Source of the DNA: an uncultured virus (IMG/VR IMGVR_UViG_3300023081_000006)
Taxonomy: Duplodnaviria; Heunggongvirae; Uroviricota; Caudoviricetes
Strand: one strand, 5' to 3'
Virus record (IMG/VR): IMGVR_UViG_3300023081_000006
DNA length: 64,000 nt
Positions 1-64,000 of the stretch are shown here, one piece after another. Below the pieces are notes generated by a model that made no database searches, had not been told where the DNA came from, and saw only the letters and a list, made by a program, of their open reading frames with translations. Numbering within the stretch: the first letter of the stretch is position 1; every line of letters begins with the position of its first letter. The position numbers and the translations under genes were made by a program.

Positions 1-642
1 TGCATCACTATAATAGAAAAATAATCTAAAAGTTGTCCGGTGTACATCTTCAGGACATTTTAGTGGTTTAGGATAACCATGAAATCCTCTCTTATGGTAA
101 TCCCATATTACTACACTGTTAAATTCACACGGAAAGTCCTTTATCATATTTTCTTTTTTATGATCCCAGAACTCTAGGGCACCCTTCCATTCAGGGTCCC
201 AGTCGGGTGTTAAGTATACGATTAAGGAAAGTGCTCTGTGTAATTTTAATCTGTCGTTCCAGTTAAAATCTGTATGAACTTTTAAACTGTCGCCATTCCA
301 AGATTTAGAATATCCTGCTCCTACTAGATAAGGATCAGAAATTAAATCATCTCTTCCTACTAATTTGCACAACCATTCCATGCCCAAAGCGCCATGTAAT
401 CCTTCAATAAATTCTCTAGCGACTGGCATGTGTTCTGTTTTTATACACTCCTGCATCCGACTACCATTTCTCTCAAAGGTAGACCAGTGATGATCAGGTA
501 TTGTGTTCGACTCCTCAAACATTCTGCGTGCTAGATTTTCTGGCAGAAAGTTTTTTAGTCTTACATGTGGTACCGGAGTCTGTGTACTATACTCATCATG
601 TAGTTCAAAGGCATTGTGCGTTGCCGTAATGTAATCTATCAA
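1..642 (-). CDS. 2OG-Fe(II) oxygenase, partial (3' end runs off the window)
   Basis: Not in the ORF track. Manual translation from TTG at 642: MIDYITATHNAFELHDEYSTQTPVPHVRL...LKVHTDFNW...LIVYLTPDWDPEWKGALEFW...GFHGYP. Has the HxD...H triad. Confidence 0.8.
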   Translation of the reverse strand, partial: MIDYITATHNAFELHDEYSTQTPVPHVRLKNFLPENLARRMFEESNTIPDHHWSTFERNGSRMQECIKTEHMPVAREFIEGLHGALGMEWLCKLVGRDDLISDPYLVGAGYSKSWNGDSLKVHTDFNWNDRLKLHRALSLIVYLTPDWDPEWKGALEFWDHKKENMIKDFPCEFNSVVIWDYHKRGFHGYPKPLKCPEDVHRTTFRLFFYYSDA

Positions 643-645
643 TTC

Positions 646-972
646 TTATTTACCTTTAAATGCTTGAGCTCCAAAAAATGCTGCAACAATACCTGCTACT
701 GCTACAAAATATGTTGGTGCCATATCTCCTAATGTAGCTTGAGCTTGTTCTAGTCCTGCTAAACTAGCAACGACCACAGCAAAAGGATAGAGTAACATAC
801 CCCAAAGTGCAAACCAAGCCATACTACGTTGACTGTCTCGCATTGCATCCTGGTCTTCAAGTTCTTTTCTCTTAAATTCCATGTACATTGCTTTTTCTTC
901 ATCATCTACTTTACCGTCACCATTGGTGTCTGCAGGGTGGAACTCTTTAGCCTTTACTTCTTCTTCTGCCAT
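646..972 (-). CDS. Small membrane protein with an N-terminal EF-hand loop and two hydrophobic helices (holin-like?)
   Basis: DTNGDGKVDDEE loop; two hydrophobic segments; SD AAGGAG before ATG 972; late promoter upstream. Confidence 0.6.
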   Translation of the reverse strand: MAEEEVKAKEFHPADTNGDGKVDDEEKAMYMEFKRKELEDQDAMRDSQRSMAWFALWGMLLYPFAVVVASLAGLEQAQATLGDMAPTYFVAVAGIVAAFFGAQAFKGK

Positions 973-1003
973 AATAGTTCTCCTTACTAAAGTAATCAAG
1001 AAC

Positions 1004-1011
1004 TATTTATA
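1004..1011 (-). promoter_or_regulatory. gp55-dependent late promoter TATAAATA
   Basis: Exact T4 late consensus at the gene boundary, 32 nt upstream of ATG 972. Confidence 0.7.
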
Positions 1012-1753
1012 ACTTTTTTTCCCTTATGTTTTTAAATACTTTTAACAGCTCTTCTTTGTCTATTTCTGTTTTTAGTGTAGCAATTTTTATTTCACCTAAC
1101 GCCATCCTAGGGTCGTGAAAATTATAAGGCAATTTGTCTGGCATCTTTTGATAGAAAGCCTTATAGTGTTCCTTTAAATGTTCCGCGTCCTCTTCCGTAA
1201 TAGGATCGTCTAAATGTACTTCAAAGTCTGTGCTTGTCCAATATTGAGGAACAAGAAGAGATTGGTCTATATTAAAATTACCTGTTGCCACTATTTGTTC
1301 AAATGATCTTCCTTCAAGGTGAGGATAGGATAAAAACATATCTCCAAAGTTTCTTTGTAAAGTAAATTTAAAGTAATCCTCGTCTCGCAATCTAAATCTT
1401 TTTGAACCACCTTTAAACCCCCAATGCAGAGGTTGCTCAAAGTCTGCCTTCTCATACAATATTAAATAGTCTCTTAAATCTAGATAAGATTGTCTCTGTG
1501 CTGTTGTGGATTCTCCTATCCATGTTTCCAAATACTGAAACATCAATGTAGGATTTGAGAAATTAAAGTGTGCTGTTTCTGGGATTAAAAGTTCTTCACA
1601 TAAGGATCGAATTTTTTCTAAATAAAACTCTCGATCCTTGTCAAGGAAAAAGTATTCCTTCATATACTGAAGATTGTCTCTGATTGCTACAGCATGTTTT
1701 GTAGTCCAGGGATCAACTGTTTCCCATTCTATTCCGTAAAAATTTAAAATCAA
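1007..1753 (-). CDS. Hypothetical protein
   Basis: 248 aa ORF whose start overlaps the gp41 stop; no motif recognised. Confidence 0.7.
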   Translation of the reverse strand: MILNFYGIEWETVDPWTTKHAVAIRDNLQYMKEYFFLDKDREFYLEKIRSLCEELLIPETAHFNFSNPTLMFQYLETWIGESTTAQRQSYLDLRDYLILYEKADFEQPLHWGFKGGSKRFRLRDEDYFKFTLQRNFGDMFLSYPHLEGRSFEQIVATGNFNIDQSLLVPQYWTSTDFEVHLDDPITEEDAEHLKEHYKAFYQKMPDKLPYNFHDPRMALGEIKIATLKTEIDKEELLKVFKNIREKKL

Positions 1754-3123
1754 AACTTAATGCCCTCAAACCTGCTACCAAATTTAGAATTATCAAATAC
1801 AGGGCCATCATCTTTACCTGTGTCCTGAAGATCTGCTGTAGGATTTTCTAAATCAAACAATTTCATTCTTGCCCTATCAACGCCTATCATAAATCTTTTG
1901 TTTCTAGTAGGATCAGAATATCTATTCTTTAATTGTTTAACCATCATCTGTCCTAACTTTTCTATCTCCTCTGTACTTATAAGAGCAAACATTAAATCTG
2001 CTGTAGCAGGCAAGCCAAAGGACTCAGAAGTATCTGTTAGTTCTACATCACTGCTGTTGTAACCGCCCCTTGTAGTTTGTGTAGCGCTAACAATAGGAAC
2101 ATCATATTCTACAGCAAGTCCTCTTAGCTCTTCTGCTATAGACTTAATAATAGTATATGAGTTAGCAGACGATCCTGCTCTGAACCTACTAGAAGAACAG
2201 ATATTAAGATAGTCAATAAAAATAATGTCCGGAGAAAAGTTTCTTTTAAGTTTAAGTTCATTCAATAACGCTTTAAAGTGTCCTGCATGTGCCGATGCTG
2301 TTGGATATTCTTTAATAATTAGCCTACCCTGTATTTTGCTATTTATTTTAGATATCCTATCGTCAAACATAGACTTGCTTAAGTCTTTCAAATCATGTAT
2401 AGGCAAATTAAACAAGTTTGCATCTATACGTTCTGCAATCCTTTCCTCTGCCATCTCAAGAGTAATGTATAAAACATTTTTACCTTGAGATATACAAGCA
2501 GCCGCCATATGACACATAAACAAAGACTTACCTACACCCGTGCCTGCCAATGCAATATTTAATGTTTTGTTAGCAAGGCCTCCCTCTGTTATCTTGTTAA
2601 ACATTTCCAAGTCAAAGGGTAGCTTTTCTTCTAGTCTATGATAAAATTCAAAACGTTGATCAGCATTTTCGATATAATCATGTCCTACGTTGTTATCAAA
2701 ACCAACCTGTAATGCTTCTGATAACATTCCTGGAAGAGCATCAGGACCTCTTTGTTTATCCTTACCATCTATAACTTGAATGCTTTCCATAATAGCATTA
2801 TAGATTGCTTTGTCTTTACAATACCTTTCAGTTTCATCGAGAAGCCACGCCTCGTCTGTCTCTATCTGGGCAATTTCATCTACCCATTCTTGTACAGCGG
2901 GCAAGTCAGATTCAGATATACTTCTATCTTCATCTACAGAAATTCTTAATGCTTGTTTTGTGGGTGGGTCGTTGTACTTCTCAGAATACTCTACAATTTT
3001 TCTTAGAATTATTTTATGTTCACCCGAAAAATACTCTGCCTTTAAGAAAGGAATTACTTTTCGAAAGTAATTATCATTCGTTAGCAGGTTATTTAAAATT
3101 GCATCTTCAATTCTTGTCTTCAA
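1750..3123 (-). CDS. gp41: Replicative DNA helicase (DnaB-like, T4 gp41)
   Basis: Walker A LAGTGVGKS, IFIDYLNI, SATQTTRGG, SESFGLPATAD, QLKNRY. Confidence 0.97.
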   Translation of the reverse strand: MKTRIEDAILNNLLTNDNYFRKVIPFLKAEYFSGEHKIILRKIVEYSEKYNDPPTKQALRISVDEDRSISESDLPAVQEWVDEIAQIETDEAWLLDETERYCKDKAIYNAIMESIQVIDGKDKQRGPDALPGMLSEALQVGFDNNVGHDYIENADQRFEFYHRLEEKLPFDLEMFNKITEGGLANKTLNIALAGTGVGKSLFMCHMAAACISQGKNVLYITLEMAEERIAERIDANLFNLPIHDLKDLSKSMFDDRISKINSKIQGRLIIKEYPTASAHAGHFKALLNELKLKRNFSPDIIFIDYLNICSSSRFRAGSSANSYTIIKSIAEELRGLAVEYDVPIVSATQTTRGGYNSSDVELTDTSESFGLPATADLMFALISTEEIEKLGQMMVKQLKNRYSDPTRNKRFMIGVDRARMKLFDLENPTADLQDTGKDDGPVFDNSKFGSRFEGIKF

Positions 3124-3129
3124 TTAATT

Positions 3130-3510
3130 TTACTCCATAGGGTGGGTGTCTGCAATTTGTTGCAGTCCTTTACGGATATTAGTAGCAGAGATTTCCTCTA
3201 TCTTGTCTTCTAATTTTTCCTGTTCAATTTTATAACCAACGTCCCTACCATAGGTAATATGTGTTATGTTAGGAACATTCATTATAACATAATGTTCTGA
3301 AGAATAAAAGCCTTCTTTTGCCAAAGCTGTTGTAATCTGTACTGAGCGTTCGTTAAAGTCATAGGGATTACCTTCTGTTCCATCAGAAGCCCTAAGTAAA
3401 ATTACTACTTGACCAGTCTTGGAAATTGCTCTTTTAAATAGCTCTGTATGCCCTTTGTGCCAGGGCTGAAACCTTCCAAGGAGTTGAGTAGTTGGTTTTG
3501 TCCAATCCAT
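3130..3510 (-). CDS. Cytidylyl/adenylyltransferase-like (HxGH) protein
   Basis: GRFQPWHKGH motif, ISATNIR near the C-terminus, own SD AAGGA 7 nt before ATG. Confidence 0.8.
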   Translation of the reverse strand: MDWTKPTTQLLGRFQPWHKGHTELFKRAISKTGQVVILLRASDGTEGNPYDFNERSVQITTALAKEGFYSSEHYVIMNVPNITHITYGRDVGYKIEQEKLEDKIEEISATNIRKGLQQIADTHPME

Positions 3511-3845
3511 GTTTTAATCCTTAAATTGTATTTTTGTGGAGACTCAAAAATCTTATTAGTGTCTGCAAATCTTCCTGCTTTAATTGTGTCCATCCATATT
3601 ATATAGTCTGCATCTACAATATCTCTCATTTTTTTGAGTGGACAAACAAAATCAAATATACCAAAGTCGTAAAAAGACATACGATAAGCCTGCCTTAGTC
3701 TCCCCTCTTCCGTAAAATCCCAATCATCGTGCTTCTCTCTTAGTGTATCTGCATTGTAATATGGAACAAGAAAATGATATGCTAGTTCTTTTGCTAATGT
3801 AGTTTTGCCACTACCAGGAAGTCCCATGATTAAAATTTTATTCAA
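3405..3845 (-). CDS. Adenylylsulfate-kinase-like P-loop kinase
   Basis: GLPGSGKTT Walker A, NADxxR, FVCP, FESP. Confidence 0.75.
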   Translation of the reverse strand: MNKILIMGLPGSGKTTLAKELAYHFLVPYYNADTLREKHDDWDFTEEGRLRQAYRMSFYDFGIFDFVCPLKKMRDIVDADYIIWMDTIKAGRFADTNKIFESPQKYNLRIKTWIGQNQLLNSLEGFSPGTKGIQSYLKEQFPRLVK

Positions 3846-4484
3846 TTAGTTTACCTCAATATCATATACGAAAATCGTTTTATCAAAATACATTTCCATT
3901 ATGAAATTAATTACATTATACATTGAATCGTATGGCATTGCTATATCCTTGGTGACCGGATTTGTAGCTGATACACCAGAATGAATAGCACCAAGCCTTA
4001 CGTTTGAAATCCTTTTATCCTTAACGTACTCATAATGAGATTTTTTGGATTTTATATATTCTGCCATGACATCAAAATTTAAAATTTCACTATAGAAGTC
4101 TGCATCAGGTGGGCGATACATTTTTGCTTCTTCACCATACTCCTCCCACCAAACAACATGGCTTCCTATAGTTATCAATAAAGGTTTAACATTATCACGC
4201 TGAGGAACTGCATTAGATAAATTATGTGTAGGATAATGCCTCTCATAAACTTCTTTAATCATTAGTTCCTGTGAGTTATCTAAGGAAGAATGATTGTATG
4301 CCAAGTTTATAAAAACATCACATGAATTTGTAGCATCGGTAATAAAAAGACGATCCTCTGGTTTTGAAATATCATAACCGTTTGACCTGCTATATCTTTC
4401 TACTTCGTGTCCTGCTTGTTTTAGTTGCTCAAAAAGTTTAACACCGAAACCCTTATTACCACCTGTCATTACAATTTTATACAT
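3846..4484 (-). CDS. Short-chain dehydrogenase/reductase-like protein
   Basis: TGGNKGFG Rossmann motif, VFINLA, YxxxK (YIKSK). Confidence 0.75.
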   Translation of the reverse strand: MYKIVMTGGNKGFGVKLFEQLKQAGHEVERYSRSNGYDISKPEDRLFITDATNSCDVFINLAYNHSSLDNSQELMIKEVYERHYPTHNLSNAVPQRDNVKPLLITIGSHVVWWEEYGEEAKMYRPPDADFYSEILNFDVMAEYIKSKKSHYEYVKDKRISNVRLGAIHSGVSATNPVTKDIAMPYDSMYNVINFIMEMYFDKTIFVYDIEVN

Positions 4485-5349
4485 GTAATATATCTCTCAC
4501 GTCTATTCTATTTAATTGTTCATGAGGATAATCCTCACCGTCATTAAAGGCATAGCATGTTTTACATGCTTGTAAATGACTTATAGGACCATATAAAAAC
4601 TTTTCTAATTTTTCTTTGCTGTCTTTTTCGTGTAGGTTAACTCTATCTAAGCCATAGTCATATGGATTGTCTAAGCCTTCCTGTATGTAAAGTTTTTCTT
4701 TTACAAAAGATAACGGACATCTATAAAAATTTCCTTGGTGAAATCCCCAGGTACTATCCTTCATCCAACATCTTCTGAATGCTATTTCAGTTAGCATATC
4801 ATTTCTTTGAGGAGTGTTTCTATACAGCTCTTTAAAGTTTCCAGATAGAATATTCACAGTTGAATTTTTACTATGTATGTCTTTTTGAACAGCCTTGAGA
4901 TTGTCTACAACATTAGGATTGGTAATTTCATGGCACATCAAATGAGGATACTGAGCTAGTTTATTTTCTATTAGCCTGTAAATTTTATCATAGTTAATGT
5001 TTACATTTTTATAAACACTAATGTTTAAAATATCAAGTGCTTCCCAGAACTCATCTGTCATCTTTACAAGGTTTATGCCGTTACTAATTATATTAGTCTT
5101 ATAACAAAAGCCCTGCTCCTTAGGGTACTTTAAAAAGTCTACAATTCTAGGATGTAGTGTTGGCTCTCCTCCACCTATTCGTATAAGATCAATGTGGAAC
5201 CATTGTTTTAGTACATCAATATCTTTTTTATAGTCCTTAAAATTTAAAAACGTATTCTTTTTAAAGTAGGGACTTGCCATGCTACAGCGAGCACATTTAA
5301 GATTACAGTCTAATACAGGCCAAACTTCAAAGTATGTTTTCGTCCACAT
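4477..5349 (-). CDS. Radical SAM protein with a C-terminal Cys-containing (twitch/SPASM-like) domain
   Basis: CNLKCARC, GGGEPTLHP, FYRCP, ACKTCY. Confidence 0.9.
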   Translation of the reverse strand: MWTKTYFEVWPVLDCNLKCARCSMASPYFKKNTFLNFKDYKKDIDVLKQWFHIDLIRIGGGEPTLHPRIVDFLKYPKEQGFCYKTNIISNGINLVKMTDEFWEALDILNISVYKNVNINYDKIYRLIENKLAQYPHLMCHEITNPNVVDNLKAVQKDIHSKNSTVNILSGNFKELYRNTPQRNDMLTEIAFRRCWMKDSTWGFHQGNFYRCPLSFVKEKLYIQEGLDNPYDYGLDRVNLHEKDSKEKLEKFLYGPISHLQACKTCYAFNDGEDYPHEQLNRIDVRDILHV

Positions 5350-5494
5350 ATTCTCGTCTTACTTCTTCTACACAATTCTCACATATATAAAGCTCTCCGC
5401 CTTCTCCATGAAAGCAAAGAGCCCTATCGCCTTCCCAGATAGTTATTTGACATCTATCACAAGATCCCTCAGGCTTCTTCGTAGGCTTTTTCAA
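5327..5494 (-). CDS. Small zinc-finger protein
   Basis: CDRC...CENC; probable TTG start overlapping the uvsX end (start uncertain). Confidence 0.6.
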   Translation of the reverse strand: MKKPTKKPEGSCDRCQITIWEGDRALCFHGEGGELYICENCVEEVRREYVDENIL

Positions 5495-6542
5495 TGTCTT
5501 CTTCAGAAACTTCATCTTTAATAATGCCGTCGCTTGAGGATATAAGATATCTATTCTCAATCCATTTTACAAATGTTTCGTCTTTTAATACAGGCAACCA
5601 AAACTCTTTAGTGTATGTATCCTTGGCACGAACTTTAGGATCAATTGCTTCACCTGTTTCCATGTCTACTCTTTGATACCAACCATTACTAGGTTTAATA
5701 ACATGTCCAGAAGACATTGCCATATCCAAAAGTCCGGACCATTTGCTAATACCACCTTCAAAAGTTACTTCAATTGGAATTTTAGACTTCTCTCTAACAA
5801 AGCGAGACTTTTCAACATTAATAATAAAATTATAGCCTACTAGATCAGCACCTTGTTTTTCCTGCTGTCTACCAATGATGTAGATATTGTCTGCAGAATA
5901 ATAAATGCCTGTTCCACCAGAAACAATGTCTTTAGGAAACAATCCAATCTCTTTGTATGTGTGATTAACAACCACTGCAGGAATATCCTTTAGTGTTAGG
6001 TGAGGTGTAATCATTCTAAACAACGACTTCATTTGTTTAGCCCTTGTCATATCAGCTACACTCTTACCATCTAAGGCATCTTCTACTTCTTTTTTACTAG
6101 CTAAGTTTCCTACGGAGTCAACAAGAATGATAACATGATCACCTCGTTCTAATCCATTTAACTGAGACATGATATCGTGTTTAAGCTGTTCAATATCTGT
6201 AATAGGTGTATGAACAACACGATCAGTATCAATACCAAAGGTGTGAAAGTATGACTGAGGTGAACCAAACTCTGAATCGTAAAACAGAACAATGGCATCC
6301 TCATACTTATCTAGATAGGATTTAGCCAACAACAAACTAAATGCTGTCTTAAAGTGTTTAGAAGGACCTGCAAAAACTGTCAAGCCAGGTGTAAGTCCTC
6401 CATTTAGTTTTCCACTCAACGCAACGTTAAGTGCTGGAACAGACGTTTGTATTAAATCCTTTGTATTAAAAAATTTAGAATTAGATAATATTTCTGATTC
6501 TTTAATCGTGCTGTTCTTTTTTAATTTATCAAGTAAACTCAT
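5469..6542 (-). CDS. uvsX: RecA-like recombinase UvsX
   Basis: GPSKHFKT, YDSEFG, DMTRAK, SGGTG, VEKSRFVREK. Confidence 0.97.
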   Translation of the reverse strand: MSLLDKLKKNSTIKESEILSNSKFFNTKDLIQTSVPALNVALSGKLNGGLTPGLTVFAGPSKHFKTAFSLLLAKSYLDKYEDAIVLFYDSEFGSPQSYFHTFGIDTDRVVHTPITDIEQLKHDIMSQLNGLERGDHVIILVDSVGNLASKKEVEDALDGKSVADMTRAKQMKSLFRMITPHLTLKDIPAVVVNHTYKEIGLFPKDIVSGGTGIYYSADNIYIIGRQQEKQGADLVGYNFIINVEKSRFVREKSKIPIEVTFEGGISKWSGLLDMAMSSGHVIKPSNGWYQRVDMETGEAIDPKVRAKDTYTKEFWLPVLKDETFVKWIENRYLISSSDGIIKDEVSEEDIEKAYEEA

Positions 6543-6551
6543 AATATCTCC

Positions 6552-7322
6552 TTACCATTCCATACCAGACAAGAGTTTATCTAATTGCCTGACACGTCTA
6601 ATTGTATTTTGTTTTAAAGCCTCTAACATATGATTGTGATATGTTGTATTATTACATAGGTTAGCCATATGTGTCAAGTCTTTTGGTAAACATTTTCCCC
6701 CAAAACCTAAACCACCGTCGGGCCCTGGGCATTTCCAATGTGATCCTCCAATTGATACATCTCGGGATAACATCTTTTCTATACTCTCATAGTCCATACC
6801 TTGTTCTTCACAAATGTCATAAAAGTCATTTGCTAATGCTACTCGCATAGCTAGGGCTGTGTTCCTAGCCAACTTAAACATCATAGCTTCTTTACCACTA
6901 ACAATATGTATGTCCTTCAACATAAAAAAGTCTTGTAGGTATTCACCCAAAACTTTATTAGAAGTAACTATGGGAAGTTCTTTGCTAACTACATCTTCTC
7001 TCCAATGTTTCTCCCTGAGAAACTCTGGCATAAAATCCGCATCTGGGAATAAACTAACTTGATCGGGACCTATTGTACTTCTAATAATAATTTGTCCTTT
7101 ACCTTTCCATTCCTCATACACTTTTTCTAAAAGAGTAGTGTCTAAATGCTTACCATTATCTGGAGTAGGTACACAAAGAAAAACAAAATCGTATTTCTTT
7201 TGTTTACCTTCCTCATAACCCAACAAAGGATCATGTTTAGATACCTGAGCATCTGTAAACTCTAACATGTACTCTGTTGCTTTTCCAACAAAGCCATAAC
7301 CCACAATTAATGTTTTTATCAT
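6552..7322 (-). CDS. UDP-glucose/GDP-mannose 6-dehydrogenase family protein (short form)
   Basis: GYGFVG, CVPTP, RSTI, PEFLRE, GFGGKCLPKD with the catalytic Cys. Confidence 0.9.
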   Translation of the reverse strand: MIKTLIVGYGFVGKATEYMLEFTDAQVSKHDPLLGYEEGKQKKYDFVFLCVPTPDNGKHLDTTLLEKVYEEWKGKGQIIIRSTIGPDQVSLFPDADFMPEFLREKHWREDVVSKELPIVTSNKVLGEYLQDFFMLKDIHIVSGKEAMMFKLARNTALAMRVALANDFYDICEEQGMDYESIEKMLSRDVSIGGSHWKCPGPDGGLGFGGKCLPKDLTHMANLCNNTTYHNHMLEALKQNTIRRVRQLDKLLSGMEW

Positions 7323-9820
7323 GAAAATAAATCCTCCAATGTAGCAACAGGTTCAGTTGTCCAACCCATGCTTTTAACAATAGTATCCATAGGTTCTAAA
7401 AATGCCTTTTGGAACATTGTATCATAGTCAACGTACTTGTGCAAGTCAAACTCCTCGGGGAGCTTTGTAACAAATGCAACCGTATTTTCTTTTATAAGGT
7501 TAGGCTCATACAAATATAAAAATTTAATCTTATCGCCTTCCTGAATTTGTTCATACTTATGAGAAAGATTATTTTTTTCTAGATAAAAGTTGTAGAGCAA
7601 ACTACCCCTAACGTGCATAGGAGTTCCTTTGTTATAGATGTGTGAGGAACTTCTATACTTTGCCATGTTATTACACCCACGTGGAAAAGCTATTTCCTCA
7701 GGGCTCATACTTTTAAACTTAGACTTTGTGCTTTCAATAAACTTATGTAGTGTGTCCTGATCTGAGGTTAAGCAGAGTCTAACGGCTTCTCGTAAACTAT
7801 CTCGAACAGGAGCAGGTGTAGAAGAACGAACAATTTCCAAACCCATAACTTTTAAGTCTGGAGTAGAATAACGAACACCTTCATTATCCCACACGTTCAT
7901 AGCATAACGTTTCTTTGCTATCCAAATGGCCTTATCTGCGATTGCCTCACGTTTAAAGAATATTTTTTGTTCAAAGGCGTTTGTGTATTTAGCAAGTTTA
8001 CTCATTGCCTTATCAATACAGGGCTCAATCTGCTCTGTACCTATTTGATCTAGGATGTCAACAATCTTATCCTTAGGCTTGTCTTTGTAAAAAGTCTCAA
8101 CAAGGTTCTTGAGAGTAATGTAGCATGAGTCTGTGTCGGAGTAAAAGCTATATACTACCTCATTATTAGTCCCACAAACCCTGTTGAGAAAAAGGTTTAG
8201 TGCTTGTGCTGTGTCCTGAATAATATATTGTCCGGACAATGTAATACCTTCTGCAATCCTATCATCATAGTATCTAAAGTATTCATTAGCCATCGCACCA
8301 TAAAGAGAGTTAAGTTGAATCTTACGAGCCATCTGAAAATTGTTGTACTTAGCAATCTCGTTTTTGTATACGTCTGCTTTTGTTTCCTCATACTTACGCT
8401 TGGATTCCAACATCAACTTCTTATATTTCTGACGATCATCAAAAAACTTTTGTACAATCTCTGGGAAATATCCTTGCTTTTCCCGAGTAAAACAATAACC
8501 ATTAGCTGCCATTGCGTAGTTCTTATCCCGAAGTTGGGATAAGTCATAACCTTTTGTAAGTAAGTCTTTAATTTGCACATCAAATGTATAACCAGGAACC
8601 AGTGTTTCTGGAGACATGTTATACTGCATAATGATTGAGGGATACAGTGAAGTCGCATCGAAAGAAGCAACCCATTCATATTCACCGGGTACAGGCTCTT
8701 GTACATAAGCACCTGCAATATTTCTTGAGGGACGATCGGGCTTCAAGTGTATCACAACATCTTGATCGATCAAATGATTGTACAACAAACAGTCCCAAGT
8801 CCTAACAGATGAAAATACATCTGCATAATTGCACTTGCCGTCGTATGCCATTGTTAGACAAAGTTCAATTAACTTCATCTTGTCCTCAAGTTTATCTACA
8901 AGGACAGTATCAATGATGTTATACTCTACAAACCTGTTCCAGTCATTCTCATAAAACTCTCTGAAAGTATCAAACCCACTTTCAAGTTTCTTTTGTCCTA
9001 GTTCTACATCTGCAATGTAATCTAGTTTGTAGGATTCTCGGGTAATGTATGTAAACTTCTTATACAAGTCTAGGTAATCTAACTGAGCAACGCCTGTCAT
9101 CTCATACTTAACTTGCTCCCTACCACCTATCGTTAGATTTTTTCTAGCAACTAAGCCAAAGGGACTGAAACGTTTTTTATCCTCGTCACCTAAGATACGT
9201 TCTACCCTAGCAATAAGATAAGGCAAGTCAAACAGTTCTGTATTCCAACCTGTTATAACGTCAGGTGTATTAGCATTCCACCAATCTAAGAAGTTTTGTA
9301 ATAGAATTCGTTCGTCAGAACAGGGGCGATAGTCTATGTTGTAGTCCTTAGTAGCCTCGCCCGGAGTAAAGTTACCTAGTCCAAATGTTGTTATCTTTTT
9401 TGTGTTGTTGTTTTGTAAGGTTATGAGAAGAACTTTCTCAATAGGATTGTTTACATCTGGGAACCCATTCTCTGCTGTTGTTTCTATATCAATAGAATAG
9501 ATGTCGATGTGTTTAGGATCCCAGGCAATCTCGCCGGGATATTTTTCTGTGATATATTGGTAACCCCATTGTGTTTGTCCGAAGATAGGAAAGTTAGAAA
9601 CTTCCTTGTATCTATCTACAAACTCTGATGCTTCTTTGTTTGTCTCGAACTTTACAGGAGCAAGTGTTTCACCGAACATGCTCTTGTATTTAGAGTGCTT
9701 ATCTGTTTTTACATAAAGGGTGGGCTTAAAGTCGTGTCGAGAAGTAAAACGTTTACCATCTCGAACACCTCGAACTAGTATCTTGTTGCCATAGTGCTTG
9801 GCAAACGTATAAAAATTCAT
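7319..9820 (-). CDS. gp43: Family B DNA polymerase (T4 gp43)
   Basis: DIET exonuclease I motif, SFDATSLYPSII, KIQLNSLYG, YSDTDS. Confidence 0.98.
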   Translation of the reverse strand: MNFYTFAKHYGNKILVRGVRDGKRFTSRHDFKPTLYVKTDKHSKYKSMFGETLAPVKFETNKEASEFVDRYKEVSNFPIFGQTQWGYQYITEKYPGEIAWDPKHIDIYSIDIETTAENGFPDVNNPIEKVLLITLQNNNTKKITTFGLGNFTPGEATKDYNIDYRPCSDERILLQNFLDWWNANTPDVITGWNTELFDLPYLIARVERILGDEDKKRFSPFGLVARKNLTIGGREQVKYEMTGVAQLDYLDLYKKFTYITRESYKLDYIADVELGQKKLESGFDTFREFYENDWNRFVEYNIIDTVLVDKLEDKMKLIELCLTMAYDGKCNYADVFSSVRTWDCLLYNHLIDQDVVIHLKPDRPSRNIAGAYVQEPVPGEYEWVASFDATSLYPSIIMQYNMSPETLVPGYTFDVQIKDLLTKGYDLSQLRDKNYAMAANGYCFTREKQGYFPEIVQKFFDDRQKYKKLMLESKRKYEETKADVYKNEIAKYNNFQMARKIQLNSLYGAMANEYFRYYDDRIAEGITLSGQYIIQDTAQALNLFLNRVCGTNNEVVYSFYSDTDSCYITLKNLVETFYKDKPKDKIVDILDQIGTEQIEPCIDKAMSKLAKYTNAFEQKIFFKREAIADKAIWIAKKRYAMNVWDNEGVRYSTPDLKVMGLEIVRSSTPAPVRDSLREAVRLCLTSDQDTLHKFIESTKSKFKSMSPEEIAFPRGCNNMAKYRSSSHIYNKGTPMHVRGSLLYNFYLEKNNLSHKYEQIQEGDKIKFLYLYEPNLIKENTVAFVTKLPEEFDLHKYVDYDTMFQKAFLEPMDTIVKSMGWTTEPVATLEDLFS

Positions 9821-9846
9821 AATAACTCCAACACAAATAAGTCATA

Positions 9847-9875
9847 ATTATAGTATCGTTGGAGGATAATGTCAA
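9847..9875 (-). promoter_or_regulatory. Sigma70-type promoter for gp43
   Basis: TTGACA-17 bp-TATAAT, perfect consensus. Confidence 0.9.
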
Positions 9876-9878
9876 GTA

Positions 9879-10289
9879 TTAGATGACCACTTTCTTTCTA
9901 TTGAGTAAGTGGGCTTCTTCTATATCCTCTTTGGATTGACCAAAATAAGCAACACCCAAGTGTTCTCGAATCATTATATCTTTTACGCTTTGGTCTCTAT
10001 CTTCCTTGGCATCGTACACGATAAACTCTCCAAGGATACGACCAAATTTCCCTGTGGCGTCTTTGTGAGTCCGTAAAGTTGATTCTTTCCCAAGGGCCGT
10101 TTTAAGAAATGCCTTCGCCATAAGTCCGTATTGCTTTTCAACCTTATCTCTTGTCCGGCTTTCAGGAGTGTCAATTCCATATAATCGCACTCGTTGGTTA
10201 CGATACCATATTCCGAAACCGAGATCAATGTCGACATCCACGGTGTCACCATCTACTACCCTTACGATTTTACATTTATACTCGTACAT
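9879..10289 (-). CDS. Thermonuclease (SNase-like) family nuclease
   Basis: VVDGDTVD, RLYGIDTPE, GKFGRILG. Confidence 0.9.
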   Translation of the reverse strand: MYEYKCKIVRVVDGDTVDVDIDLGFGIWYRNQRVRLYGIDTPESRTRDKVEKQYGLMAKAFLKTALGKESTLRTHKDATGKFGRILGEFIVYDAKEDRDQSVKDIMIREHLGVAYFGQSKEDIEEAHLLNRKKVVI

Positions 10290-10290
10290 A

Positions 10291-10623
10291 TCAACCTTTT
10301 AAAGTTTGCTTAGTAACAATATTATTGTCCGGAACAAGAAGTCCTGAACCAAATCGTCTATTGTATTCATTTAGCAAAGATGTCTCAGGTTGATAAATTG
10401 AAACGATGTGAGCTGGCATAATAGGTACTTTATGCTCTTTAGCAAAAGGAGCATAGGGAGCAAGGCCAATGCCAAACTCATTGGGATTATCCTGTTTAGG
10501 AACCATCATTATTAAACAAGGTTTATTGGCTAGAACAAATTCCCTGCCTTCAACTTGTATCTCTTCGATATCTCCAATGATGTCCTCACCAGATGATAAT
10601 TTTATAATTTGGACATTGGCCAT
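10291..10623 (-). CDS. Conserved T4-like hypothetical protein (Sm-like fold?)
   Basis: IIKLSSGEDII N-terminus, of a type common between hsp20 and gp43. Confidence 0.65.
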   Translation of the reverse strand: MANVQIIKLSSGEDIIGDIEEIQVEGREFVLANKPCLIMMVPKQDNPNEFGIGLAPYAPFAKEHKVPIMPAHIVSIYQPETSLLNEYNRRFGSGLLVPDNNIVTKQTLKG

Positions 10624-10633
10624 GCTTTATTCC

Positions 10634-11074
10634 TTATTTAACTTTGATTGTTGTTGCTTTCTTTTCTTCTGGAACTTCTCTAATCAGAGTGATTAAAAGC
10701 ATTCCATCTACAAACTCTGCATCTTCTACTTTAACATGTTCTGCTAATGCAAATGTTCTTGTGAAGTTACGAGCTCCAATACCCTTGTGATAAAATTCTC
10801 TTTTATCTTCGCCTCGGTCTTGTACACCTTGAACAACGAGTTTATTACCTTCGGGTACTAGGTTGATGTTAAATTCATCTTTTGTGAAACCTGCTGCTGC
10901 AATTTCAATAATGAATTTTTCATCTTCAACCTTTACAATATTGTAGGGTGGATAATTGTTTGCAATCTCTGAAACATTCACAAGATTGTCTAACATTCTA
11001 TCAAAACCTACAGTGAAAGGTTTTACATCATTTAAAAAATCAGCCATGTTGGCTGTAGTATATCTTCTTACCAT
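10634..11074 (-). CDS. hsp20: Small heat shock protein Hsp20 (IbpA-like)
   Basis: NYPPYNIVK, HKGIGARNFTRTF, DGML. Confidence 0.95.
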   Translation of the reverse strand: MVRRYTTANMADFLNDVKPFTVGFDRMLDNLVNVSEIANNYPPYNIVKVEDEKFIIEIAAAGFTKDEFNINLVPEGNKLVVQGVQDRGEDKREFYHKGIGARNFTRTFALAEHVKVEDAEFVDGMLLITLIREVPEEKKATTIKVK

Positions 11075-11131
11075 TTTAGTTTCCTCCTATATTTAGCAAG
11101 GTTAGTTATACGAGACCCTTTCGGCGTCTCA
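11075..11131 (-). promoter_or_regulatory. Structured hsp20 5' UTR: GNRA hairpin plus ROSE-like SD-sequestering hairpin
   Basis: GAGACGCC-GAAA-GGGUCUC, then CCUUGCUA-AAUA-UAGGAGG with a bulged G opposite the SD. Confidence 0.7.
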
Positions 11132-11135
11132 ATTT

Positions 11136-11143
11136 TATTTATA
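11136..11143 (-). promoter_or_regulatory. Late promoter TATAAATA (hsp20)
   Basis: Exact consensus, intergenic. Confidence 0.8.
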
Positions 11144-11148
11144 AAAGT

Positions 11149-11733
11149 TTAAGGGTTTTGATTAAATTCACCTTCCCTAAACCACAAATTAACAGCCCAC
11201 TTTTCTCCTAGTCCTACAGGCTCTCCGCCATGTAAAGCAAATGGGTGTTCAATGTTTGTTCCGGGATAACATGTATGAAAAATTATTAAGCGACCCTGAA
11301 CTGCATCTACTCTTCTAGACAGTTTAGGAAAAATTGTTCCTCCCCCAGAAGTAGGAGTATTCAAATACATTAATGCAGTTAGAACTCTTTGTCCTCCCGA
11401 CTTAATAAGTTCTGGATTTTTTACAAGATCAAAAGTATCATGATGTGGTTTGTATTCTTGTGTTTTATCATATCGAATAACTTGAGGCGGCTCACTCTGA
11501 GCAGGATGTATTCCTACTTTGGATGCTACCTTTTCCATAAACGTTTTGACAAAGGAATCAGTATGAGATAGCCAATGTTGATAGCTAGTCCTTGCATCTG
11601 TTATTGGATTGTCTTTGTCAAAAACTTTTGAACGTTCTAAATGATCTCGACTCATTTCTATTATAGTTTCGCATTCGTAACTCGTTAGAAAATTGTCCTC
11701 ATAATATATAAGCGGCGTCAAATTTAGGATCAT
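11149..11733 (-). CDS. Prolyl 4-hydroxylase-like 2OG-Fe(II) oxygenase
   Basis: RTS, YKPHHD, QRVLTALMYLN, GGGTIFP, LHGGEPV, KWAVNLW. Confidence 0.92.
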   Translation of the reverse strand: MILNLTPLIYYEDNFLTSYECETIIEMSRDHLERSKVFDKDNPITDARTSYQHWLSHTDSFVKTFMEKVASKVGIHPAQSEPPQVIRYDKTQEYKPHHDTFDLVKNPELIKSGGQRVLTALMYLNTPTSGGGTIFPKLSRRVDAVQGRLIIFHTCYPGTNIEHPFALHGGEPVGLGEKWAVNLWFREGEFNQNP

Positions 11734-11739
11734 ATTATG

Positions 11740-12162
11740 TTATCGTTTTTTACCTATGTTGTACTTTGGAATTAAATCCCATTGATCTTTTTCTTTAAAA
11801 GCAATTATTTTAATCTGACTTAGAGGGGCTAAATTTTCTTCCTCTAATTCAATTAAAAGTTTTACAAGTCCCCAATCTTGTAGAAGTTTACCTATTGTGT
11901 TCCTTCTTTGCAAATCGTTCTCTGTAAAATCTGCCGCTTTGCCGTCTAAAGCAAACAGTTCTTTAAAATGCGTAATAAAGTATCTTCCCTTCTTGTGTAA
12001 AATATGACAAGACTGAAAAAGAACATTATCCTTTTTAGAAGCAATGCCTATTCTAGACAATGTTTCCCTGACTTTTAAGAAGTCATCAGGACTGTTGAGT
12101 TCTATCTCTAAAGGAAAATAACCTGGAAAATTAATATCAAAGAAATCTTCTTTGTTGTTCAT
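11740..12162 (-). CDS. regA: Translational repressor RegA
   Basis: FLKVRETLSRIG, QSCHILHKKGRYFITHFKELF, KYNIG. Confidence 0.97.
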   Translation of the reverse strand: MNNKEDFFDINFPGYFPLEIELNSPDDFLKVRETLSRIGIASKKDNVLFQSCHILHKKGRYFITHFKELFALDGKAADFTENDLQRRNTIGKLLQDWGLVKLLIELEEENLAPLSQIKIIAFKEKDQWDLIPKYNIGKKR

Positions 12163-12210
12163 CTCATTTACCTTATAACTAATCCATAATTACTCTATGG
12201 AATTCTTAGT

Positions 12211-12218
12211 TATTTATA
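12211..12218 (-). promoter_or_regulatory. Late promoter TATAAATA (regA)
   Basis: Exact consensus overlapping the gp62 stop; CCATA...TATGG hairpin just downstream. Confidence 0.65.
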
Positions 12219-12672
12219 ATTTTCCACCTTTAGATGATTTTAGGTATTCCTTGATCTCCTCAATGTTCTCTGGAGTTAAAATTCTTAAGGCTTCTTTTGC
12301 CTTATTGAAACTGTAACCAAAATACTTTTGTACTGCTTCAAGATTTTCTTCTTCACTTTTCAACCATTTGTTGTAGCGTTTCTTTTTGCGAACAACAGCA
12401 CAAAGAAAATCATACTGCATCTTTTTATCTAAATGAGATCTAGAATTCATTTCATTGCCAGCAATAACTGTATCAGCACCATACCCCATAGCACGATTAA
12501 CTATAAAAGGATTGTATTGATTCTCTGTCCAATCATCTACAATCAAATTTTCTTTGGTGTAGTTTATGCTATTGGCAAAATCAAAAGGGGAGATCTTCGC
12601 AAGTTTTTCTACGAAATCTTCTTCATTGATTTCACTTACTGCTGGACCAAAGCCTTCTAAAATACTTTCCAT
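12214..12672 (-). CDS. gp62: Clamp loader small subunit
   Basis: YNPFIVNR, QYDFL, YFGYSFNKA; synteny upstream of regA. Confidence 0.93.
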   Translation of the reverse strand: MESILEGFGPAVSEINEEDFVEKLAKISPFDFANSINYTKENLIVDDWTENQYNPFIVNRAMGYGADTVIAGNEMNSRSHLDKKMQYDFLCAVVRKKKRYNKWLKSEEENLEAVQKYFGYSFNKAKEALRILTPENIEEIKEYLKSSKGGKL

Positions 12673-12815
12673 CAACGACCTCTGATCTGATAGGAAGATG
12701 CTAAAAGTTCTGCATTCTTCATCATAAAGTCTGCCTCATAATAAGAACCAAACCCTACTAATAATAATAAAACAATAAATGCAAATACTAATACTGCTCT
12801 TTTCATTCTGTTCAT
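12672..12815 (-). CDS. 47 aa single-pass membrane peptide
   Basis: Manual translation MNRMKRAVLVFAFIVLLLLVGFGSYYEADFMMKNAELLASSYQIRGR; ATGA and TGATG overlaps with both neighbours. Confidence 0.6.
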   Translation of the reverse strand: MNRMKRAVLVFAFIVLLLLVGFGSYYEADFMMKNAELLASSYQIRGR

Positions 12816-12922
12816 TCTGATAAAGTCTTGTTTACTACTTTGGCAAGTCTACCACGTTTCATGAACTTGTGAAAAGCCTTTAGTTTCTTTTTTAATTGTT
12901 TTTTTATTTTCGTTTTTTTCAT
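12812..12922 (-). CDS. 36 aa lysine-rich peptide
   Basis: Manual translation MKKTKIKKQLKKKLKAFHKFMKRGRLAKVVNKTLSE; ATGA overlap with the gp44 stop. Confidence 0.55.
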   Translation of the reverse strand: MKKTKIKKQLKKKLKAFHKFMKRGRLAKVVNKTLSE

Positions 12923-13866
12923 TTAAACTCCACGTTTGCCATAATTTCAGTTAAGCAGGCAGTAAGATTAATTTCTTGATCTGCTACAAACGCTGCTTTA
13001 TACTGATAGTCTGCAATAAGTAAAACAAGCTGAGGTATAGATTTAATCTCAGGCAGTAGAGTATCATAGATGTATCTAAAGATGCCTTGTGGATCTGTAT
13101 CAACATTGTTGGCAACCCATTGTCGCATCTTACGCCAATCCTTTTCTTTCAAGGAAGCAATCAACTCCTTTGTGTTGATTTCTGCAAAGTTGCTGAGAAT
13201 GCCTTCATCAATAACACCTGCCGCAGAATACCTTTGTAGTTCATTAATAACACGTCGATAGTCTGGGAAGTATTTAATCAATAAATCTGCCAATACTTTT
13301 TCATGATACTTAATGCCTTCAGAATTAAGAATGTCCTGCATTCTTTTCATAAAGGCACTTGCTAACTTAGGCTTATTACCGTTACCTGTTTTAAATTCAA
13401 TAACCGTAGTCCTGGAATGTAGTGGACTAATGATACGATTTTTATAGTTACATGTAAAAATAAACCTACAGTTTTCAGAGAATGTTTCTATAAACGCACG
13501 TAGAGCAGGCTGAACACTATCCTTGTTTAGATAGTCTGCCTCATCTATGATTACAACTTTTGTTTTTCCTTCAAAACTAATTGAACTAGCAAAGTCCTTA
13601 ATTTTAGTTCTTAAGGTATCAATTTGCCTGCCTTCATCTGAACCGTTAATAATGATGTAATCACATCCTAACTGTTCACACAAGGCTCTTGCTACTGTAG
13701 TCTTACCTGTACCTGCGGTGCCACACAAAAGCAAATTAGGAACTTCTCCTTTATTGAGAAACTCCTTAAATGTTTTTTTAGTGTCCTCAGGTAGAATACA
13801 GTCATCAATATTCTGTGGGCGATACTTTTCTACCCATAGAAACTGCTCTGCTCTACTTTCCATCAC
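12919..13866 (-). CDS. gp44: Clamp loader large subunit
   Basis: LWVEKYRP, GTAGTGKTT, IDEAD, LHSR. Confidence 0.97.
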   Translation of the reverse strand: MMESRAEQFLWVEKYRPQNIDDCILPEDTKKTFKEFLNKGEVPNLLLCGTAGTGKTTVARALCEQLGCDYIIINGSDEGRQIDTLRTKIKDFASSISFEGKTKVVIIDEADYLNKDSVQPALRAFIETFSENCRFIFTCNYKNRIISPLHSRTTVIEFKTGNGNKPKLASAFMKRMQDILNSEGIKYHEKVLADLLIKYFPDYRRVINELQRYSAAGVIDEGILSNFAEINTKELIASLKEKDWRKMRQWVANNVDTDPQGIFRYIYDTLLPEIKSIPQLVLLIADYQYKAAFVADQEINLTACLTEIMANVEFK

Positions 13867-13891
13867 TTACTCCATAATATAATAAAAAAAC

Positions 13892-14446
13892 TTACTTACC
13901 AATTCGCTCTTTAATGTCAGCGGTATCATTTAGTGTAAGTTCAATGTGCCGTCCACCTTTCAAATAAGTTAGCACAGTTTGAGGATCAGATACTTCATAT
14001 GGATCCTCAGGGTGGTTTGCAGATTTACCTGGCTCTTCAAACAGCTTTTCTACTTCGCCGTTATTAACAACCATTGCATATCTCCAAGACCTAATACCAA
14101 AGCCTAAATTGTCTTTGGCGACAAGCATATTCATAGAATGTGTAAACTTAGCAGAACCATCTGGGATAAGTTTAACATTTTTAATTCCCAAGTCCTTTGC
14201 CCACGCATTCATTACAAAAGTGTCGTTGACACTTAGGCAATATACTTCGTCAATGCCATGCGCTTTAAACTCATCATAGAGTTCGTCATAGCCAGGTAAT
14301 TGATAGTTAGAACATGTAGGAGTAAATGCACCTGGCAGTGCAAACAATACTACACGCTTACCTTCAAATACTTCTTTAGATGTTAGTTCAGCCCATTCGC
14401 TATCTACACGAACAGGCCAACTAAGATCAGATACTAAATTAAGCAT
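13892..14446 (-). CDS. Peroxiredoxin (Prx5/redoxin type)
   Basis: PGAFTPTCS, SVNDTFVMNAW, RSWRYAM. Confidence 0.93.
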   Translation of the reverse strand: MLNLVSDLSWPVRVDSEWAELTSKEVFEGKRVVLFALPGAFTPTCSNYQLPGYDELYDEFKAHGIDEVYCLSVNDTFVMNAWAKDLGIKNVKLIPDGSAKFTHSMNMLVAKDNLGFGIRSWRYAMVVNNGEVEKLFEEPGKSANHPEDPYEVSDPQTVLTYLKGGRHIELTLNDTADIKERIGK

Positions 14447-14449
14447 CTT

Positions 14450-14623
14450 TTATTCTCCATCACTGAAAGGATCAAAAGTTTCATTAAGAATTTTTTTAAT
14501 CATAGTCAAAGCTTGATTAGGTCTAGTGAAGATAAATTCTGCACCATCATCTGAATTAGAAACTTCAAGTACCCAACCATTGGATACTTCCCTTAGGTTA
14601 AAATTTAATTTTCCTTCTTCCAT
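14450..14623 (-). CDS. Hypothetical protein
   Basis: SD GGAGA before ATG 14623; 57 aa. Confidence 0.6.
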   Translation of the reverse strand: MEEGKLNFNLREVSNGWVLEVSNSDDGAEFIFTRPNQALTMIKKILNETFDPFSDGE

Positions 14624-14624
14624 A

Positions 14625-15287
14625 TTATTCTCCAATTTCTGAAGAGCGTTCAAGTGCCAACCAATACTTAAGATCAGATTTGCTGTTCTGTAAGAACATA
14701 AACTTCTTCTTAGAGATTGTAACCTTGTATGATCCAGGAACTACTTTTAAATTTTCAATCTGCAGTCTTGCATCAAACTCTACAGTAGCATCACCAATAA
14801 CTTGCTTAAAGCTGTTACTCTTAGGCGTGCTAGGATCACCTACAGTAAGTGTTACCTTACCACCACTTGCCACGATACTTAGCATAGGTGCACCTGTAAT
14901 CGCGGCTGCTTTCATAATCATACCCAAGTTTTCTGAGGACAAGTCGAATGAGTAGAAATCATCTACATCAATAGTCTTGTCGGGAGCAGAAACAATAATG
15001 TTAGGGTCTGCATAAAAGTATTCAAACTCACTACTACCTTTAATCACTTTAAGAGATTCATCACCAAACTCTACGTCGGTGTCCTCCATAAGTGTAAGTA
15101 AAGCAAGTAAGCTATTAAGATCATAGATAGCGAACTCTTTATCAAAAGTTTCATCTACGACTGCTCGTGCGAAAATGTTCTTTCCTGTACTAATTGTAGA
15201 AAGAACATTTCCTTGTCGAACGAGAATGTTGGAATTTACCGTTGCGAAATTCTTAAGAACTTCGAGGGTAGTTTTACTGATTTTCAT
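14625..15287 (-). CDS. gp45: Sliding clamp
   Basis: LKNFATVNSNI, FAIYDLN, YWLALE. Confidence 0.96.
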   Translation of the reverse strand: MKISKTTLEVLKNFATVNSNILVRQGNVLSTISTGKNIFARAVVDETFDKEFAIYDLNSLLALLTLMEDTDVEFGDESLKVIKGSSEFEYFYADPNIIVSAPDKTIDVDDFYSFDLSSENLGMIMKAAAITGAPMLSIVASGGKVTLTVGDPSTPKSNSFKQVIGDATVEFDARLQIENLKVVPGSYKVTISKKKFMFLQNSKSDLKYWLALERSSEIGE

Positions 15288-15318
15288 AATATAGTTTACT
15301 CCATTATTAAGTCCGTAT

Positions 15319-15347
15319 ATTATACGAACAAATTCAAATTAAGTCAA
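15319..15347 (-). promoter_or_regulatory. Sigma70-type promoter for the gp45 operon
   Basis: TTGACT-17 bp-TATAAT. Confidence 0.85.
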
Positions 15348-15364
15348 GTGTTTGGTGTACCGTT

Positions 15365-15718
15365 TTATAGATTAGATACTGCTGCTAGCATATCTGAATG
15401 TGTAACAGGCTGACCATTAACAGTAACTTCAATAGTAATACCGTCTGCTTCAGCTCTTTCTCGCATATCAGTCATTACAGCCTGTCCATCATTTTGCAAT
15501 AAAACTCTTAAATGATTTTGCCAAGATTCCAAGTCTGGCGCTGTATGAGTGGCAATAAGCTGTAATCCTGTCTCACCAAACTGATAAGATAACTCAATAT
15601 TGTTATCCACAATGGATGCCATTCTCGCATTATCCCAATCCATTTGTTCTACAGAAGGAGACGTAAAGTCTATGTCTGTATTGGGACGGGTATATGTGTA
15701 TACAACGACGTGTGCCAT
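15365..15718 (-). CDS. Hypothetical protein, probably late-expressed
   Basis: SD AGGAGA; late promoter at 15754-15761. Confidence 0.7.
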   Translation of the reverse strand: MAHVVVYTYTRPNTDIDFTSPSVEQMDWDNARMASIVDNNIELSYQFGETGLQLIATHTAPDLESWQNHLRVLLQNDGQAVMTDMRERAEADGITIEVTVNGQPVTHSDMLAAVSNL

Positions 15719-15752
15719 TTTTTATTCTCCTAGTTTAGGGTTAAGTGCCTAC

Positions 15753-16028
15753 TTATTTATAATTCCTATCATGTTCATTTAATGCTAAAAGGGCATAATG
15801 TAGGATTTTAAATAAATCCTTTCTATTAAATCCATCCTTTTTGCCATATCGTTGTGCATACTTTAGAACATTTCCTAAAAAGAATCCCATACCGTGTCCG
15901 CAGTCCATAATGAACTCAGAGGATTGGAATTGAGATTTGCTATAATGTTGATTGTATGTAACATCCACATACTCTTTTAACTCTTGAATGAGTTGATCTT
16001 CGTTAAATTTATAATTGGGCTTTGGCAT
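15753..16028 (-). CDS. DUF3310-like phage protein
   Basis: QHYS, GNVLKYAQRYGKKDG, DLFKILHY. Confidence 0.8.
   Translation of the reverse strand: MPKPNYKFNEDQLIQELKEYVDVTYNQHYSKSQFQSSEFIMDCGHGMGFFLGNVLKYAQRYGKKDGFNRKDLFKILHYALLALNEHDRNYK
15754..15761 (-). promoter_or_regulatory. Late promoter TATAAATA
   Basis: Exact consensus at the gene boundary. Confidence 0.65.
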
Positions 16029-16545
16029 CTGTTAATCTCAAATAAGTAAATAAGATATATCTATCTTTTGTATCCTCTGGAATGCACAGCTTATGTAAAA
16101 ATGTGCATGGGAAAATAGATATATCACCTCGAACGTGCGGTAAGTCTGCACCTGCTATTGGGAGCTTAATAAATCCGTCGGTACTATTTAGTGTACACAA
16201 TAGCATCCAACGTCTTTTATGTGTACCATAGTTATCAAAGAAGGATTGTACTTCTACACCTTTAGGTATTTTACAAAGGTAAGGTGCTTCCCATTCTAAA
16301 CTTTCATGTTCTAAATCATCATGAAGCGGTGCCTCTTCCATTAGTCCTTTGTATGAACCTAGTACAGAATTAAAATTATTATACATACCTGCCATAGGTT
16401 TTAATGCCCCTACGTCAGTATGTATTTTTATTCCTCCGGCATCTACTGCCGTTTTTAGACCTTTTTTGGATATAGATACGAGCTCCCGACAAACATCTGC
16501 CGGGAGTGCTTTTCCGAACCTACGAATAAAGTTAGAAAGTTTCAT
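16009..16545 (-). CDS. Divergent 2OG-Fe(II) oxygenase-like protein
   Basis: GDISIFPCTFLH...RYILFTY resembles the C-terminus of the fold; HxD motif not evident. Confidence 0.45.
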   Translation of the reverse strand: MKLSNFIRRFGKALPADVCRELVSISKKGLKTAVDAGGIKIHTDVGALKPMAGMYNNFNSVLGSYKGLMEEAPLHDDLEHESLEWEAPYLCKIPKGVEVQSFFDNYGTHKRRWMLLCTLNSTDGFIKLPIAGADLPHVRGDISIFPCTFLHKLCIPEDTKDRYILFTYLRLTDAKAQL

Positions 16546-17701
16546 CGAACTCGTCTTGCTCCTGTGCTTCTATAGGCTGAGGATTAGTTGGATCAACCTT
16601 TGTATACAAATCTACAAACGCTGCCTTTGTATCCTCATCAAACCTATTTACACAAAGTTGAACAGCCTTTAGCTTGTCTTTAAACATGGCGTATGCGTTT
16701 ACAATGTGCTCAAGTCGACGGGTACTAACTAGCTCGTCTATGGCACCCTCGAAGTAAGTCTTACGAATTACCTCGGACCATGTTACAAGGTGTGTAGCAA
16801 ATTCTTCATCTATACACTCTGCCTTAGCCATCTTGTTGAGAACAATCTTTTTCTCAACGGCTGCTGTAGGATACTCCTGCTCCACGGTGATAGCAAACCT
16901 CTCCAGGAACGCCTCGTCTAATAGTTGGGCGCTGATAAATTTGCCGTCATCTGAACCACGGCCTTTTGTATTAGCGGTTGCTACTACTGTAAACCCTGGA
17001 GCAGGAGCGACGGTCTCGCCAGTCTTCTTGTTGAAATACGCTTTACCTTCAAGGATGGCCTGGAGACACATCAACTTGTTGGATCCGCGGTCTACTTCAT
17101 CAAGGATAAGAACCGCGCCACGTTTCATGGCGGTGAGGACCGGTCCTTCTCGATAGACGACGTTACCATCAACTAGGGTATTGCCACCGATCAAATCATC
17201 TTCGTCGGTTTCAATACTAATGTTTACACGAATCGCCTCACGTTTTAGATTCGCACATACTTGTTCTACCATCGTAGTCTTACCGTTACCGGAGAGACCT
17301 GAGATAAAAATTGGATAAAACATTGCTGACTCTAATACACGCTTAAGGTCTCGGTAGAAACCAAATGGGACAAATGTCGTGTCCTTCTGCGGTACCAAGT
17401 TCTGAATGTCTACGGTTAGTTTTGCCTGTGTAACAACCTTAGCCTCAGGAGTAACAACCTCAAGGATTGGCTTGGCTACAGGCTTAGGTGCGCTAACAAT
17501 TGGAGACATGTTACCTTGGAACATGCCTGCTAGGTTATAAACACCTCGGCTAATTTTATAGTCGTCCTTGTTGACAATCCAACCTGGAAAAGCTAGTCCA
17601 AGTTCTTCGGCTGTCCTAAGGATGTCAATACGCTTAAAGATGCCGTCGGCATTGTCTTTTTCTTTAAGAGCATTAATAAGTATTTTACGATCATTTTGCA
17701 T
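16532..17701 (-). CDS. CobS/MoxR-like AAA+ ATPase
   Basis: GLSGNGKT, LILDEVD, TANTKGRG, AFLERF; SD GAGG before ATG 17701. Confidence 0.92.
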   Translation of the reverse strand: MQNDRKILINALKEKDNADGIFKRIDILRTAEELGLAFPGWIVNKDDYKISRGVYNLAGMFQGNMSPIVSAPKPVAKPILEVVTPEAKVVTQAKLTVDIQNLVPQKDTTFVPFGFYRDLKRVLESAMFYPIFISGLSGNGKTTMVEQVCANLKREAIRVNISIETDEDDLIGGNTLVDGNVVYREGPVLTAMKRGAVLILDEVDRGSNKLMCLQAILEGKAYFNKKTGETVAPAPGFTVVATANTKGRGSDDGKFISAQLLDEAFLERFAITVEQEYPTAAVEKKIVLNKMAKAECIDEEFATHLVTWSEVIRKTYFEGAIDELVSTRRLEHIVNAYAMFKDKLKAVQLCVNRFDEDTKAAFVDLYTKVDPTNPQPIEAQEQDEFDETF

Positions 17702-17744
17702 AATATAAGTCCTCACAAATATATCAATTTCTTCAGTTTATGTG

Positions 17745-17795
17745 TATATGATAGCACCTTTTACGCTAAAAGTCAAGCATTTTTTTGACTTTTTT
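17745..17795 (-). repeat. 51 bp promoter cassette, copy 1 (sigma70 TTGACT-17-TATCAT with A-tract UP element and inverted repeat)
   Basis: Identical to 20070-20120 by direct comparison. Confidence 0.9.
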
Positions 17796-17825
17796 GCATC
17801 TTTTTTGCCCAAGTATATCAACATG

Positions 17826-20036
17826 TTAGGCTACCATATCCATAAAGGTATTCAAAAACACCTTGTTCTGTACTTTATTCTTGTTGAAATTGCGGAAGCC
17901 TCGGAGAAGATCGCCCTTACTGTTGGATTTCACTTCTAGTTCTGTTTCCTCAATATTGAGCGCTGATCCACCCTTGAGGAGTATCCTGGCATCAAAGCCT
18001 ATAACATCGTTTACAACAAGCATTCCTTTGCTACGACTATCTTTCCAGAGATCCTCAAAATCTGTCCAGGTAGCTTTAGGGTTGTTCATGCGATAGTAAA
18101 TATTAAACTCGTTTTCAACGCAATTCTTATTCCAATGAGTTAGGTAGAAGTTCACAACTCTAGAACCTGTGTATTGCTTGTAAATTTCTAACAAGCAAGC
18201 TGTCTGTTGAGCCCAAGTTCTAGCATAATAGTTATACTTGGAAGTAATGTGAATGCCTTTGTAGCGTGCTGTGACGTTACCTGTGTTCATATAATCTGGA
18301 TATGAACCATCTTCGATTCTATATTTCAAGCTGTCTGTAGCACTGCCGTCTGTAATGAATATGCTATTCAATACCTGTACCTTATGCTTCTGCCTAAACT
18401 CTTTGGCAATTTGCATTCCTAAGATAATTGTAGAATTAAGAGGAGTGCCTGAAAAATCTAGATGTTTGGTAGCAACTTCTGACCAAATTTTCTGATCTCG
18501 GTATGCTTTGCGATTGAGAAAACATTGCTTAAGCAACAGCATGTGTTTCATAGCCATTTTTGTTTGAGAAGCAGACCAAGTAGAATTAAATAACTCTCTT
18601 AGTTTACAGTCTGAAGTCTGTAGACATGCCTCACCAATTTCGGGGGAGTTGGCATATACGTTTTCGCCTTCAGCACCCCAAAGATCTGCTGTAGTAAATC
18701 CATATACTTCATATGGAATGTTTACTTTACGACAGAACATAATTTGAATGAGTAGCTGATCAACGGTGCCTGCAAAGTGATTGTGCATACTACCCGACAT
18801 ATCTACATACATAAGCATGCCGTGATTCTTACCTTCAGGAACCATAGTGGATTGCTTAAACAAATCCTCAGATATTTTGTATGCCCACAGCTTGTTTTCG
18901 TTAAGGTCTCCTGTCTTGCTCATACGAATTTTAGACAGTACCTTTGCTTTGCGCTTCATTTCAAACTGTTGAACCATATGATTAACATGGCTGGTATTAG
19001 TTCTAAGGAACTCTTTGTACAAGTCGTTGCCATAGTCATCGTTATTCATCTTGGTGCCCTGGCGCCATCCATCTGCATAGAAATTGAATGCCTTGTGTAT
19101 ATCACCGTAAATTTCTTTACCTGTAATTAGATGATCTTTCCAGTTTGACATTGTAGGAACATCAAAGTAACTATGCTTTTCGCTTTCTTTCTTAACCAAC
19201 TTGTCTTCGTTCTGACGAAATGCCTCATCTGTAAGTGAAGTTGGCTCGTCGGATCTGATTGCATCTCGAACATTATTAGATGCCATATTGTCCTGTGGCT
19301 CTTCCTCTTCTTCAGACGAGGATTCAGCGTCACCTGAAGTTGAACCTTCTTCCTCGGTCTCTTCTTCTTCGGACTCTTCGTCTTGTTCGCCAAAGTTTGA
19401 AGTCATTTCACCGAAATCTTCTTCGTCTATTTCTTCAAGTTCTTCGTCGCTAAAGTTTGAAGACAAGCTTTCTTTGTCTTTTTCTAGATCTTCTGTAGCC
19501 TGTCCGTATATATCTTGAGCAAGAGCTTCTACGTCTTCCCAAGTTTCGGTTTTCAAACAACGATCTACAAGCAATTGTTCTGCATCTGTAAATTGAATGT
19601 TTAAAAAAGAGCCAACTTTAAAGTGTAGGTTAATCCGATCAATGAGGGGAAGTGTATTGGGGTCTAAATCTTTGACACCGAAAAAGTCTCGATTGAAAAG
19701 TTCTCGATATCCTTCGTAAAAAGACTTAACAAGGCCTGGATACATTGCCTTAATCTTACGTTCAATCCTAGCATCTTCAACAACATTAAGAAAAGGCTTA
19801 AGGCGCTGATCGTCTACAATAGCGTCATGCCAACCTTGTTGAGGAGTGTTGAGTGCGTGGGATACTTCGTGTCCTACAAGCAGATCGTACAAGGAAGCGT
19901 TGATGTCGCCCCAATTAGGTAATACGATTTTACGAGTTTTGAGATCAAAAGCTGCGGTAGGGACATTACGATGTTCAATCTTAAGGTCCTCGGTCGCTAA
20001 CAGCTTTGCTAATATTGATTTTGTTTCTATTAACAT
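17826..20036 (-). CDS. CobT-like protein: N-terminal HExxH domain, acidic linker, C-terminal vWA domain
   Basis: HEVSH, NVVEDARIE, E/D-rich linker, DMSGSM MIDAS motif, GTPL, ITDG. Confidence 0.88.
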   Translation of the reverse strand: MLIETKSILAKLLATEDLKIEHRNVPTAAFDLKTRKIVLPNWGDINASLYDLLVGHEVSHALNTPQQGWHDAIVDDQRLKPFLNVVEDARIERKIKAMYPGLVKSFYEGYRELFNRDFFGVKDLDPNTLPLIDRINLHFKVGSFLNIQFTDAEQLLVDRCLKTETWEDVEALAQDIYGQATEDLEKDKESLSSNFSDEELEEIDEEDFGEMTSNFGEQDEESEEEETEEEGSTSGDAESSSEEEEEPQDNMASNNVRDAIRSDEPTSLTDEAFRQNEDKLVKKESEKHSYFDVPTMSNWKDHLITGKEIYGDIHKAFNFYADGWRQGTKMNNDDYGNDLYKEFLRTNTSHVNHMVQQFEMKRKAKVLSKIRMSKTGDLNENKLWAYKISEDLFKQSTMVPEGKNHGMLMYVDMSGSMHNHFAGTVDQLLIQIMFCRKVNIPYEVYGFTTADLWGAEGENVYANSPEIGEACLQTSDCKLRELFNSTWSASQTKMAMKHMLLLKQCFLNRKAYRDQKIWSEVATKHLDFSGTPLNSTIILGMQIAKEFRQKHKVQVLNSIFITDGSATDSLKYRIEDGSYPDYMNTGNVTARYKGIHITSKYNYYARTWAQQTACLLEIYKQYTGSRVVNFYLTHWNKNCVENEFNIYYRMNNPKATWTDFEDLWKDSRSKGMLVVNDVIGFDARILLKGGSALNIEETELEVKSNSKGDLLRGFRNFNKNKVQNKVFLNTFMDMVA

Positions 20037-20069
20037 ATTAAGAATGTCCTCACATTTCTATATTATGTC

Positions 20070-20120
20070 TATATGATAGCACCTTTTACGCTAAAAGTCA
20101 AGCATTTTTTTGACTTTTTT
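20070..20120 (-). repeat. 51 bp promoter cassette, copy 2
   Basis: Identical to 17745-17795. Confidence 0.9.
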
Positions 20121-20140
20121 TGCCTAATAAAATCAAGCAC

Positions 20141-20500
20141 TTAGTGCTGATGATCGCAGTCTTTATGCTTTAGGGCTTCAATTGCTACCTTTCCGCACCC
20201 TTGATATCCTGCCCACTGTGAGCTACAAGGGAACGCATTGGAGTATGCCTCATAATGGCTATGGGCACGTCTTCGGTAAGTGTAATGTGTATGATGCGGA
20301 TTAGGTACCACTACAGTATGTCCATCTACAATAACTACCGTGCTAGAGTTACCATGGTGATGATGGTCTTCTCGACGTTCCAAAGCTTTTCCAATAAAAA
20401 CTCCGCCGATAACACCGGCAATGACATCTTTAGTGTCTGCCGCTTCTGCCGGCAATGTTATTAAAGATGCTGCTAGACCTGCAATAACTAATTTTTTCAT
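20141..20500 (-). CDS. Exported His-rich protein
   Basis: Signal peptide MKKLVIAGLAASLITLPAEA, glycine-zipper-like helix, 13 His and 3 Cys. Confidence 0.7.
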   Translation of the reverse strand: MKKLVIAGLAASLITLPAEAADTKDVIAGVIGGVFIGKALERREDHHHHGNSSTVVIVDGHTVVVPNPHHTHYTYRRRAHSHYEAYSNAFPCSSQWAGYQGCGKVAIEALKHKDCDHQH

Positions 20501-20524
20501 AAAAATCTCCTAATTAGTTTGTAT

Positions 20525-20553
20525 ATAATAAATGTTTTAATACCATTTGTCAA
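20525..20553 (-). promoter_or_regulatory. Sigma70-type promoter
   Basis: TTGACA-17 bp-TATTAT. Confidence 0.8.
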
Positions 20554-20571
20554 TACACAAGGAGACCAAAA

Positions 20572-21018
20572 TTAAACGTTTTCCAATCTAACCATTAAGC
20601 GTTCTGCTCTATTACTTACCTGCTTATGCCAGCGACTGTCTCTACCTTCTACTGCGGCGGTCTTCCAATCCCCTTTGACTAACGCTTCATTCATTTTTTT
20701 AAACTTGCTTAATCTTGTTCTACCCATGTTGAACATCATATTAACTAGAATTTGTTGAACTTCGTCTGGAAAATCTCCAAAACACCCTTCGCCGTATAAA
20801 GCGTTACACTCTCCGATGGCAAGGTCCAAATCTCTATCAAATACTTCCCGGACTCTTTCCTCGTCCACTGGAGTTCCAACCTCTTTTCCGAATTCCGGGT
20901 CACCCTCAATGATGAGGTGTCCGACTCCGAAAGTAGGATATCCGAGGTGGTCTTTGTATACTTCATATACTACTCCCTCGTCTATCTTTAACTGTTCAAA
21001 TACTGCTTCTCGGTTCAT
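20572..21018 (-). CDS. T4-type lysozyme (GH24)
   Basis: DEG...YKDHLGYPTFGVGH (E-D-T triad), NMMFNMG, DSRW. Confidence 0.92.
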   Translation of the reverse strand: MNREAVFEQLKIDEGVVYEVYKDHLGYPTFGVGHLIIEGDPEFGKEVGTPVDEERVREVFDRDLDLAIGECNALYGEGCFGDFPDEVQQILVNMMFNMGRTRLSKFKKMNEALVKGDWKTAAVEGRDSRWHKQVSNRAERLMVRLENV

Positions 21019-21713
21019 GTACTGCTCCTTTTAAACCTGTATACTGTTAAACCACCATTCCGGTAATTTAATATATTTTTTAAATTTACAAAATTGTTCT
21101 TCTTACTAGGATGTATTTCTATAACATCAAAGTCAGAGAAATAACCTATAAATTCTTTATTGGAAAAACTTGTTTCAAACGGTGCCTCTTCTTGATCTTT
21201 TCTTAAAAGTTCTGATCTGTATTTTACGTTAATAATTTTTTTGACAATCTTTCCAAATTTATTATAAACACCTAACACCAAAGTTCCTTCCTGTGATAAC
21301 ATGCTTTTTATTTTTATAATAGCATCGTAATACATTGGCATATGATGTATTACTCCATTACTTATAATACAATCATATTTTTTACGTTTATCAAAATCAA
21401 AAAAGTTTTTCTTTTCATAAACTACATTTTTTAATTTGTGTTTTTTACTAAACTCTTTTGCATAATCAATTGAATCACTGAAGTCTACGCCAAGAAACTT
21501 TTTACTAGGATATTTATATGCCAAGTAGTTTGTTATAAACCCTGTACCACAACCTATATCTAAAATATTTTCTTTATCCTGTATAGCACGTTCGTACATG
21601 GATAAAAATTTATTGGTGTATCCATTGTTATAGTAATCAAAGTTATCTATTGTATATGGTCCAGGAAACTTTATTTTACTATAAAAGTCCTTGACCTCAT
21701 TTTCAAGGTTCAT
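21015..21713 (-). CDS. Class I SAM-dependent methyltransferase
   Basis: ILDIGCGTG, GVDFS, GVIHH. Confidence 0.88.
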   Translation of the reverse strand: MNLENEVKDFYSKIKFPGPYTIDNFDYYNNGYTNKFLSMYERAIQDKENILDIGCGTGFITNYLAYKYPSKKFLGVDFSDSIDYAKEFSKKHKLKNVVYEKKNFFDFDKRKKYDCIISNGVIHHMPMYYDAIIKIKSMLSQEGTLVLGVYNKFGKIVKKIINVKYRSELLRKDQEEAPFETSFSNKEFIGYFSDFDVIEIHPSKKNNFVNLKNILNYRNGGLTVYRFKRSST

Positions 21714-22270
21714 TTTTTCTTTGTGCCACTTTTATTTCTTTTTTCCAAACGTTTAATCACTTCATTGGCATCCATCCAAAAGTCTTTTCCTTCCACAACT
21801 TGATCTATCTCAGTTTTAGTCATAAACCCTGAGTAAACGCTATGTAATAAATTATTAGCCCAAGCGTGTTCAGCAAGTGCTCTTGAAATTAATTCGTTTC
21901 CTTTACCCCAATTACCTGCTGAATAATTATGAATTAGAAACTGAGAATGTTCTGAAACCTCGCAAACATCTGCCGTTAAAAATAAGAATGTTGCTGCTGA
22001 CATGCAGGCTCCTTCTACAGAAGCAACCACGGTTCCTTTACATTCGCCTATTGCTCGCATCAACTGTATGGTTGTCATTATATCACCACCATAACAATTA
22101 ATATGAAAAATTATGTAATCGTTTTCGCCTGCTGATCTAATAGACTGATTCCATAACACATAATCTTTAGGGCTTTCTATTGTATCGTTTAGATAAAAAT
22201 CTAAAACTCTACCACCTGTTCTTTCAAAAATTCCTGCTTCTACATTTACATTGACATTAGATTCGTTCAT
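21710..22270 (-). CDS. ClpP-like serine protease
   Basis: INCYGG, CMSAAT (catalytic Ser), LIHN, DFWM. Confidence 0.85.
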   Translation of the reverse strand: MNESNVNVNVEAGIFERTGGRVLDFYLNDTIESPKDYVLWNQSIRSAGENDYIIFHINCYGGDIMTTIQLMRAIGECKGTVVASVEGACMSAATFLFLTADVCEVSEHSQFLIHNYSAGNWGKGNELISRALAEHAWANNLLHSVYSGFMTKTEIDQVVEGKDFWMDANEVIKRLEKRNKSGTKKK

Positions 22271-22628
22271 AGTATCTAGTTACCGCCTTAATTTTTTCAA
22301 TTTGTTTATCTATAACAGCCGTTCTATTGGGCCAGTGGATATATTCCTTTTCAGGATTCTTTTGTAGATTATATAGTAACGGTAATATCAAATCCTCAAC
22401 CTGCTTTAATTTAGAAGACACATCTCCTTCTAATAAAGTTCTGTGCTCGTTAATCATATCAGAATTGTCTGAGGATAAAACAAGACCTTCTAGTCTTTCT
22501 AATTTATCTAAAATAATTTGTAATTGGCTGTCATCAATATTAGCTGTAACAGGTCCTGTAGGTTCCGTTATTGTTGTTGGAATATCATCTACAGCTGTAA
22601 AGCCAAAGTCAAACATATCATCTGCCAT
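22257..22628 (-). CDS. Conserved hypothetical protein
   Basis: FDFGFTAVD, NPEKEYIHWPNR; type seen in T4-like aquatic phages. Confidence 0.7.
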   Translation of the reverse strand: MADDMFDFGFTAVDDIPTTITEPTGPVTANIDDSQLQIILDKLERLEGLVLSSDNSDMINEHRTLLEGDVSSKLKQVEDLILPLLYNLQKNPEKEYIHWPNRTAVIDKQIEKIKAVTRYYERI

Positions 22629-22629
22629 C

Positions 22630-23169
22630 TTAGACTCCTTTTATATTATTTATGTTCCTTTTGAAACGCTTAATTTTTTTGTCTAAGGCTTTTAATGCTC
22701 TGTCAAGTTTAAATTTAGATACTCGCATTGTAAAATTTTTACCTAACATGTGATCGTATTCGTGTAAGGCAATTCTTCCTGCAAGTGATTTGAATGTTTC
22801 AAAGACTTCTTTACCTTCAGTGTCTGTATATCTAAAGGTTGCTTCAGTTGGCCTGTTTACATGTAACCACAATCCAGGAAAGGACAAACACCCCTCTTTT
22901 TCTATAGATGTTTCATCACTTACAGATACTAGCAAAGGATTAAATAGAATACGATTAAAGCCTTCCGCTTGAGGAATATTAATAGTAAAGACTGCCATAT
23001 CTAATCCTACTTGGTTAGCTGAGAGTCCTGCACCATTGAGCTCTTGTGTTCTCTCTAAAAGAACCTTTGCTACTTCTTTAGCATCGTGTTCCTCATAATT
23101 GAAAGGACTAGGAGTCTTTCTTAATAGCTCATGTCCAAAAGGCAGTAATTGTAATTCTTCTTTATTCAT
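22630..23169 (-). CDS. def: Peptide deformylase
   Basis: GAGLSANQVG, EGCLS, HEYDH. Confidence 0.96.
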   Translation of the reverse strand: MNKEELQLLPFGHELLRKTPSPFNYEEHDAKEVAKVLLERTQELNGAGLSANQVGLDMAVFTINIPQAEGFNRILFNPLLVSVSDETSIEKEGCLSFPGLWLHVNRPTEATFRYTDTEGKEVFETFKSLAGRIALHEYDHMLGKNFTMRVSKFKLDRALKALDKKIKRFKRNINNIKGV

Positions 23170-23392
23170 CTAAAAATTCTCTAAACTCTTTATAGCCTCC
23201 GATATGCTTTTCATCTTCTCCAACACAGATTTGCGGAAAGGTTCTAGCATCTGGAAACTTTTCAGAGAACTCTTCCATTGTATAGTCAGCATCTAATAAA
23301 AGATACTCTGTGTCAAACCCTTTCATGTTGCTTGTCATCTTTGCCTGATCACAAAATGTGCAACGCAATTTACCATAAATTTTAACTTTCAT
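23162..23392 (-). CDS. Glutaredoxin
   Basis: CTFC, TFPQI, IGGY. Confidence 0.92.
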   Translation of the reverse strand: MKVKIYGKLRCTFCDQAKMTSNMKGFDTEYLLLDADYTMEEFSEKFPDARTFPQICVGEDEKHIGGYKEFREFLDE

Positions 23393-23400
23393 ATAATACC

Positions 23401-25071
23401 TTATACCATAACAGAATAATTTTGTTTTTTCTCAAATCTAATTACACTTCTAAACTTGTCAAACAACTGATCACCTTTATGACTTATGACAAAGACATGT
23501 GTGTCTTCGCCTATTGTATTTAATAACTGCATGACATAATCTGTTCCATTTATATCTAGAGAGCTATCAAAAACCTCATCCAATAAAAGTAGATTCGTAC
23601 TAGCACTATTTTTCATCTTTGCTATTGTTCGCCAAGTAAATACAAGTGCTAAGTCAATACGTTGTTTTTCACCTTCACTAAATGAAGCGTAACTAAATTT
23701 ATCTCGATGTCTGGACTTAATAGTTTCTTTAAATGTTTCATCTAAATCAAACTGTACGAAAAAGTCCATTGCTGCTAAGTATTTATTAACTAATTTATTA
23801 ATAACAGGTAAATATTGTCTAATAATCTTAGTTTTAATACCAGAATCCTTTAACAAAGAACTTGCTATATCGTGATAATGTTTATCTTCATTCAAAGAAC
23901 TTTTTTCATTTGACTTTCCTACAACATTTTTAGCAAGTTCTTTTAACTTCTTTTTCTCGTCATCAATGTCTGCAACCTGAGTGGTTACTTCATTCTTTTC
24001 AATAGTCAGACGCTGTATTGTTCTTTGGTCTGCAATAATAGAGTTTTGTGTATCTTGTATCTTACTTTCAATATCACACCACTCCTCATACAATTTATCA
24101 AGTTCCTCTAACTTAACATCTAAATCTGTTAGAGCATTTTCAAATTCTTCTACAGACTTTATTTTTTCATCTGTAATTTTTTGCCTGTGTTCATGTGGAA
24201 TACCTTGTTTACAAGTAGGACACTCCTCATTATCAGAATAGAAATTTAATTCTGTTTTTGCTTCTGAGAGTTTTCTTGTAATTTGTTTTCTGTATTCATT
24301 AAACTTTGAGGCTCTTTTTGTAACATCTCCCAATGAAGTCTTCTTCTCTGTGAGATTTTCAACCTGTTCTGTAAGTGTATTAATTGTCTCTTGCGTTGCA
24401 TCTATATCCTCTTGTATTTTGCTAACACGATTCTTTTTATTTGTCTCTAAAGTATCTATATATTTCTTCTGTAGTGTTGCCTTCTCTTTAGCAATCTCAA
24501 TCTCACCTTCTAGAAAACGTAGCTTCTCTTTTAAGCTATCCATTTTTTGTTTCAACACTTTATTCATTGTTGTAAAAATTTGGATATCTAATATATCCTC
24601 AATAATTTCTCTTCTAGCACCTAAATGTAATTGCATAAAAGGTGTGAACGAAGCACTACCCAAGACACTTATCTGTGTAAAAGATTTGTAATTTAGTTTT
24701 AAGATGCCTTCTTCTAGATACTTTTGATAGTCCCTAACGTTGGCGTCCTGATTTACTCTTTCACCATTAACTTCTATTTCAAAAATACTGGGAGATGCTC
24801 CTCGCCTAACTAGGTATTTGTTCTTGCCTATCTCAAACTCAACTTCCACCATAAGTTTTTTCTTATTAATAGAATTGATGAGCTGTGGTTTGGATATATT
24901 TCTAAAGGGCTTGTTAAACAATGCGTAAGTTAGAGCATCTAGAAGTGTAGACTTACCACTTCCGTTGTCACCCACAATTAATGTATTAGGACTTCTATCT
25001 AAAAGGATTTCTGTAAAAGAATTTCCTGTAGATAGAAAGTTTTTCCAGCGTACCTTCTTAAAATAAATCAC
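23401..25071 (-). CDS. gp46: Recombination endonuclease ATPase subunit (Rad50/SbcC-like)
   Basis: GDNGSGKS, CPTC hook, FSEGE, LDEVFD. Confidence 0.97.
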   Translation of the reverse strand: MIYFKKVRWKNFLSTGNSFTEILLDRSPNTLIVGDNGSGKSTLLDALTYALFNKPFRNISKPQLINSINKKKLMVEVEFEIGKNKYLVRRGASPSIFEIEVNGERVNQDANVRDYQKYLEEGILKLNYKSFTQISVLGSASFTPFMQLHLGARREIIEDILDIQIFTTMNKVLKQKMDSLKEKLRFLEGEIEIAKEKATLQKKYIDTLETNKKNRVSKIQEDIDATQETINTLTEQVENLTEKKTSLGDVTKRASKFNEYRKQITRKLSEAKTELNFYSDNEECPTCKQGIPHEHRQKITDEKIKSVEEFENALTDLDVKLEELDKLYEEWCDIESKIQDTQNSIIADQRTIQRLTIEKNEVTTQVADIDDEKKKLKELAKNVVGKSNEKSSLNEDKHYHDIASSLLKDSGIKTKIIRQYLPVINKLVNKYLAAMDFFVQFDLDETFKETIKSRHRDKFSYASFSEGEKQRIDLALVFTWRTIAKMKNSASTNLLLLDEVFDSSLDINGTDYVMQLLNTIGEDTHVFVISHKGDQLFDKFRSVIRFEKKQNYSVMV

Positions 25072-26123
25072 TCGAAATCTTGTGCCTCAATGTATAAAGT
25101 CTGTAAAAGATTTTTTAATCTTTCTTTGTCTGCATCTGTTGACACCGTATCTACATATTCTTTTAGCAATGTCATCGTGTCTTCTAAGTTGATATCTTCG
25201 CCTATAGCCTCGTCCTCAAACTCAGAAAAGTCTTCAATAATTTTTAACTCTATTGGATTTTGTTGATATAGATTATCTATAAAAGAATCAAATTTAGCAA
25301 AGTCTGTTTTCTTAGTAACAATTACCTTTAAACAGCTGCCACTAAAAACATTATAATCACAACTGTCAGAAACGCAAGAGTCTCCACTATCGTCATAGTA
25401 TAATTTATGGAACATCCTAAACGGGTTATTAACATATTCAAGCTCTGCTTTATGCGTGTCAAATATGGCAAATCCTCTTGGGTCTTCGTAGTCCGACCAC
25501 GTGATCTCGTAAGGGTTGCCCATGTATGTGATATTACCTCTGCTATGCCTATGATGAAAATGCCCACTAACCACAAGCTCAAAATTATGAAAGCTAGAAG
25601 GGTCCATACCATGAGGATTAGGCATGCCAGGAAGCATGTCATAACCTGCGAACTCAAAATGCCCGAAGCAAGTCCTCGCGCGCGTGTTTTTAATCTGTTC
25701 CATTGATTGTTCATAGTTTTCCCCGCATATCCAAGGCATCATTAAAACTAGATGCCCATCTAAGTCAACTACCTCAGGTTCCTGGTGTATGATTATGTTA
25801 TCATACTCTTGTAATAACAAGTTAGGAGAGTTGACATCGTTTGTGTTTTTATAATAAGTGTCGTGATTGCCAGGAATCATATGAATATCAATACCTAAGT
25901 CCCTGGCTTTGTCAAAGAAATATTCCTTACAAGACTTTAGTGTATTGTAATTTATATATTTTCGTCTGTCGAACGTGTCTCCCAGATCGAAAATAGTTTT
26001 AATGCCATGTTCTTCTAAATAGGGGAAAAAAGTTTTTTCATAAAACTTTCTAAAGTAGGCATCAAACTGTATATTATCGCTTCTTGCACCAAAGTGCAAG
26101 TCCGTAATTAGAGCAACCTTCAT
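25068..26123 (-). CDS. gp47: Recombination endonuclease subunit (Mre11/SbcD-like)
   Basis: TDLHFG, GDTFD, GNHD, SGHFH. Confidence 0.97.
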   Translation of the reverse strand: MKVALITDLHFGARSDNIQFDAYFRKFYEKTFFPYLEEHGIKTIFDLGDTFDRRKYINYNTLKSCKEYFFDKARDLGIDIHMIPGNHDTYYKNTNDVNSPNLLLQEYDNIIIHQEPEVVDLDGHLVLMMPWICGENYEQSMEQIKNTRARTCFGHFEFAGYDMLPGMPNPHGMDPSSFHNFELVVSGHFHHRHSRGNITYMGNPYEITWSDYEDPRGFAIFDTHKAELEYVNNPFRMFHKLYYDDSGDSCVSDSCDYNVFSGSCLKVIVTKKTDFAKFDSFIDNLYQQNPIELKIIEDFSEFEDEAIGEDINLEDTMTLLKEYVDTVSTDADKERLKNLLQTLYIEAQDFE

Positions 26124-26578
26124 TAATCAATCTCATATATCGCCGAGTTGGCTCCGTGCTCACTAACTTCACAAGATACACAATAGCATCTACCATTAGT
26201 TATATCTTTTACTAACCCATCTGCATACCAAAATGCTTGTTCTGCAAACTTTTCACACCCAACACCTGGTAAGACATTTACTACTGCAAGTCCTTTGTCT
26301 TGTAATGACATCAATTCTTTTATTTCTGGATCGTCTTTGTCTACAACAAGAGTATGATCAAAATTATTTTTTAGCCATTCCTTTAAAGGCTTTAACCCAC
26401 CAAAGTCTACTGCCCAGTTCTTATCATCAAGTGCATGCGTTCCAAACTTAAATTTAAAAGATAGTGCGTAACCATGCAACAAAGAACAATGACTGTGTGT
26501 AGCATTGGGTTGTCTGAAGACACAGGAAAGTCCTTCATTGTGTCCGTATGTTTTTGTTGACAAATGTCTATGTTGCAT
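26123..26578 (-). CDS. queD: 6-carboxy-5,6,7,8-tetrahydropterin synthase
   Basis: CSLLHGY, VDFG, FDH, VSEH. Confidence 0.9.
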   Translation of the reverse strand: MQHRHLSTKTYGHNEGLSCVFRQPNATHSHCSLLHGYALSFKFKFGTHALDDKNWAVDFGGLKPLKEWLKNNFDHTLVVDKDDPEIKELMSLQDKGLAVVNVLPGVGCEKFAEQAFWYADGLVKDITNGRCYCVSCEVSEHGANSAIYEID

Positions 26579-27653
26579 TTATTGCTCCTAAATTTTTATA
26601 TATGTTGTTTGCTGAGAAATATTCCTCAGAAAGGTGTTGTTTAGTAGTTTCAATTGCCGTTTGTACTTCTTCACTATCAAAGTTTTCAATCAACCATTGT
26701 AACTTTTCCTTCATAGGAGTTTTATATTCTACTAAAAAGTTTTTAGCATTCGTTGTCCATTCTGAAGGATATTTAAAAATATCTGGATACATTTCAGTAT
26801 AACTTAGTCTATCGGGAACCAAAGGTATTCCACCTGCGTGCAATATTTCATAACAGCTTATACCCAATGTTTCCTGTAAGTTTGCTGAGAAAACAACCTT
26901 GGACCTTGCCAACAATTTGTGATAAGCATCCTTAGTTAAGTTTTTATCTTGGCATGTAATAAATTCATATTCACTTTCCCAAGACAGTGCATTAAAAATA
27001 TCTACTTGCTTTTCGGGTGCTAACCTGTGAGGAAAAAGAACAATGTTTTCTTTTTGTTCTGCAGGCTGAATTTGCTCTGAGACATATTCCATAGGCCAAC
27101 CAGCTCTAGTAACTTTACCACTCGGCATGTATCTAATTCTACCCGTTCTTTCATCTACATCTAATAAGTTTTCAAAGAACATCCTAATGTGAAAGTCTGT
27201 AGCAAAGTAATTGAAATCGATTGCCTCAAATAAAGACTTTTCAAAGTTTCTTACCCAACGAGCATCGCCTATAAGTCTGCCTAAAAAGTCTGCGGGGTCA
27301 TAACTACCAGCATGCCAAAGTGCATGTATTTTAATTGGAACATTTAACAGTTCCGACATATATTTTAGATTAATAATACCTGGATGCCAAGCATCAGCAA
27401 AAACAAAATGATCGCCAGGATTAATTTCGTTGTTAGAGAATAATTTAGAAAACTTTTCTACCTGTACAGATTTATATACATTAGTTCCAGAAAAGTTTAA
27501 GAATGCACCAGGTGTTGTACATGCCGCAATGTGTTCAGGACCATCAATTACTGTAACTTCAAGTCCCTGTTCTTTTATCATTTTAGGAAAGTGTTCTTTC
27601 CACTGAGAAGTATATCTACTCTCTACACTTTCTAAATCAATTAAATAAATCAT
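26568..27653 (-). CDS. GT-B fold glycosyltransferase
   Basis: FPHRLAPEKQ, QETLGISCYE (E-x7-E), VPDRLSYTE. Confidence 0.82.
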   Translation of the reverse strand: MIYLIDLESVESRYTSQWKEHFPKMIKEQGLEVTVIDGPEHIAACTTPGAFLNFSGTNVYKSVQVEKFSKLFSNNEINPGDHFVFADAWHPGIINLKYMSELLNVPIKIHALWHAGSYDPADFLGRLIGDARWVRNFEKSLFEAIDFNYFATDFHIRMFFENLLDVDERTGRIRYMPSGKVTRAGWPMEYVSEQIQPAEQKENIVLFPHRLAPEKQVDIFNALSWESEYEFITCQDKNLTKDAYHKLLARSKVVFSANLQETLGISCYEILHAGGIPLVPDRLSYTEMYPDIFKYPSEWTTNAKNFLVEYKTPMKEKLQWLIENFDSEEVQTAIETTKQHLSEEYFSANNIYKNLGAINAT

Positions 27654-27999
27654 TTGTTACAATGCCGCCGTTCTCATTATCTTCGTAAACTTCTACTTTA
27701 ATTCCACGCTTAGGGTAATTAATTTCAATGTAGTCTAACAAGTCCTCTGCTAACATTTCACAAGACTTGTAATCAATATCCATAGCACCTTCTTCAAATA
27801 AATTTTCGAGCTCACGTTTAAATAAAATAAATTCAACATCACGGTCATCGTGATGTACTTCTAATGTTACATAGAAATGAAACATGTGGCGATGGGGGTA
27901 TTGCAAAAACTCTACCCCTTTAAGTTTTTTTGCTGCTGGGTATTTGTGTATACCCTCTTTTTGAAAACTTACTTTAATATGTCTTTTAGCTACAGGCAT
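27637..27999 (-). CDS. QueD-like T-fold protein, DpdL-like (putative CDG decarboxylase)
   Basis: LQYPHRHMF (LxxxHRHxF), SCEMLA, VYEDNENG; located in the deazaguanine cluster. Confidence 0.65.
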   Translation of the reverse strand: MPVAKRHIKVSFQKEGIHKYPAAKKLKGVEFLQYPHRHMFHFYVTLEVHHDDRDVEFILFKRELENLFEEGAMDIDYKSCEMLAEDLLDYIEINYPKRGIKVEVYEDNENGGIVTNDLFN

Positions 28000-28531
28000 G
28001 AAACCACTCCGGTGTTTGTCTATTAGTCCACACAGCAAACCTAGTTTTGTACTTGTTATAATACTGACGATATGCCGTTACAACATCAGAATGTTTAACG
28101 TCGTCTGGCATAGCCTGTGGTACCTCAGTGCCAGGAATATTAGGAATATTCTCAGGCGGTGTGCTTAGTATATGCTCTAATTTAGTCTGTGTCAAGTGCG
28201 TTCTGCCATATCTGAATGTGTATTCTTTACACAATTCTAACCAAGCATTATAGAGCTCGTTATAGTTTTCTACAGATTCTCGTACCCACTTTGCCGTTGG
28301 ATGATTGATGTGCGATGCCTTATATAAAATATCTTCTAGTTCAGCATCTTTCATACGCCAACGCTTAATGCGTCGATTGTTAGCAGTTTTGTCAATATAC
28401 AACTCACCGTCTAATACACGATGTGCAGTACACATAAGTTGACAATACTCTGTAGGCATCTTAACAGCATGCTTGTCTAAATGATATCTAGCTGCATGCG
28501 TAAGATTGTTTGACAGTTTAAAATAATTCAT
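27986..28531 (-). CDS. Pyrimidine-dimer DNA glycosylase (DenV)-related family protein
   Basis: DKHAVKM, HINHP, EYTFRYG, QAMPD, AYRQYY. Confidence 0.7.
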   Translation of the reverse strand: MNYFKLSNNLTHAARYHLDKHAVKMPTEYCQLMCTAHRVLDGELYIDKTANNRRIKRWRMKDAELEDILYKASHINHPTAKWVRESVENYNELYNAWLELCKEYTFRYGRTHLTQTKLEHILSTPPENIPNIPGTEVPQAMPDDVKHSDVVTAYRQYYNKYKTRFAVWTNRQTPEWFHACS

Positions 28532-28758
28532 GACATTAAGTTATTAAATAGTTCCTCAAACTCTGAGTTCAAAGTAGTTTCTTCAGAAAAGTTTCCTTTG
28601 TGATATGCTCTAGCAATTCTACGTAAAAGTCTACGATCAATGCCTTCCTCATCGTGAATCTTTTTAATAATTTCTCTAACAAGTTCACGCTCTGATTCTG
28701 ATCTAGTCATAGAGTTAGAGATTTCTACGATAGCGTTTCTAATTTTTTGTGCATCCAT
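28528..28758 (-). CDS. T4 DsbA-like dsDNA-binding protein
   Basis: 76 aa helical protein with LRRIARAYHKGNF. Confidence 0.6.
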   Translation of the reverse strand: MDAQKIRNAIVEISNSMTRSESERELVREIIKKIHDEEGIDRRLLRRIARAYHKGNFSEETTLNSEFEELFNNLMS

Positions 28759-30020
28759 TATGTAAATAACTCCTCAAGTGATAGTGGTGCTTCTTCCCTA
28801 ACAGGTGCAGATTTCATACTGCCACCTAGATAAGGATTGTTGTACCAATAGTTAAACGCATCCGGATCTTTAATATCATATAAATTTCTGTATGCGTGTT
28901 CTAGTTTTAACTTACGAGCAAATTTTAACAGTTCGTCAGAATTTGTCAAGATCTTTTCTACGTGTTTGGTAAAATTGTGTATGCTCATTAGAATAAAAGC
29001 AGTTCTAATCTTTAACCATGTATTTAAATCGCTGTTTTCTTCTAACCATGTTGTACTGTTGGTGTTCATAATTTTGTGAAAATCTTTAACAGAAACGCCT
29101 AAATCAATCACTTTATTGACGTCATCGTACATTTCTAGGTAGTAATTTGAGAATTTTCTATTAAACTTAACTGTGGCCTCATTCATATAATAAAGGCCTG
29201 TTTCTACTGCTCTGGAGTGCGTTGTGCTATCATATGATATAACAACGTCCTTATATAAACCGTTTTGTAAAAATATAATATAAGGAAGCAACCTACGTAA
29301 AGCACCCACACCTAGAATGTGAATGTGTAGTTTGCCGTTTTCATCTCTAATTGGAACTTGACTAGCAATAAATGCTCGCTGTATATCTTCTAAATTGCCT
29401 GTACCCAAGGCAGCAGCACCCATGGCGATACCGCCTAGTTTGTTATGTTTCTCTTGTGGTACTTCTTCAAGAATGTAATTTGCCCACTCCATATAGGTAT
29501 CATAACAATTACCTTGTAAAATTACAAATGGTTTACATTTACTGTTAAACTTGTCAAAGATCTCAAATTGTCGTTTGATATTTTTTCCCGTATCTCTTGC
29601 ACATTTCTCATGTGCCTCACGGTTGAAAAACCTCCCTTTAACATCATTCCTATCAGAACGATCACCAACCAATGTAACAGGTATCTCGTCAAAACACATT
29701 CCGACATCAGCCCATTGTGCCTGATTCTCATAGACTTTATCTTTTAATTCGGGTGTTATTGTTTTACCTTGAGTTACTACCTGCAAGCCACCGGAGTCTG
29801 CATGGATAGACTTAATGTTGTCTTTATAGACTTTGAATCTTTCACCAAAACTTGATTCTGTATAAGCATTATACAGCATTGAAAACTCATGGGAGTTATG
29901 ATCTTGTACGGTTTGGGAAAGTAGTTCGTTTACAATTCCTACATTAATATCATCACCTGCAATCTTAGGATTGCTAAGTCTCATATAGGAAGTTCCGGAT
30001 ACTACATACTCTAATTTCAT
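28758..30020 (-). CDS. dpdA: TGT-fold transglycosylase, DpdA-like (deazaguanine DNA insertion)
   Basis: ADSGGLQ, FDEIP, ILQG, HILGVG, SYDSTT align with TGT motifs and both catalytic Asp are present; clustered with folE/queD/queE. Confidence 0.8.
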   Translation of the reverse strand: MKLEYVVSGTSYMRLSNPKIAGDDINVGIVNELLSQTVQDHNSHEFSMLYNAYTESSFGERFKVYKDNIKSIHADSGGLQVVTQGKTITPELKDKVYENQAQWADVGMCFDEIPVTLVGDRSDRNDVKGRFFNREAHEKCARDTGKNIKRQFEIFDKFNSKCKPFVILQGNCYDTYMEWANYILEEVPQEKHNKLGGIAMGAAALGTGNLEDIQRAFIASQVPIRDENGKLHIHILGVGALRRLLPYIIFLQNGLYKDVVISYDSTTHSRAVETGLYYMNEATVKFNRKFSNYYLEMYDDVNKVIDLGVSVKDFHKIMNTNSTTWLEENSDLNTWLKIRTAFILMSIHNFTKHVEKILTNSDELLKFARKLKLEHAYRNLYDIKDPDAFNYWYNNPYLGGSMKSAPVREEAPLSLEELFT

Positions 30021-30556
30021 GATCTCAATATATCTAATAATAATTTAGTTTCTGCAACGGCATCGTGCAGTGCGTTATGGTTAACACCTGTTTTTTCAAG
30101 ACGGCGACCAAGAACATTTGCCATAGTCCTCAAGCAGTAAATGTCCCAGAACATCCACGGATATTTATTAGTTGGAGGACGTTGACTGTTCCAACCTGTG
30201 GCTGTATATGCTGACTCTAAAATAACAACGTCAAAGTTAGCACCAAATCCCCAAATAGGAATAGACGTGTCGCCATAAAATAAAGCAAATTTATCCAAAG
30301 CCTCATCTAATGGCACAGGGTTTTCTTGCCACATCTTTCTGGCTTGAGGTGTCTGCTCTTTCCACCACTCTATTGTATGTGGGTCTACATGTAATCCATA
30401 GTCTTTGCAAGATCCTGGATCTACATTAATAAAAAATTCTTCTGTAATTCCGTCTTGTATTGTAAATGCAACAGCACCGATGCTAACAATACATGCGTTA
30501 GGTTGTGTACTTAGCGTCTCTAAGTCTACAACAATTTGTCTTTTAGAAACGTCCAC
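30017..30556 (-). CDS. DEDDh 3'-5' exonuclease (DexA-like)
   Basis: VDLETLS, GANFD, HNALHDA. Confidence 0.88.
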   Translation of the reverse strand: MDVSKRQIVVDLETLSTQPNACIVSIGAVAFTIQDGITEEFFINVDPGSCKDYGLHVDPHTIEWWKEQTPQARKMWQENPVPLDEALDKFALFYGDTSIPIWGFGANFDVVILESAYTATGWNSQRPPTNKYPWMFWDIYCLRTMANVLGRRLEKTGVNHNALHDAVAETKLLLDILRS

Positions 30557-31238
30557 TACCCAATTCCTGTAATTCTATATTGTGCATAAATTCATTTTTA
30601 AGAGCAGAGTCTGTGCGTAACAAACCTTTTAGAACTGTGGTTTGTGTAGAACTATTAGAAGATCTAATGCCTCTATTTTCACAACAACCATGTCGTGCTC
30701 TAATATAAACACCTACTGCTTTAGACTCAGTTAGCCTTTCAATTTCTTTAGCAATCATTTCGGTAAGTTCTTCTTGTAGGTGTCCGCGAGATGCTAAGTG
30801 TTGTGCTACTCTCGTATATTTAGATAATCCAATAACCTTTTGTCCAGGCATACAAGCAATGTAACAAACACCTTGAACGGGTTGATGATGGTGAGAACAC
30901 ATGCTTTTAATGTCTGATCTAATTACAATTAATTGTTCGTAATTATCTTCATTAGGAAAGGAAGTAACCGCAGGGGGCTTTTCGTATCTACCACCCATAA
31001 TTTCTAGTACATACATTTTTGCTAGACGCCTAGCGGTGTCCCTACTGTTAGGATCATTTTCAGTATCAATAACTAGAGACTCTAGAACACCTTGAAACTT
31101 TCCTTCTAGTTCGTTAATTAGTTGATCGTGCTCCCAGCTCTCAATATGTTGTGAGATGTTATCACACGCAAAGAAACGAACACCTCTTTTCTTAAGGCGT
31201 TCTGCGATTTCCTGACTTACAGGCTTTCTATTTTCCAT
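30543..31238 (-). CDS. folE: GTP cyclohydrolase I
   Basis: SMCSHHH, IGLSK, LQEELT, HGCCENRG. Confidence 0.96.
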   Translation of the reverse strand: MENRKPVSQEIAERLKKRGVRFFACDNISQHIESWEHDQLINELEGKFQGVLESLVIDTENDPNSRDTARRLAKMYVLEIMGGRYEKPPAVTSFPNEDNYEQLIVIRSDIKSMCSHHHQPVQGVCYIACMPGQKVIGLSKYTRVAQHLASRGHLQEELTEMIAKEIERLTESKAVGVYIRARHGCCENRGIRSSNSSTQTTVLKGLLRTDSALKNEFMHNIELQELGSGRF

Positions 31239-31665
31239 TATTTAAATTCTCCCACGGAAATACTATCCAATTTGCGTTATTATATAACGTCATTCCCTCA
31301 ATGTCAAGTGCTATATCTGACCGTTTGTTAAAAATGGTACCGTATTTAGCAAACTTGGTTTGTGATTTCATTTCAGTTATTGTTTTCCCTGTATCTAAAA
31401 TGTCATCAAATATCAATGTGTCTGGTTCATCATTCCTTAATAAGGTACCCAGATCCCGTTGAGATCCGTCCCTTGTTTGCCATATGAATGGTTCGAATGG
31501 CACATTTAGGAAGTGTGAGAGCATTACCCCCGGGACTAATCCTCCTCTTGATACCCCTAAGATTTTGTTTACGGGAAAGTCTAAGTTTTTGCATATTGAC
31601 TCCATTATTAATTCTAAATCCGACCACTGCACAAATAATTGTTTTTTACTATCATCTATCTGCAT
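31228..31665 (-). CDS. Type I phosphoribosyltransferase (Gpt/Xpt-like)
   Basis: GVSRGGLVPG, IFDDILDTGKT (PRPP loop), WIVFPWE. Confidence 0.9.
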   Translation of the reverse strand: MQIDDSKKQLFVQWSDLELIMESICKNLDFPVNKILGVSRGGLVPGVMLSHFLNVPFEPFIWQTRDGSQRDLGTLLRNDEPDTLIFDDILDTGKTITEMKSQTKFAKYGTIFNKRSDIALDIEGMTLYNNANWIVFPWENLNNGK

Positions 31666-32552
31666 CACGTACCTATTTGGTTGCCAAACACATAAGCATG
31701 ATTACGAGTAGCAACCTTGTATCCTCGTTTCATAGCTTCGACACAAATGTCTGCTACTTCTTCTTGTTCTTCTTTTGTAGCACCCACAGGCATAATCCAA
31801 ATATCTGGCATAGTCATTTCTGCAAAAGAACAATACTCTTGAACTTGCCGTACATATTCTTCTAGTTCAAACCAACTTTCTTCTGATCCGTTACAAACAA
31901 ATTTAAGACAACCAGTGCTAACAGTATTAAAAAGGTAAGACATAAAGTTGTCTACATCTACCCTGTCTATTTCGCCTGCGGTATGTAAAGTCTTTGGACT
32001 AATAGCCCAATGCCAACGAATGCCCATTTCAGCTAAGAATATGTTTATATAATCTTGTAAATCTTTGCTTAGTTTTTTTGTGCCGTTTGTTTCTACTGTA
32101 ATGATCTTAGGAACATTTCCTCGAATAAGAAACTCATTAACAATGGCTTTCATTTGCCTTTGTTGTAGCATAGGCTCACCACCAGTAAAGGCAAGCATAT
32201 TTTCTTGTTTTGTTATAGGATGTGTAAACTTACCGTAAGGTAAAAGTTCTTCTAATTTATTACAAGCTTCTTCTGGGTTTGTATCTTGTGCGAGATGTTT
32301 ATACTTCATAGACCAAGAATAGGAAGAGTCGCAACCATACTCCCACACAGGAAGGTCTTCTACACGCTTAACATCTATTAAGTCATAATCTTTATAGGGA
32401 AGTTTCCATGTGCTTGGATCTGAGGGAGTAGCTTGTCCAAAACCATTACACTCTAAGTTACAACCAAAAAATCTAATCCAAACAGTTGGAGTTCCTGCGA
32501 GCTCTGCCTCACCTTGGAACGAATAGAACATTTCTGAATAACGAACTTTCAT
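31665..32552 (-). CDS. queE: 7-carboxy-7-deazaguanine synthase (radical SAM)
   Basis: EMFYSFQGE, RFFGCNLEC...GCDS, TGGEP, ETNGT, SPK, MPVG. Confidence 0.92.
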   Translation of the reverse strand: MKVRYSEMFYSFQGEAELAGTPTVWIRFFGCNLECNGFGQATPSDPSTWKLPYKDYDLIDVKRVEDLPVWEYGCDSSYSWSMKYKHLAQDTNPEEACNKLEELLPYGKFTHPITKQENMLAFTGGEPMLQQRQMKAIVNEFLIRGNVPKIITVETNGTKKLSKDLQDYINIFLAEMGIRWHWAISPKTLHTAGEIDRVDVDNFMSYLFNTVSTGCLKFVCNGSEESWFELEEYVRQVQEYCSFAEMTMPDIWIMPVGATKEEQEEVADICVEAMKRGYKVATRNHAYVFGNQIGT

Positions 32553-32586
32553 GATATACCTGTGTTAAATAAAACGAATTATATTA

Positions 32587-33174
32587 TTATTTAGAAGAAA
32601 TGTCAAGCTCTTCTGTGTTTGAATCTGACCTTTTATCTAAATACTTTGGTCTTCGTTTAATAACCTTTTTCTTGGACTGTTCTTCTTTATGCTTGGCTTC
32701 TTCTCTAGCATTGTTGTCCAATTGTTCTTGCATCCACTTTAGATATTCATTTGTTTGCGGGTCGTTGTCACCAACCTCATCCATTAAACTTTGTATATCT
32801 ATACTCTGAAGATACTTAATCTTTTTGTTAATCATGTCTTTCTCTTTCTGTATTCTGCGCAAGAAAGCATAATAGGTTATTTGTGTGAAGTATGCGAATG
32901 GGTTTTTAGATTTTTCTGGATCAAAGTTATCAATATATGTTAAACAGTTTTCAATGCCGTCCAACACCATTTCATCTCTAAAAGTATAATTGATAAAATT
33001 AGATTTCATAGATAAGTGATTTGCAATCTTAATAAAGCACTCACCTAAATAGTCCGTTACAGGTGGTTTGTCCCGCCCTTCTTCCTGGGCAGCTAAAACA
33101 CTCTTCTTATACTCTGATATTTTTTGATAGAACTCTTTGTTGTCAACATAGTGAGCTCTTACGTTTTCTTTCAT
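32587..33174 (-). CDS. gp55: Late transcription sigma factor
   Basis: HYVDNKEF, NFINYTFRDEM, NPFAYFTQI, AFLRRIQKEK; SD GGAG before ATG 33174. Confidence 0.97.
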   Translation of the reverse strand: MKENVRAHYVDNKEFYQKISEYKKSVLAAQEEGRDKPPVTDYLGECFIKIANHLSMKSNFINYTFRDEMVLDGIENCLTYIDNFDPEKSKNPFAYFTQITYYAFLRRIQKEKDMINKKIKYLQSIDIQSLMDEVGDNDPQTNEYLKWMQEQLDNNAREEAKHKEEQSKKKVIKRRPKYLDKRSDSNTEELDISSK

Positions 33175-33200
33175 TTTGGTCTCCATTATAAAAATTTTTC

Positions 33201-33229
33201 TTGACAAGCGTAACGCTTAGTCGTATAAT
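33201..33229 (+). promoter_or_regulatory. Perfect sigma70 promoter on the antisense strand
   Basis: TTGACA(33201)-17 bp-TATAAT(33224) with an AT-rich UP element; no plausible plus-strand CDS downstream. Confidence 0.75.
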
Positions 33230-33271
33230 TCGCTATGTAGCGACAAAAGGATAATACACTTTAGTAATTAT

Positions 33272-33697
33272 TTAATGTACTGTCTTTTTAACATTGTTCA
33301 TAGCATCAATCATTTTATTTAATGCTTCCTCTTCCTCAGCGGAAACATAATCATCTTCAAATATTCCTTCATCTTCAACAAATGATCCTGTATACTCTAC
33401 ACTCTGTTTGTATACGGTGTCAACCAATTGTTTATATGAACGGTAAAACCTTTCTGATAAGGGATATGTTGTTATAACATTTATATCGTCAAAAGTTACT
33501 TGAATAGAATCCGTCATAGTCAAATAAGGTCTAATATGATTTATTTCTCCCAACCCTCTAGGGCCTGGTGCTGGCATTGACAAATACTCCAAAGGATACA
33601 AAACTGTAATTCCTTCTTGGGTTCTGTCTGTATAGCCTATAATATTTTGTCCACCTAACAGGCGAACAACTAATATTTGGCTTTCCTCATTTAACAT
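33272..33697 (-). CDS. Conserved hypothetical protein between uvsW and gp55
   Basis: VVRLLGGQNIIG Sm-like start; ends KKTVH; synteny. Confidence 0.7.
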   Translation of the reverse strand: MLNEESQILVVRLLGGQNIIGYTDRTQEGITVLYPLEYLSMPAPGPRGLGEINHIRPYLTMTDSIQVTFDDINVITTYPLSERFYRSYKQLVDTVYKQSVEYTGSFVEDEGIFEDDYVSAEEEEALNKMIDAMNNVKKTVH

Positions 33698-35165
33698 CTA
33701 TCTTTACCAACTTATAGTTAAACTTTTCTTCATTATATATTTTGATCCTTTCTATCATATGTAGAAGTGTATAATTCTTCTTAGACTTCCAGGATAAGTC
33801 GTCTCCTATATCAAACAGATTACAAGAAACTTTATTATCACCCTTTCTCAAACCCCTTCCTATTGACTGTAAGTTCCTAATTCTAGACTTACTAGGAGAA
33901 GCAAAAACAATATTATGTAAGTTCCTTATATTTATACCCGTTGAAAATGTGCCGTATGATGCGATGATAATTGCATCTGATTCTTTTTCTGTAATAGAAC
34001 GAATCTGTTCTCTAGTTTCTGTATCTGTACCACCGAATACAAAAAAGACCTTCCTGCCATCATTTACCTTTTCTTTGATCATCTCATAAAGGACTTTACC
34101 ATGCTTCTCTACATATTGAAAAAGTACAAGGGTATTTCCTTTTTGTGTTATAGATAAGTTTCTAATAATTACATTACGACTATGATTTGTAACAAGCCAA
34201 TCCATCTCTTCTTGATAGTTCATTTTTTTAACTAACTGACGATCAGAATCTTTATACTCTAAAATCATTCCTATAATTTTTAAATCGGCAACCTGGTTTT
34301 CATCCATAAGTTTTTTAGTGGTTGTAACCTTGTATACAGATCCGAAGATGCCTTCTAAAACCAACTTATGTGTTTTAGTGCCATCCAAAGTTCCAGTAGT
34401 TCCTATTCTATAAGGAGTATTAGAGCATTTGTCAAGGATTGTAGTTAATGATTTTGCTTTAAACTGATGTGCTTCGTCGCCATAGACAACATCAAACTTT
34501 TCAAACCAGGACTTTGGAAACTTATAGATTGATTGCCAGGTTGAAATTGTGATAGGAAACTCGTTGGACTTTTCTTTGCCACCGTAAATCCTATGACAGT
34601 TTTCAGAGACCTTCCAATCAACTGCTGTAGCATAGTCTTGAAAGTCTCCGTACATCTGTTCTACCAACGAAGTGGTTGGTACTATGATTAATTGTTTTCT
34701 TCCTAGCTGTTGATGATAACGAACCAGGGAATATATAATGAGAGACTTGCCTGAAGCAGTGGGAGACAATAGGAGACTCCTACCTCTATTAATTGCTTCT
34801 GTGATTCCGTCAACTTGATAGTCTCTAACTTCAATATCTTTTCCATTGCTTTGTAGTTTTAACTCCTTTGTAAAGGTTTCAACGTAAGTCTTTGATACGG
34901 GATCGCCAATATCTTTGACATCTAAATTTAAATCGTACTCCAGTGTGTTGGCAAACTCTTGCAAATACGGCAAAAGCCCAACATATAATTCTTTTCTGTA
35001 TATGTTAAATAATCTAGCTTTACCGTCCCACATACGATTACGGTAAAGAGGCATAAAACGAGCACCTGGAACATCAAACGTAAAATAGTCGTTGAGTTCT
35101 TGAGCGATACCTGGATCAGTATCGACTAATAAATGTACTTCGTTTTTCTTTGTGACTTTGATCAT
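33687..35165 (-). CDS. uvsW: SF2 helicase UvsW
   Basis: SPTASGKS, GDEAH, TTGT, QSIGRGLR. Confidence 0.97.
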   Translation of the reverse strand: MIKVTKKNEVHLLVDTDPGIAQELNDYFTFDVPGARFMPLYRNRMWDGKARLFNIYRKELYVGLLPYLQEFANTLEYDLNLDVKDIGDPVSKTYVETFTKELKLQSNGKDIEVRDYQVDGITEAINRGRSLLLSPTASGKSLIIYSLVRYHQQLGRKQLIIVPTTSLVEQMYGDFQDYATAVDWKVSENCHRIYGGKEKSNEFPITISTWQSIYKFPKSWFEKFDVVYGDEAHQFKAKSLTTILDKCSNTPYRIGTTGTLDGTKTHKLVLEGIFGSVYKVTTTKKLMDENQVADLKIIGMILEYKDSDRQLVKKMNYQEEMDWLVTNHSRNVIIRNLSITQKGNTLVLFQYVEKHGKVLYEMIKEKVNDGRKVFFVFGGTDTETREQIRSITEKESDAIIIASYGTFSTGINIRNLHNIVFASPSKSRIRNLQSIGRGLRKGDNKVSCNLFDIGDDLSWKSKKNYTLLHMIERIKIYNEEKFNYKLVKIDVK

Positions 35166-35602
35166 AACAAACCGTTCGTGAACTTAGTCCACTCTACTGC
35201 ATTCTTGATATCCCATGTACGACTGTTCAGGGATCTCATGACAGTTTCAACAAATTGGAAACATGTTTTAGCATACTCTAACCTGTCTGCAAGTTTTATA
35301 ATATCTGCATCGCTATCTAAAAACTCTTGCATTTCATTTTTAAGTGGCTGGTTTCCCAAATACTGATCCCAACCAAGAGCCTCTAACTCTTCTCTACTGA
35401 GTTCACCTCTGTAGTATTTCCACTTTGTCCTACGTAAAGCAAGCATCTGAGATTCATACTTACGAACCATAAGTCTATAGTTAGACAAATGATTTAAATA
35501 TTTAGAATGTAACTCTGCTGTACGAACTGACTCTGAGCCTAAATTAAGCTCATCTATTTTACAATCCTGTTGCCACATATTCTGTATTTCATCAAGTCGC
35601 AT
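35162..35602 (-). CDS. uvsY: Recombination mediator UvsY
   Basis: LHSKYL, YYRG, DIKNAVEW; synteny. Confidence 0.9.
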   Translation of the reverse strand: MRLDEIQNMWQQDCKIDELNLGSESVRTAELHSKYLNHLSNYRLMVRKYESQMLALRRTKWKYYRGELSREELEALGWDQYLGNQPLKNEMQEFLDSDADIIKLADRLEYAKTCFQFVETVMRSLNSRTWDIKNAVEWTKFTNGLL

Positions 35603-35631
35603 AATATACTCCTAGGTGCTATATATAAGAC

Positions 35632-35659
35632 ATTATACACGAAACGGTAAAGATGTCAA
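35632..35659 (-). promoter_or_regulatory. Sigma70-type promoter for uvsY-uvsW-gp55
   Basis: TTGACA-16 bp-TATAAT. Confidence 0.8.
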
Positions 35660-35675
35660 CGGTTAAGAATACCGT

Positions 35676-36260
35676 TTATATTTCTGCACTGATAATGTAT
35701 TGTCTATACCTAAATGTAGCTAGTCCTTGGAAATACTCTGTATTACCTGAGGATATATCAAAGTCTAACCCACTTAAAGCAATAGGGAAAGCATCTTCAA
35801 ATATAATTCTAGCGATTGGGTTATTATTAGAGTCCAAAACGAATAATGTGGCATCGCTTTTTTCTCCTAAATTGCCCTGTCTATGTTGCTTAAGATCAGG
35901 GAACCTGTAAGCCTGTTTTTGGGCATACTCTTTATACTCATCATGGTCTTCTGGGAAACCCAAACCCCTAAGCCAATTATAGAGTTCAGTATAGTTTAAA
36001 AGGTTCTCCTGTATTAGGAACCTAATTTGTAGCTCGCCAAACTGTAACTTATCGCCCGGTTCAGCATAGTCCACTAAGGGTGTTGCTACAATAGGAGTAC
36101 CCATTGAAACATCCGGTATGTTTGCAGACTGACAAAAGAAAGACACGTTTGGAATATTGTGAACTAAAAACTTAAATCCGTTTGGCCTTAAATAATCTAA
36201 CTCACTTGGATTGCTAGCTTCAAAACTTGCCTCTGTTATGTTTATCAGTTTGTCTACCAC
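35676..36260 (-). CDS. gp3: Tail completion/tube terminator protein
   Basis: FFCQSANIP, PGDKL, NYTELYNW, AFPIALSG; synteny. Confidence 0.88.
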   Translation of the reverse strand: MVDKLINITEASFEASNPSELDYLRPNGFKFLVHNIPNVSFFCQSANIPDVSMGTPIVATPLVDYAEPGDKLQFGELQIRFLIQENLLNYTELYNWLRGLGFPEDHDEYKEYAQKQAYRFPDLKQHRQGNLGEKSDATLFVLDSNNNPIARIIFEDAFPIALSGLDFDISSGNTEYFQGLATFRYRQYIISAEI

Positions 36261-36421
36261 TACCTACCTTGCCCTCTATACTTTTTATATGAACGTTTTT
36301 TATGCTTGTTCATATGAGACATTGAGCACTTTACGCTCCTGCCTCTGCCACCTACACCTTGCGAGGTAGCTTTTTTAACGTGGTTAATCACTGCTTTACC
36401 ACTGTTCCATTGTTTAGCCAT
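36260..36421 (-). CDS. 53 aa basic late peptide
   Basis: Manual translation MAKQWNSGKAVINHVKKATSQGVGGRGRSVKCSMSHMNKHKKRSYKKYRGQGR; SD AAGGAG; late promoter; stop overlaps the gp3 GTG. Confidence 0.75.
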   Translation of the reverse strand: MAKQWNSGKAVINHVKKATSQGVGGRGRSVKCSMSHMNKHKKRSYKKYRGQGR

Positions 36422-36444
36422 AATATTACTCCTTTAACTAACGT

Positions 36445-36452
36445 TATTTATA
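36445..36452 (-). promoter_or_regulatory. Late promoter TATAAATA
   Basis: Exact consensus, intergenic. Confidence 0.8.
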
Positions 36453-36456
36453 AAAC

Positions 36457-36505
36457 AAAAAAAGAGGGGCTAATGCCCCCCTTCAAAAATGTTCCCTAGG
36501 GGAAT
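36457..36505 (-). terminator. Rho-independent terminator after gp23 (two hairpins)
   Basis: TTCCC-CTA-GGGAA hairpin, then GGGGC-ATTA-GCCCC followed by a long U-run. Confidence 0.85.
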
Positions 36506-36518
36506 CTTTTTATTTTTA

Positions 36519-37784
36519 TTACATAAGGTTTGTAACCTTAACTGATCTGTAGTATTGGTTTCTATCTGCAGTAAAGTTATCTGCGTCTGTAGAACCATCG
36601 GATGCCAATACAAACGGGTTAGCGATCATTCCATATCGAGTTTTGAAACCGATTTTAGGCTGGAATGTGCTAGGATCAATTGCTCTGACCATCTGTAAAG
36701 GAACATACGGACAGTAGAAAAGACCTGCGTCATAAGGGCTAGTTCCTTTGTAACCTACAACATAGAACTGGCTAGCAGCGCCTGTGTTTGCAGAATAAGG
36801 ATCAATGTATACTCTGTAGCGACCGTTTAATACACCAGCGAAAGTGTTACCTGTGTCATCAACGTTTAAGTTAGTTGAAAGTGCTGGAGCGTAGTCAAGT
36901 ACACCTGCCATTGCCATTGCAGAAGCTACGTCTGCGGAACAGATAATAAAGTTACCTTTTCCTCTACGTGTGTCTTGTGCAATTACGTTAGCGTCTCTTT
37001 CGATGTTGAACAATAAGCCCTTGAATCTTTCAACTGACCAACGTCCATTTGCATCAACGTCTAAGTCAAAAGTACCAGGGGTTGCTGTAGAAGCAGAACC
37101 TGTTTTAGCTACTTTGTAAATAGTTCTAATAACTTCTCTGTTGATTTCAGCTAAGATCTCTTGAGAGAGGATGTTAGAAAGTTCTGATTCTGCATCAAGA
37201 CCATGAATAGCTTTAAGGTCCTGTGCAAGTTCAACAGTGTATTCTGCTTTCAGTGCTCTGGACTTAGCTGTAACGGTTGTCTTCTCGATCGAGAAAGCCA
37301 TTTCGTTAAGTGTTGTAGAGTCACCAAAACCTTCTGCTGTAGAAGTAGAAACACCATTACCTGTTGTGTAAGTACCATCAACAGGGTTGGAGCCGGCATG
37401 TGTGCCTGCGCCAGAGAAGTCTGTATCGGCTTCGTTGAACAGGGCTTCTGTGCCTGTCTGAGAAGAGTAGTGAGACTTCATGGCAAAGATTAAGCCTGTA
37501 GGTCCAGTCATTGGCTGAACACCACAAACATCATAAGCCATAAGATTAGGCAATGCACGTCTAACTAAGCTGATCAAAATAGGATCATAGTTATCAATGC
37601 TTGAACCTGTTTGGTTTGCGTGTGTTGCTTCGAAAAGAGCAGCCTTTTCTTCACGAAGAGCTTTCTCTTGGTTTTCGAGAACAACTGTGGTTACTGCCTT
37701 TTTGTAGCTATCTTTGATCTCAGAAAGATCAGGATGAGCTAAAACTGGCTCCCACTTTTTTTGTAGTTCTTCTGTTAGAAACAT
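36519..37784 (-). CDS. gp23: Major capsid protein
   Basis: GVQPMTGPTGLIFAM, SRALKAEYT, YCPYVPLQM, FQPKIGFKTRYG. Confidence 0.99.
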   Translation of the reverse strand: MFLTEELQKKWEPVLAHPDLSEIKDSYKKAVTTVVLENQEKALREEKAALFEATHANQTGSSIDNYDPILISLVRRALPNLMAYDVCGVQPMTGPTGLIFAMKSHYSSQTGTEALFNEADTDFSGAGTHAGSNPVDGTYTTGNGVSTSTAEGFGDSTTLNEMAFSIEKTTVTAKSRALKAEYTVELAQDLKAIHGLDAESELSNILSQEILAEINREVIRTIYKVAKTGSASTATPGTFDLDVDANGRWSVERFKGLLFNIERDANVIAQDTRRGKGNFIICSADVASAMAMAGVLDYAPALSTNLNVDDTGNTFAGVLNGRYRVYIDPYSANTGAASQFYVVGYKGTSPYDAGLFYCPYVPLQMVRAIDPSTFQPKIGFKTRYGMIANPFVLASDGSTDADNFTADRNQYYRSVKVTNLM

Positions 37785-37828
37785 TTAAATTTCTCCTTGT
37801 TTTTACAGTTACTATTATATAACTTATT

Positions 37829-37836
37829 TATTTATA
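37829..37836 (-). promoter_or_regulatory. Late promoter TATAAATA (gp23)
   Basis: Exact consensus, intergenic. Confidence 0.85.
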
Positions 37837-37852
37837 ATAAATTACTTTTTGA

Positions 37853-39037
37853 TTAAAACTTTTGCGACTTAGAAATAGCTGCTGTGTATCTAGACATTAC
37901 ACTATTTTCAACTAAAGCTTCAGCCTCAACAGTATCCTCTAACTTCTCAGAATCAACTGACTGCTCTTTGGGGAAATAATTTTCCTTAACTACAGTAAGT
38001 TTCTGTCTGTAAAGCTCTTCGCTACCATAAGAAATATCTTCTACTAACGATGCAAATTTCTCTGCCTCTGTAGAAGCTAAGTCTTCAGCTACTTCAGCGA
38101 AAACTCTTTCTTTCTTAAGTTGGTTAGCTTCGTTACTAAGTTCAACGTTGCTCTCGGTTTGCTCGTTTAAACGAGATTCCAATTCGTCGATCTTTTGCTG
38201 CATCTCACCAAGAACATCATATTTTTCTTCTGGAAGTTCAATGTAGTGCTCTGTGAACACCTGTTGCATGCTCTTAATAAAGGACTCAGTAACTTCTGTT
38301 CTGATTCCACTCTCAAGTGCAAGCTCATTTTCCTTCATCCAGTTCTCAGTAACATAAGAGAGGTATTTGTCGATGCTCTCAACTAATCCTTCTTTAGCTG
38401 CTTCAAATTCTGTGTTAAACTGTTCAGTAAGTTCGGCTTCAATAGCCTCGACTTCTGATGTGACACGTGCTGTTAAAACTGCCTCAAAAATGTTTGCGGC
38501 CTTAACTTTGAACTCTTCGCTGAGATGTTCTTCGTCTGCGAACAAGGCTTCTAGGTCAGCCTCGAAAAGTGCTTCGGCTTCTTCATCAGTGTCTTCTTCT
38601 ACAAGTTCTTCAGCTTCGGCTTCAACTTCCTCAACTTCATCTTCTTGCAAAACTTCTTCTTCTGCTTCTGCTTCAACAACTTCGTCTTCAACAATAACTT
38701 CTTCTTCTGACTCTTCAACTTCTTCTTGGTGAACGTTACCAGCAGATGTAGACTGAGCTACAACTTTTCTGGGGTCTTCCTTATCGTCGAAGTTAGGTGC
38801 CTTACCAGCGCCTTGTCCTGCTGGAAGAGTATTGTCTTTAGAAGACTTAGCAGATGCTGCCTTTCCTACCTCTGATGTTAATCCGCCTTCTGCATTGCCA
38901 GTACCACTAAGGTCTTGCATTTCAGGATTTGGATTAGAATCGCCTTGGGTAGGGTTAGTAGCATCACCTTGCTGCTTATCTAAAGGACGGTTTGCGGCGC
39001 CCTCCATAAGTTCTCTAATTTTGGATTCTACTCCCAT
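37853..39037 (-). CDS. gp22: Prohead core scaffold protein
   Basis: LSEEFK...IFEA, YVTENWMKEN, VKENYF; highly acidic. Confidence 0.93.
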   Translation of the reverse strand: MGVESKIRELMEGAANRPLDKQQGDATNPTQGDSNPNPEMQDLSGTGNAEGGLTSEVGKAASAKSSKDNTLPAGQGAGKAPNFDDKEDPRKVVAQSTSAGNVHQEEVEESEEEVIVEDEVVEAEAEEEVLQEDEVEEVEAEAEELVEEDTDEEAEALFEADLEALFADEEHLSEEFKVKAANIFEAVLTARVTSEVEAIEAELTEQFNTEFEAAKEGLVESIDKYLSYVTENWMKENELALESGIRTEVTESFIKSMQQVFTEHYIELPEEKYDVLGEMQQKIDELESRLNEQTESNVELSNEANQLKKERVFAEVAEDLASTEAEKFASLVEDISYGSEELYRQKLTVVKENYFPKEQSVDSEKLEDTVEAEALVENSVMSRYTAAISKSQKF

Positions 39038-39079
39038 TGTTTTCTCCCTTTTACGGTTGTTTAGTTTACTTCTAAATTA

Positions 39080-39087
39080 TATTTATA
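39080..39087 (-). promoter_or_regulatory. Late promoter TATAAATA (gp22)
   Basis: Exact consensus, intergenic. Confidence 0.8.
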
Positions 39088-39092
39088 TTTAT

Positions 39093-39755
39093 TTAAATTT
39101 TGGACAATTTATTCAAGAAACTTTCAAAAACTTTTAACTTTGTTGCCTCAAGTTCTCTTGACTGAGCCTTTTTAATGGCTTCCTGTGCTAAATAAGCGTC
39201 TTGTTCTTTCCAAACACCATTAACAAAAGCCCACTCTTTATTCTCCATAATACCACGTACAAAGGCGTCTGGTGCTGAGGGGTCAGCTACAATGTCTGCT
39301 GCTGTTGCTAACATAAAATCGTCCTGGACTTCGTTAACACCATCCTTGGTCTCTTTAAGAGTACCTAACCCTCTTGAGCTAACACCAAGGTTAGCACCTT
39401 CGTCTATAAGTTCCTTGACGATTCTACCCATAGGCGTGTCAAGAATCTTTGCCTTTCCAATAAAATTGTCTCCGTCCTCTTTTAGACCGACAATCATATG
39501 TGAAACTCTATCTAAATTAATTGTAGGACCATCAGGGTGACCAAGTTCGCCGTAGGCACGTTTTTTGTCGATGTTCTCTTTAGTGTAACGTGCAACCTCT
39601 TTCTCCATGATCTCTCTAGGATACATACGTCCATTTCTGTTTGTAATGTTAGACTGTAAGAAAGGCCCTTCAATAAAGTAAGACTTCTTACCTGTCTCTT
39701 CATTTAACTCAGAAAGGTATTTAATTTCTTCTGTTACTTCTGTAATAAGTTTCAT
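39093..39755 (-). CDS. gp21: Prohead protease
   Basis: NRNGRMY, GELGHP, GVSSRGLG, DIVADPSAPDA. Confidence 0.97.
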   Translation of the reverse strand: MKLITEVTEEIKYLSELNEETGKKSYFIEGPFLQSNITNRNGRMYPREIMEKEVARYTKENIDKKRAYGELGHPDGPTINLDRVSHMIVGLKEDGDNFIGKAKILDTPMGRIVKELIDEGANLGVSSRGLGTLKETKDGVNEVQDDFMLATAADIVADPSAPDAFVRGIMENKEWAFVNGVWKEQDAYLAQEAIKKAQSRELEATKLKVFESFLNKLSKI

Positions 39756-39756
39756 G

Positions 39757-40146
39757 TTATCCTAAACTCCCTAAAGCACCTTGATGCTGTTGTGATCCAT
39801 AACCTGCGGATTTGTTAAGTTCGAGAATGAGAACTGCATCACCATTAGAAATATTAATGTCAATGTCTGATGTGTTTTCTGTGTTCTCAACGAAACCATA
39901 CCAATCGGTAAACCCTACACCGTGCAAGTGTGCAATAGTTGTGCCGTTTCTAGCAATTGTAATTGCAGAGTTTTTATCGCAGTACCAGTGTATCTTTGTA
40001 ATGTTTACTTCTGGTGTGCCTACCGTTTCGGATGCCTTTTTGATATCAACATCCAAGTCGATTGTCCCTGTGTCCCCGCCAGTTCCGCTGACTCTGACGA
40101 CGGCTTGGACTTGTGTCAACTTTAAATTAGAACTAGCGAATGCCAT
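39757..40146 (-). CDS. Hypothetical protein in the head module
   Basis: 129 aa, SD GGAG; lies between gp20 and gp21. Confidence 0.7.
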   Translation of the reverse strand: MAFASSNLKLTQVQAVVRVSGTGGDTGTIDLDVDIKKASETVGTPEVNITKIHWYCDKNSAITIARNGTTIAHLHGVGFTDWYGFVENTENTSDIDINISNGDAVLILELNKSAGYGSQQHQGALGSLG

Positions 40147-40168
40147 CTATGTGTCTCCCGGTTATTAA

Positions 40169-40468
40169 TTACTTCTTCTTATGATTACCGTGAGAGCCTT
40201 CTTCCAAAACTTCTACATCTGGATCGTCTATCTCTACGGTTTCTACTCCATGCTCAAACATTACTTTGTACCAAGAAACATGCCCCAAGTCATCTGGTTG
40301 TGCATGTTCCCCTAAAATAGGTGTACCCTCTTTCCACTCTTTGTGGAAAATTTTGCTTGCGCACATGTGTTGATCGCCTGGCAAAGAACCTTTCTCTACG
40401 CCATCAACAGGTGCCTCAGCGATGTCATCTACTTCAACACCATTTCTAAAATCTTTAAACGTCTTCAT
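40169..40468 (-). CDS. Hypothetical head-module protein
   Basis: MKTFKDF start typical of T4-like head internal proteins; WYKVMFEHG. Confidence 0.65.
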   Translation of the reverse strand: MKTFKDFRNGVEVDDIAEAPVDGVEKGSLPGDQHMCASKIFHKEWKEGTPILGEHAQPDDLGHVSWYKVMFEHGVETVEIDDPDVEVLEEGSHGNHKKK

Positions 40469-40733
40469 CGTCGTCTCCTGTTTGTTGGTCTAGATCCACA
40501 GTTTCAGGTTCTGCGGCTGGGTCCACTTCATGTATGTGTTCCTCGCCGTCTGCCAAACCCATTGCTTGCAAATCTGGATTTTTAAATACGGATGAAGCTA
40601 ATTCTGCCTTAAAATCATTGATAGCATTATTAGCTCTATCCTGCATAATTGAATTAAACTTGTCCTGGACCTCACTAGCTTTTCCACTAGCAATGCTGTC
40701 CATCATATCTTTAATCGCCTGTTGTTGGTCCAT
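40455..40733 (-). CDS. Prohead core protein (gp67-like)
   Basis: Small acidic protein directly downstream of the portal gene. Confidence 0.6.
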   Translation of the reverse strand: MDQQQAIKDMMDSIASGKASEVQDKFNSIMQDRANNAINDFKAELASSVFKNPDLQAMGLADGEEHIHEVDPAAEPETVDLDQQTGDDDEDV

Positions 40734-42228
40734 TATCTTCTCCTTCTTGATCTGGATTAAGAGGCTGTTCTAACATCATCTCTCTTTCCATTTCTTCAAT
40801 CTCTTCATCTGTTAGCATTAAAATATTTTTTTGTACATACTTTTTGCTGTACAATGTGCCTATATAACTAGACACTCCGTTTAAAACTTCTACCCTGCTT
40901 CTTAAAATCTCTTGATTTTTTGACTCTGTATAATAAGCGTCAGAAGCAAATTCGTATATAATGTCATCTCTGATAGATTTCCAATCTTCTTCTGTAATTA
41001 CTTTCTTTAAAACTAATTGTGTCTTAAGCAAGTCATCAAAGATGATAGCAAATTTATTTCTTAACTTAGCAACGAACTTTGTAAATTTTAATTCGTCTCT
41101 ATTAATTTCTGCAGCTCTGCCAAAGTTTAAACCTGCTTGCTGCTGTAGGCGAGAAACCGGAACATTTAAAGACTGATACAATTTCTTTTGAAAGTATTCA
41201 ACGTCCTCAATCTGCCCCAAGTTTTGTCCGGCGGGGAGTGTGTCTATATTTGTGCCGTTGCTACCTTCTCTACGTGGAAGCCAAAAATCTTCCAACATAG
41301 ACATAAACTTCTTATCGTCTCTAATCTCGCCAGTGGATGCATCGTATACTAACTTATTACGATAACGATCCATAATGTCTTTTAGATATTGTTCTGCCTT
41401 TTGCGCTGGCAAGTTACCAACATCTACATAAAATATCCTTCGTTCTGGCGCCCTTGTAATACGATAAATTACAACAGCGTTTTCCATCATTCTAAGTTGA
41501 TTAGCGGGCCTTATTGCCTTATGTAAGTAAGATAAAGCAATTCCTTTATCTTGATCTACTAATCCACTTGGCGCGTATGTTATCGCGTCTTTAGTAATCT
41601 TTAAGGCCTGATCGTTAGCTGTGGCCTTATATTGTCCTGGCTTATTAGCAATGCCTTTGTCATTAAAAATAAAGAACTCTTCTACACTCTTAACAAACTG
41701 TATACCATCTGCGTTCTTTTCTTTTTTAACTTCTCGGACCTTTGTAATTTTTCTAGGGTCAATATATCTAATGTCCCTAATACCTTGCCGAGGCTTTTCC
41801 ATGTCGATAACTTTGTGGAAGTACATTCTTCCATCAATGTACCAACGTCTAAAGTAATCCTGTGCTCTATTTTTAAAATCTAAAATATCTGTTATATTTT
41901 CAAACTCTGCTAGAATTTGTTTTTTAACAGAAGCACTTAATTGTACCTTATCCAAATTTAAAGTAATTGGATCTTCATCTTCTAAATTACTTAGACTATC
42001 ATTGACAATATCCTCAATGGCAGCATCCACGTCAGCCATTAAGGATATGTCTCTATACCTTTTAATAAGCTCGGCTTCATTATTAGCAACCCCTTCTATA
42101 TCTAGATAGGTGCCGTAATAGCCACCGGCTCTAATGCTCTCTACTGAGCCCTCGTCGGAAGGAGCCACAAAGGATTTCTCACTTTGTGGCATCTTCTCTC
42201 GAGTTATGTTAAACCCAAAAATCTTCAT
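40711..42228 (-). CDS. gp20: Portal protein
   Basis: RRWYIDGR, YRITRAPERRIFYVDVGN, EDFWLPRREG. Confidence 0.98.
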   Translation of the reverse strand: MKIFGFNITREKMPQSEKSFVAPSDEGSVESIRAGGYYGTYLDIEGVANNEAELIKRYRDISLMADVDAAIEDIVNDSLSNLEDEDPITLNLDKVQLSASVKKQILAEFENITDILDFKNRAQDYFRRWYIDGRMYFHKVIDMEKPRQGIRDIRYIDPRKITKVREVKKEKNADGIQFVKSVEEFFIFNDKGIANKPGQYKATANDQALKITKDAITYAPSGLVDQDKGIALSYLHKAIRPANQLRMMENAVVIYRITRAPERRIFYVDVGNLPAQKAEQYLKDIMDRYRNKLVYDASTGEIRDDKKFMSMLEDFWLPRREGSNGTNIDTLPAGQNLGQIEDVEYFQKKLYQSLNVPVSRLQQQAGLNFGRAAEINRDELKFTKFVAKLRNKFAIIFDDLLKTQLVLKKVITEEDWKSIRDDIIYEFASDAYYTESKNQEILRSRVEVLNGVSSYIGTLYSKKYVQKNILMLTDEEIEEMEREMMLEQPLNPDQEGEDNGPTTGD

Positions 42229-42253
42229 ATTATATTAAACTCTTACGGTCGCC

Positions 42254-42769
42254 TTAAACGACGTCGTAATTCTGGTACTGGAATGTAACTGTAAACTCTT
42301 CGATAATATCGTTCTGTGCATACTGGAGTGCAATTTCTGACATTTGAATCGGAAATGCACTTCTTAATGTATATGTGCCGCCTGGCAATACATCGTCGTT
42401 ACGGTCCAAGTGCTGAACTACGATATCGGCTTGGTAATCTGATGGATTTAGAGTACCTTCGTTATCTTCTTTGCCGTTCATCCCTTCCATCCAGAGTTCG
42501 AAAGCTTGTCTTAAAGACTGGCTTGTGTCGTTTACAATAGTAATTGTCCACGGATCGAAAATTCTTTCGCCTGCCAATTTTACTTCACGACCTCTGTACT
42601 GTATAATAGCTGGGTTAACAGTTGAAGCAGGAAGTGCTGCACCTGTAACCAATAAGCTATATGACGGATCAACGCCTGGAACATAACTAGGGAAGCCTAA
42701 TAACACCCTAAACTGATTAGGACGTGCTCCACCTGCGCCAAGTCGGGCTTTAAATTCTGAAATATTCAT
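42254..42769 (-). CDS. gp19: Tail tube protein
   Basis: GGARPNQF, WTITIVND, IEEFTVTFQY. Confidence 0.96.
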   Translation of the reverse strand: MNISEFKARLGAGGARPNQFRVLLGFPSYVPGVDPSYSLLVTGAALPASTVNPAIIQYRGREVKLAGERIFDPWTITIVNDTSQSLRQAFELWMEGMNGKEDNEGTLNPSDYQADIVVQHLDRNDDVLPGGTYTLRSAFPIQMSEIALQYAQNDIIEEFTVTFQYQNYDVV

Positions 42770-42790
42770 TAATGTCTCCTATTTACTTTT

Positions 42791-42798
42791 TATTTATA
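42791..42798 (-). promoter_or_regulatory. Late promoter TATAAATA (gp19)
   Basis: Exact consensus, intergenic. Confidence 0.85.
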
Positions 42799-42802
42799 AC
42801 CC

Positions 42803-44497
42803 TTAAGCGCCAACTTCCTCAAAAGAAACTCCTGTTCTTGTTGCGATGAAGTTAAGTTGAATAAAGTTAATAGACTTCGCAGGCTTCAAGTAAATGTCTG
42901 CAACAAACTCTTGTCTGTCAATTACTTCTTGAGTATTGTTGTTTTCATTACATACCACTTTAAAGTCATATAAACCTTTTCTGCCTTGAACGTCTCTCAA
43001 GAAAGGCTCTACTAAGCTAGTGAACTGTGCTCTTGTGAAAGCATCGTTAAATTCAAATAGCTGGAACTTAGCTGCTGTAGCTATTGCTTTTTCTAATACA
43101 ATAAACAATCTTCTAACGTTGATTCTGTCGAAAGCGGAAGGCTTGTCTAACATAGTTCTGTCACCAAATAACAGGATGCCAGAGCCAGGGAAACCAACAA
43201 TCGGGTTAACGCCTGCTTTGTAAATTGTATCTCTGTCTGTTTTCTTAGGTGAGTAAGCTAGTTTAACAGCATTCTTAATTTGACCTCTGTTGTAACCTGC
43301 TGGCGAATACCAAGGATCTGCTACTGTGTCAGTAATAACACAAAGTCCTGCGGTGTCACCGTTACAAGGAACAGTTCTATAAATGTCGTTGTATCTGTCG
43401 TACATTACTTTCCATCCACTGTCCATAACGGAGTAAGATGTTGTAGTGTAAGAATTTCTATCAGAAACAATGTCTGCTGCCTCTGAACCTGCGTTGTTTA
43501 CTACGCTAGATCTCTGAGGTGAAACAAATGTTAAACAGTCTTTTCTTACTGTAGAAACATTGTCCTGAATCCACTTACCTACTGTAATGCTATGTCCTGC
43601 GGCCATGATCAAGGAAACGTCTACCTGCTCATCATTAGCAAATAGTTCGTAACCATTCTGAAGATCTCCGTCGCTAGGAGCTGCATCTGCGCCTGCTTGT
43701 AAAGAAGCATCTGCTACAGATGGTGCAATGTCCGTATCGTCCAAGACCTGGAACGTTGTTCCTGCCATGGTAGAACCCCAGTTAGATGCAGAAGCATCTT
43801 TCTTGGCTGGGTGATCCATCCAGTGAATCCACTCACTTTCACGATTAAGAACATTTTTATAATAGTTAGTTTCGCCCACAGAGTTTGTAGCGTCTACTGC
43901 TTTAGACAATCCTGCAAATTTTTCTAGGATTGTGCCTGCGACTCCTGTAATAGCTCCGTCTTCGTCAATGACGATAACGTGCATCTCATCTTGAGAACCG
44001 CCTGCTGCTGTAGCAGAAGCTGTGGTACCTGGAGTGTAATCGAAGTTACCTGCATAAGTCCACGTGCTAAAAGTTGCGCTGTCTGCGAAGGATACCTTAA
44101 TGCTATTGCCTAAGGTTCCTGGGAATTTTGCTGCCCACATACCAACAGAATTATTTCCGCCGGCGTGGTTAAAAGCGTAATCATCAGCGTTCGATACAAG
44201 TACGCCTGCTCCAGATGCTGTAGCATTTAAAGCAGTGCTTCCAACTTTACGCACAACCTGAAGGTTGTTGCCATAAGCAAGGAAAGAAGCAGCTGTAAAC
44301 CATACATCTGCTACGTCATTGTCAGGAACACCAAAGTATTTTCTTAAATTATTTTCTGAATCTATAGTGCGAATCTCGCCAACTGGACCCCACTTGAAAT
44401 AACCACAGATGCCGCCAGATGTGGTAGCGACCGCAGGTACTACAGTAGTTAAATCCTTTTCTGTAACGAGTACGCCTGGTGATAGCTGAAAAGCCAT
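42803..44497 (-). CDS. gp18: Tail sheath protein
   Basis: LSPGV, WYSPAGYNRG, FDRINVRRLF, KPAKSINFIQLNF. Confidence 0.98.
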   Translation of the reverse strand: MAFQLSPGVLVTEKDLTTVVPAVATTSGGICGYFKWGPVGEIRTIDSENNLRKYFGVPDNDVADVWFTAASFLAYGNNLQVVRKVGSTALNATASGAGVLVSNADDYAFNHAGGNNSVGMWAAKFPGTLGNSIKVSFADSATFSTWTYAGNFDYTPGTTASATAAGGSQDEMHVIVIDEDGAITGVAGTILEKFAGLSKAVDATNSVGETNYYKNVLNRESEWIHWMDHPAKKDASASNWGSTMAGTTFQVLDDTDIAPSVADASLQAGADAAPSDGDLQNGYELFANDEQVDVSLIMAAGHSITVGKWIQDNVSTVRKDCLTFVSPQRSSVVNNAGSEAADIVSDRNSYTTTSYSVMDSGWKVMYDRYNDIYRTVPCNGDTAGLCVITDTVADPWYSPAGYNRGQIKNAVKLAYSPKKTDRDTIYKAGVNPIVGFPGSGILLFGDRTMLDKPSAFDRINVRRLFIVLEKAIATAAKFQLFEFNDAFTRAQFTSLVEPFLRDVQGRKGLYDFKVVCNENNNTQEVIDRQEFVADIYLKPAKSINFIQLNFIATRTGVSFEEVGA

Positions 44498-44518
44498 GTT
44501 TTTCTCCTCGGTTTATTA

Positions 44519-44555
44519 TGAATGACACAAGTTTTGTTTCATTCAATTATTTATA
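44519..44555 (-). promoter_or_regulatory. Late promoter (44548-44555) followed by a 5' stem-loop for gp18
   Basis: TATAAATA, then a TGAATGA...TCATTCA inverted repeat at 44519-44545. Confidence 0.75.
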
Positions 44556-44559
44556 AAAA

Positions 44560-46206
44560 TTAAAATTTAAGTCCTAATTCCTGTACTTTTTTTGCGTATT
44601 CTTCGTCCAACAACCAGTAGTCTCCGCCAATAACTTCTCCTTCTGGCTCATCATTTGACTTACGCATAACAAATGGCGTAAGATTTTGCTGAATACTTTT
44701 CATTTGCTGGTTATATAATCCCTCTCTAGTGTTTACATCTGTTAATTCCTTAAAAAAAGGATTAGCAGATAACCAACCAAATAATACCATACACATTACA
44801 CAATCATCGTGATATCCTTCATCTGCCTGATAAGTATTACCTTTTTCAACAAACGTTGACATCTCATGTATAATGTCTGCGTCAAAACATAGAAGTTTTT
44901 GCTCTTCCATTAAAGATTTAAAAGCAAAACACCCCTGTCTCTTTACTTGTTTAGAAGTAGTTACTCCTAATTTAGTAGTTCTTCCAAAACCAGGAGACAC
45001 AAACTGTCGTCCTTTCTCGGTTACTGTACTAAAAATATTATCGTATTCTATTTCCTCATGTAATATTTGTACGACTTGTTGGCCTATGTCGTTTGTTTCT
45101 ACTAAGACATAAGCATTATTATAATCTTTTCCCACCTTAGATACCACTTCTGGGTATAACATAGGTGCGATCTTGTTATCTCTATACTTTGCTACAACCT
45201 TATAGGGCATTTCTGTTATATCAAAAACAACAAAGGCGGAATAATCTCCACCTATACCCCTAGCAGTGTCTACCGTTATAGCATAGAACCTATTTTCTTT
45301 AGGCTCTTCATATATATCCAAACCATTATTTTGAAAAACAGGATCAATTGAACTTAAATTAGCAATAGTTCTAGCATTAATAAGTGTATTAGATGACCCT
45401 AAAAATTCACATAAAACCTCTTGGTTGAATTTTAGCTCGCCAAGAAGTTTAAATTGTTCTTCTGCCCACTTCTCGTCTCTTCCTGGAATCTCGCTATAGT
45501 GAATAAAATGATTTACAAACCCATTAGCATTCTTTTCTGATTCGTTCCAAAACTTCCAGAAGTGGTTGTAACCCAATGGAGTAGATGTGAGAAGAATTTT
45601 TGTTGTCTCACCAGCAGAAATAGTAGGATAAACAGAAGCAAAAAACTCGTCTGCAACATTGTTTGGAATAATTGCCGCCTCATCAATGTATAGCCAGTTT
45701 ACAGATTTACCTCGAATACCTGAGGTTGTTGTTGCTGCTGTAAAAACTTTACAATTATTTTCTAACTCAACGTCACCCTTGTTCCATGTCTTTACACCTT
45801 GCTGCATCCATATTGGTAAATTCTCATACATAATTTGGTAACGAGATAATACTTCTCTAGCAGCCGCCGTCTTGTTACCCATTATAGCGACTGTTTTATC
45901 TTCCTGAAATATTGTGTACCATAAAATACAAGCTGCAGCTGTAACCGTTTTACCTTGCTGTCTGCCCTCCATTAAGATAACTTTACGATTTTTTAGAATA
46001 ATATCTACTTTTGTTTTTTGACAATCGTATAATTTAAAGAGTTGTAACCCTCTATCCAATGTGATAATTTGACAGAAGTTTTCTATAAAGTAGATTGGAT
46101 CTTCTTTACACTTAACATATTCTTGTAATTGTTCTTTGGTGAATTGATGTTGGTAACCGACGGCCTTTAGATTGGGATTGCCGTGGTAAGAGGTTTGATC
46201 TTCCAT
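44560..46206 (-). CDS. gp17: Terminase large subunit
   Basis: RQQGKT, YIDEAA, STPLG, GYHDDCVM. Confidence 0.98.
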   Translation of the reverse strand: MEDQTSYHGNPNLKAVGYQHQFTKEQLQEYVKCKEDPIYFIENFCQIITLDRGLQLFKLYDCQKTKVDIILKNRKVILMEGRQQGKTVTAAACILWYTIFQEDKTVAIMGNKTAAAREVLSRYQIMYENLPIWMQQGVKTWNKGDVELENNCKVFTAATTTSGIRGKSVNWLYIDEAAIIPNNVADEFFASVYPTISAGETTKILLTSTPLGYNHFWKFWNESEKNANGFVNHFIHYSEIPGRDEKWAEEQFKLLGELKFNQEVLCEFLGSSNTLINARTIANLSSIDPVFQNNGLDIYEEPKENRFYAITVDTARGIGGDYSAFVVFDITEMPYKVVAKYRDNKIAPMLYPEVVSKVGKDYNNAYVLVETNDIGQQVVQILHEEIEYDNIFSTVTEKGRQFVSPGFGRTTKLGVTTSKQVKRQGCFAFKSLMEEQKLLCFDADIIHEMSTFVEKGNTYQADEGYHDDCVMCMVLFGWLSANPFFKELTDVNTREGLYNQQMKSIQQNLTPFVMRKSNDEPEGEVIGGDYWLLDEEYAKKVQELGLKF

Positions 46207-46213
46207 ACTTTAT

Positions 46214-46666
46214 TTACCCCTCAATAACTTTCGGATCTTTTTCTTCTCTACCAAGTGCCTTTAAAAGATCTTTTGTGCTTCCAACAAATAGATTATTATT
46301 TGTTACCTTTGAAGACTTTCCTGTCTCACCTTTAACTCTTTTTGCTTTGTCCTGCACGTCTAACATACCCTGTGCATTGTCTTGTAGAGTTTTAATTAAC
46401 TGTCCTGCAACCTCATAAGCCCTAGGGTGATCACTATTTTTTGCGATATTAAGGATGCCCTGTATTGCCTCTTCACTATAAGTAGCTGTTCTTTTTAAAA
46501 TATCTCTGGCTTCTTGAAAATCTGATTCTAACTGCTTATCATGCGTTTCAGCAGGAACAGGCAAATCCTTTTCTTCCCTAACTTTAGTTAATGTCTTATC
46601 TAAAGCAGCCGTAGGACTTGTTTTAAATTTTTTATCTAATTTCTCAAATGGATTTTCAGCCGACAT
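46214..46666 (-). CDS. gp16: Terminase small subunit
   Basis: HPRAYEVAGQLIK, NNLFVGSTKDL. Confidence 0.93.
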   Translation of the reverse strand: MSAENPFEKLDKKFKTSPTAALDKTLTKVREEKDLPVPAETHDKQLESDFQEARDILKRTATYSEEAIQGILNIAKNSDHPRAYEVAGQLIKTLQDNAQGMLDVQDKAKRVKGETGKSSKVTNNNLFVGSTKDLLKALGREEKDPKVIEG

Positions 46667-47456
46667 CTTCACCCTCAAAACTTTCCAATATGTTGGTTAT
46701 GTAATCATAATCATCTGCTGGAGTTAACTCTTTATTTATAGTTCCATCAGAACCTATAGCACCAGAAACTTTTACTTGCTTTAAGGCATCTAAGTTTATA
46801 TCTGTATAAAGCCTTGCAATAGACTCTTTAATAACGGTTGCTGATCCTACATAGCCAAAGAAATTAATTCTCATATTAAAATTTAAAGTCCAAATAATAC
46901 TCTGTCTTTGAGAGAAATCTCCTTCATATTGGTCCTCATAATCTACGCTGTCTAATGTGATTTTAATGTCTCTTTTAATACCTAGTTCAGGAAGTTCATT
47001 AACTGTAACATTGAAATCTGGATTAAAGTATGGGAAAATTTGCTCTACAATTTGTAAAGCATCTTCTTGATTTTTAGCAAACACATATAAAGACAGCTGC
47101 ATATTATATGGAGTAGAAACAAAAGACTGTCTAACTGTATTAGTGTCGTCTCCGGCACCAACTGCTCTATTTTTTTGTATGGGTGATATCTTTCTAGAAG
47201 GATCATATGTTAAAGAAGTTATTTCAAAACCCATTCTAGGAAGAATTAATTGAACATCTCTGAACTGTTCATCAGGCACAGCTCTAATTCTAGATAAAAA
47301 CTTTTGTTTTGTTGAGTACGCCAAAGGAACCCTTAGCGACTGATTAACTACACCATCACTATCCTTCCTTTCAATGTTTATATTATTAAAGATGGTACCA
47401 AAAGCTATAATAGCCTTTTTTATGTGTTGGTTGTAAAATGTTTTATTCTTAAACAT
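46656..47456 (-). CDS. gp15: Tail sheath stabilizer/completion protein
   Basis: AFGTIFNNI, VPLAY, LPRMGFE, QIVEQIFPYFNP. Confidence 0.95.
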   Translation of the reverse strand: MFKNKTFYNQHIKKAIIAFGTIFNNINIERKDSDGVVNQSLRVPLAYSTKQKFLSRIRAVPDEQFRDVQLILPRMGFEITSLTYDPSRKISPIQKNRAVGAGDDTNTVRQSFVSTPYNMQLSLYVFAKNQEDALQIVEQIFPYFNPDFNVTVNELPELGIKRDIKITLDSVDYEDQYEGDFSQRQSIIWTLNFNMRINFFGYVGSATVIKESIARLYTDINLDALKQVKVSGAIGSDGTINKELTPADDYDYITNILESFEGEDVG

Positions 47457-48198
47457 CTAATAGCTCTCCAAACGGATTTCTTTCAGAGAAATCTAATATA
47501 CCCTCAACGGAATTTAGATTTGCGAAATCCTCATTATCTGTATTGGCATTAGTTTTTTGTGATGAGTATTCTTCTAATATCATTGTACTAGCATCTTCCA
47601 AAGTAAACAGTCCGCCGTCCTCAAGTAAGAATTGATATCGTAACATATCTAGACTGTTTGTCTCCATGATATCATCTGCATCTGTTCCAGTATCGAGAAC
47701 CTCTGAACTGTATACAAACAATTCACATTGCAATTTAAATACATATAGCTTGCCTGCCTGATAAAAAGGGTCCGCAAACTCCACGTACTTAATTTCAAAT
47801 ATAGAATTTGTCTTTGGAAAATATAAAAGATCTCCTTCGACAGGACGAGAATCTAACTGAAATTCTCCCTCTGTAGAGTGAACCATTTCTTCCCATCTAC
47901 GTCTTGCCAATATAAAGGTAGCTTGATCTCTTATCTCTATACCAAACTTACTAAACAGCTCTCCTTCTCCCTCGAAGCCGTTTACATTTTCCAAATACAT
48001 TTCTAAAGGATATGCCTGTGTAAATTGAGATAACTGATCTTCATCAAAGATAGTATCTTCATTTACAAGCGTTCTAGGCATGTAATAGATGTCGTGTCCG
48101 TATATTTTTAAGGACTCTATGATTAGGTCTTCAATAAGACGTTGTTCAGAGGTAACTCCAATTGCATCGCCTGATTGAAAATAAAAATTTGTAGGCAT
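47449..48198 (-). CDS. gp14: Neck protein
   Basis: YYMPR, SKFG, EGDLLYFP, DFSERNPFG. Confidence 0.95.
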   Translation of the reverse strand: MPTNFYFQSGDAIGVTSEQRLIEDLIIESLKIYGHDIYYMPRTLVNEDTIFDEDQLSQFTQAYPLEMYLENVNGFEGEGELFSKFGIEIRDQATFILARRRWEEMVHSTEGEFQLDSRPVEGDLLYFPKTNSIFEIKYVEFADPFYQAGKLYVFKLQCELFVYSSEVLDTGTDADDIMETNSLDMLRYQFLLEDGGLFTLEDASTMILEEYSSQKTNANTDNEDFANLNSVEGILDFSERNPFGELLDV

Positions 48199-48199
48199 C

Positions 48200-49168
48200 T
48201 TATCCTACCATAAACGTTGGAGGCAATTCATATCTCTTTTGCATTTCATCTTCTATAACATTTATCTCCTGAACTGCTTCTTGAAATATTTGATCTCCGT
48301 TGAGTGTAACTCCTCCTGGTAATTGTATCCCCCCAAACTTTTTCATATTTTCGCCCCACTGTCTTTTAATGAGAGCGGTGGCATATTTTTTAAGGAACAT
48401 GTCATCATATACTTCGGCATAATCTGCAGGGTCTAAAATTGCGTATGCCTCAGCAACAACATAGTCACCAGGGTTGAATGTTTTATCCCAATCTGTATCT
48501 ATATAAAGTTTATTAGTTTTTCTATTCCATCTAATCTGTCTAGATGATACTAATAATTGTTCTAATGTTGTTAAGTGAGATTGCACTATTGTATAATATT
48601 GCATATCCGCACCCATTAGATTATATAGATCATTTTGTCTAAACTGATACATAATATCAAAGAGGTTGCCGTCTCTTGTGTTAGCTGTGGCTGCACCTCC
48701 AAAATTAAACAGCCTCACAATACCTGTAATGCCATTGGAAATTGGGATCCAACCCTTTTCAATATCTCCCTCTTCATAATGAGACCCCGAAGATAAAGTA
48801 GCAACGTATCCAGATTCTGAGCCTTGAATTTGCTCACCTGCTTGAAATGTTCCAGAAACTTTTTCTACAGTTATTTCAGAACCACTTGCGGCATGTATAA
48901 CAGTTGTTGCACCAGATGTATTCCCTGTAACTTTCTCTCCTTTGTTAAAGTTACTTGCCACAGGAGCCTGTAAATTTAATTTGCTTCCTGTTATCTCGTG
49001 CTGAACATAAGTTCTTTCTGTACCATCGAAATGATACTCTTGCCAATACTGCAAGGCATCGTCAATCCTATCATTGATTTGATCTTCATCAACATTGATC
49101 TCTATAACAGGAAACCCTAGCCTCCTGAGACAGTAATCAATAAGTTCTTGCCTTGTAGATAATGCCAT
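48200..49168 (-). CDS. gp13: Neck protein
   Basis: LRRLGFPVIEINV, QWGENMKKF, LPGGVTLNG. Confidence 0.95.
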   Translation of the reverse strand: MALSTRQELIDYCLRRLGFPVIEINVDEDQINDRIDDALQYWQEYHFDGTERTYVQHEITGSKLNLQAPVASNFNKGEKVTGNTSGATTVIHAASGSEITVEKVSGTFQAGEQIQGSESGYVATLSSGSHYEEGDIEKGWIPISNGITGIVRLFNFGGAATANTRDGNLFDIMYQFRQNDLYNLMGADMQYYTIVQSHLTTLEQLLVSSRQIRWNRKTNKLYIDTDWDKTFNPGDYVVAEAYAILDPADYAEVYDDMFLKKYATALIKRQWGENMKKFGGIQLPGGVTLNGDQIFQEAVQEINVIEDEMQKRYELPPTFMVG

Positions 49169-49479
49169 TAACTTAATGCTCCTAAATCTTCTGTTTTTTC
49201 TTGTCCTCCGGGAGTTACTTTATTATCAAAGTTAGCGACTAAACTAACTCCAAAAGCATCCGTTCCGCTAGACAAAGAGCCTAGATCTCCTGTTGGAAAT
49301 ACAAGACTCGGATCTGATACAGAATAATTGCTAACTTGCACAATGTTACCATTTGAGTCTTTAACAAATATTGCTTTATCAGAGAGATTGATAGCCATTT
49401 CCCCCACTGCTAGATCACTAGCAGTAGGAGAGGATGAAGCTGTCTCACTTCTTTTAGGTTTTATGACGACATTATTCAT
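49168..49479 (-). CDS. Small fibre-associated protein
   Basis: IKPKRSETASSSPT..DL..GE.AIN N-terminal module shared with 51452-51808. Confidence 0.65.
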   Translation of the reverse strand: MNNVVIKPKRSETASSSPTASDLAVGEMAINLSDKAIFVKDSNGNIVQVSNYSVSDPSLVFPTGDLGSLSSGTDAFGVSLVANFDNKVTPGGQEKTEDLGALS

Positions 49480-49491
49480 ATATTTAACCTA

Positions 49492-51216
49492 TTAGTTTAA
49501 TAATGTACCACTAGAATCATATATGTTGATTCTAAATCTGCTATTAGCTGCTGCTGCTGTCATCAAAACAGTATCTGAATCACTAAAGGACTCACCGCTT
49601 GTCTGAACATTAGCACCTGCTAACATGGCAAACTCTACTGTACCTGCACCAATTGTTGCAGTTAATGAAGCATTAGCACTTCCATCTATACTAACTGAAC
49701 CAGATAAATCTCCGCCTAAGCTAAGAGTTCTAGCTGTTGTCCAGGCTGCTGCAGATGTTGCTGTAGCTGCATTTCCTGAGGTATCTTGGTCACCGGCTGT
49801 GTTAACTCCAGGCAAGTTGATATTAGCAGTACCATCAAATGATACTCCACCAATAGTTCTTGCAGTTTCTAAAGCAGTTGCTGTGGCAGCATTTCCTGAG
49901 GTATCTTGGTTACCGGCTGCGTTAACACCTGGTAAGTTGATGTTAGCAGTACCATCAAAACTAACTCCACCAATAGTTCTGGCAGTTGCTAGTGCTGTTG
50001 CTGTGTCGGCATTACCTGTAACATCACCGGTTACGTCACCTGTTAAGTTTGCTTCAACTGTTCCAGCTACAAATGTCTCTGAACCAATCGTCCACTTATC
50101 ATTTGTTTCGTCCCACAAGAATGTTTTGGCAGTTGAACCGCCTCTGCTGATGCTAAGTCCAGCATCTTCTGTGGGTGAACCAGATGTAAAGTTACTGTTT
50201 AAAACAATAGTATTGTCTGCTAAATTAATAGTCTCAGAGTTAACTGTAGTGGTTGTACCGCCTACTGTTAGGTTACCTGTAATGTTGATGTCGTCATTAA
50301 CAGTTACATTACCTGTACCGTTACCACTTAATACTAGGTTAGTATCAGTAGATTTGGTTGTAATCTGATCAACTTTAATGTTGTTAGCAAATGTAATATC
50401 GTTTCCTGCACTGTTTGTAATGTTTTGTCCATCTTCAATTTGAAGTGTACCTTTAATTTGAACAGTACCTGAACCTGTAGGATCAAGTTCAATATCACCA
50501 GATCCGCTAGTTTGTACAGCAACGTTTTGGTTGGAGTCTGCAGAAATTGTAATAGTACCTGAGTTATCGGATACAACCTGTTGTCCGTTAACATATAACG
50601 AACCAGGACCTACATAAATATCCCTCCATTGCTTTGTAGATGAACCCAAGTCGTAAGTAACATCTGCACTAGGCACAATACTTCCGTCTAAGGTTGTTAA
50701 TAAAGATTTTACTCTAGCATCTGTGTAGTAGACGTTTGTTGAACCTTCTGATAAATCATCGGTGTCAAACGCCGACATATTAACTGCGATATCATCAGCA
50801 TTAACAGTAATACCTGTTCCTGCTCCAATATTAAGTGTAACTTCTCCGGTTGTACCGCCTCCGGTTAAACCAGAGCCCGCAGCTACACTTTCAATATCAC
50901 CTGCATCATTAGTAAAACTAATAACACCTGTGCTGCTATCATATGTTAAGTCTCCACTTACACTAATTGCTGATCTTGCTCTTGCTGTTGTATGGTAAAG
51001 ATTACTAGAACCCTCAGAGAGATTATCTGTATCAATACCACTAGCGCCTGTCAGGTTAGAACCGTCTGCTAATGCTATCTCAAATCCCCCTTGGGTACTG
51101 CCATCATGAACTACTAAAGTATCTTTAGAAGTGTTGACGGTTACTTCACCTTCAGAGCCTGTAAACGACGCGTGTTCTGTTGTTGTACCACGTCTTAATT
51201 GTAATATTGTTGGCAT
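49492..51216 (-). CDS. Fibre protein with an Mtd-N-like N-terminal module
   Basis: LRRGTT.EH..FTG..GEVTV...VHDG; G/S/T-rich repeats; TARTIGGVSFDG repeats. Confidence 0.8.
   Translation of the reverse strand: MPTILQLRRGTTTEHASFTGSEGEVTVNTSKDTLVVHDGSTQGGFEIALADGSNLTGASGIDTDNLSEGSSNLYHTTARARSAISVSGDLTYDSSTGVISFTNDAGDIESVAAGSGLTGGGTTGEVTLNIGAGTGITVNADDIAVNMSAFDTDDLSEGSTNVYYTDARVKSLLTTLDGSIVPSADVTYDLGSSTKQWRDIYVGPGSLYVNGQQVVSDNSGTITISADSNQNVAVQTSGSGDIELDPTGSGTVQIKGTLQIEDGQNITNSAGNDITFANNIKVDQITTKSTDTNLVLSGNGTGNVTVNDDINITGNLTVGGTTTTVNSETINLADNTIVLNSNFTSGSPTEDAGLSISRGGSTAKTFLWDETNDKWTIGSETFVAGTVEANLTGDVTGDVTGNADTATALATARTIGGVSFDGTANINLPGVNAAGNQDTSGNAATATALETARTIGGVSFDGTANINLPGVNTAGDQDTSGNAATATSAAAWTTARTLSLGGDLSGSVSIDGSANASLTATIGAGTVEFAMLAGANVQTSGESFSDSDTVLMTAAAANSRFRINIYDSSGTLLN
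49757..49996. repeat. Intragenic tandem repeat, 2 x 120 bp (40 aa)
   Basis: AL.TARTIGGVSFDGTANINLPGVN.AG.QDTSGNAATAT occurs twice, with mostly synonymous differences. Confidence 0.9.
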
Positions 51217-51227
51217 TGTCTATTCTC

Positions 51228-51452
51228 CTAGTATGTTCCACCGTCAAGTGCATCAACCTGGGCCCCGGGTATTGTAGCGTTGCTAGGCAGATTATCTAAA
51301 TCTGCTCTCAATATCTCGTGTCCCCCCTGTGTGCTACCGTCATGTAGTACCAAAGTATTTTTAGTGGTATTTACAGTAACTTCAGCCTGCGACCCTGTAA
51401 AGGAGGCATGTTGTGTTGTAGTACCACGTCTTAATTTTACTCTCGCTGCCAT
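51228..51452 (-). CDS. Stand-alone Mtd-N-like module protein
   Basis: LRRGTTTQHASFTG...LHDGSTQGG; ends LDGGTY. Confidence 0.7.
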   Translation of the reverse strand: MAARVKLRRGTTTQHASFTGSQAEVTVNTTKNTLVLHDGSTQGGHEILRADLDNLPSNATIPGAQVDALDGGTY

Positions 51453-51808
51453 TAGGTTAACCCTCCGTAATCTACTGAGTTATAACCAATAACAGAATCT
51501 GTGATCGATCCATAATCTAAATCTGCTGTTTGAGTACAGCGAACAATTGCAGTTCCTGCGGATGTGGTTGTGTCGACGGTAAAGTTTCCGAATGTAGTAT
51601 CCAAGAAAGATATGGTACTAACATCTGCTGATGTACTTCCGTCATTGACTGCTAACCCACCCCCAATAGCTTTTATATTATCGCTAGAATCTCTAACATA
51701 CAGCTTTTTATCGGCTGTGTTAATAGCAAATTCGCCGACCTCTAGATCACTTGTAGTCGGAATCGAGCTTGCTGTCTCCGATCTCTTGGGCTTGATTACT
51801 ATCGCCAT
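51452..51808 (-). CDS. Small fibre-associated protein
   Basis: IKPKRSETASSIPT module; two DYG motifs at the C-terminus. Confidence 0.65.
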   Translation of the reverse strand: MAIVIKPKRSETASSIPTTSDLEVGEFAINTADKKLYVRDSSDNIKAIGGGLAVNDGSTSADVSTISFLDTTFGNFTVDTTTSAGTAIVRCTQTADLDYGSITDSVIGYNSVDYGGLT

Positions 51809-52286
51809 TTAAATTCTCCTGTGTTTCTAAATATTGTGCTAACTGTAATTTTAATGACTCAATTTTTTTATCTGCCTGCTCTAATTCTCTGCTAAGTATA
51901 GCATTAGTATTTTCATAATGTTTTACTCTAGCTTCGTCTACAACAATCTCTGTTGGCTTTCCTTCAACCTTTGCCAAAAGATTTTTATTATCTTCTTTTA
52001 AACGCTCAACTTTTTCTAAAAGTTTCGCATTTTTTTCTTCCAAAACCCTTGTTGTATCTAGAAGACCTTCAATCTCATCTGAACCTTTTTTAGTAGAAAC
52101 CTCTGTTTGTTCTTCAAAACTATTTCTAAGTTCAACAATGTAATTGTTAGCCTTTTCAAGTTCTACGCTTGCCTGTTTATACTTTGCCTCATGTAAAACA
52201 GATTCCATTGTTTTATCAGTTAACGCCTTTGATAAACTTTTAATATATTCATTAATTAAGGCATCATTTGTATTTTGTGCTTCCAT
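51747..52286 (-). CDS. Coiled-coil protein (possible fibre chaperone)
   Basis: Heptad-rich, K/E-rich; SD GGAG before ATG 52286. Confidence 0.65.
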   Translation of the reverse strand: MEAQNTNDALINEYIKSLSKALTDKTMESVLHEAKYKQASVELEKANNYIVELRNSFEEQTEVSTKKGSDEIEGLLDTTRVLEEKNAKLLEKVERLKEDNKNLLAKVEGKPTEIVVDEARVKHYENTNAILSRELEQADKKIESLKLQLAQYLETQENLNGDSNQAQEIGDSKLDSDYK

Positions 52287-52302
52287 TTTCACTCCAAAAT
52301 GT

Positions 52303-52321
52303 AGGGGGGCTAAACCCCCCT
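52303..52321 (-). terminator. GC-rich hairpin, probable terminator or attenuator
   Basis: AGGGGGG-TTTAG-CCCCCCT followed by ACATTTT. Confidence 0.6.
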
Positions 52322-52333
52322 TGTTAATTTAAA

Positions 52334-53824
52334 TTAATAAGAACCACCATCTAAAGTAGATGCCCACTCAGGTGTTCCGTTATTAGAAACCAAGAACTGT
52401 CCATTGGCACCGGCTGCTGTAACTTGTAAAGCGCCTGTACCGTTACCGTATACGATACCGTTAGATGTAAACGAAGTAGCTCCTGTACCACCGTCTGCAA
52501 CACCAATTGCTGCTGACAACCCAGAAACTGTACCGCCTGATAATGAACCAGTAACATTACCGGTTACATCACCTGTCAAGTCACCAGTAACATCACCCTC
52601 AATGTTTGCTACCATTGTAGCTACAGAGTAACCTGTTGCTGATGTGTCTACAGTTGTTGTAGGTGCAGATTGTGTGTCTTTAAACAGCTTCCACTTACCA
52701 TCGTTAGCGTCTCTGAATAAACCTGCATAAAGGTCTTGAGAGCCTGAGGTGTCATATAAACCGAAGAAACCAATGTCTACTGCATCTGAGCTATTGTTGC
52801 CAGAAGCTAATTGGAACAAAGGATCGCTAACTGTTAAGTTTGTGGTGTCAACCTGTGTAGTAGTACCAGCTACTGTTAAGTTACCAGAAACTGTTAAGTT
52901 ACCACCAATTGTTGGGTTAGTAACAAGACCAATTGCTACTTGGTTACCAGAAACAGTAACATCTGTTTCGTTAGATGTTCCTGCAAAAGTAAGAGTTTCA
53001 CCACCGTTAACTGTATCAGTGTTTGAACCATCTGAAATATCAAATGATGTAGCAATTGCTGCTGTACTTGCTGATGTAATTCTACCTTGTGCGTCAACTG
53101 TAATAACAGGAACCGCTGTTGTAGAACCATAAGAAGTAGCAGTAACACCGGTAGCCGGCATGCTAATTTGTCCTGCCGACTTGCTAAGTGTAGAGTCTAC
53201 TGAAATAGCACCTTGTGCTCTTGCATCTGTAAAGTAAAGGTTAGAAGAACCTTCGCCTAAATCATCGGTATCAAATGCTGACATATCAACGTTAAGTGTA
53301 ACGTCTCCTGATGTGCCACCACCTGTTAAACCTGTACCTGCTACAACACTCTCAATGTCACCAGCGTCGTTTGTGAAGCTAATAACACCTGTTGAGGAGT
53401 CGTAACTTAAATCACCACCAACACTGATTGCACTTCTTGCTCTTGCATCTGTAAAGTAAAGGTTGGTTGAACCCTCACTAATGTCATCTGTGTCGTGGTT
53501 GCTTACATCACTAACCGTACCAGTTACATCACCGGTTAAGTCAGCAGTAATTGTGCCTGCTGTAAAGTTGCCTGAGGAATCCCTCTTAACAATAGCAGAG
53601 GCTGTGTTGGAGTTTGTAGCTCCATCAACAAGATCAGTGTAGTATTTACCACCTACTTTCTGAATAACCGCTGAGCCGTTTGAGTCCAAGGACTCAATGT
53701 ACATAATAGCACTTGCACCGTCATTGGATGCATCTTGGCTATACGCTAATTCGGCTTCGGCTAAGTCACTTGTAGTAGGTGCGGCTACACCACTAGATCT
53801 TTTAATCTGAATAACTGTTGCCAT
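52334..53824 (-). CDS. Fibre-like virion protein
   Basis: IQIKRS N-terminal module, DTDDISEGSTNLYFT repeats, GDVT repeats; ends LDGGSY. Confidence 0.8.
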   Translation of the reverse strand: MATVIQIKRSSGVAAPTTSDLAEAELAYSQDASNDGASAIMYIESLDSNGSAVIQKVGGKYYTDLVDGATNSNTASAIVKRDSSGNFTAGTITADLTGDVTGTVSDVSNHDTDDISEGSTNLYFTDARARSAISVGGDLSYDSSTGVISFTNDAGDIESVVAGTGLTGGGTSGDVTLNVDMSAFDTDDLGEGSSNLYFTDARAQGAISVDSTLSKSAGQISMPATGVTATSYGSTTAVPVITVDAQGRITSASTAAIATSFDISDGSNTDTVNGGETLTFAGTSNETDVTVSGNQVAIGLVTNPTIGGNLTVSGNLTVAGTTTQVDTTNLTVSDPLFQLASGNNSSDAVDIGFFGLYDTSGSQDLYAGLFRDANDGKWKLFKDTQSAPTTTVDTSATGYSVATMVANIEGDVTGDLTGDVTGNVTGSLSGGTVSGLSAAIGVADGGTGATSFTSNGIVYGNGTGALQVTAAGANGQFLVSNNGTPEWASTLDGGSY

Positions 53825-53878
53825 TTATTTTTCTCCTAATTAAAAATTTTTATTTTAGCTAAAATAATATAATATAAT

Positions 53879-54115
53879 TTAGTAAGTACCGCCATCCAAT
53901 CTTGTTACCGTTGTTGCCAACTCACTAGCGGGTGCTGCCTCCCAGTTTCCTGTTGCTGCGTCATAAACCAATGTATAACCATCTTCTGCCCCAGCTGTAT
54001 CTACACCATTTAAATTATCTAAGGTTGTAGCTGTGGTAACTTTAGACTTTGTTGTAACATTAGAAACTGTTCCACTTCTATTCGTTAAAGGTACTGTTAC
54101 CTTAAATGTTGCCAT
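53879..54115 (-). CDS. Small fibre-associated protein
   Basis: L..L.GVD...DG.TLVYD...W motif; ends LDGGTY. Confidence 0.65.
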   Translation of the reverse strand: MATFKVTVPLTNRSGTVSNVTTKSKVTTATTLDNLNGVDTAGAEDGYTLVYDAATGNWEAAPASELATTVTRLDGGTY

Positions 54116-54441
54116 TATCGTGTTACCTCCGGAGTTATGGTTATAATACCCTCTAAAACTCTAACCGTTTCACTATTTCCTTCAATCTCTATATCATACA
54201 CATATCTTCCAGCCTTCAATTCGGAAGTTTGTGTAGCAGTTAATGAAATGGTTATTTCGCCTTCTAAATCTACTTTAGAGGTTGTAAAACTTGTATAAGT
54301 ATTAGAGTAATAGCTTTTTCTAAGTTGAGCGCGTACTGTATAATTAGATAGATCTTTACCAGATCCATCGTCATTAGTTAGTCCTATTGTGAAATCGAAG
54401 GTAGTACCCTGATCTATAACAATGTTTTTTACGGTAGCCAT
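54115..54441 (-). CDS. Virion structural protein (Ig-like adaptor type)
   Basis: IDQGTTF, AQLRKSY, GRYVYDI, RVLEGIITITPEVT. Confidence 0.7.
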   Translation of the reverse strand: MATVKNIVIDQGTTFDFTIGLTNDDGSGKDLSNYTVRAQLRKSYYSNTYTSFTTSKVDLEGEITISLTATQTSELKAGRYVYDIEIEGNSETVRVLEGIITITPEVTR

Positions 54442-54463
54442 CAACTTTTCCTATTACTTTTGT

Positions 54464-54471
54464 TATTTATA
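54464..54471 (-). promoter_or_regulatory. Late promoter TATAAATA for the fibre/neck operon
   Basis: Exact consensus in the divergent intergenic gap. Confidence 0.8.
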
Positions 54472-54487
54472 AGAAATTTTGATTACA

Positions 54488-55135
54488 ATGAACACCATTT
54501 TAACATTAAAATACGGAAACAAATACACGTCGAATGACGTTAATTCTATTTATGAAAAAACAAGACCCCACAATTTTGTCTGTGTCACAGATAATCCTGA
54601 GGGTCTAGATCCAAATATACAAGTTATTCCTATAACTTGGGAAATAGAAGGACATTGGGAAAAGGTTAAGTTAATGCGTTATAATAATCTAGGCTCTGTA
54701 TTGTACCTAGATTTAGATATTCGTATACAAAAAAATGTAGATAATTTTTTTAAAATGCTTGACAAAACCCCTATGATTTGTTATACTTATTGGAAACCTA
54801 ATGATCTAGCGTTCATCAAATCTAAAGACTGGTCTTATAATTATTTAAGTAACTATAACTCTAGTGTCATGATGTGGCAAGATGCTACTCACATATATAA
54901 TTATTGGAAGGAAAACTCCGACTATTATATGGTAAAATATGCAGGAGATGATAGATTTCTATTTCATGAGGGATTTACTTTTGAACACTTCCCAGAAGGA
55001 GAAGTATATTCCTTTTGGTTTGACGGCGGAAAGATAAAACCAAAGGCAACAATTGCTTTATTAAATGGACAAGAAAGTATAGAGGAAAATATAGCAAAGC
55101 ATTATGATGAACTTTATTTGCATCAAATGGGGTGA
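54488..55135 (+). CDS. GT-A glycosyltransferase-like protein, paralogue 1
   Basis: LKYGNKY, CVTD, YLDLD (DxD), NSSVMMW, GDD. Confidence 0.8.
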   Translation: MNTILTLKYGNKYTSNDVNSIYEKTRPHNFVCVTDNPEGLDPNIQVIPITWEIEGHWEKVKLMRYNNLGSVLYLDLDIRIQKNVDNFFKMLDKTPMICYTYWKPNDLAFIKSKDWSYNYLSNYNSSVMMWQDATHIYNYWKENSDYYMVKYAGDDRFLFHEGFTFEHFPEGEVYSFWFDGGKIKPKATIALLNGQESIEENIAKHYDELYLHQMG

Positions 55136-55883
55136 TAAATATTCTCCTGAATATGTAAACAACCTCAAAAACATGGTCGAAAAAAACTTTACACGGCCGT
55201 GTACATTCACCTGTTTCACAGACGATCCTGCAGGATTAGAATGTGAATATCTACCTATTCCAGATGTACAACCATTGCATCCTAAATACTGGTTTGGTAA
55301 AGATAACTATTGTTGGGATAGAGCTAAATTCTTTGTGTTTAATGCACACAATATTTTAGGTTATAAAGGCAAGTATTGCTATTTTGATTTAGATGTAATA
55401 ATTCAAAACAATATAAACGACTTAGAAATATTGGCAAAAAAACCAAGACTTGTACATTCCAAATGGCAACCAGACGGACAACAACACGATAGATTTTTTA
55501 TAGACATTCGTGGCACATATTATAATACAAGTATGATGTGCTGGGAATACAATCAATGTGAGCAAATATATTACGATGTTTTAGAGCATCAAGATGTTGT
55601 GTTCAAAACATTTTTTAAAGGATCAGATAACTACCATTATTGGAGACAGCGTAATTTCTGGGGCAACATTCCTTTTGATTGGGTATACTCTTATAACAGA
55701 GGAGCTCATTGGAAAGAGGATAACGACAAGTATAAATATAGAAAAGAATACAAAGTTTGTATTTTTAACACAGATTTAACACCCGATCCTGCAGCTAAGG
55801 ATCAAATTAAGATTAGTGATTTACAAGATGAGAAACTTTTGAGGCATTGGCATGGAGCTAACTTTAATAGCAAATCTACTTGA
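55104..55883 (+). CDS. GT-A glycosyltransferase-like protein, paralogue 2
   Basis: CIKWGDKY, CFTDD, YFDLDV, NTSMMCW, GSDNY, YSYN. Confidence 0.8.
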   Translation: MMNFICIKWGDKYSPEYVNNLKNMVEKNFTRPCTFTCFTDDPAGLECEYLPIPDVQPLHPKYWFGKDNYCWDRAKFFVFNAHNILGYKGKYCYFDLDVIIQNNINDLEILAKKPRLVHSKWQPDGQQHDRFFIDIRGTYYNTSMMCWEYNQCEQIYYDVLEHQDVVFKTFFKGSDNYHYWRQRNFWGNIPFDWVYSYNRGAHWKEDNDKYKYRKEYKVCIFNTDLTPDPAAKDQIKISDLQDEKLLRHWHGANFNSKST

Positions 55884-57351
55884 TACCAAGTATACCCAAG
55901 TCCAAGTAAATAATTTTTACACTCAAGCAAAAAACTTGATAAAGGATCCTTTTGAGTTTGTTGTCTTTACTACACAAGAAGAACTAGATGAAATGGTAGA
56001 GACAAACAAAATCAAAGGGTATGCCATGCCCTTTAAAATACATGTACCGAAATATGGACATGAATGGTTAGAGATAGATTTAATAAAACATACACCAAAA
56101 TATGGCGTATCTTTATTTGTTACACCCAATATTCTTTTAAACAATCCAGAGAAAATCCTGGAGTATAAAACTGCTGGTATAGACAAGTGTATTATGCAAG
56201 ACGGCAATGTTGCATACTTCGTTAACCATAACAAATTTGTTAGCAACGTTTTACAAAAATGGGAAAGAGAAGAAAACGATTTAACTTTTTATAATCACGA
56301 ATTTAAACAAGAATTTCAAGTTAATGAAATGGATACTTTACCATTTCTAAATTCTAAAAATAAAGAATATCCTGTAAGTCTAGATGATCCTATAGTAGCT
56401 TTTCCTTTTTGGTATACACATAAAGTTGACAGCTATATAGAATCCTGTTATAATAGATCTACAGATTTATATCCATATCTACCGAGAGCACTTGAAATAG
56501 AAATATGTGGATTTACTGTAGAAGAAATAAAAAATATCTTTACTGAGGACTATACAAATTTAGCTAGAATGTCTAAAATAGTATTATCCAATGATGAAGA
56601 AGAACCCACTAACTGTAAAGACTTTTATGATATATGTGAATATCTAATGGAAACAAGAAATATTAGTATTGACTTACTAACAGATTTAACAAACTTTGAC
56701 AAGTATTGGTGGGGAACAGTAGGCATACTATTTAAAAATATGGGAAACATCACAGTAACCATAAACGACATATATAATAGAGAAATAGAAAAACAGATGT
56801 CAAATGCTGAGGCATTGTTACAAAGTGGAGCTAGAGTATTTTGGCAATACACTAGAACAACACAAACAGATGAGGACATAGAGAAAGCTAAAGCACTTTC
56901 TAAAAAACATAAGTTCTCAGGATTTAACTTTATTGAAAATAAAGTCGAAGAAAAAATAAATGTAGTAGAGGTAGAGGAAAAAGAAGACTTGCCTGACTAC
57001 AAGTTAATAGAGTTGGAGACAATCAAACTTAGGCAAAAAGACGCTGAGTATTTAGACGTTAAGGTAAAATTTGATAAACAAGTAAGATGCTTAGCAAAAA
57101 TAGAAAACAAGGCCTATATTGATAAAGAAGGAAACGTTTTTCCATGTGTATTTACTGCTAAAAACATATTAGTAGCAAAAATAAATCCTTACGAGGAAAC
57201 AGATATTTTGTACGATTGGAAAAGTAATAACTGTAAAGTACACGGATTGAAAAAAATATTCACTAACAAATTTTTCACATCTTACTTTACCAACAAACTA
57301 AAATTAGATCCTAGTCTAATTTGTAATAAAAAATGTGGAGTATTAAAATGA
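55852..57351 (+). CDS. Fusion of degenerate GT-like, degenerate radical-SAM-like and SPASM-like domains
   Basis: N-terminus aligns with the neighbouring GTs but lacks DxD; no CxxxCxxC; C-terminal C...YIDKEGNVFPC...CNKKC. Confidence 0.6.
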   Translation: MELTLIANLLDTKYTQVQVNNFYTQAKNLIKDPFEFVVFTTQEELDEMVETNKIKGYAMPFKIHVPKYGHEWLEIDLIKHTPKYGVSLFVTPNILLNNPEKILEYKTAGIDKCIMQDGNVAYFVNHNKFVSNVLQKWEREENDLTFYNHEFKQEFQVNEMDTLPFLNSKNKEYPVSLDDPIVAFPFWYTHKVDSYIESCYNRSTDLYPYLPRALEIEICGFTVEEIKNIFTEDYTNLARMSKIVLSNDEEEPTNCKDFYDICEYLMETRNISIDLLTDLTNFDKYWWGTVGILFKNMGNITVTINDIYNREIEKQMSNAEALLQSGARVFWQYTRTTQTDEDIEKAKALSKKHKFSGFNFIENKVEEKINVVEVEEKEDLPDYKLIELETIKLRQKDAEYLDVKVKFDKQVRCLAKIENKAYIDKEGNVFPCVFTAKNILVAKINPYEETDILYDWKSNNCKVHGLKKIFTNKFFTSYFTNKLKLDPSLICNKKCGVLK

Positions 57352-57590
57352 ACACGACAAGAGAAATAAGAAAGTCAACCGCATATATGGGTTCCTTTAA
57401 TGATTGGAATAATGAGGATACAGACTTCGTTATTGATTCTGTAAGAGGAGGCAGGTTTGTTTCTATTGTAGTTAAAGGTCCCAGGGAACAGTTTGACGAT
57501 ACATCTAGCAATATTGTATGTGAACTTGTAAATTATGGTTTGATGTACGGCAGAGACTTTATTCTACAAAACCTGACGGAGACATCATGA
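57348..57590 (+). CDS. Hypothetical protein
   Basis: SD GGAG; ATGA overlaps on both sides. Confidence 0.65.
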   Translation: MNTTREIRKSTAYMGSFNDWNNEDTDFVIDSVRGGRFVSIVVKGPREQFDDTSSNIVCELVNYGLMYGRDFILQNLTETS

Positions 57591-58399
57591 GAGTAAATGT
57601 CGTATGTTGTAAATGGGGAACCAGGTATGGTCCTCACTATGTTAATCGTTTATATAACATGTCTAAAAAGAATATAAACGATAAGCACGAGTTTCATTTT
57701 TACTGTTATACAGACGACAGCGAGGGCCTATTAGATGACATTAAAGTTATACCATTTCCTGATATTCCTAATATCCATCCTAAGTATTGGTTTGGCAGCG
57801 ATGATTTCAAGTTTGGAATGGCAAGGTGCTGGGACAGGCCTAAAACATTTATTTTTAATACGCATAACTTTGCTGATGATAAGCCTCATGGCCGCTTTAT
57901 CTTTTTTGATTTAGACGTTGTAATACAAAGAGATTTAGAACCTGTTCTAACTTACAATATGGAACGTCCAACAAAAATGAGATCTTGGTGGCAGGATCCT
58001 CGCCCAATGAAAACAAGAAGATTTAAGTTAGCACATGGAGCGCATACCAACGGCTCTTGTCAGGTATGGAGCGATGATCAATGTGAGGTAATATGGGAAG
58101 ATGTATTACAAAACCAAGATAAAATATGGTTCACTTATACAGACGGAACAGATAATTATCACAGTTGGAAGTGGAGAGACTTATGGGATCACTTTCCCTC
58201 AGAATTTGCCTACTCCTATAACAGAGGAAGGGACTGGGAGTCAGGTGATTTAGAAGTTGGTATATATAGGGAAGGTTGCATTCTTTGCGTATTTAATGTG
58301 GACATACTTCCTTTTGAGGATAACAGTCGAGGACATGTAAAACAAGATGACCTCGCAGATCCTAAATTATTAAAGCATTGGACAGTGAATGAACTTTGA
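57587..58399 (+). CDS. GT-A glycosyltransferase-like protein, paralogue 3
   Basis: CCKWGTRY, CYTDD, FFDLDV, NGSCQVW, GTDNY, YSYN. Confidence 0.8.
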   Translation: MRVNVVCCKWGTRYGPHYVNRLYNMSKKNINDKHEFHFYCYTDDSEGLLDDIKVIPFPDIPNIHPKYWFGSDDFKFGMARCWDRPKTFIFNTHNFADDKPHGRFIFFDLDVVIQRDLEPVLTYNMERPTKMRSWWQDPRPMKTRRFKLAHGAHTNGSCQVWSDDQCEVIWEDVLQNQDKIWFTYTDGTDNYHSWKWRDLWDHFPSEFAYSYNRGRDWESGDLEVGIYREGCILCVFNVDILPFEDNSRGHVKQDDLADPKLLKHWTVNEL

Positions 58400-59009
58400 A
58401 GAAATTGTAAAGTTAAGTCCTGAAATAAGTAATGTTTTTGATTATGAAGTATTTGAAAATGTTATTAACTTGTTGGGCAAAGACGAAGTACATATACTAG
58501 AAATTGGAAGTTGGAAAGGAGCGTCTGCAGTTGCTTGGTCCGAGATTTGTATTAAAAAGGGAATAAAGTATTCTGTGGAATGTTTAGACTGTTGGGATAA
58601 TAGTCCAACAACAACATCAAATTTTGTCTGGAAAATGTTTGAGGAAGAGAAAGGACAAAACAAAAAAAATTATGAGTGTTTTTTAAAGAACACGAAAGAC
58701 TACAATATTAGTCATAAGAAGATTCCTTACAGCTACCCAATATTTTGGAACGAACACCGAGCCAGTAGAGGGACTTACGATATAGTGTATTATGATGCAG
58801 CACATGACAAAAACTCTACTTTTAATAGTTTAATCTACTGGTCGCCTAAAGCAAGTTACATGGTTGTAGATGATTATTTTGAAGGTTTTGATAAACAACA
58901 ATTATGGCAAAAAGAATGTACTATAGGTATTAATTTAGCAGCAGATTATTTAGGAAAAACAATAGTCAAACAATCTGCAACAAACAAAGTGATATATTGG
59001 GAATGTTAA
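58389..59009 (+). CDS. Class I SAM-dependent methyltransferase (Methyltransf_24-like)
   Basis: LEIGSWKGAS, YDAAH, VDDY. Confidence 0.82.
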   Translation: MNFEEIVKLSPEISNVFDYEVFENVINLLGKDEVHILEIGSWKGASAVAWSEICIKKGIKYSVECLDCWDNSPTTTSNFVWKMFEEEKGQNKKNYECFLKNTKDYNISHKKIPYSYPIFWNEHRASRGTYDIVYYDAAHDKNSTFNSLIYWSPKASYMVVDDYFEGFDKQQLWQKECTIGINLAADYLGKTIVKQSATNKVIYWEC

Positions 59010-59686
59010 ACATCTATACAGTTAAATGGGGAACAAAATATTCCCCCAAGCACGTTGAGGCTATTTACAATAGTTGTAAAAAGTTTATAACCTGCGACTT
59101 TAATTTTTATTGTTTAACAGAAGATCCTAAAAACTTACACGAGGATATAAAAGTTATTCCATTGCCAAACGATAATAAATTAGAAGTTTGGTGGAATAAA
59201 ATGTATTTGTTTGATGAGAATGTTGTAAGACAAAAAGGAGAAAAATTATTCTTTGACTTAGACATTATTATACAAAGAAATATAGATGAGCTTGTTAATT
59301 ACGACCCCGAGGATTGTTTGTGCTTTTTAAAAACACATTGGCACGACATGGAAACGCAGTATAAAGAAACAAGGCATATACCTCATAAGTATACAGACTT
59401 AAACTCTTCTGTATTACGTTGGAACGACAATTTAAATACAGAAGAAATAACATTGTATTTTAAAAAACATATAAAACAAATTTTATGGTATTATAGAGGA
59501 ATAGATAATTTTTTCCACCATCGTGGTGTGGCTAGAATTAAATATTTTCCTATAGGATGGGCATATAGTTATAACGTAGGATATATATACCCACATGATA
59601 TAGAAACACACGTCTATAGACAAATTCCCTACGTTTGTCTATTTGACTCAATGGGAAGAAAAGAAGATGTCAAACTTGAACTTTAA
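59003..59686 (+). CDS. GT-A glycosyltransferase-like protein, paralogue 4
   Basis: VKWGTKY, CLTED, WWNKM, FFDLDI, NSSVLRW, GIDNF, YSYN. Confidence 0.8.
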   Translation: MLNIYTVKWGTKYSPKHVEAIYNSCKKFITCDFNFYCLTEDPKNLHEDIKVIPLPNDNKLEVWWNKMYLFDENVVRQKGEKLFFDLDIIIQRNIDELVNYDPEDCLCFLKTHWHDMETQYKETRHIPHKYTDLNSSVLRWNDNLNTEEITLYFKKHIKQILWYYRGIDNFFHHRGVARIKYFPIGWAYSYNVGYIYPHDIETHVYRQIPYVCLFDSMGRKEDVKLEL

Positions 59687-60344
59687 TTTTTTAAACAATT
59701 TAAAACATTGGGGAGATGGCTTAGCTAAGGTAGAACATGAAATGCCCCACAAGCATGATGACTTTAGACAGTCTCTGAACCCAAATACAATGGAAGGTGC
59801 TATTTGGTTAGTCGAAGAACTTAAAAAAGTTTTAGACGAACACTATATGAAAGAAAGCGACTTTAATATATTAGTCCTTAATTCTTGGCTAGGTGTTCCA
59901 CTTGTTCCTTTATTGTGTGAAAATTTATCTGTAGGACAATTACACTTAGTTGATATAGACCCCGAGGCTTTAGAACTTTCTAAAGTATTTAACTCGCATT
60001 ATATAACAGAAGAATTTATTAAAATACAACACTGGAACCTAGATGTTCCGTTTGCTTTTGATGAATTAAATCAACTGAACGTAGATGTTGTTATCTCTTT
60101 AGGGTGTGAACAAATGTATCCTTTACAAGAACTAATAACAGCTAACAAACACGCAATATTTGCTTGTCAGTCTTCTAATGTTATTGAGGAAATGTACGGT
60201 ATTAATTGTGTTGATACTACAGAAGCACTAATTGAAAACGTTGGGCTAGAAGAAGTATATAGTTCTGGAAAAACAATTCAATACTATTATTCTTGGGACG
60301 GTAAAAAGTTTTACGATAGATTCCAAGTTATTGGAAAAAAATAA
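59667..60344 (+). CDS. Methyltransferase-fold protein (divergent motif I)
   Basis: ILVLNSWLG, LVDID, GCEQM, INCV, RFQVIG. Confidence 0.55.
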   Translation: MSNLNFNFLNNLKHWGDGLAKVEHEMPHKHDDFRQSLNPNTMEGAIWLVEELKKVLDEHYMKESDFNILVLNSWLGVPLVPLLCENLSVGQLHLVDIDPEALELSKVFNSHYITEEFIKIQHWNLDVPFAFDELNQLNVDVVISLGCEQMYPLQELITANKHAIFACQSSNVIEEMYGINCVDTTEALIENVGLEEVYSSGKTIQYYYSWDGKKFYDRFQVIGKK

Positions 60345-60345
60345 T

Positions 60346-60353
60346 TATAAATA
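60346..60353 (+). promoter_or_regulatory. Late promoter TATAAATA immediately before iscA
   Basis: Exact consensus ending 5 nt before ATG 60359. Confidence 0.6.
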
Positions 60354-60358
60354 TTTTT

Positions 60359-60742
60359 ATGTCTAGCGTAATCGAAATCACAGATAATGCGATACAGAAA
60401 CTTCTTGAAAAACAAGAAAAAGACGGCTTTAAAAACATCCGACTCGGAATTACAGGCGGAGGTTGCGCTGGCTTTGAATACGTTTTCGACTCTATTAATG
60501 ATAACGGCGATGTGTCTGATGATATATTTGTTGATTATGGTAGGTTCGGCGTAGTAATAGATAAAGTATCTATACCTTACATAGTGGGAATGACATTAGA
60601 TTGGCAAACAGAAGGTCTAAATGAATTTTTTAAATTTGTAAACCCTAAGGAAAAGGATTCTTGTGGGTGTGGGGTGAGTATAAACTTTGACTTAGAACAA
60701 GTTGAAATAGATACAAATAAAATTACAGCAATAAATATTTAA
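60359..60742 (+). CDS. iscA: Fe-S cluster assembly A-type carrier (IscA/HesB family)
   Basis: GGGCAGFEY, NP...SCGCGVS. Confidence 0.92.
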   Translation: MSSVIEITDNAIQKLLEKQEKDGFKNIRLGITGGGCAGFEYVFDSINDNGDVSDDIFVDYGRFGVVIDKVSIPYIVGMTLDWQTEGLNEFFKFVNPKEKDSCGCGVSINFDLEQVEIDTNKITAINI

Positions 60743-61389
60743 CTAAACATCGAGGCGTCTTCCCCAGATATGTCCTCAATCATATTTCTCCACATATCTG
60801 CATTAGGAATAACAAACCCTAAAGTTACACGTGGCTCATGTGAGCCAGCACAATGATAATAAACTTTGTCTGGCTCTCTTCCCCTTCCGTAATAACCAAC
60901 CTTAGCAGTCCAGCCAGGCTTATCTTTCATTGTTATTATTTCGTGTGTCAACGGATCTCTATATCTAAAAAATCCGTTTCCATTAGGAGTACAAGATAAC
61001 AAAATATTATAACCATGTGCATTCCAATTATTATGCCATCCCATGAAACCATCTTTAGGATAAAAAACTTGAACTGCTTGATTTCTAGCACCTAAATAAG
61101 AACAAAGCTCTTGATTAAGTTTTTGACAGGCTTCCCTGTGTTCTCTAGGTGCTCTTCCATCCATTAAAATATCTATGGATCTAGTATGTTCTGGATATCC
61201 TATGTGTTCTCCATCTTTTTCTACAATCATTTTAAGATACTCTTCACCGCAGGCAGTCTCTAAAGTTTCATCTCCTGCTCTTTTAGTATCTATAGATTGC
61301 TCTAGTTCAGTTAAGTCTTGAGAAAAGAACCAATCTGAATATGGTGTTAGAATTTCTAATAATTCTTCACCGACGTTTATCCATCTCAT
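60739..61389 (-). CDS. Cupin/2OG-oxygenase-like protein
   Basis: YPKDGFMGWHNN, YHCA, RVTLG. Confidence 0.55.
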   Translation of the reverse strand: MRWINVGEELLEILTPYSDWFFSQDLTELEQSIDTKRAGDETLETACGEEYLKMIVEKDGEHIGYPEHTRSIDILMDGRAPREHREACQKLNQELCSYLGARNQAVQVFYPKDGFMGWHNNWNAHGYNILLSCTPNGNGFFRYRDPLTHEIITMKDKPGWTAKVGYYGRGREPDKVYYHCAGSHEPRVTLGFVIPNADMWRNMIEDISGEDASMFS

Positions 61390-62120
61390 CTAGCATCCAA
61401 GTCCCATTGCGGGATAGTGTAGTGATACAAAACTCTTTCTGTATCTCCTAGTTCTTCAACCTTGTAACCGTTAACAAAGTTCCAACGAGCATCTGGCTCG
61501 TCTATAAATCCCCAATCTACTCCGTGATCACTGTAAGTGAGAAGCCTCCACATTGTAAAGGTATCCCACTTTATAGAGTCTCTTGGATAATGAGCAATGT
61601 CATAATCAGGTTCCTGTTGATGACAATACTCTCCCCACCAAGCACTCATTAAAGCTAATGTTTGTGGTTTGTCATTGTATATAAACCAACCACAATGTGC
61701 AGTCATTTCTTCTGAATTAGAAAGTCTGGTTAATTTAGCATTGTATGGACGTATCTTTGTAAATACTAAGTCCTTATCTCCTAGTAGTTTAAAGATATCC
61801 TTAATGTCCTCATGCTCGCAATACATGTCGCAATCTAGATAACATGTAGTTTCATATGGTGTATGTTCCAAAGCCCATAGCTTTGCCCTAACGTGCCTAG
61901 GAACCTCCCATGTAATTACGTTCTCAAATAATTGATAATCCCCTGTCCCCAAAGCACACTCAGGACTAGTCTGGTCTATCCAACGCTCCTCAGTAAACAG
62001 AGTTATTCTTGCCTCGGGCCAAAAGTCTAAAATAGATTCAGCTAGTTTTACTGCCGCTTTATAGTATCCTACTCTGTTTGTTGCAACTAAAACAAACCCT
62101 TCGCCTTTACGCTTTGCCAT
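61386..62120 (-). CDS. GT-A (GT8-like) glycosyltransferase
   Basis: TPYETTCYLDCD (DxD), WDTF, RWNF, YHY. Confidence 0.78.
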   Translation of the reverse strand: MAKRKGEGFVLVATNRVGYYKAAVKLAESILDFWPEARITLFTEERWIDQTSPECALGTGDYQLFENVITWEVPRHVRAKLWALEHTPYETTCYLDCDMYCEHEDIKDIFKLLGDKDLVFTKIRPYNAKLTRLSNSEEMTAHCGWFIYNDKPQTLALMSAWWGEYCHQQEPDYDIAHYPRDSIKWDTFTMWRLLTYSDHGVDWGFIDEPDARWNFVNGYKVEELGDTERVLYHYTIPQWDLDAR

Positions 62121-62757
62121 TGTCCAATGCCTTCTGCATAATAATAGATGATATAATTAAAACCTCAGTAACGCTTTCTGCACTATGTAATCTTTGCTTT
62201 AGTTTATCTCTAGATGCTTTTATTTCTGGAATTTCTAAGGCATCCATTTTTGCTTGTACAATGGGATCCTGCTTTCTTTCTTTATCTAATAACAAAGTTG
62301 TGAAAGCGGAAACTTCCATTGGGGACTTAGCTCTTCGGATAAGTTTTTTGTACTCTGTGTCTTTAGAGTTTTTAATTTCTGCAATCTCAAAGGCTTCAAG
62401 TTTAGCTCCAAATAATCCCTCTTGCTTTGCTCTTGCCGCTTCTGCTTCACGCCTTTCCATTGAGCGACGAACATTTTCGTTTCTTCTCTTTAAACCTTCA
62501 TCTGTATTTTTATCTATCTGCTCAATAGTAAACTCTTCCATAATCCTTTGATAATCTGGATTACTGCCATCCTTATCCATTATAGATGCAAGATGACGTC
62601 TTCCATCAGGATGAACTATTGTAACAATAATGTGCTTGGCATCCTTATTGGACCAATAAGGATATTCGAATTTGAGAGGATCTTTATTTGCTTTTTTAGG
62701 ATCGACTAAATCTACTTTGACATCTTTGATATCAAATTTCTTTTTTCGTCTTGCCAT
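62107..62757 (-). CDS. Hypothetical protein (possible fibre assembly chaperone) with a duplicated C-terminal motif
   Basis: AKLEAFEIAEIKNSKD and AKMDALEIPEIKASRD repeats; directly downstream of the fibre gene. Confidence 0.6.
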   Translation of the reverse strand: MARRKKKFDIKDVKVDLVDPKKANKDPLKFEYPYWSNKDAKHIIVTIVHPDGRRHLASIMDKDGSNPDYQRIMEEFTIEQIDKNTDEGLKRRNENVRRSMERREAEAARAKQEGLFGAKLEAFEIAEIKNSKDTEYKKLIRRAKSPMEVSAFTTLLLDKERKQDPIVQAKMDALEIPEIKASRDKLKQRLHSAESVTEVLIISSIIMQKALDNGKA

Positions 62758-62789
62758 TTATTCACTCCATTATGTAGAATATAATTTAC

Positions 62790-62818
62790 ATTATATGATA
62801 TATATAATGTTTTGTCAA
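62790..62818 (-). promoter_or_regulatory. Sigma70-type promoter
   Basis: TTGACA-17 bp-TATAAT, perfect consensus. Confidence 0.88.
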
Positions 62819-62825
62819 GTATTTT

Positions 62826-64000
62826 TTATGCTGTCCTTATCCAAAGCTTAATGCTAGATACTGTTTCAGTAGTTGCCTGAATCGTGTCACCTGCATAAGT
62901 TCCACTATAGTAACCTGTATAAGTCCCAGTATAACTTCCTGAATAAGCAGATGTTCCAACGTAGTGGCCTGTATATGTTCCACTATAGTATCCTGTATAA
63001 GTTCCAGAATAAGTAGAAGTTCCTACGTAGTTGCCTGTGAAATATCCAGTGTAAGTGCCGGTGTAATAACCTGTATAAGTTTTAGGTCCTGTGTAATAAC
63101 CTGTATATGTTCCACTATAGTATCCTGTATATGTAGCATGTGCATATCCAGAGTAATAAAGAACATAGTTGCCTTGATAAGAACCAGAGTAAGATCCAGA
63201 ATACCCAGAAGTACCAACATAGTTACCTTGATAAGAACCGGAATAGTTGCCTGAGTAGTTTCCAGAATATGTTTTGGAACCAACATAACCACCAACATAG
63301 TTACCTGCATAAGAACCGGAATAGTTTCCGGAATATGTTTTCGCACCTACGTAAGCACCTACATAAGAACCAGAATAATTACCTGTGTATGCTCCTACGT
63401 AGTTTTCAGATGCAACCTCTTGTCTTGTATCATCAAACTGTGATCCCATCTGTACCCAAGTTCCACCAGACGTCGGCGCCGTTGCTTGAACTTTATATGT
63501 GCCTACGCCGGTATCAATAATTCTATTTCTAAAGTTAGGAACCATCTGCTCAATTTCTGCTGCTGTCATCTGTGTAATAGATGATCCATCTGTTTTAACA
63601 GAAGCTAAATCAGAGTTTGCAGATGATGTGGGTGCTGTTTTTTGCCAAAGATATGTGTTATTATTTCCGCCTTGTGCGGTATCTGTGATCGTATATCTAG
63701 AAGTCCAAGTACCACCTGTAGGGGCAGATGGTTGCAACACATACTGTCCAACAGTATAATCAGATTCAGAAACCATATCAGACAATGCTTTATCTAAAAT
63801 ATCTGTATCAATGGCAGAATCAGACATTTGTTTTACACCTGAATCATAACCCGCAGGTCTTGCAGTAATACTTTCTGAGGCCGCAGATGTAACCTGTTTA
63901 AAGGTATATGTGTTACTACTTGTAGCTCCTGCTGTAGGATGTGAGCCTATCGAATCTTGTCTAATAGTATTTGTAAAAGTACCTATAGATGTACCAGAAG
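62826..64000 (-). CDS. Fibre-like virion protein with Y-x-G-x repeat region, partial (5' end outside the window)
   Basis: The frame stays open from the track's ATG at 63827 to the window end (SGTSIGTFTNTIRQ...GVKQMSDS); S/T/G-rich. Confidence 0.8.
   Translation of the reverse strand, partial: SGTSIGTFTNTIRQDSIGSHPTAGATSSNTYTFKQVTSAASESITARPAGYDSGVKQMSDSAIDTDILDKALSDMVSESDYTVGQYVLQPSAPTGGTWTSRYTITDTAQGGNNNTYLWQKTAPTSSANSDLASVKTDGSSITQMTAAEIEQMVPNFRNRIIDTGVGTYKVQATAPTSGGTWVQMGSQFDDTRQEVASENYVGAYTGNYSGSYVGAYVGAKTYSGNYSGSYAGNYVGGYVGSKTYSGNYSGNYSGSYQGNYVGTSGYSGSYSGSYQGNYVLYYSGYAHATYTGYYSGTYTGYYTGPKTYTGYYTGTYTGYFTGNYVGTSTYSGTYTGYYSGTYTGHYVGTSAYSGSYTGTYTGYYSGTYAGDTIQATTETVSSIKLWIRTA
62889..63404 (-). 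repeat. Y-x-G-x tetrapeptide repeat array (12 bp period) in 22 aa blocks
   Basis: About 39 x-Y-x-G units, interrupted by AKT, SKT, TSG, PKT, TST and TSA spacers. Confidence 0.92.

Follow-up and report, generated by a model that had tools for sequence, protein, structure and literature searches.

A glycosyltransferase that travels with DpdA in phages predicts a sugar-bearing purine in DNA

Results

The window analysed here is a 64,000-nucleotide stretch of DNA from an uncultured virus (IMG/VR record IMGVR_UViG_3300023081_000006). Between gp55 (32587-33207) and gp47 (25068-26123) lie ten open reading frames, all on the minus strand, which together occupy positions 26123-32552 (Table 1). From queE to gp47 neighbouring genes overlap pairwise throughout, by 1-17 nt; the glycosyltransferase (GT) gene shares 17 nt with the gene for DpdL and 11 nt with queD. 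A sequence-only reading of this DNA had described this overlapping ten-gene run and both GT overlaps, and the reading frames lie where it placed them. Its assignment of FolE, QueD and QueE to the deazaguanine pathway is borne out by Pfam and PHROGs family matches, and its PRTase, exonuclease and dsbA calls agree with the matches in Table 1. The label 'denV-like' for the gene next to dpdL gained no support: the product matched phrog_624 and gave neither a denV Pfam match nor a PDB match.

Table 1. Genes of the cluster and one gene outside it (positions in the window)
Product	Position	Strand	Basis or remark
QueE, radical SAM CDG synthase	31665..32552	-	phrog_2076 6e-46; weak NCBIfam QueE matches below cut-off
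Xanthine-guanine-type phosphoribosyltransferase (PRTase)	31228..31668	-	NF006613 3.6e-13, below cut-off; phrog_8995
FolE, GTP cyclohydrolase I	30543..31238	-	PF01227 2.4e-40
Rv2179c-like 3'-5' exonuclease	30017..30556	-	PF16473 1e-37
DpdA2-type DNA guanine transglycosylase, 420 aa	28758..30020	-	homology, TGT fold
DsbA-like dsDNA-binding protein; passenger	28528..28758	-	PF11126 3.2e-8
Small protein, phrog_624 'DNA binding protein'; optional in relatives	27986..28531	-	
DpdL, T-fold, proposed CDG decarboxylase	27637..27999	-	36% to phiST CGPG_00067
GT-B (GT4-like, retaining-type motifs) glycosyltransferase, 361 aa	26568..27653	-	model fold, motifs, co-occurrence
QueD, CPH4 synthase	26123..26578	-	PF01242 1.6e-11; phrog_2389 2e-39
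UDP-glucose/GDP-mannose dehydrogenase-like, outside cluster	6552..7322	-	PF00984 9.8e-18

DpdL probably starts at the ATG at 27999, which gives a protein of 120 aa. The PRTase probably recycles displaced guanine or salvages deazaguanine; it was found in 38 of the 48 GT loci described below and is present too in DpdA3 loci that lack the GT. The dehydrogenase-like gene might conceivably contribute to sugar-donor supply, and in 23 loci, counted without dereplication, a gene of a nucleotide-sugar dehydrogenase family is found no more than 7 kb from the GT. Contigs from three metatranscriptome runs span the cluster, including the GT gene; such contigs show neither transcription, strand nor level.

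The GT was modelled as a GT-B fold with a pLDDT of 86.4, and a fold search returned BshA and SPS, both GT4 enzymes, as its best matches (Z 24). Two Rossmann domains are present, and H114, R210, K215, E261 and E269 are conserved in 110 sequences that are 29-50% identical. These residues supply the His, the Arg/Lys pair and the E-x7-E expected of a GT4-like retaining GT-B enzyme, which we take to be the GT4 motif. Additionally, the acceptor domain has invariant residues that are specific to the family (E8, R13, Y14, W18, F51, D87, W89, D119, D122 and E138); two conserved stretches, residues 44-54 and 119-127, form low-confidence loops in the model. The GT-B assignment made in the sequence-only reading is therefore clear from the fold, although the match to PF00534 is weak (4.6e-4; 20.2 bits against a cut-off of 26.4); the BUDD homologue reaches 45.7, above the cut-off. 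The GT has an acidic pI of 5.2 (net charge -15), the family median pI is 5.7, and the T4 alpha-glucosyltransferase (AGT) is also acidic (pI 6.1). The family is large, with at least 8,000 candidates at E 0.001 and 448 representatives (50% clustering) that pass 1e-30.

The same reading had likened the locus to that of T4 alpha-gt. The T4 gp47-gp55 interval does hold the a-gt gene, and the two proteins have the GT-B fold in common. However, we found no sequence or profile kinship between them: the HHalign probability was 1.4%, AGT (1y6f, Z 17.4) ranked only 35th in the fold search, below GT4 enzymes, and in other phages the GT lies elsewhere in the genome. A search of PDB sequences with the GT profile gave two chance matches (E 0.25) and none to AGT. 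The acceptor of AGT is hmC, and this phage apparently cannot produce it, as no hydroxymethylase of the thymidylate synthase family (PF00303) was found in the complete genome of a twin phage, where the T4 gp42 control was positive. To judge from sequence and model, this 361-aa protein is intact, belongs with the GT4-like GT-B enzymes and is not a T4 alpha-gt orthologue. We reject descent from either alpha-gt or beta-gt on the basis of profile comparison and fold ranking.

DpdA is 36-38% identical to the VH7D, nt-1, KVP40 and ACP17 genes (E about 1e-45), the last of which is entered as DpdA2 in passages of DS1 of Cui et al. (PMC10516641). Its model (pLDDT 92.5) matched TGTs in all 50 PDB matches listed, and D75 (in DSGG), D111, H234 and D264 are invariant in 23 sequences. 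Homology to named phage proteins and a TGT fold thus uphold the dpdA call and identify a transglycosylase with the catalytic aspartate motifs. The DpdA2 profile matched that of the short DpdA3 enzymes with a probability of only 1.5%, and the enzyme here is of the DpdA2 type, not the short phiST type that replaces G in full. The 540-aa enzyme of PA5oct has a profile probability of 97% to DpdA2 and 4.5% to DpdA3, but is filed as DpdA3 in the DS1 passages of Cui et al. (PMC10516641).

The DpdL call is likewise secured by homology to a named phage protein, phiST CGPG_00067 (36% identity, E 9e-12). The phiST-type motif LxxxHRHxF occurs here as LQYPHRHMF, and LxxPHRHxF is invariant in 38 sequences. 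No alignment column separates the DpdL proteins of GT-plus loci (155 distinct sequences) from those of GT-minus loci (29). Canonical QueC was not found in the phage's own record, which is 75% complete; in the complete twin genome two genes resemble QueC and carry SGGxDS and a cysteine motif, but YxQxH, VPxRN and YPDC are missing from them. A local QueC profile, built from one seed and 2 matches, scored in 0/48 GT loci, which is a weak count because the profile also missed the annotated QueC of Moby.

Our two locus sets, for the GT and for DpdL, comprise the best 80 of 594 and of 566 confirmed matches, respectively, and therefore lean toward close relatives. Within the GT set, all 48 dereplicated viral loci contain DpdL and a DpdA, with folE in 44 and queE in 45; this was the co-occurrence check that the sequence-only reading had proposed, and the outcome supports that reading. 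In the DpdL set, which was likewise drawn from the best 80, the GT is present at every locus with DpdA2 or a long DpdA (24/24) and at none with the short phiST-type DpdA3 (0/11). It was also absent from 6/6 whole cultured phiST-type genomes, in a search that matched the positive control BUCT-ZZ01, and was not found in pf16 and Moby, which are DpdA2 phages with QueC. The GT occupies other genome positions in jumbo phages and in ACP17, and is still beside dpdA/dpdL there. The link to DpdA persists in phages that are unrelated and on GT branches that diverge deeply. A quick GT tree with long branches showed several deep subfamilies, and the DpdA label changed about 9 times on it, a pattern that does not show co-evolution.

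Four alphaproteobacterial loci combine a DpdA-like gene and the GT without DpdL, and the preQ0 transporter YhhQ is present in the three that were checked; canonical QueC was not found in Pelagibacterium and Devosia either. PhiXhv-12 carries the most distant GT homologue of a cultured phage (24%), with Gat-QueC two genes away; its genome gave no match to a short DpdA2 profile, but this profile failed to pick up the long DpdA of Phosso as well. In Vibrio phage 2.275.O a long DpdA occurs with QueF, QueC and YhhQ, and the next gene in the local region is not this GT. Thus, the GT is not an obligate partner of a long DpdA.

Discussion

Based on these results, we propose a model in which a purine that has been swapped into DNA then receives a sugar; we consider it somewhat better than an even proposition. 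FolE, QueD and QueE, whose genes are present, would convert GTP to CDG by the known pathway. DpdL would then decarboxylate CDG to 7-deazaguanine, a function proposed in passages of Cui et al. 2023 (PMC10516641). DpdA2 would exchange guanine for 7-deazaguanine at a subset of sites in replicated phage DNA, as its family suggests, and the PRTase may recycle the guanine set free. Finally, the GT would use an NDP-sugar to glycosylate the inserted base. We place the GT after the DNA-insertion step because it is tied to the type of DpdA and is kept with DpdA in bacterial loci that lack DpdL.

The model departs from known systems in different ways. The phiST dDG system (Cui et al. 2023, PMC10516641) likewise has FolE, QueD, QueE and DpdL, with the same DpdL motif and active-site columns and no canonical QueC, but it combines them with a short DpdA3 and no GT homologue, whereas DpdA2, the GT and the PRTase occur here. 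The Vibrio phages VH7D, nt-1 and KVP40 (dPreQ0, dPreQ1, mdPreQ1) have a DpdA2 of the same subfamily and, in DpdM, a known post-insertion tailoring enzyme, but use QueC/QueF and a methyltransferase; tblastn of their records gave no DpdL or GT match. ACP17 (Acidovorax), BUDD (Xanthomonas), BCSR5 (Burkholderia) and PA5oct/Paride (Pseudomonas), all found among the DpdL and DpdA phages in passages of Cui et al. DS1 (PMC10516641), each have this GT in the cluster. The word 'glycosyltransferase' is absent from a supplementary file of that paper, and passages of its main text name no such gene.

Which atom might carry the sugar? 7-Deazaguanine offers no hydroxyl acceptor, which argues against our model, and as it lacks a C7 side chain, N2, O6 and the pyrrole carbons are left as acceptors. 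By analogy with huimycin, the 2-amino group (N2) seems the likeliest site, because the same GT family occurs with an imported (YhhQ) or a Gat-QueC-made base and because N2-glycosides of 7-deazaguanine are known natural products. Passages on huimycin (PMC7439116) describe a 7-deazaguanine whose 2-amino group bears GlcNAc, a step attributed to the GT HuiG. The huimycin/dapiramicin clusters also combine FolE, QueD and QueE with a GT; huimycin, however, is a free small molecule whose synthesis involves QueC plus an O-methyltransferase and no DpdA.

The nearest folds of our GT, BshA and SPS, are small-molecule enzymes and not DNA glycosyltransferases, and this, like its acidity, speaks against the model and for action on a free base or nucleotide (DG, CDG or preQ0). 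The product would then be the substrate of DpdA2 or a glycoside for storage, detoxification or signalling. HuiG has been proposed to use a free base, and a base transporter is part of the bacterial module. We nevertheless regard this explanation as unlikely: the GT tracks the type of DpdA and not the synthesis genes, and phiST-type phages make the same base without it. An N2-glycoside should not fit the guanine pocket of a TGT; a C7-linked sugar might, yet this would still yield a glycosylated base in DNA. It is also rather unlikely that the protein serves the DpdA2 step as an accessory through some other chemistry, acting on protein (DpdA, DpdL or host defence) or on an exchange intermediate, so that the DNA contains plain dDG. 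The strict association of the GT with DpdA2 and long DpdA would suit such a role, but VH7D DpdA2 is active alone in E. coli and the QueC-bearing DpdA2 phages pf16 and Moby lack the GT. Passages of Cui et al. 2023 (PMC10516641) report that ACP17 DpdL and DpdA2 formed no dDG in E. coli, which counts against our model; as the GT gene that lies between the two was not among the genes expressed, the result also fits an accessory. However, the phiST pair, naturally without a GT, failed in the same test, and the ACP17 result therefore does not point to the GT.

Two further explanations leave 7-deazaguanine aside. The GT could serve a modified pyrimidine in the manner of T4 alpha-gt, or a surface glycan, its position in the cluster being incidental. 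The gp55-gp47 interval, shared with T4 a-gt, was seen in 68/68 loci showing both markers (not dereplicated), other GTs and sugar genes occur in the genome, and a TET-type enzyme could make the acceptor (a TET/JBP search was silent, as were its controls). We find this quite improbable, as the GT profile resembles neither AGT nor BGT, the twin genome has no hydroxymethylase family gene, and the dpd linkage holds at other genome positions and in bacteria. Least credible, and very improbable in our view, is a pterin glycoside made from FolE/QueD products, as by the cyanobacterial tetrahydrobiopterin glucosyltransferase. FolE and two T-fold genes do adjoin the GT, and that BH4 glucosyltransferase (5zer) is a fold match (Z 19.4), but it ranks only 26th, among generic GT-B folds, and the bacterial module keeps DpdA and YhhQ with no pterin genes within 10 kb.

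Under the model of glycosylation after insertion, the role of the GT would resemble that of AGT, to sugar a DNA base. The likely benefit is that host enzymes directed against 7-deazaguanine DNA would overlook the base, with restriction resistance kept. Attack on such DNA by host glycosylases is described in passages of a recent report (10.1101/2025.10.29.685425). According to passages of another (PMC12191111), PA5oct DNA is resistant to five restriction enzymes and contains a modified G without an assigned structure, but END nucleases still cut it; thus, the protection is not general.

A full-text search of openly readable papers and preprint texts found no report of glycosylated 7-deazaguanine in DNA. 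The glycosylated DNA bases known to us are pyrimidines. The genes for base swapping are known; it is the GT travelling with DpdA that predicts a sugar-bearing purine, and this prediction is directly testable in cultured phages (PA5oct/Paride, ACP17). If true, a GT-dependent sugar on 7-deazaguanine would be a new class of base and would imply new N- or C-glycosylation chemistry on DNA, by an abundant GT family that might serve as a tool to sugar-label DNA. It could also account for the modified G of PA5oct/Paride, which are jumbo phages of Pseudomonas. In sum, we lean slightly toward the view that a very large phage group, which includes PA5oct/Paride and ACP17, and a mobile bacterial DpdA-YhhQ-GT module build glycosylated 7-deazaguanine in DNA, in which an undescribed GT family would attach a sugar at N2 or at a pyrrole carbon and so disguise the DNA a second time, from host enzymes that recognise 7-deazaguanine.

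Results

The window comes from a T4-like phage record (122,533 bases, 75% complete), and a complete twin genome, G001 (162,417-base contig, 100% complete), has this cluster too, 99-100% identical. The sequence-only reading had described an overlapping run of deazaguanine genes between gp55 and gp47, and this was borne out. Ten minus-strand genes lie there, with overlaps of 1-17 nt between neighbours, and QueE, a purine PRTase, FolE, an Rv2179c-like exonuclease, DsbA and QueD were confirmed by Pfam, PHROGs and NCBIfam.

The 420-aa gene matches genes of VH7D, nt-1, KVP40 and ACP17 at 36-38%, and the ACP17 gene is classed as DpdA2 in a supplement row of Cui et al. 2023 (PMC10516641). The model of the 420-aa protein (pLDDT 92.5) had only TGTs among the 50 matches listed. 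The 120-aa gene matches phiST CGPG_00067, named DpdL, and contains the LxxxHRHxF motif; available sections of the same paper give dDG as the phiST base, with decarboxylation by DpdL as a proposal only. No alignment column discriminated between 155 DpdL sequences beside the GT and 29 beside short DpdA3 without a GT, so both groups probably make the same product.

The glycosyltransferase (GT) is modelled as a two-domain GT-B enzyme (pLDDT 86.4). Its top fold matches are GT4-type enzymes (SPS, Z 24.6; BshA, Z 24.1), followed at lower scores by pterin GT 5zer (19.4), the phage HY126 GT (18.4) and T4 AGT (17.4). Across 110 sequences sharing 29-50% identity with the query, class conservation reaches 99-100% at H114, R210, K215, E261 and E269, as well as at N-terminal E8, R13, Y14, W18, D87, W89, D122 and E138. 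The ESM Atlas clusters holding the GT are unnamed and 95-100% viral. The window GT (pI 5.2) and AGT (6.1) are both acidic, versus 9.05 for BGT. The proposed tie to T4 alpha-gt was not supported: no profile kinship with AGT or BGT was found, and the AGT fold scored well below SPS.

Co-occurrence of GT homologues with dpdA across phages, which the earlier reading had proposed as a check, was found throughout. The GT-anchored set held 147 viral loci, 62 with at least 5 kb on each side and 48 after 90% dereplication; like the DpdL-anchored set, it came from the best 80 of several hundred matches and is biased to close relatives. Within this scope, DpdL and a DpdA lay within 10 kb of the GT in 48/48 loci. 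The DpdA was long in 36, DpdA2 in 10 and matched by both profiles in two; 44 loci had folE, 45 had queE, 38 had the PRTase and 18 had queD. The DpdL-anchored set (80 loci; 40 with at least 3 kb flanks, 35 dereplicated), again the best 80 of several hundred, had a GT in 24/24 loci with DpdA2 or long DpdA versus 0/11 with short DpdA3. Three long-type loci among the 80 lack a GT, and each ends less than 1 kb from DpdL. Whole-record GT searches, with BUCT-ZZ01 as positive control, were negative for phiST, RHph_I1_18, Bakedbeans, D479, Ahp1 and MA9V-3, which have DpdL and short DpdA3, and for pf16 and Moby, which have DpdA2 and QueC. Eleven viral DpdA3 records also searched are 4-74% complete and carry little weight.

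Long DpdA (about 526 aa; Paride_0115) aligned to DpdA2 with 97% probability versus 4.5% for short DpdA3; available sections of Cui et al. 2023 (PMC10516641) file the PA5oct transglycosylase under DpdA3. The long DpdA family, in about 97 loci, had no Pfam, PHROG or NCBIfam match. In Phosso, long DpdA is located far from the GT. Neither Pfam nor NCBIfam matched the ~180-aa family of jumbo-type loci, which had no match in loci of the window's type.

G001 encodes two QueC-like proteins far from the cluster; the records G002 and G004 each have a single copy adjoining nrdB. Three of four records searched gave a QueC-like match, and the sole cultured match is Ralstonia phage RsoM2USA. Since neither G001 protein has the canonical QueC motifs (as given in the available part of PMC13329287), and both are encoded at a distance from the cluster, this phage probably cannot make its own preQ0, although that is not certain.

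Features of the window and of related loci
Feature	Location	Remarks
Low-GC island	window 54479-60742	plus strand, skew reversed; mostly unknown genes, one methyltransferase-like, one Fe-S biosynthesis gene
Auxiliary genes	window 11149-11733, 13892-14446, 21710-22270, 22630-23169	2OG-Fe(II) oxygenase, redoxin, ClpP-like protease, peptide deformylase
Nucleotide-sugar dehydrogenase-like gene	window 6552-7322	
Tandem QueC-like PP-loop/zinc-motif genes	L134:15749-17025	G001, outside window; between nrdA and nrdB
Paride_0115	L002:7373-8995	unannotated 540-aa long DpdA immediately preceding GT
~180-aa family	L003:7320-7718	conserved, adjoining GT/DpdL; also ~90 jumbo-type loci
BUCT-ZZ01 (Synechococcus phage)	L118:5373-9530	DpdA2 and DpdL flanked by two GT-B genes
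BCSR5	L122:9261-11099	PAPS-reductase-like gene ahead of GT; PIG-L deacetylase
BUDD	L004:7374-8947	PAPS-reductase-like gene ahead of GT
Alphaproteobacterial module	L220:8083-11029; L224:8072-11035; L221:7902-11103	long DpdA, YhhQ-type transporter, GT; resolvase adjoining in two cases
PhiXhv-12 (Xanthomonas phage) cluster	L005:1453-10710	Gat-QueC annotated as GlmS, L/F transferase, GNAT, PIG-L deacetylase, distant GT, GFO oxidoreductase

Discussion

Available sections of Cui et al. 2023 (PMC10516641) describe synthesis of CDG from GTP by FolE, QueD and QueE, and DNA insertion by DpdA2. We propose that DpdL would yield 7-deazaguanine, that DpdA2 would put it into DNA, and that the GT would then add a sugar to the base; we lean modestly towards these steps taken jointly. 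Genes, folds, conserved residues and linkage are the demonstrated part of this mechanism. The earlier glycosylated-deazaguanine reading keeps its pathway genes, GT-B fold and dpdA/dpdL linkage, and loses its kinship with T4 AGT. A full-text literature search found no report of glycosylated 7-deazaguanine in DNA.

7-Deazaguanine has no C7 side chain. We favour N2 as the sugar site: DG, preQ0 and G+ all have it, and it bears the sugar in huimycin and dapiramicin (PMC7439116, available part). A C-glycoside at C7 or C8 would be a bolder option. In 23 loci (not dereplicated) a nucleotide-sugar dehydrogenase is encoded close to the GT; these genes, and the one in the window, hint at a uronic acid as the donated sugar. 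The GT-B pair of BUCT-ZZ01 suggests a disaccharide, and the extra BCSR5 and BUDD genes hint at further sugar tailoring.

Other roles for the GT can be imagined. It may sugar the free base and not DNA, which we consider unlikely. That it performs accessory chemistry for DpdA seems rather unlikely to us. The split of GT presence by DpdA type would speak for it, the GT-less DpdA2 phages pf16 and Moby against it. When ACP17 dpdL and dpdA2 were expressed, dDG was not seen (Cui et al. 2023, PMC10516641, available sections); in ACP17 the GT gene sits between these two genes, and those sections do not mention it.

An incidental presence in the cluster is improbable beside the company of DpdL and a DpdA in all 48 dereplicated viral loci. 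A pterin acceptor, which the 5zer fold match would recall, we regard as very improbable, the GT4-type enzymes scoring higher. As for other acceptors, whole-record searches of G001, G002 and ACP17 found no gene of the thyA thymidylate-synthase family, with T4 gp42 as positive control.

Returning to the proposed sugared deazaguanine, GT contexts extend to bacteria. Four alphaproteobacterial loci (L220, L221, L222, L224) of 13 genome-collection loci have the GT and long DpdA without DpdL. A Vut_1/YhhQ gene immediately precedes the GT in all three scanned (L220, L221, L224); YhhQ is the preQ0 transporter (Hutinet 2019, available part). Genome searches of these three turned up no DpdL, and a pair of positive controls was recovered in the second of them. 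Full-length QueC was found in neither Pelagibacterium nor Devosia, and Azospirillum has two. In a quick tree these GTs nest beside bacterial locus L227, which retains QueD, DpdL and QueE. The module looks like a mobile unit that salvages, inserts and glycosylates a deazaguanine.

The PhiXhv-12 GT is the most distant cultured homologue, and its neighbours include Gat-QueC, a PIG-L deacetylase and an oxidoreductase; a DpdA2 search of that genome found none. We consider this a candidate cluster for elaborate archaeosine hypermodification. Across DpdL, YhhQ and Gat-QueC contexts, then, what stays with the GT is a 7-deazaguanine and, in nearly every case, the enzyme that inserts it, irrespective of the source of the base.
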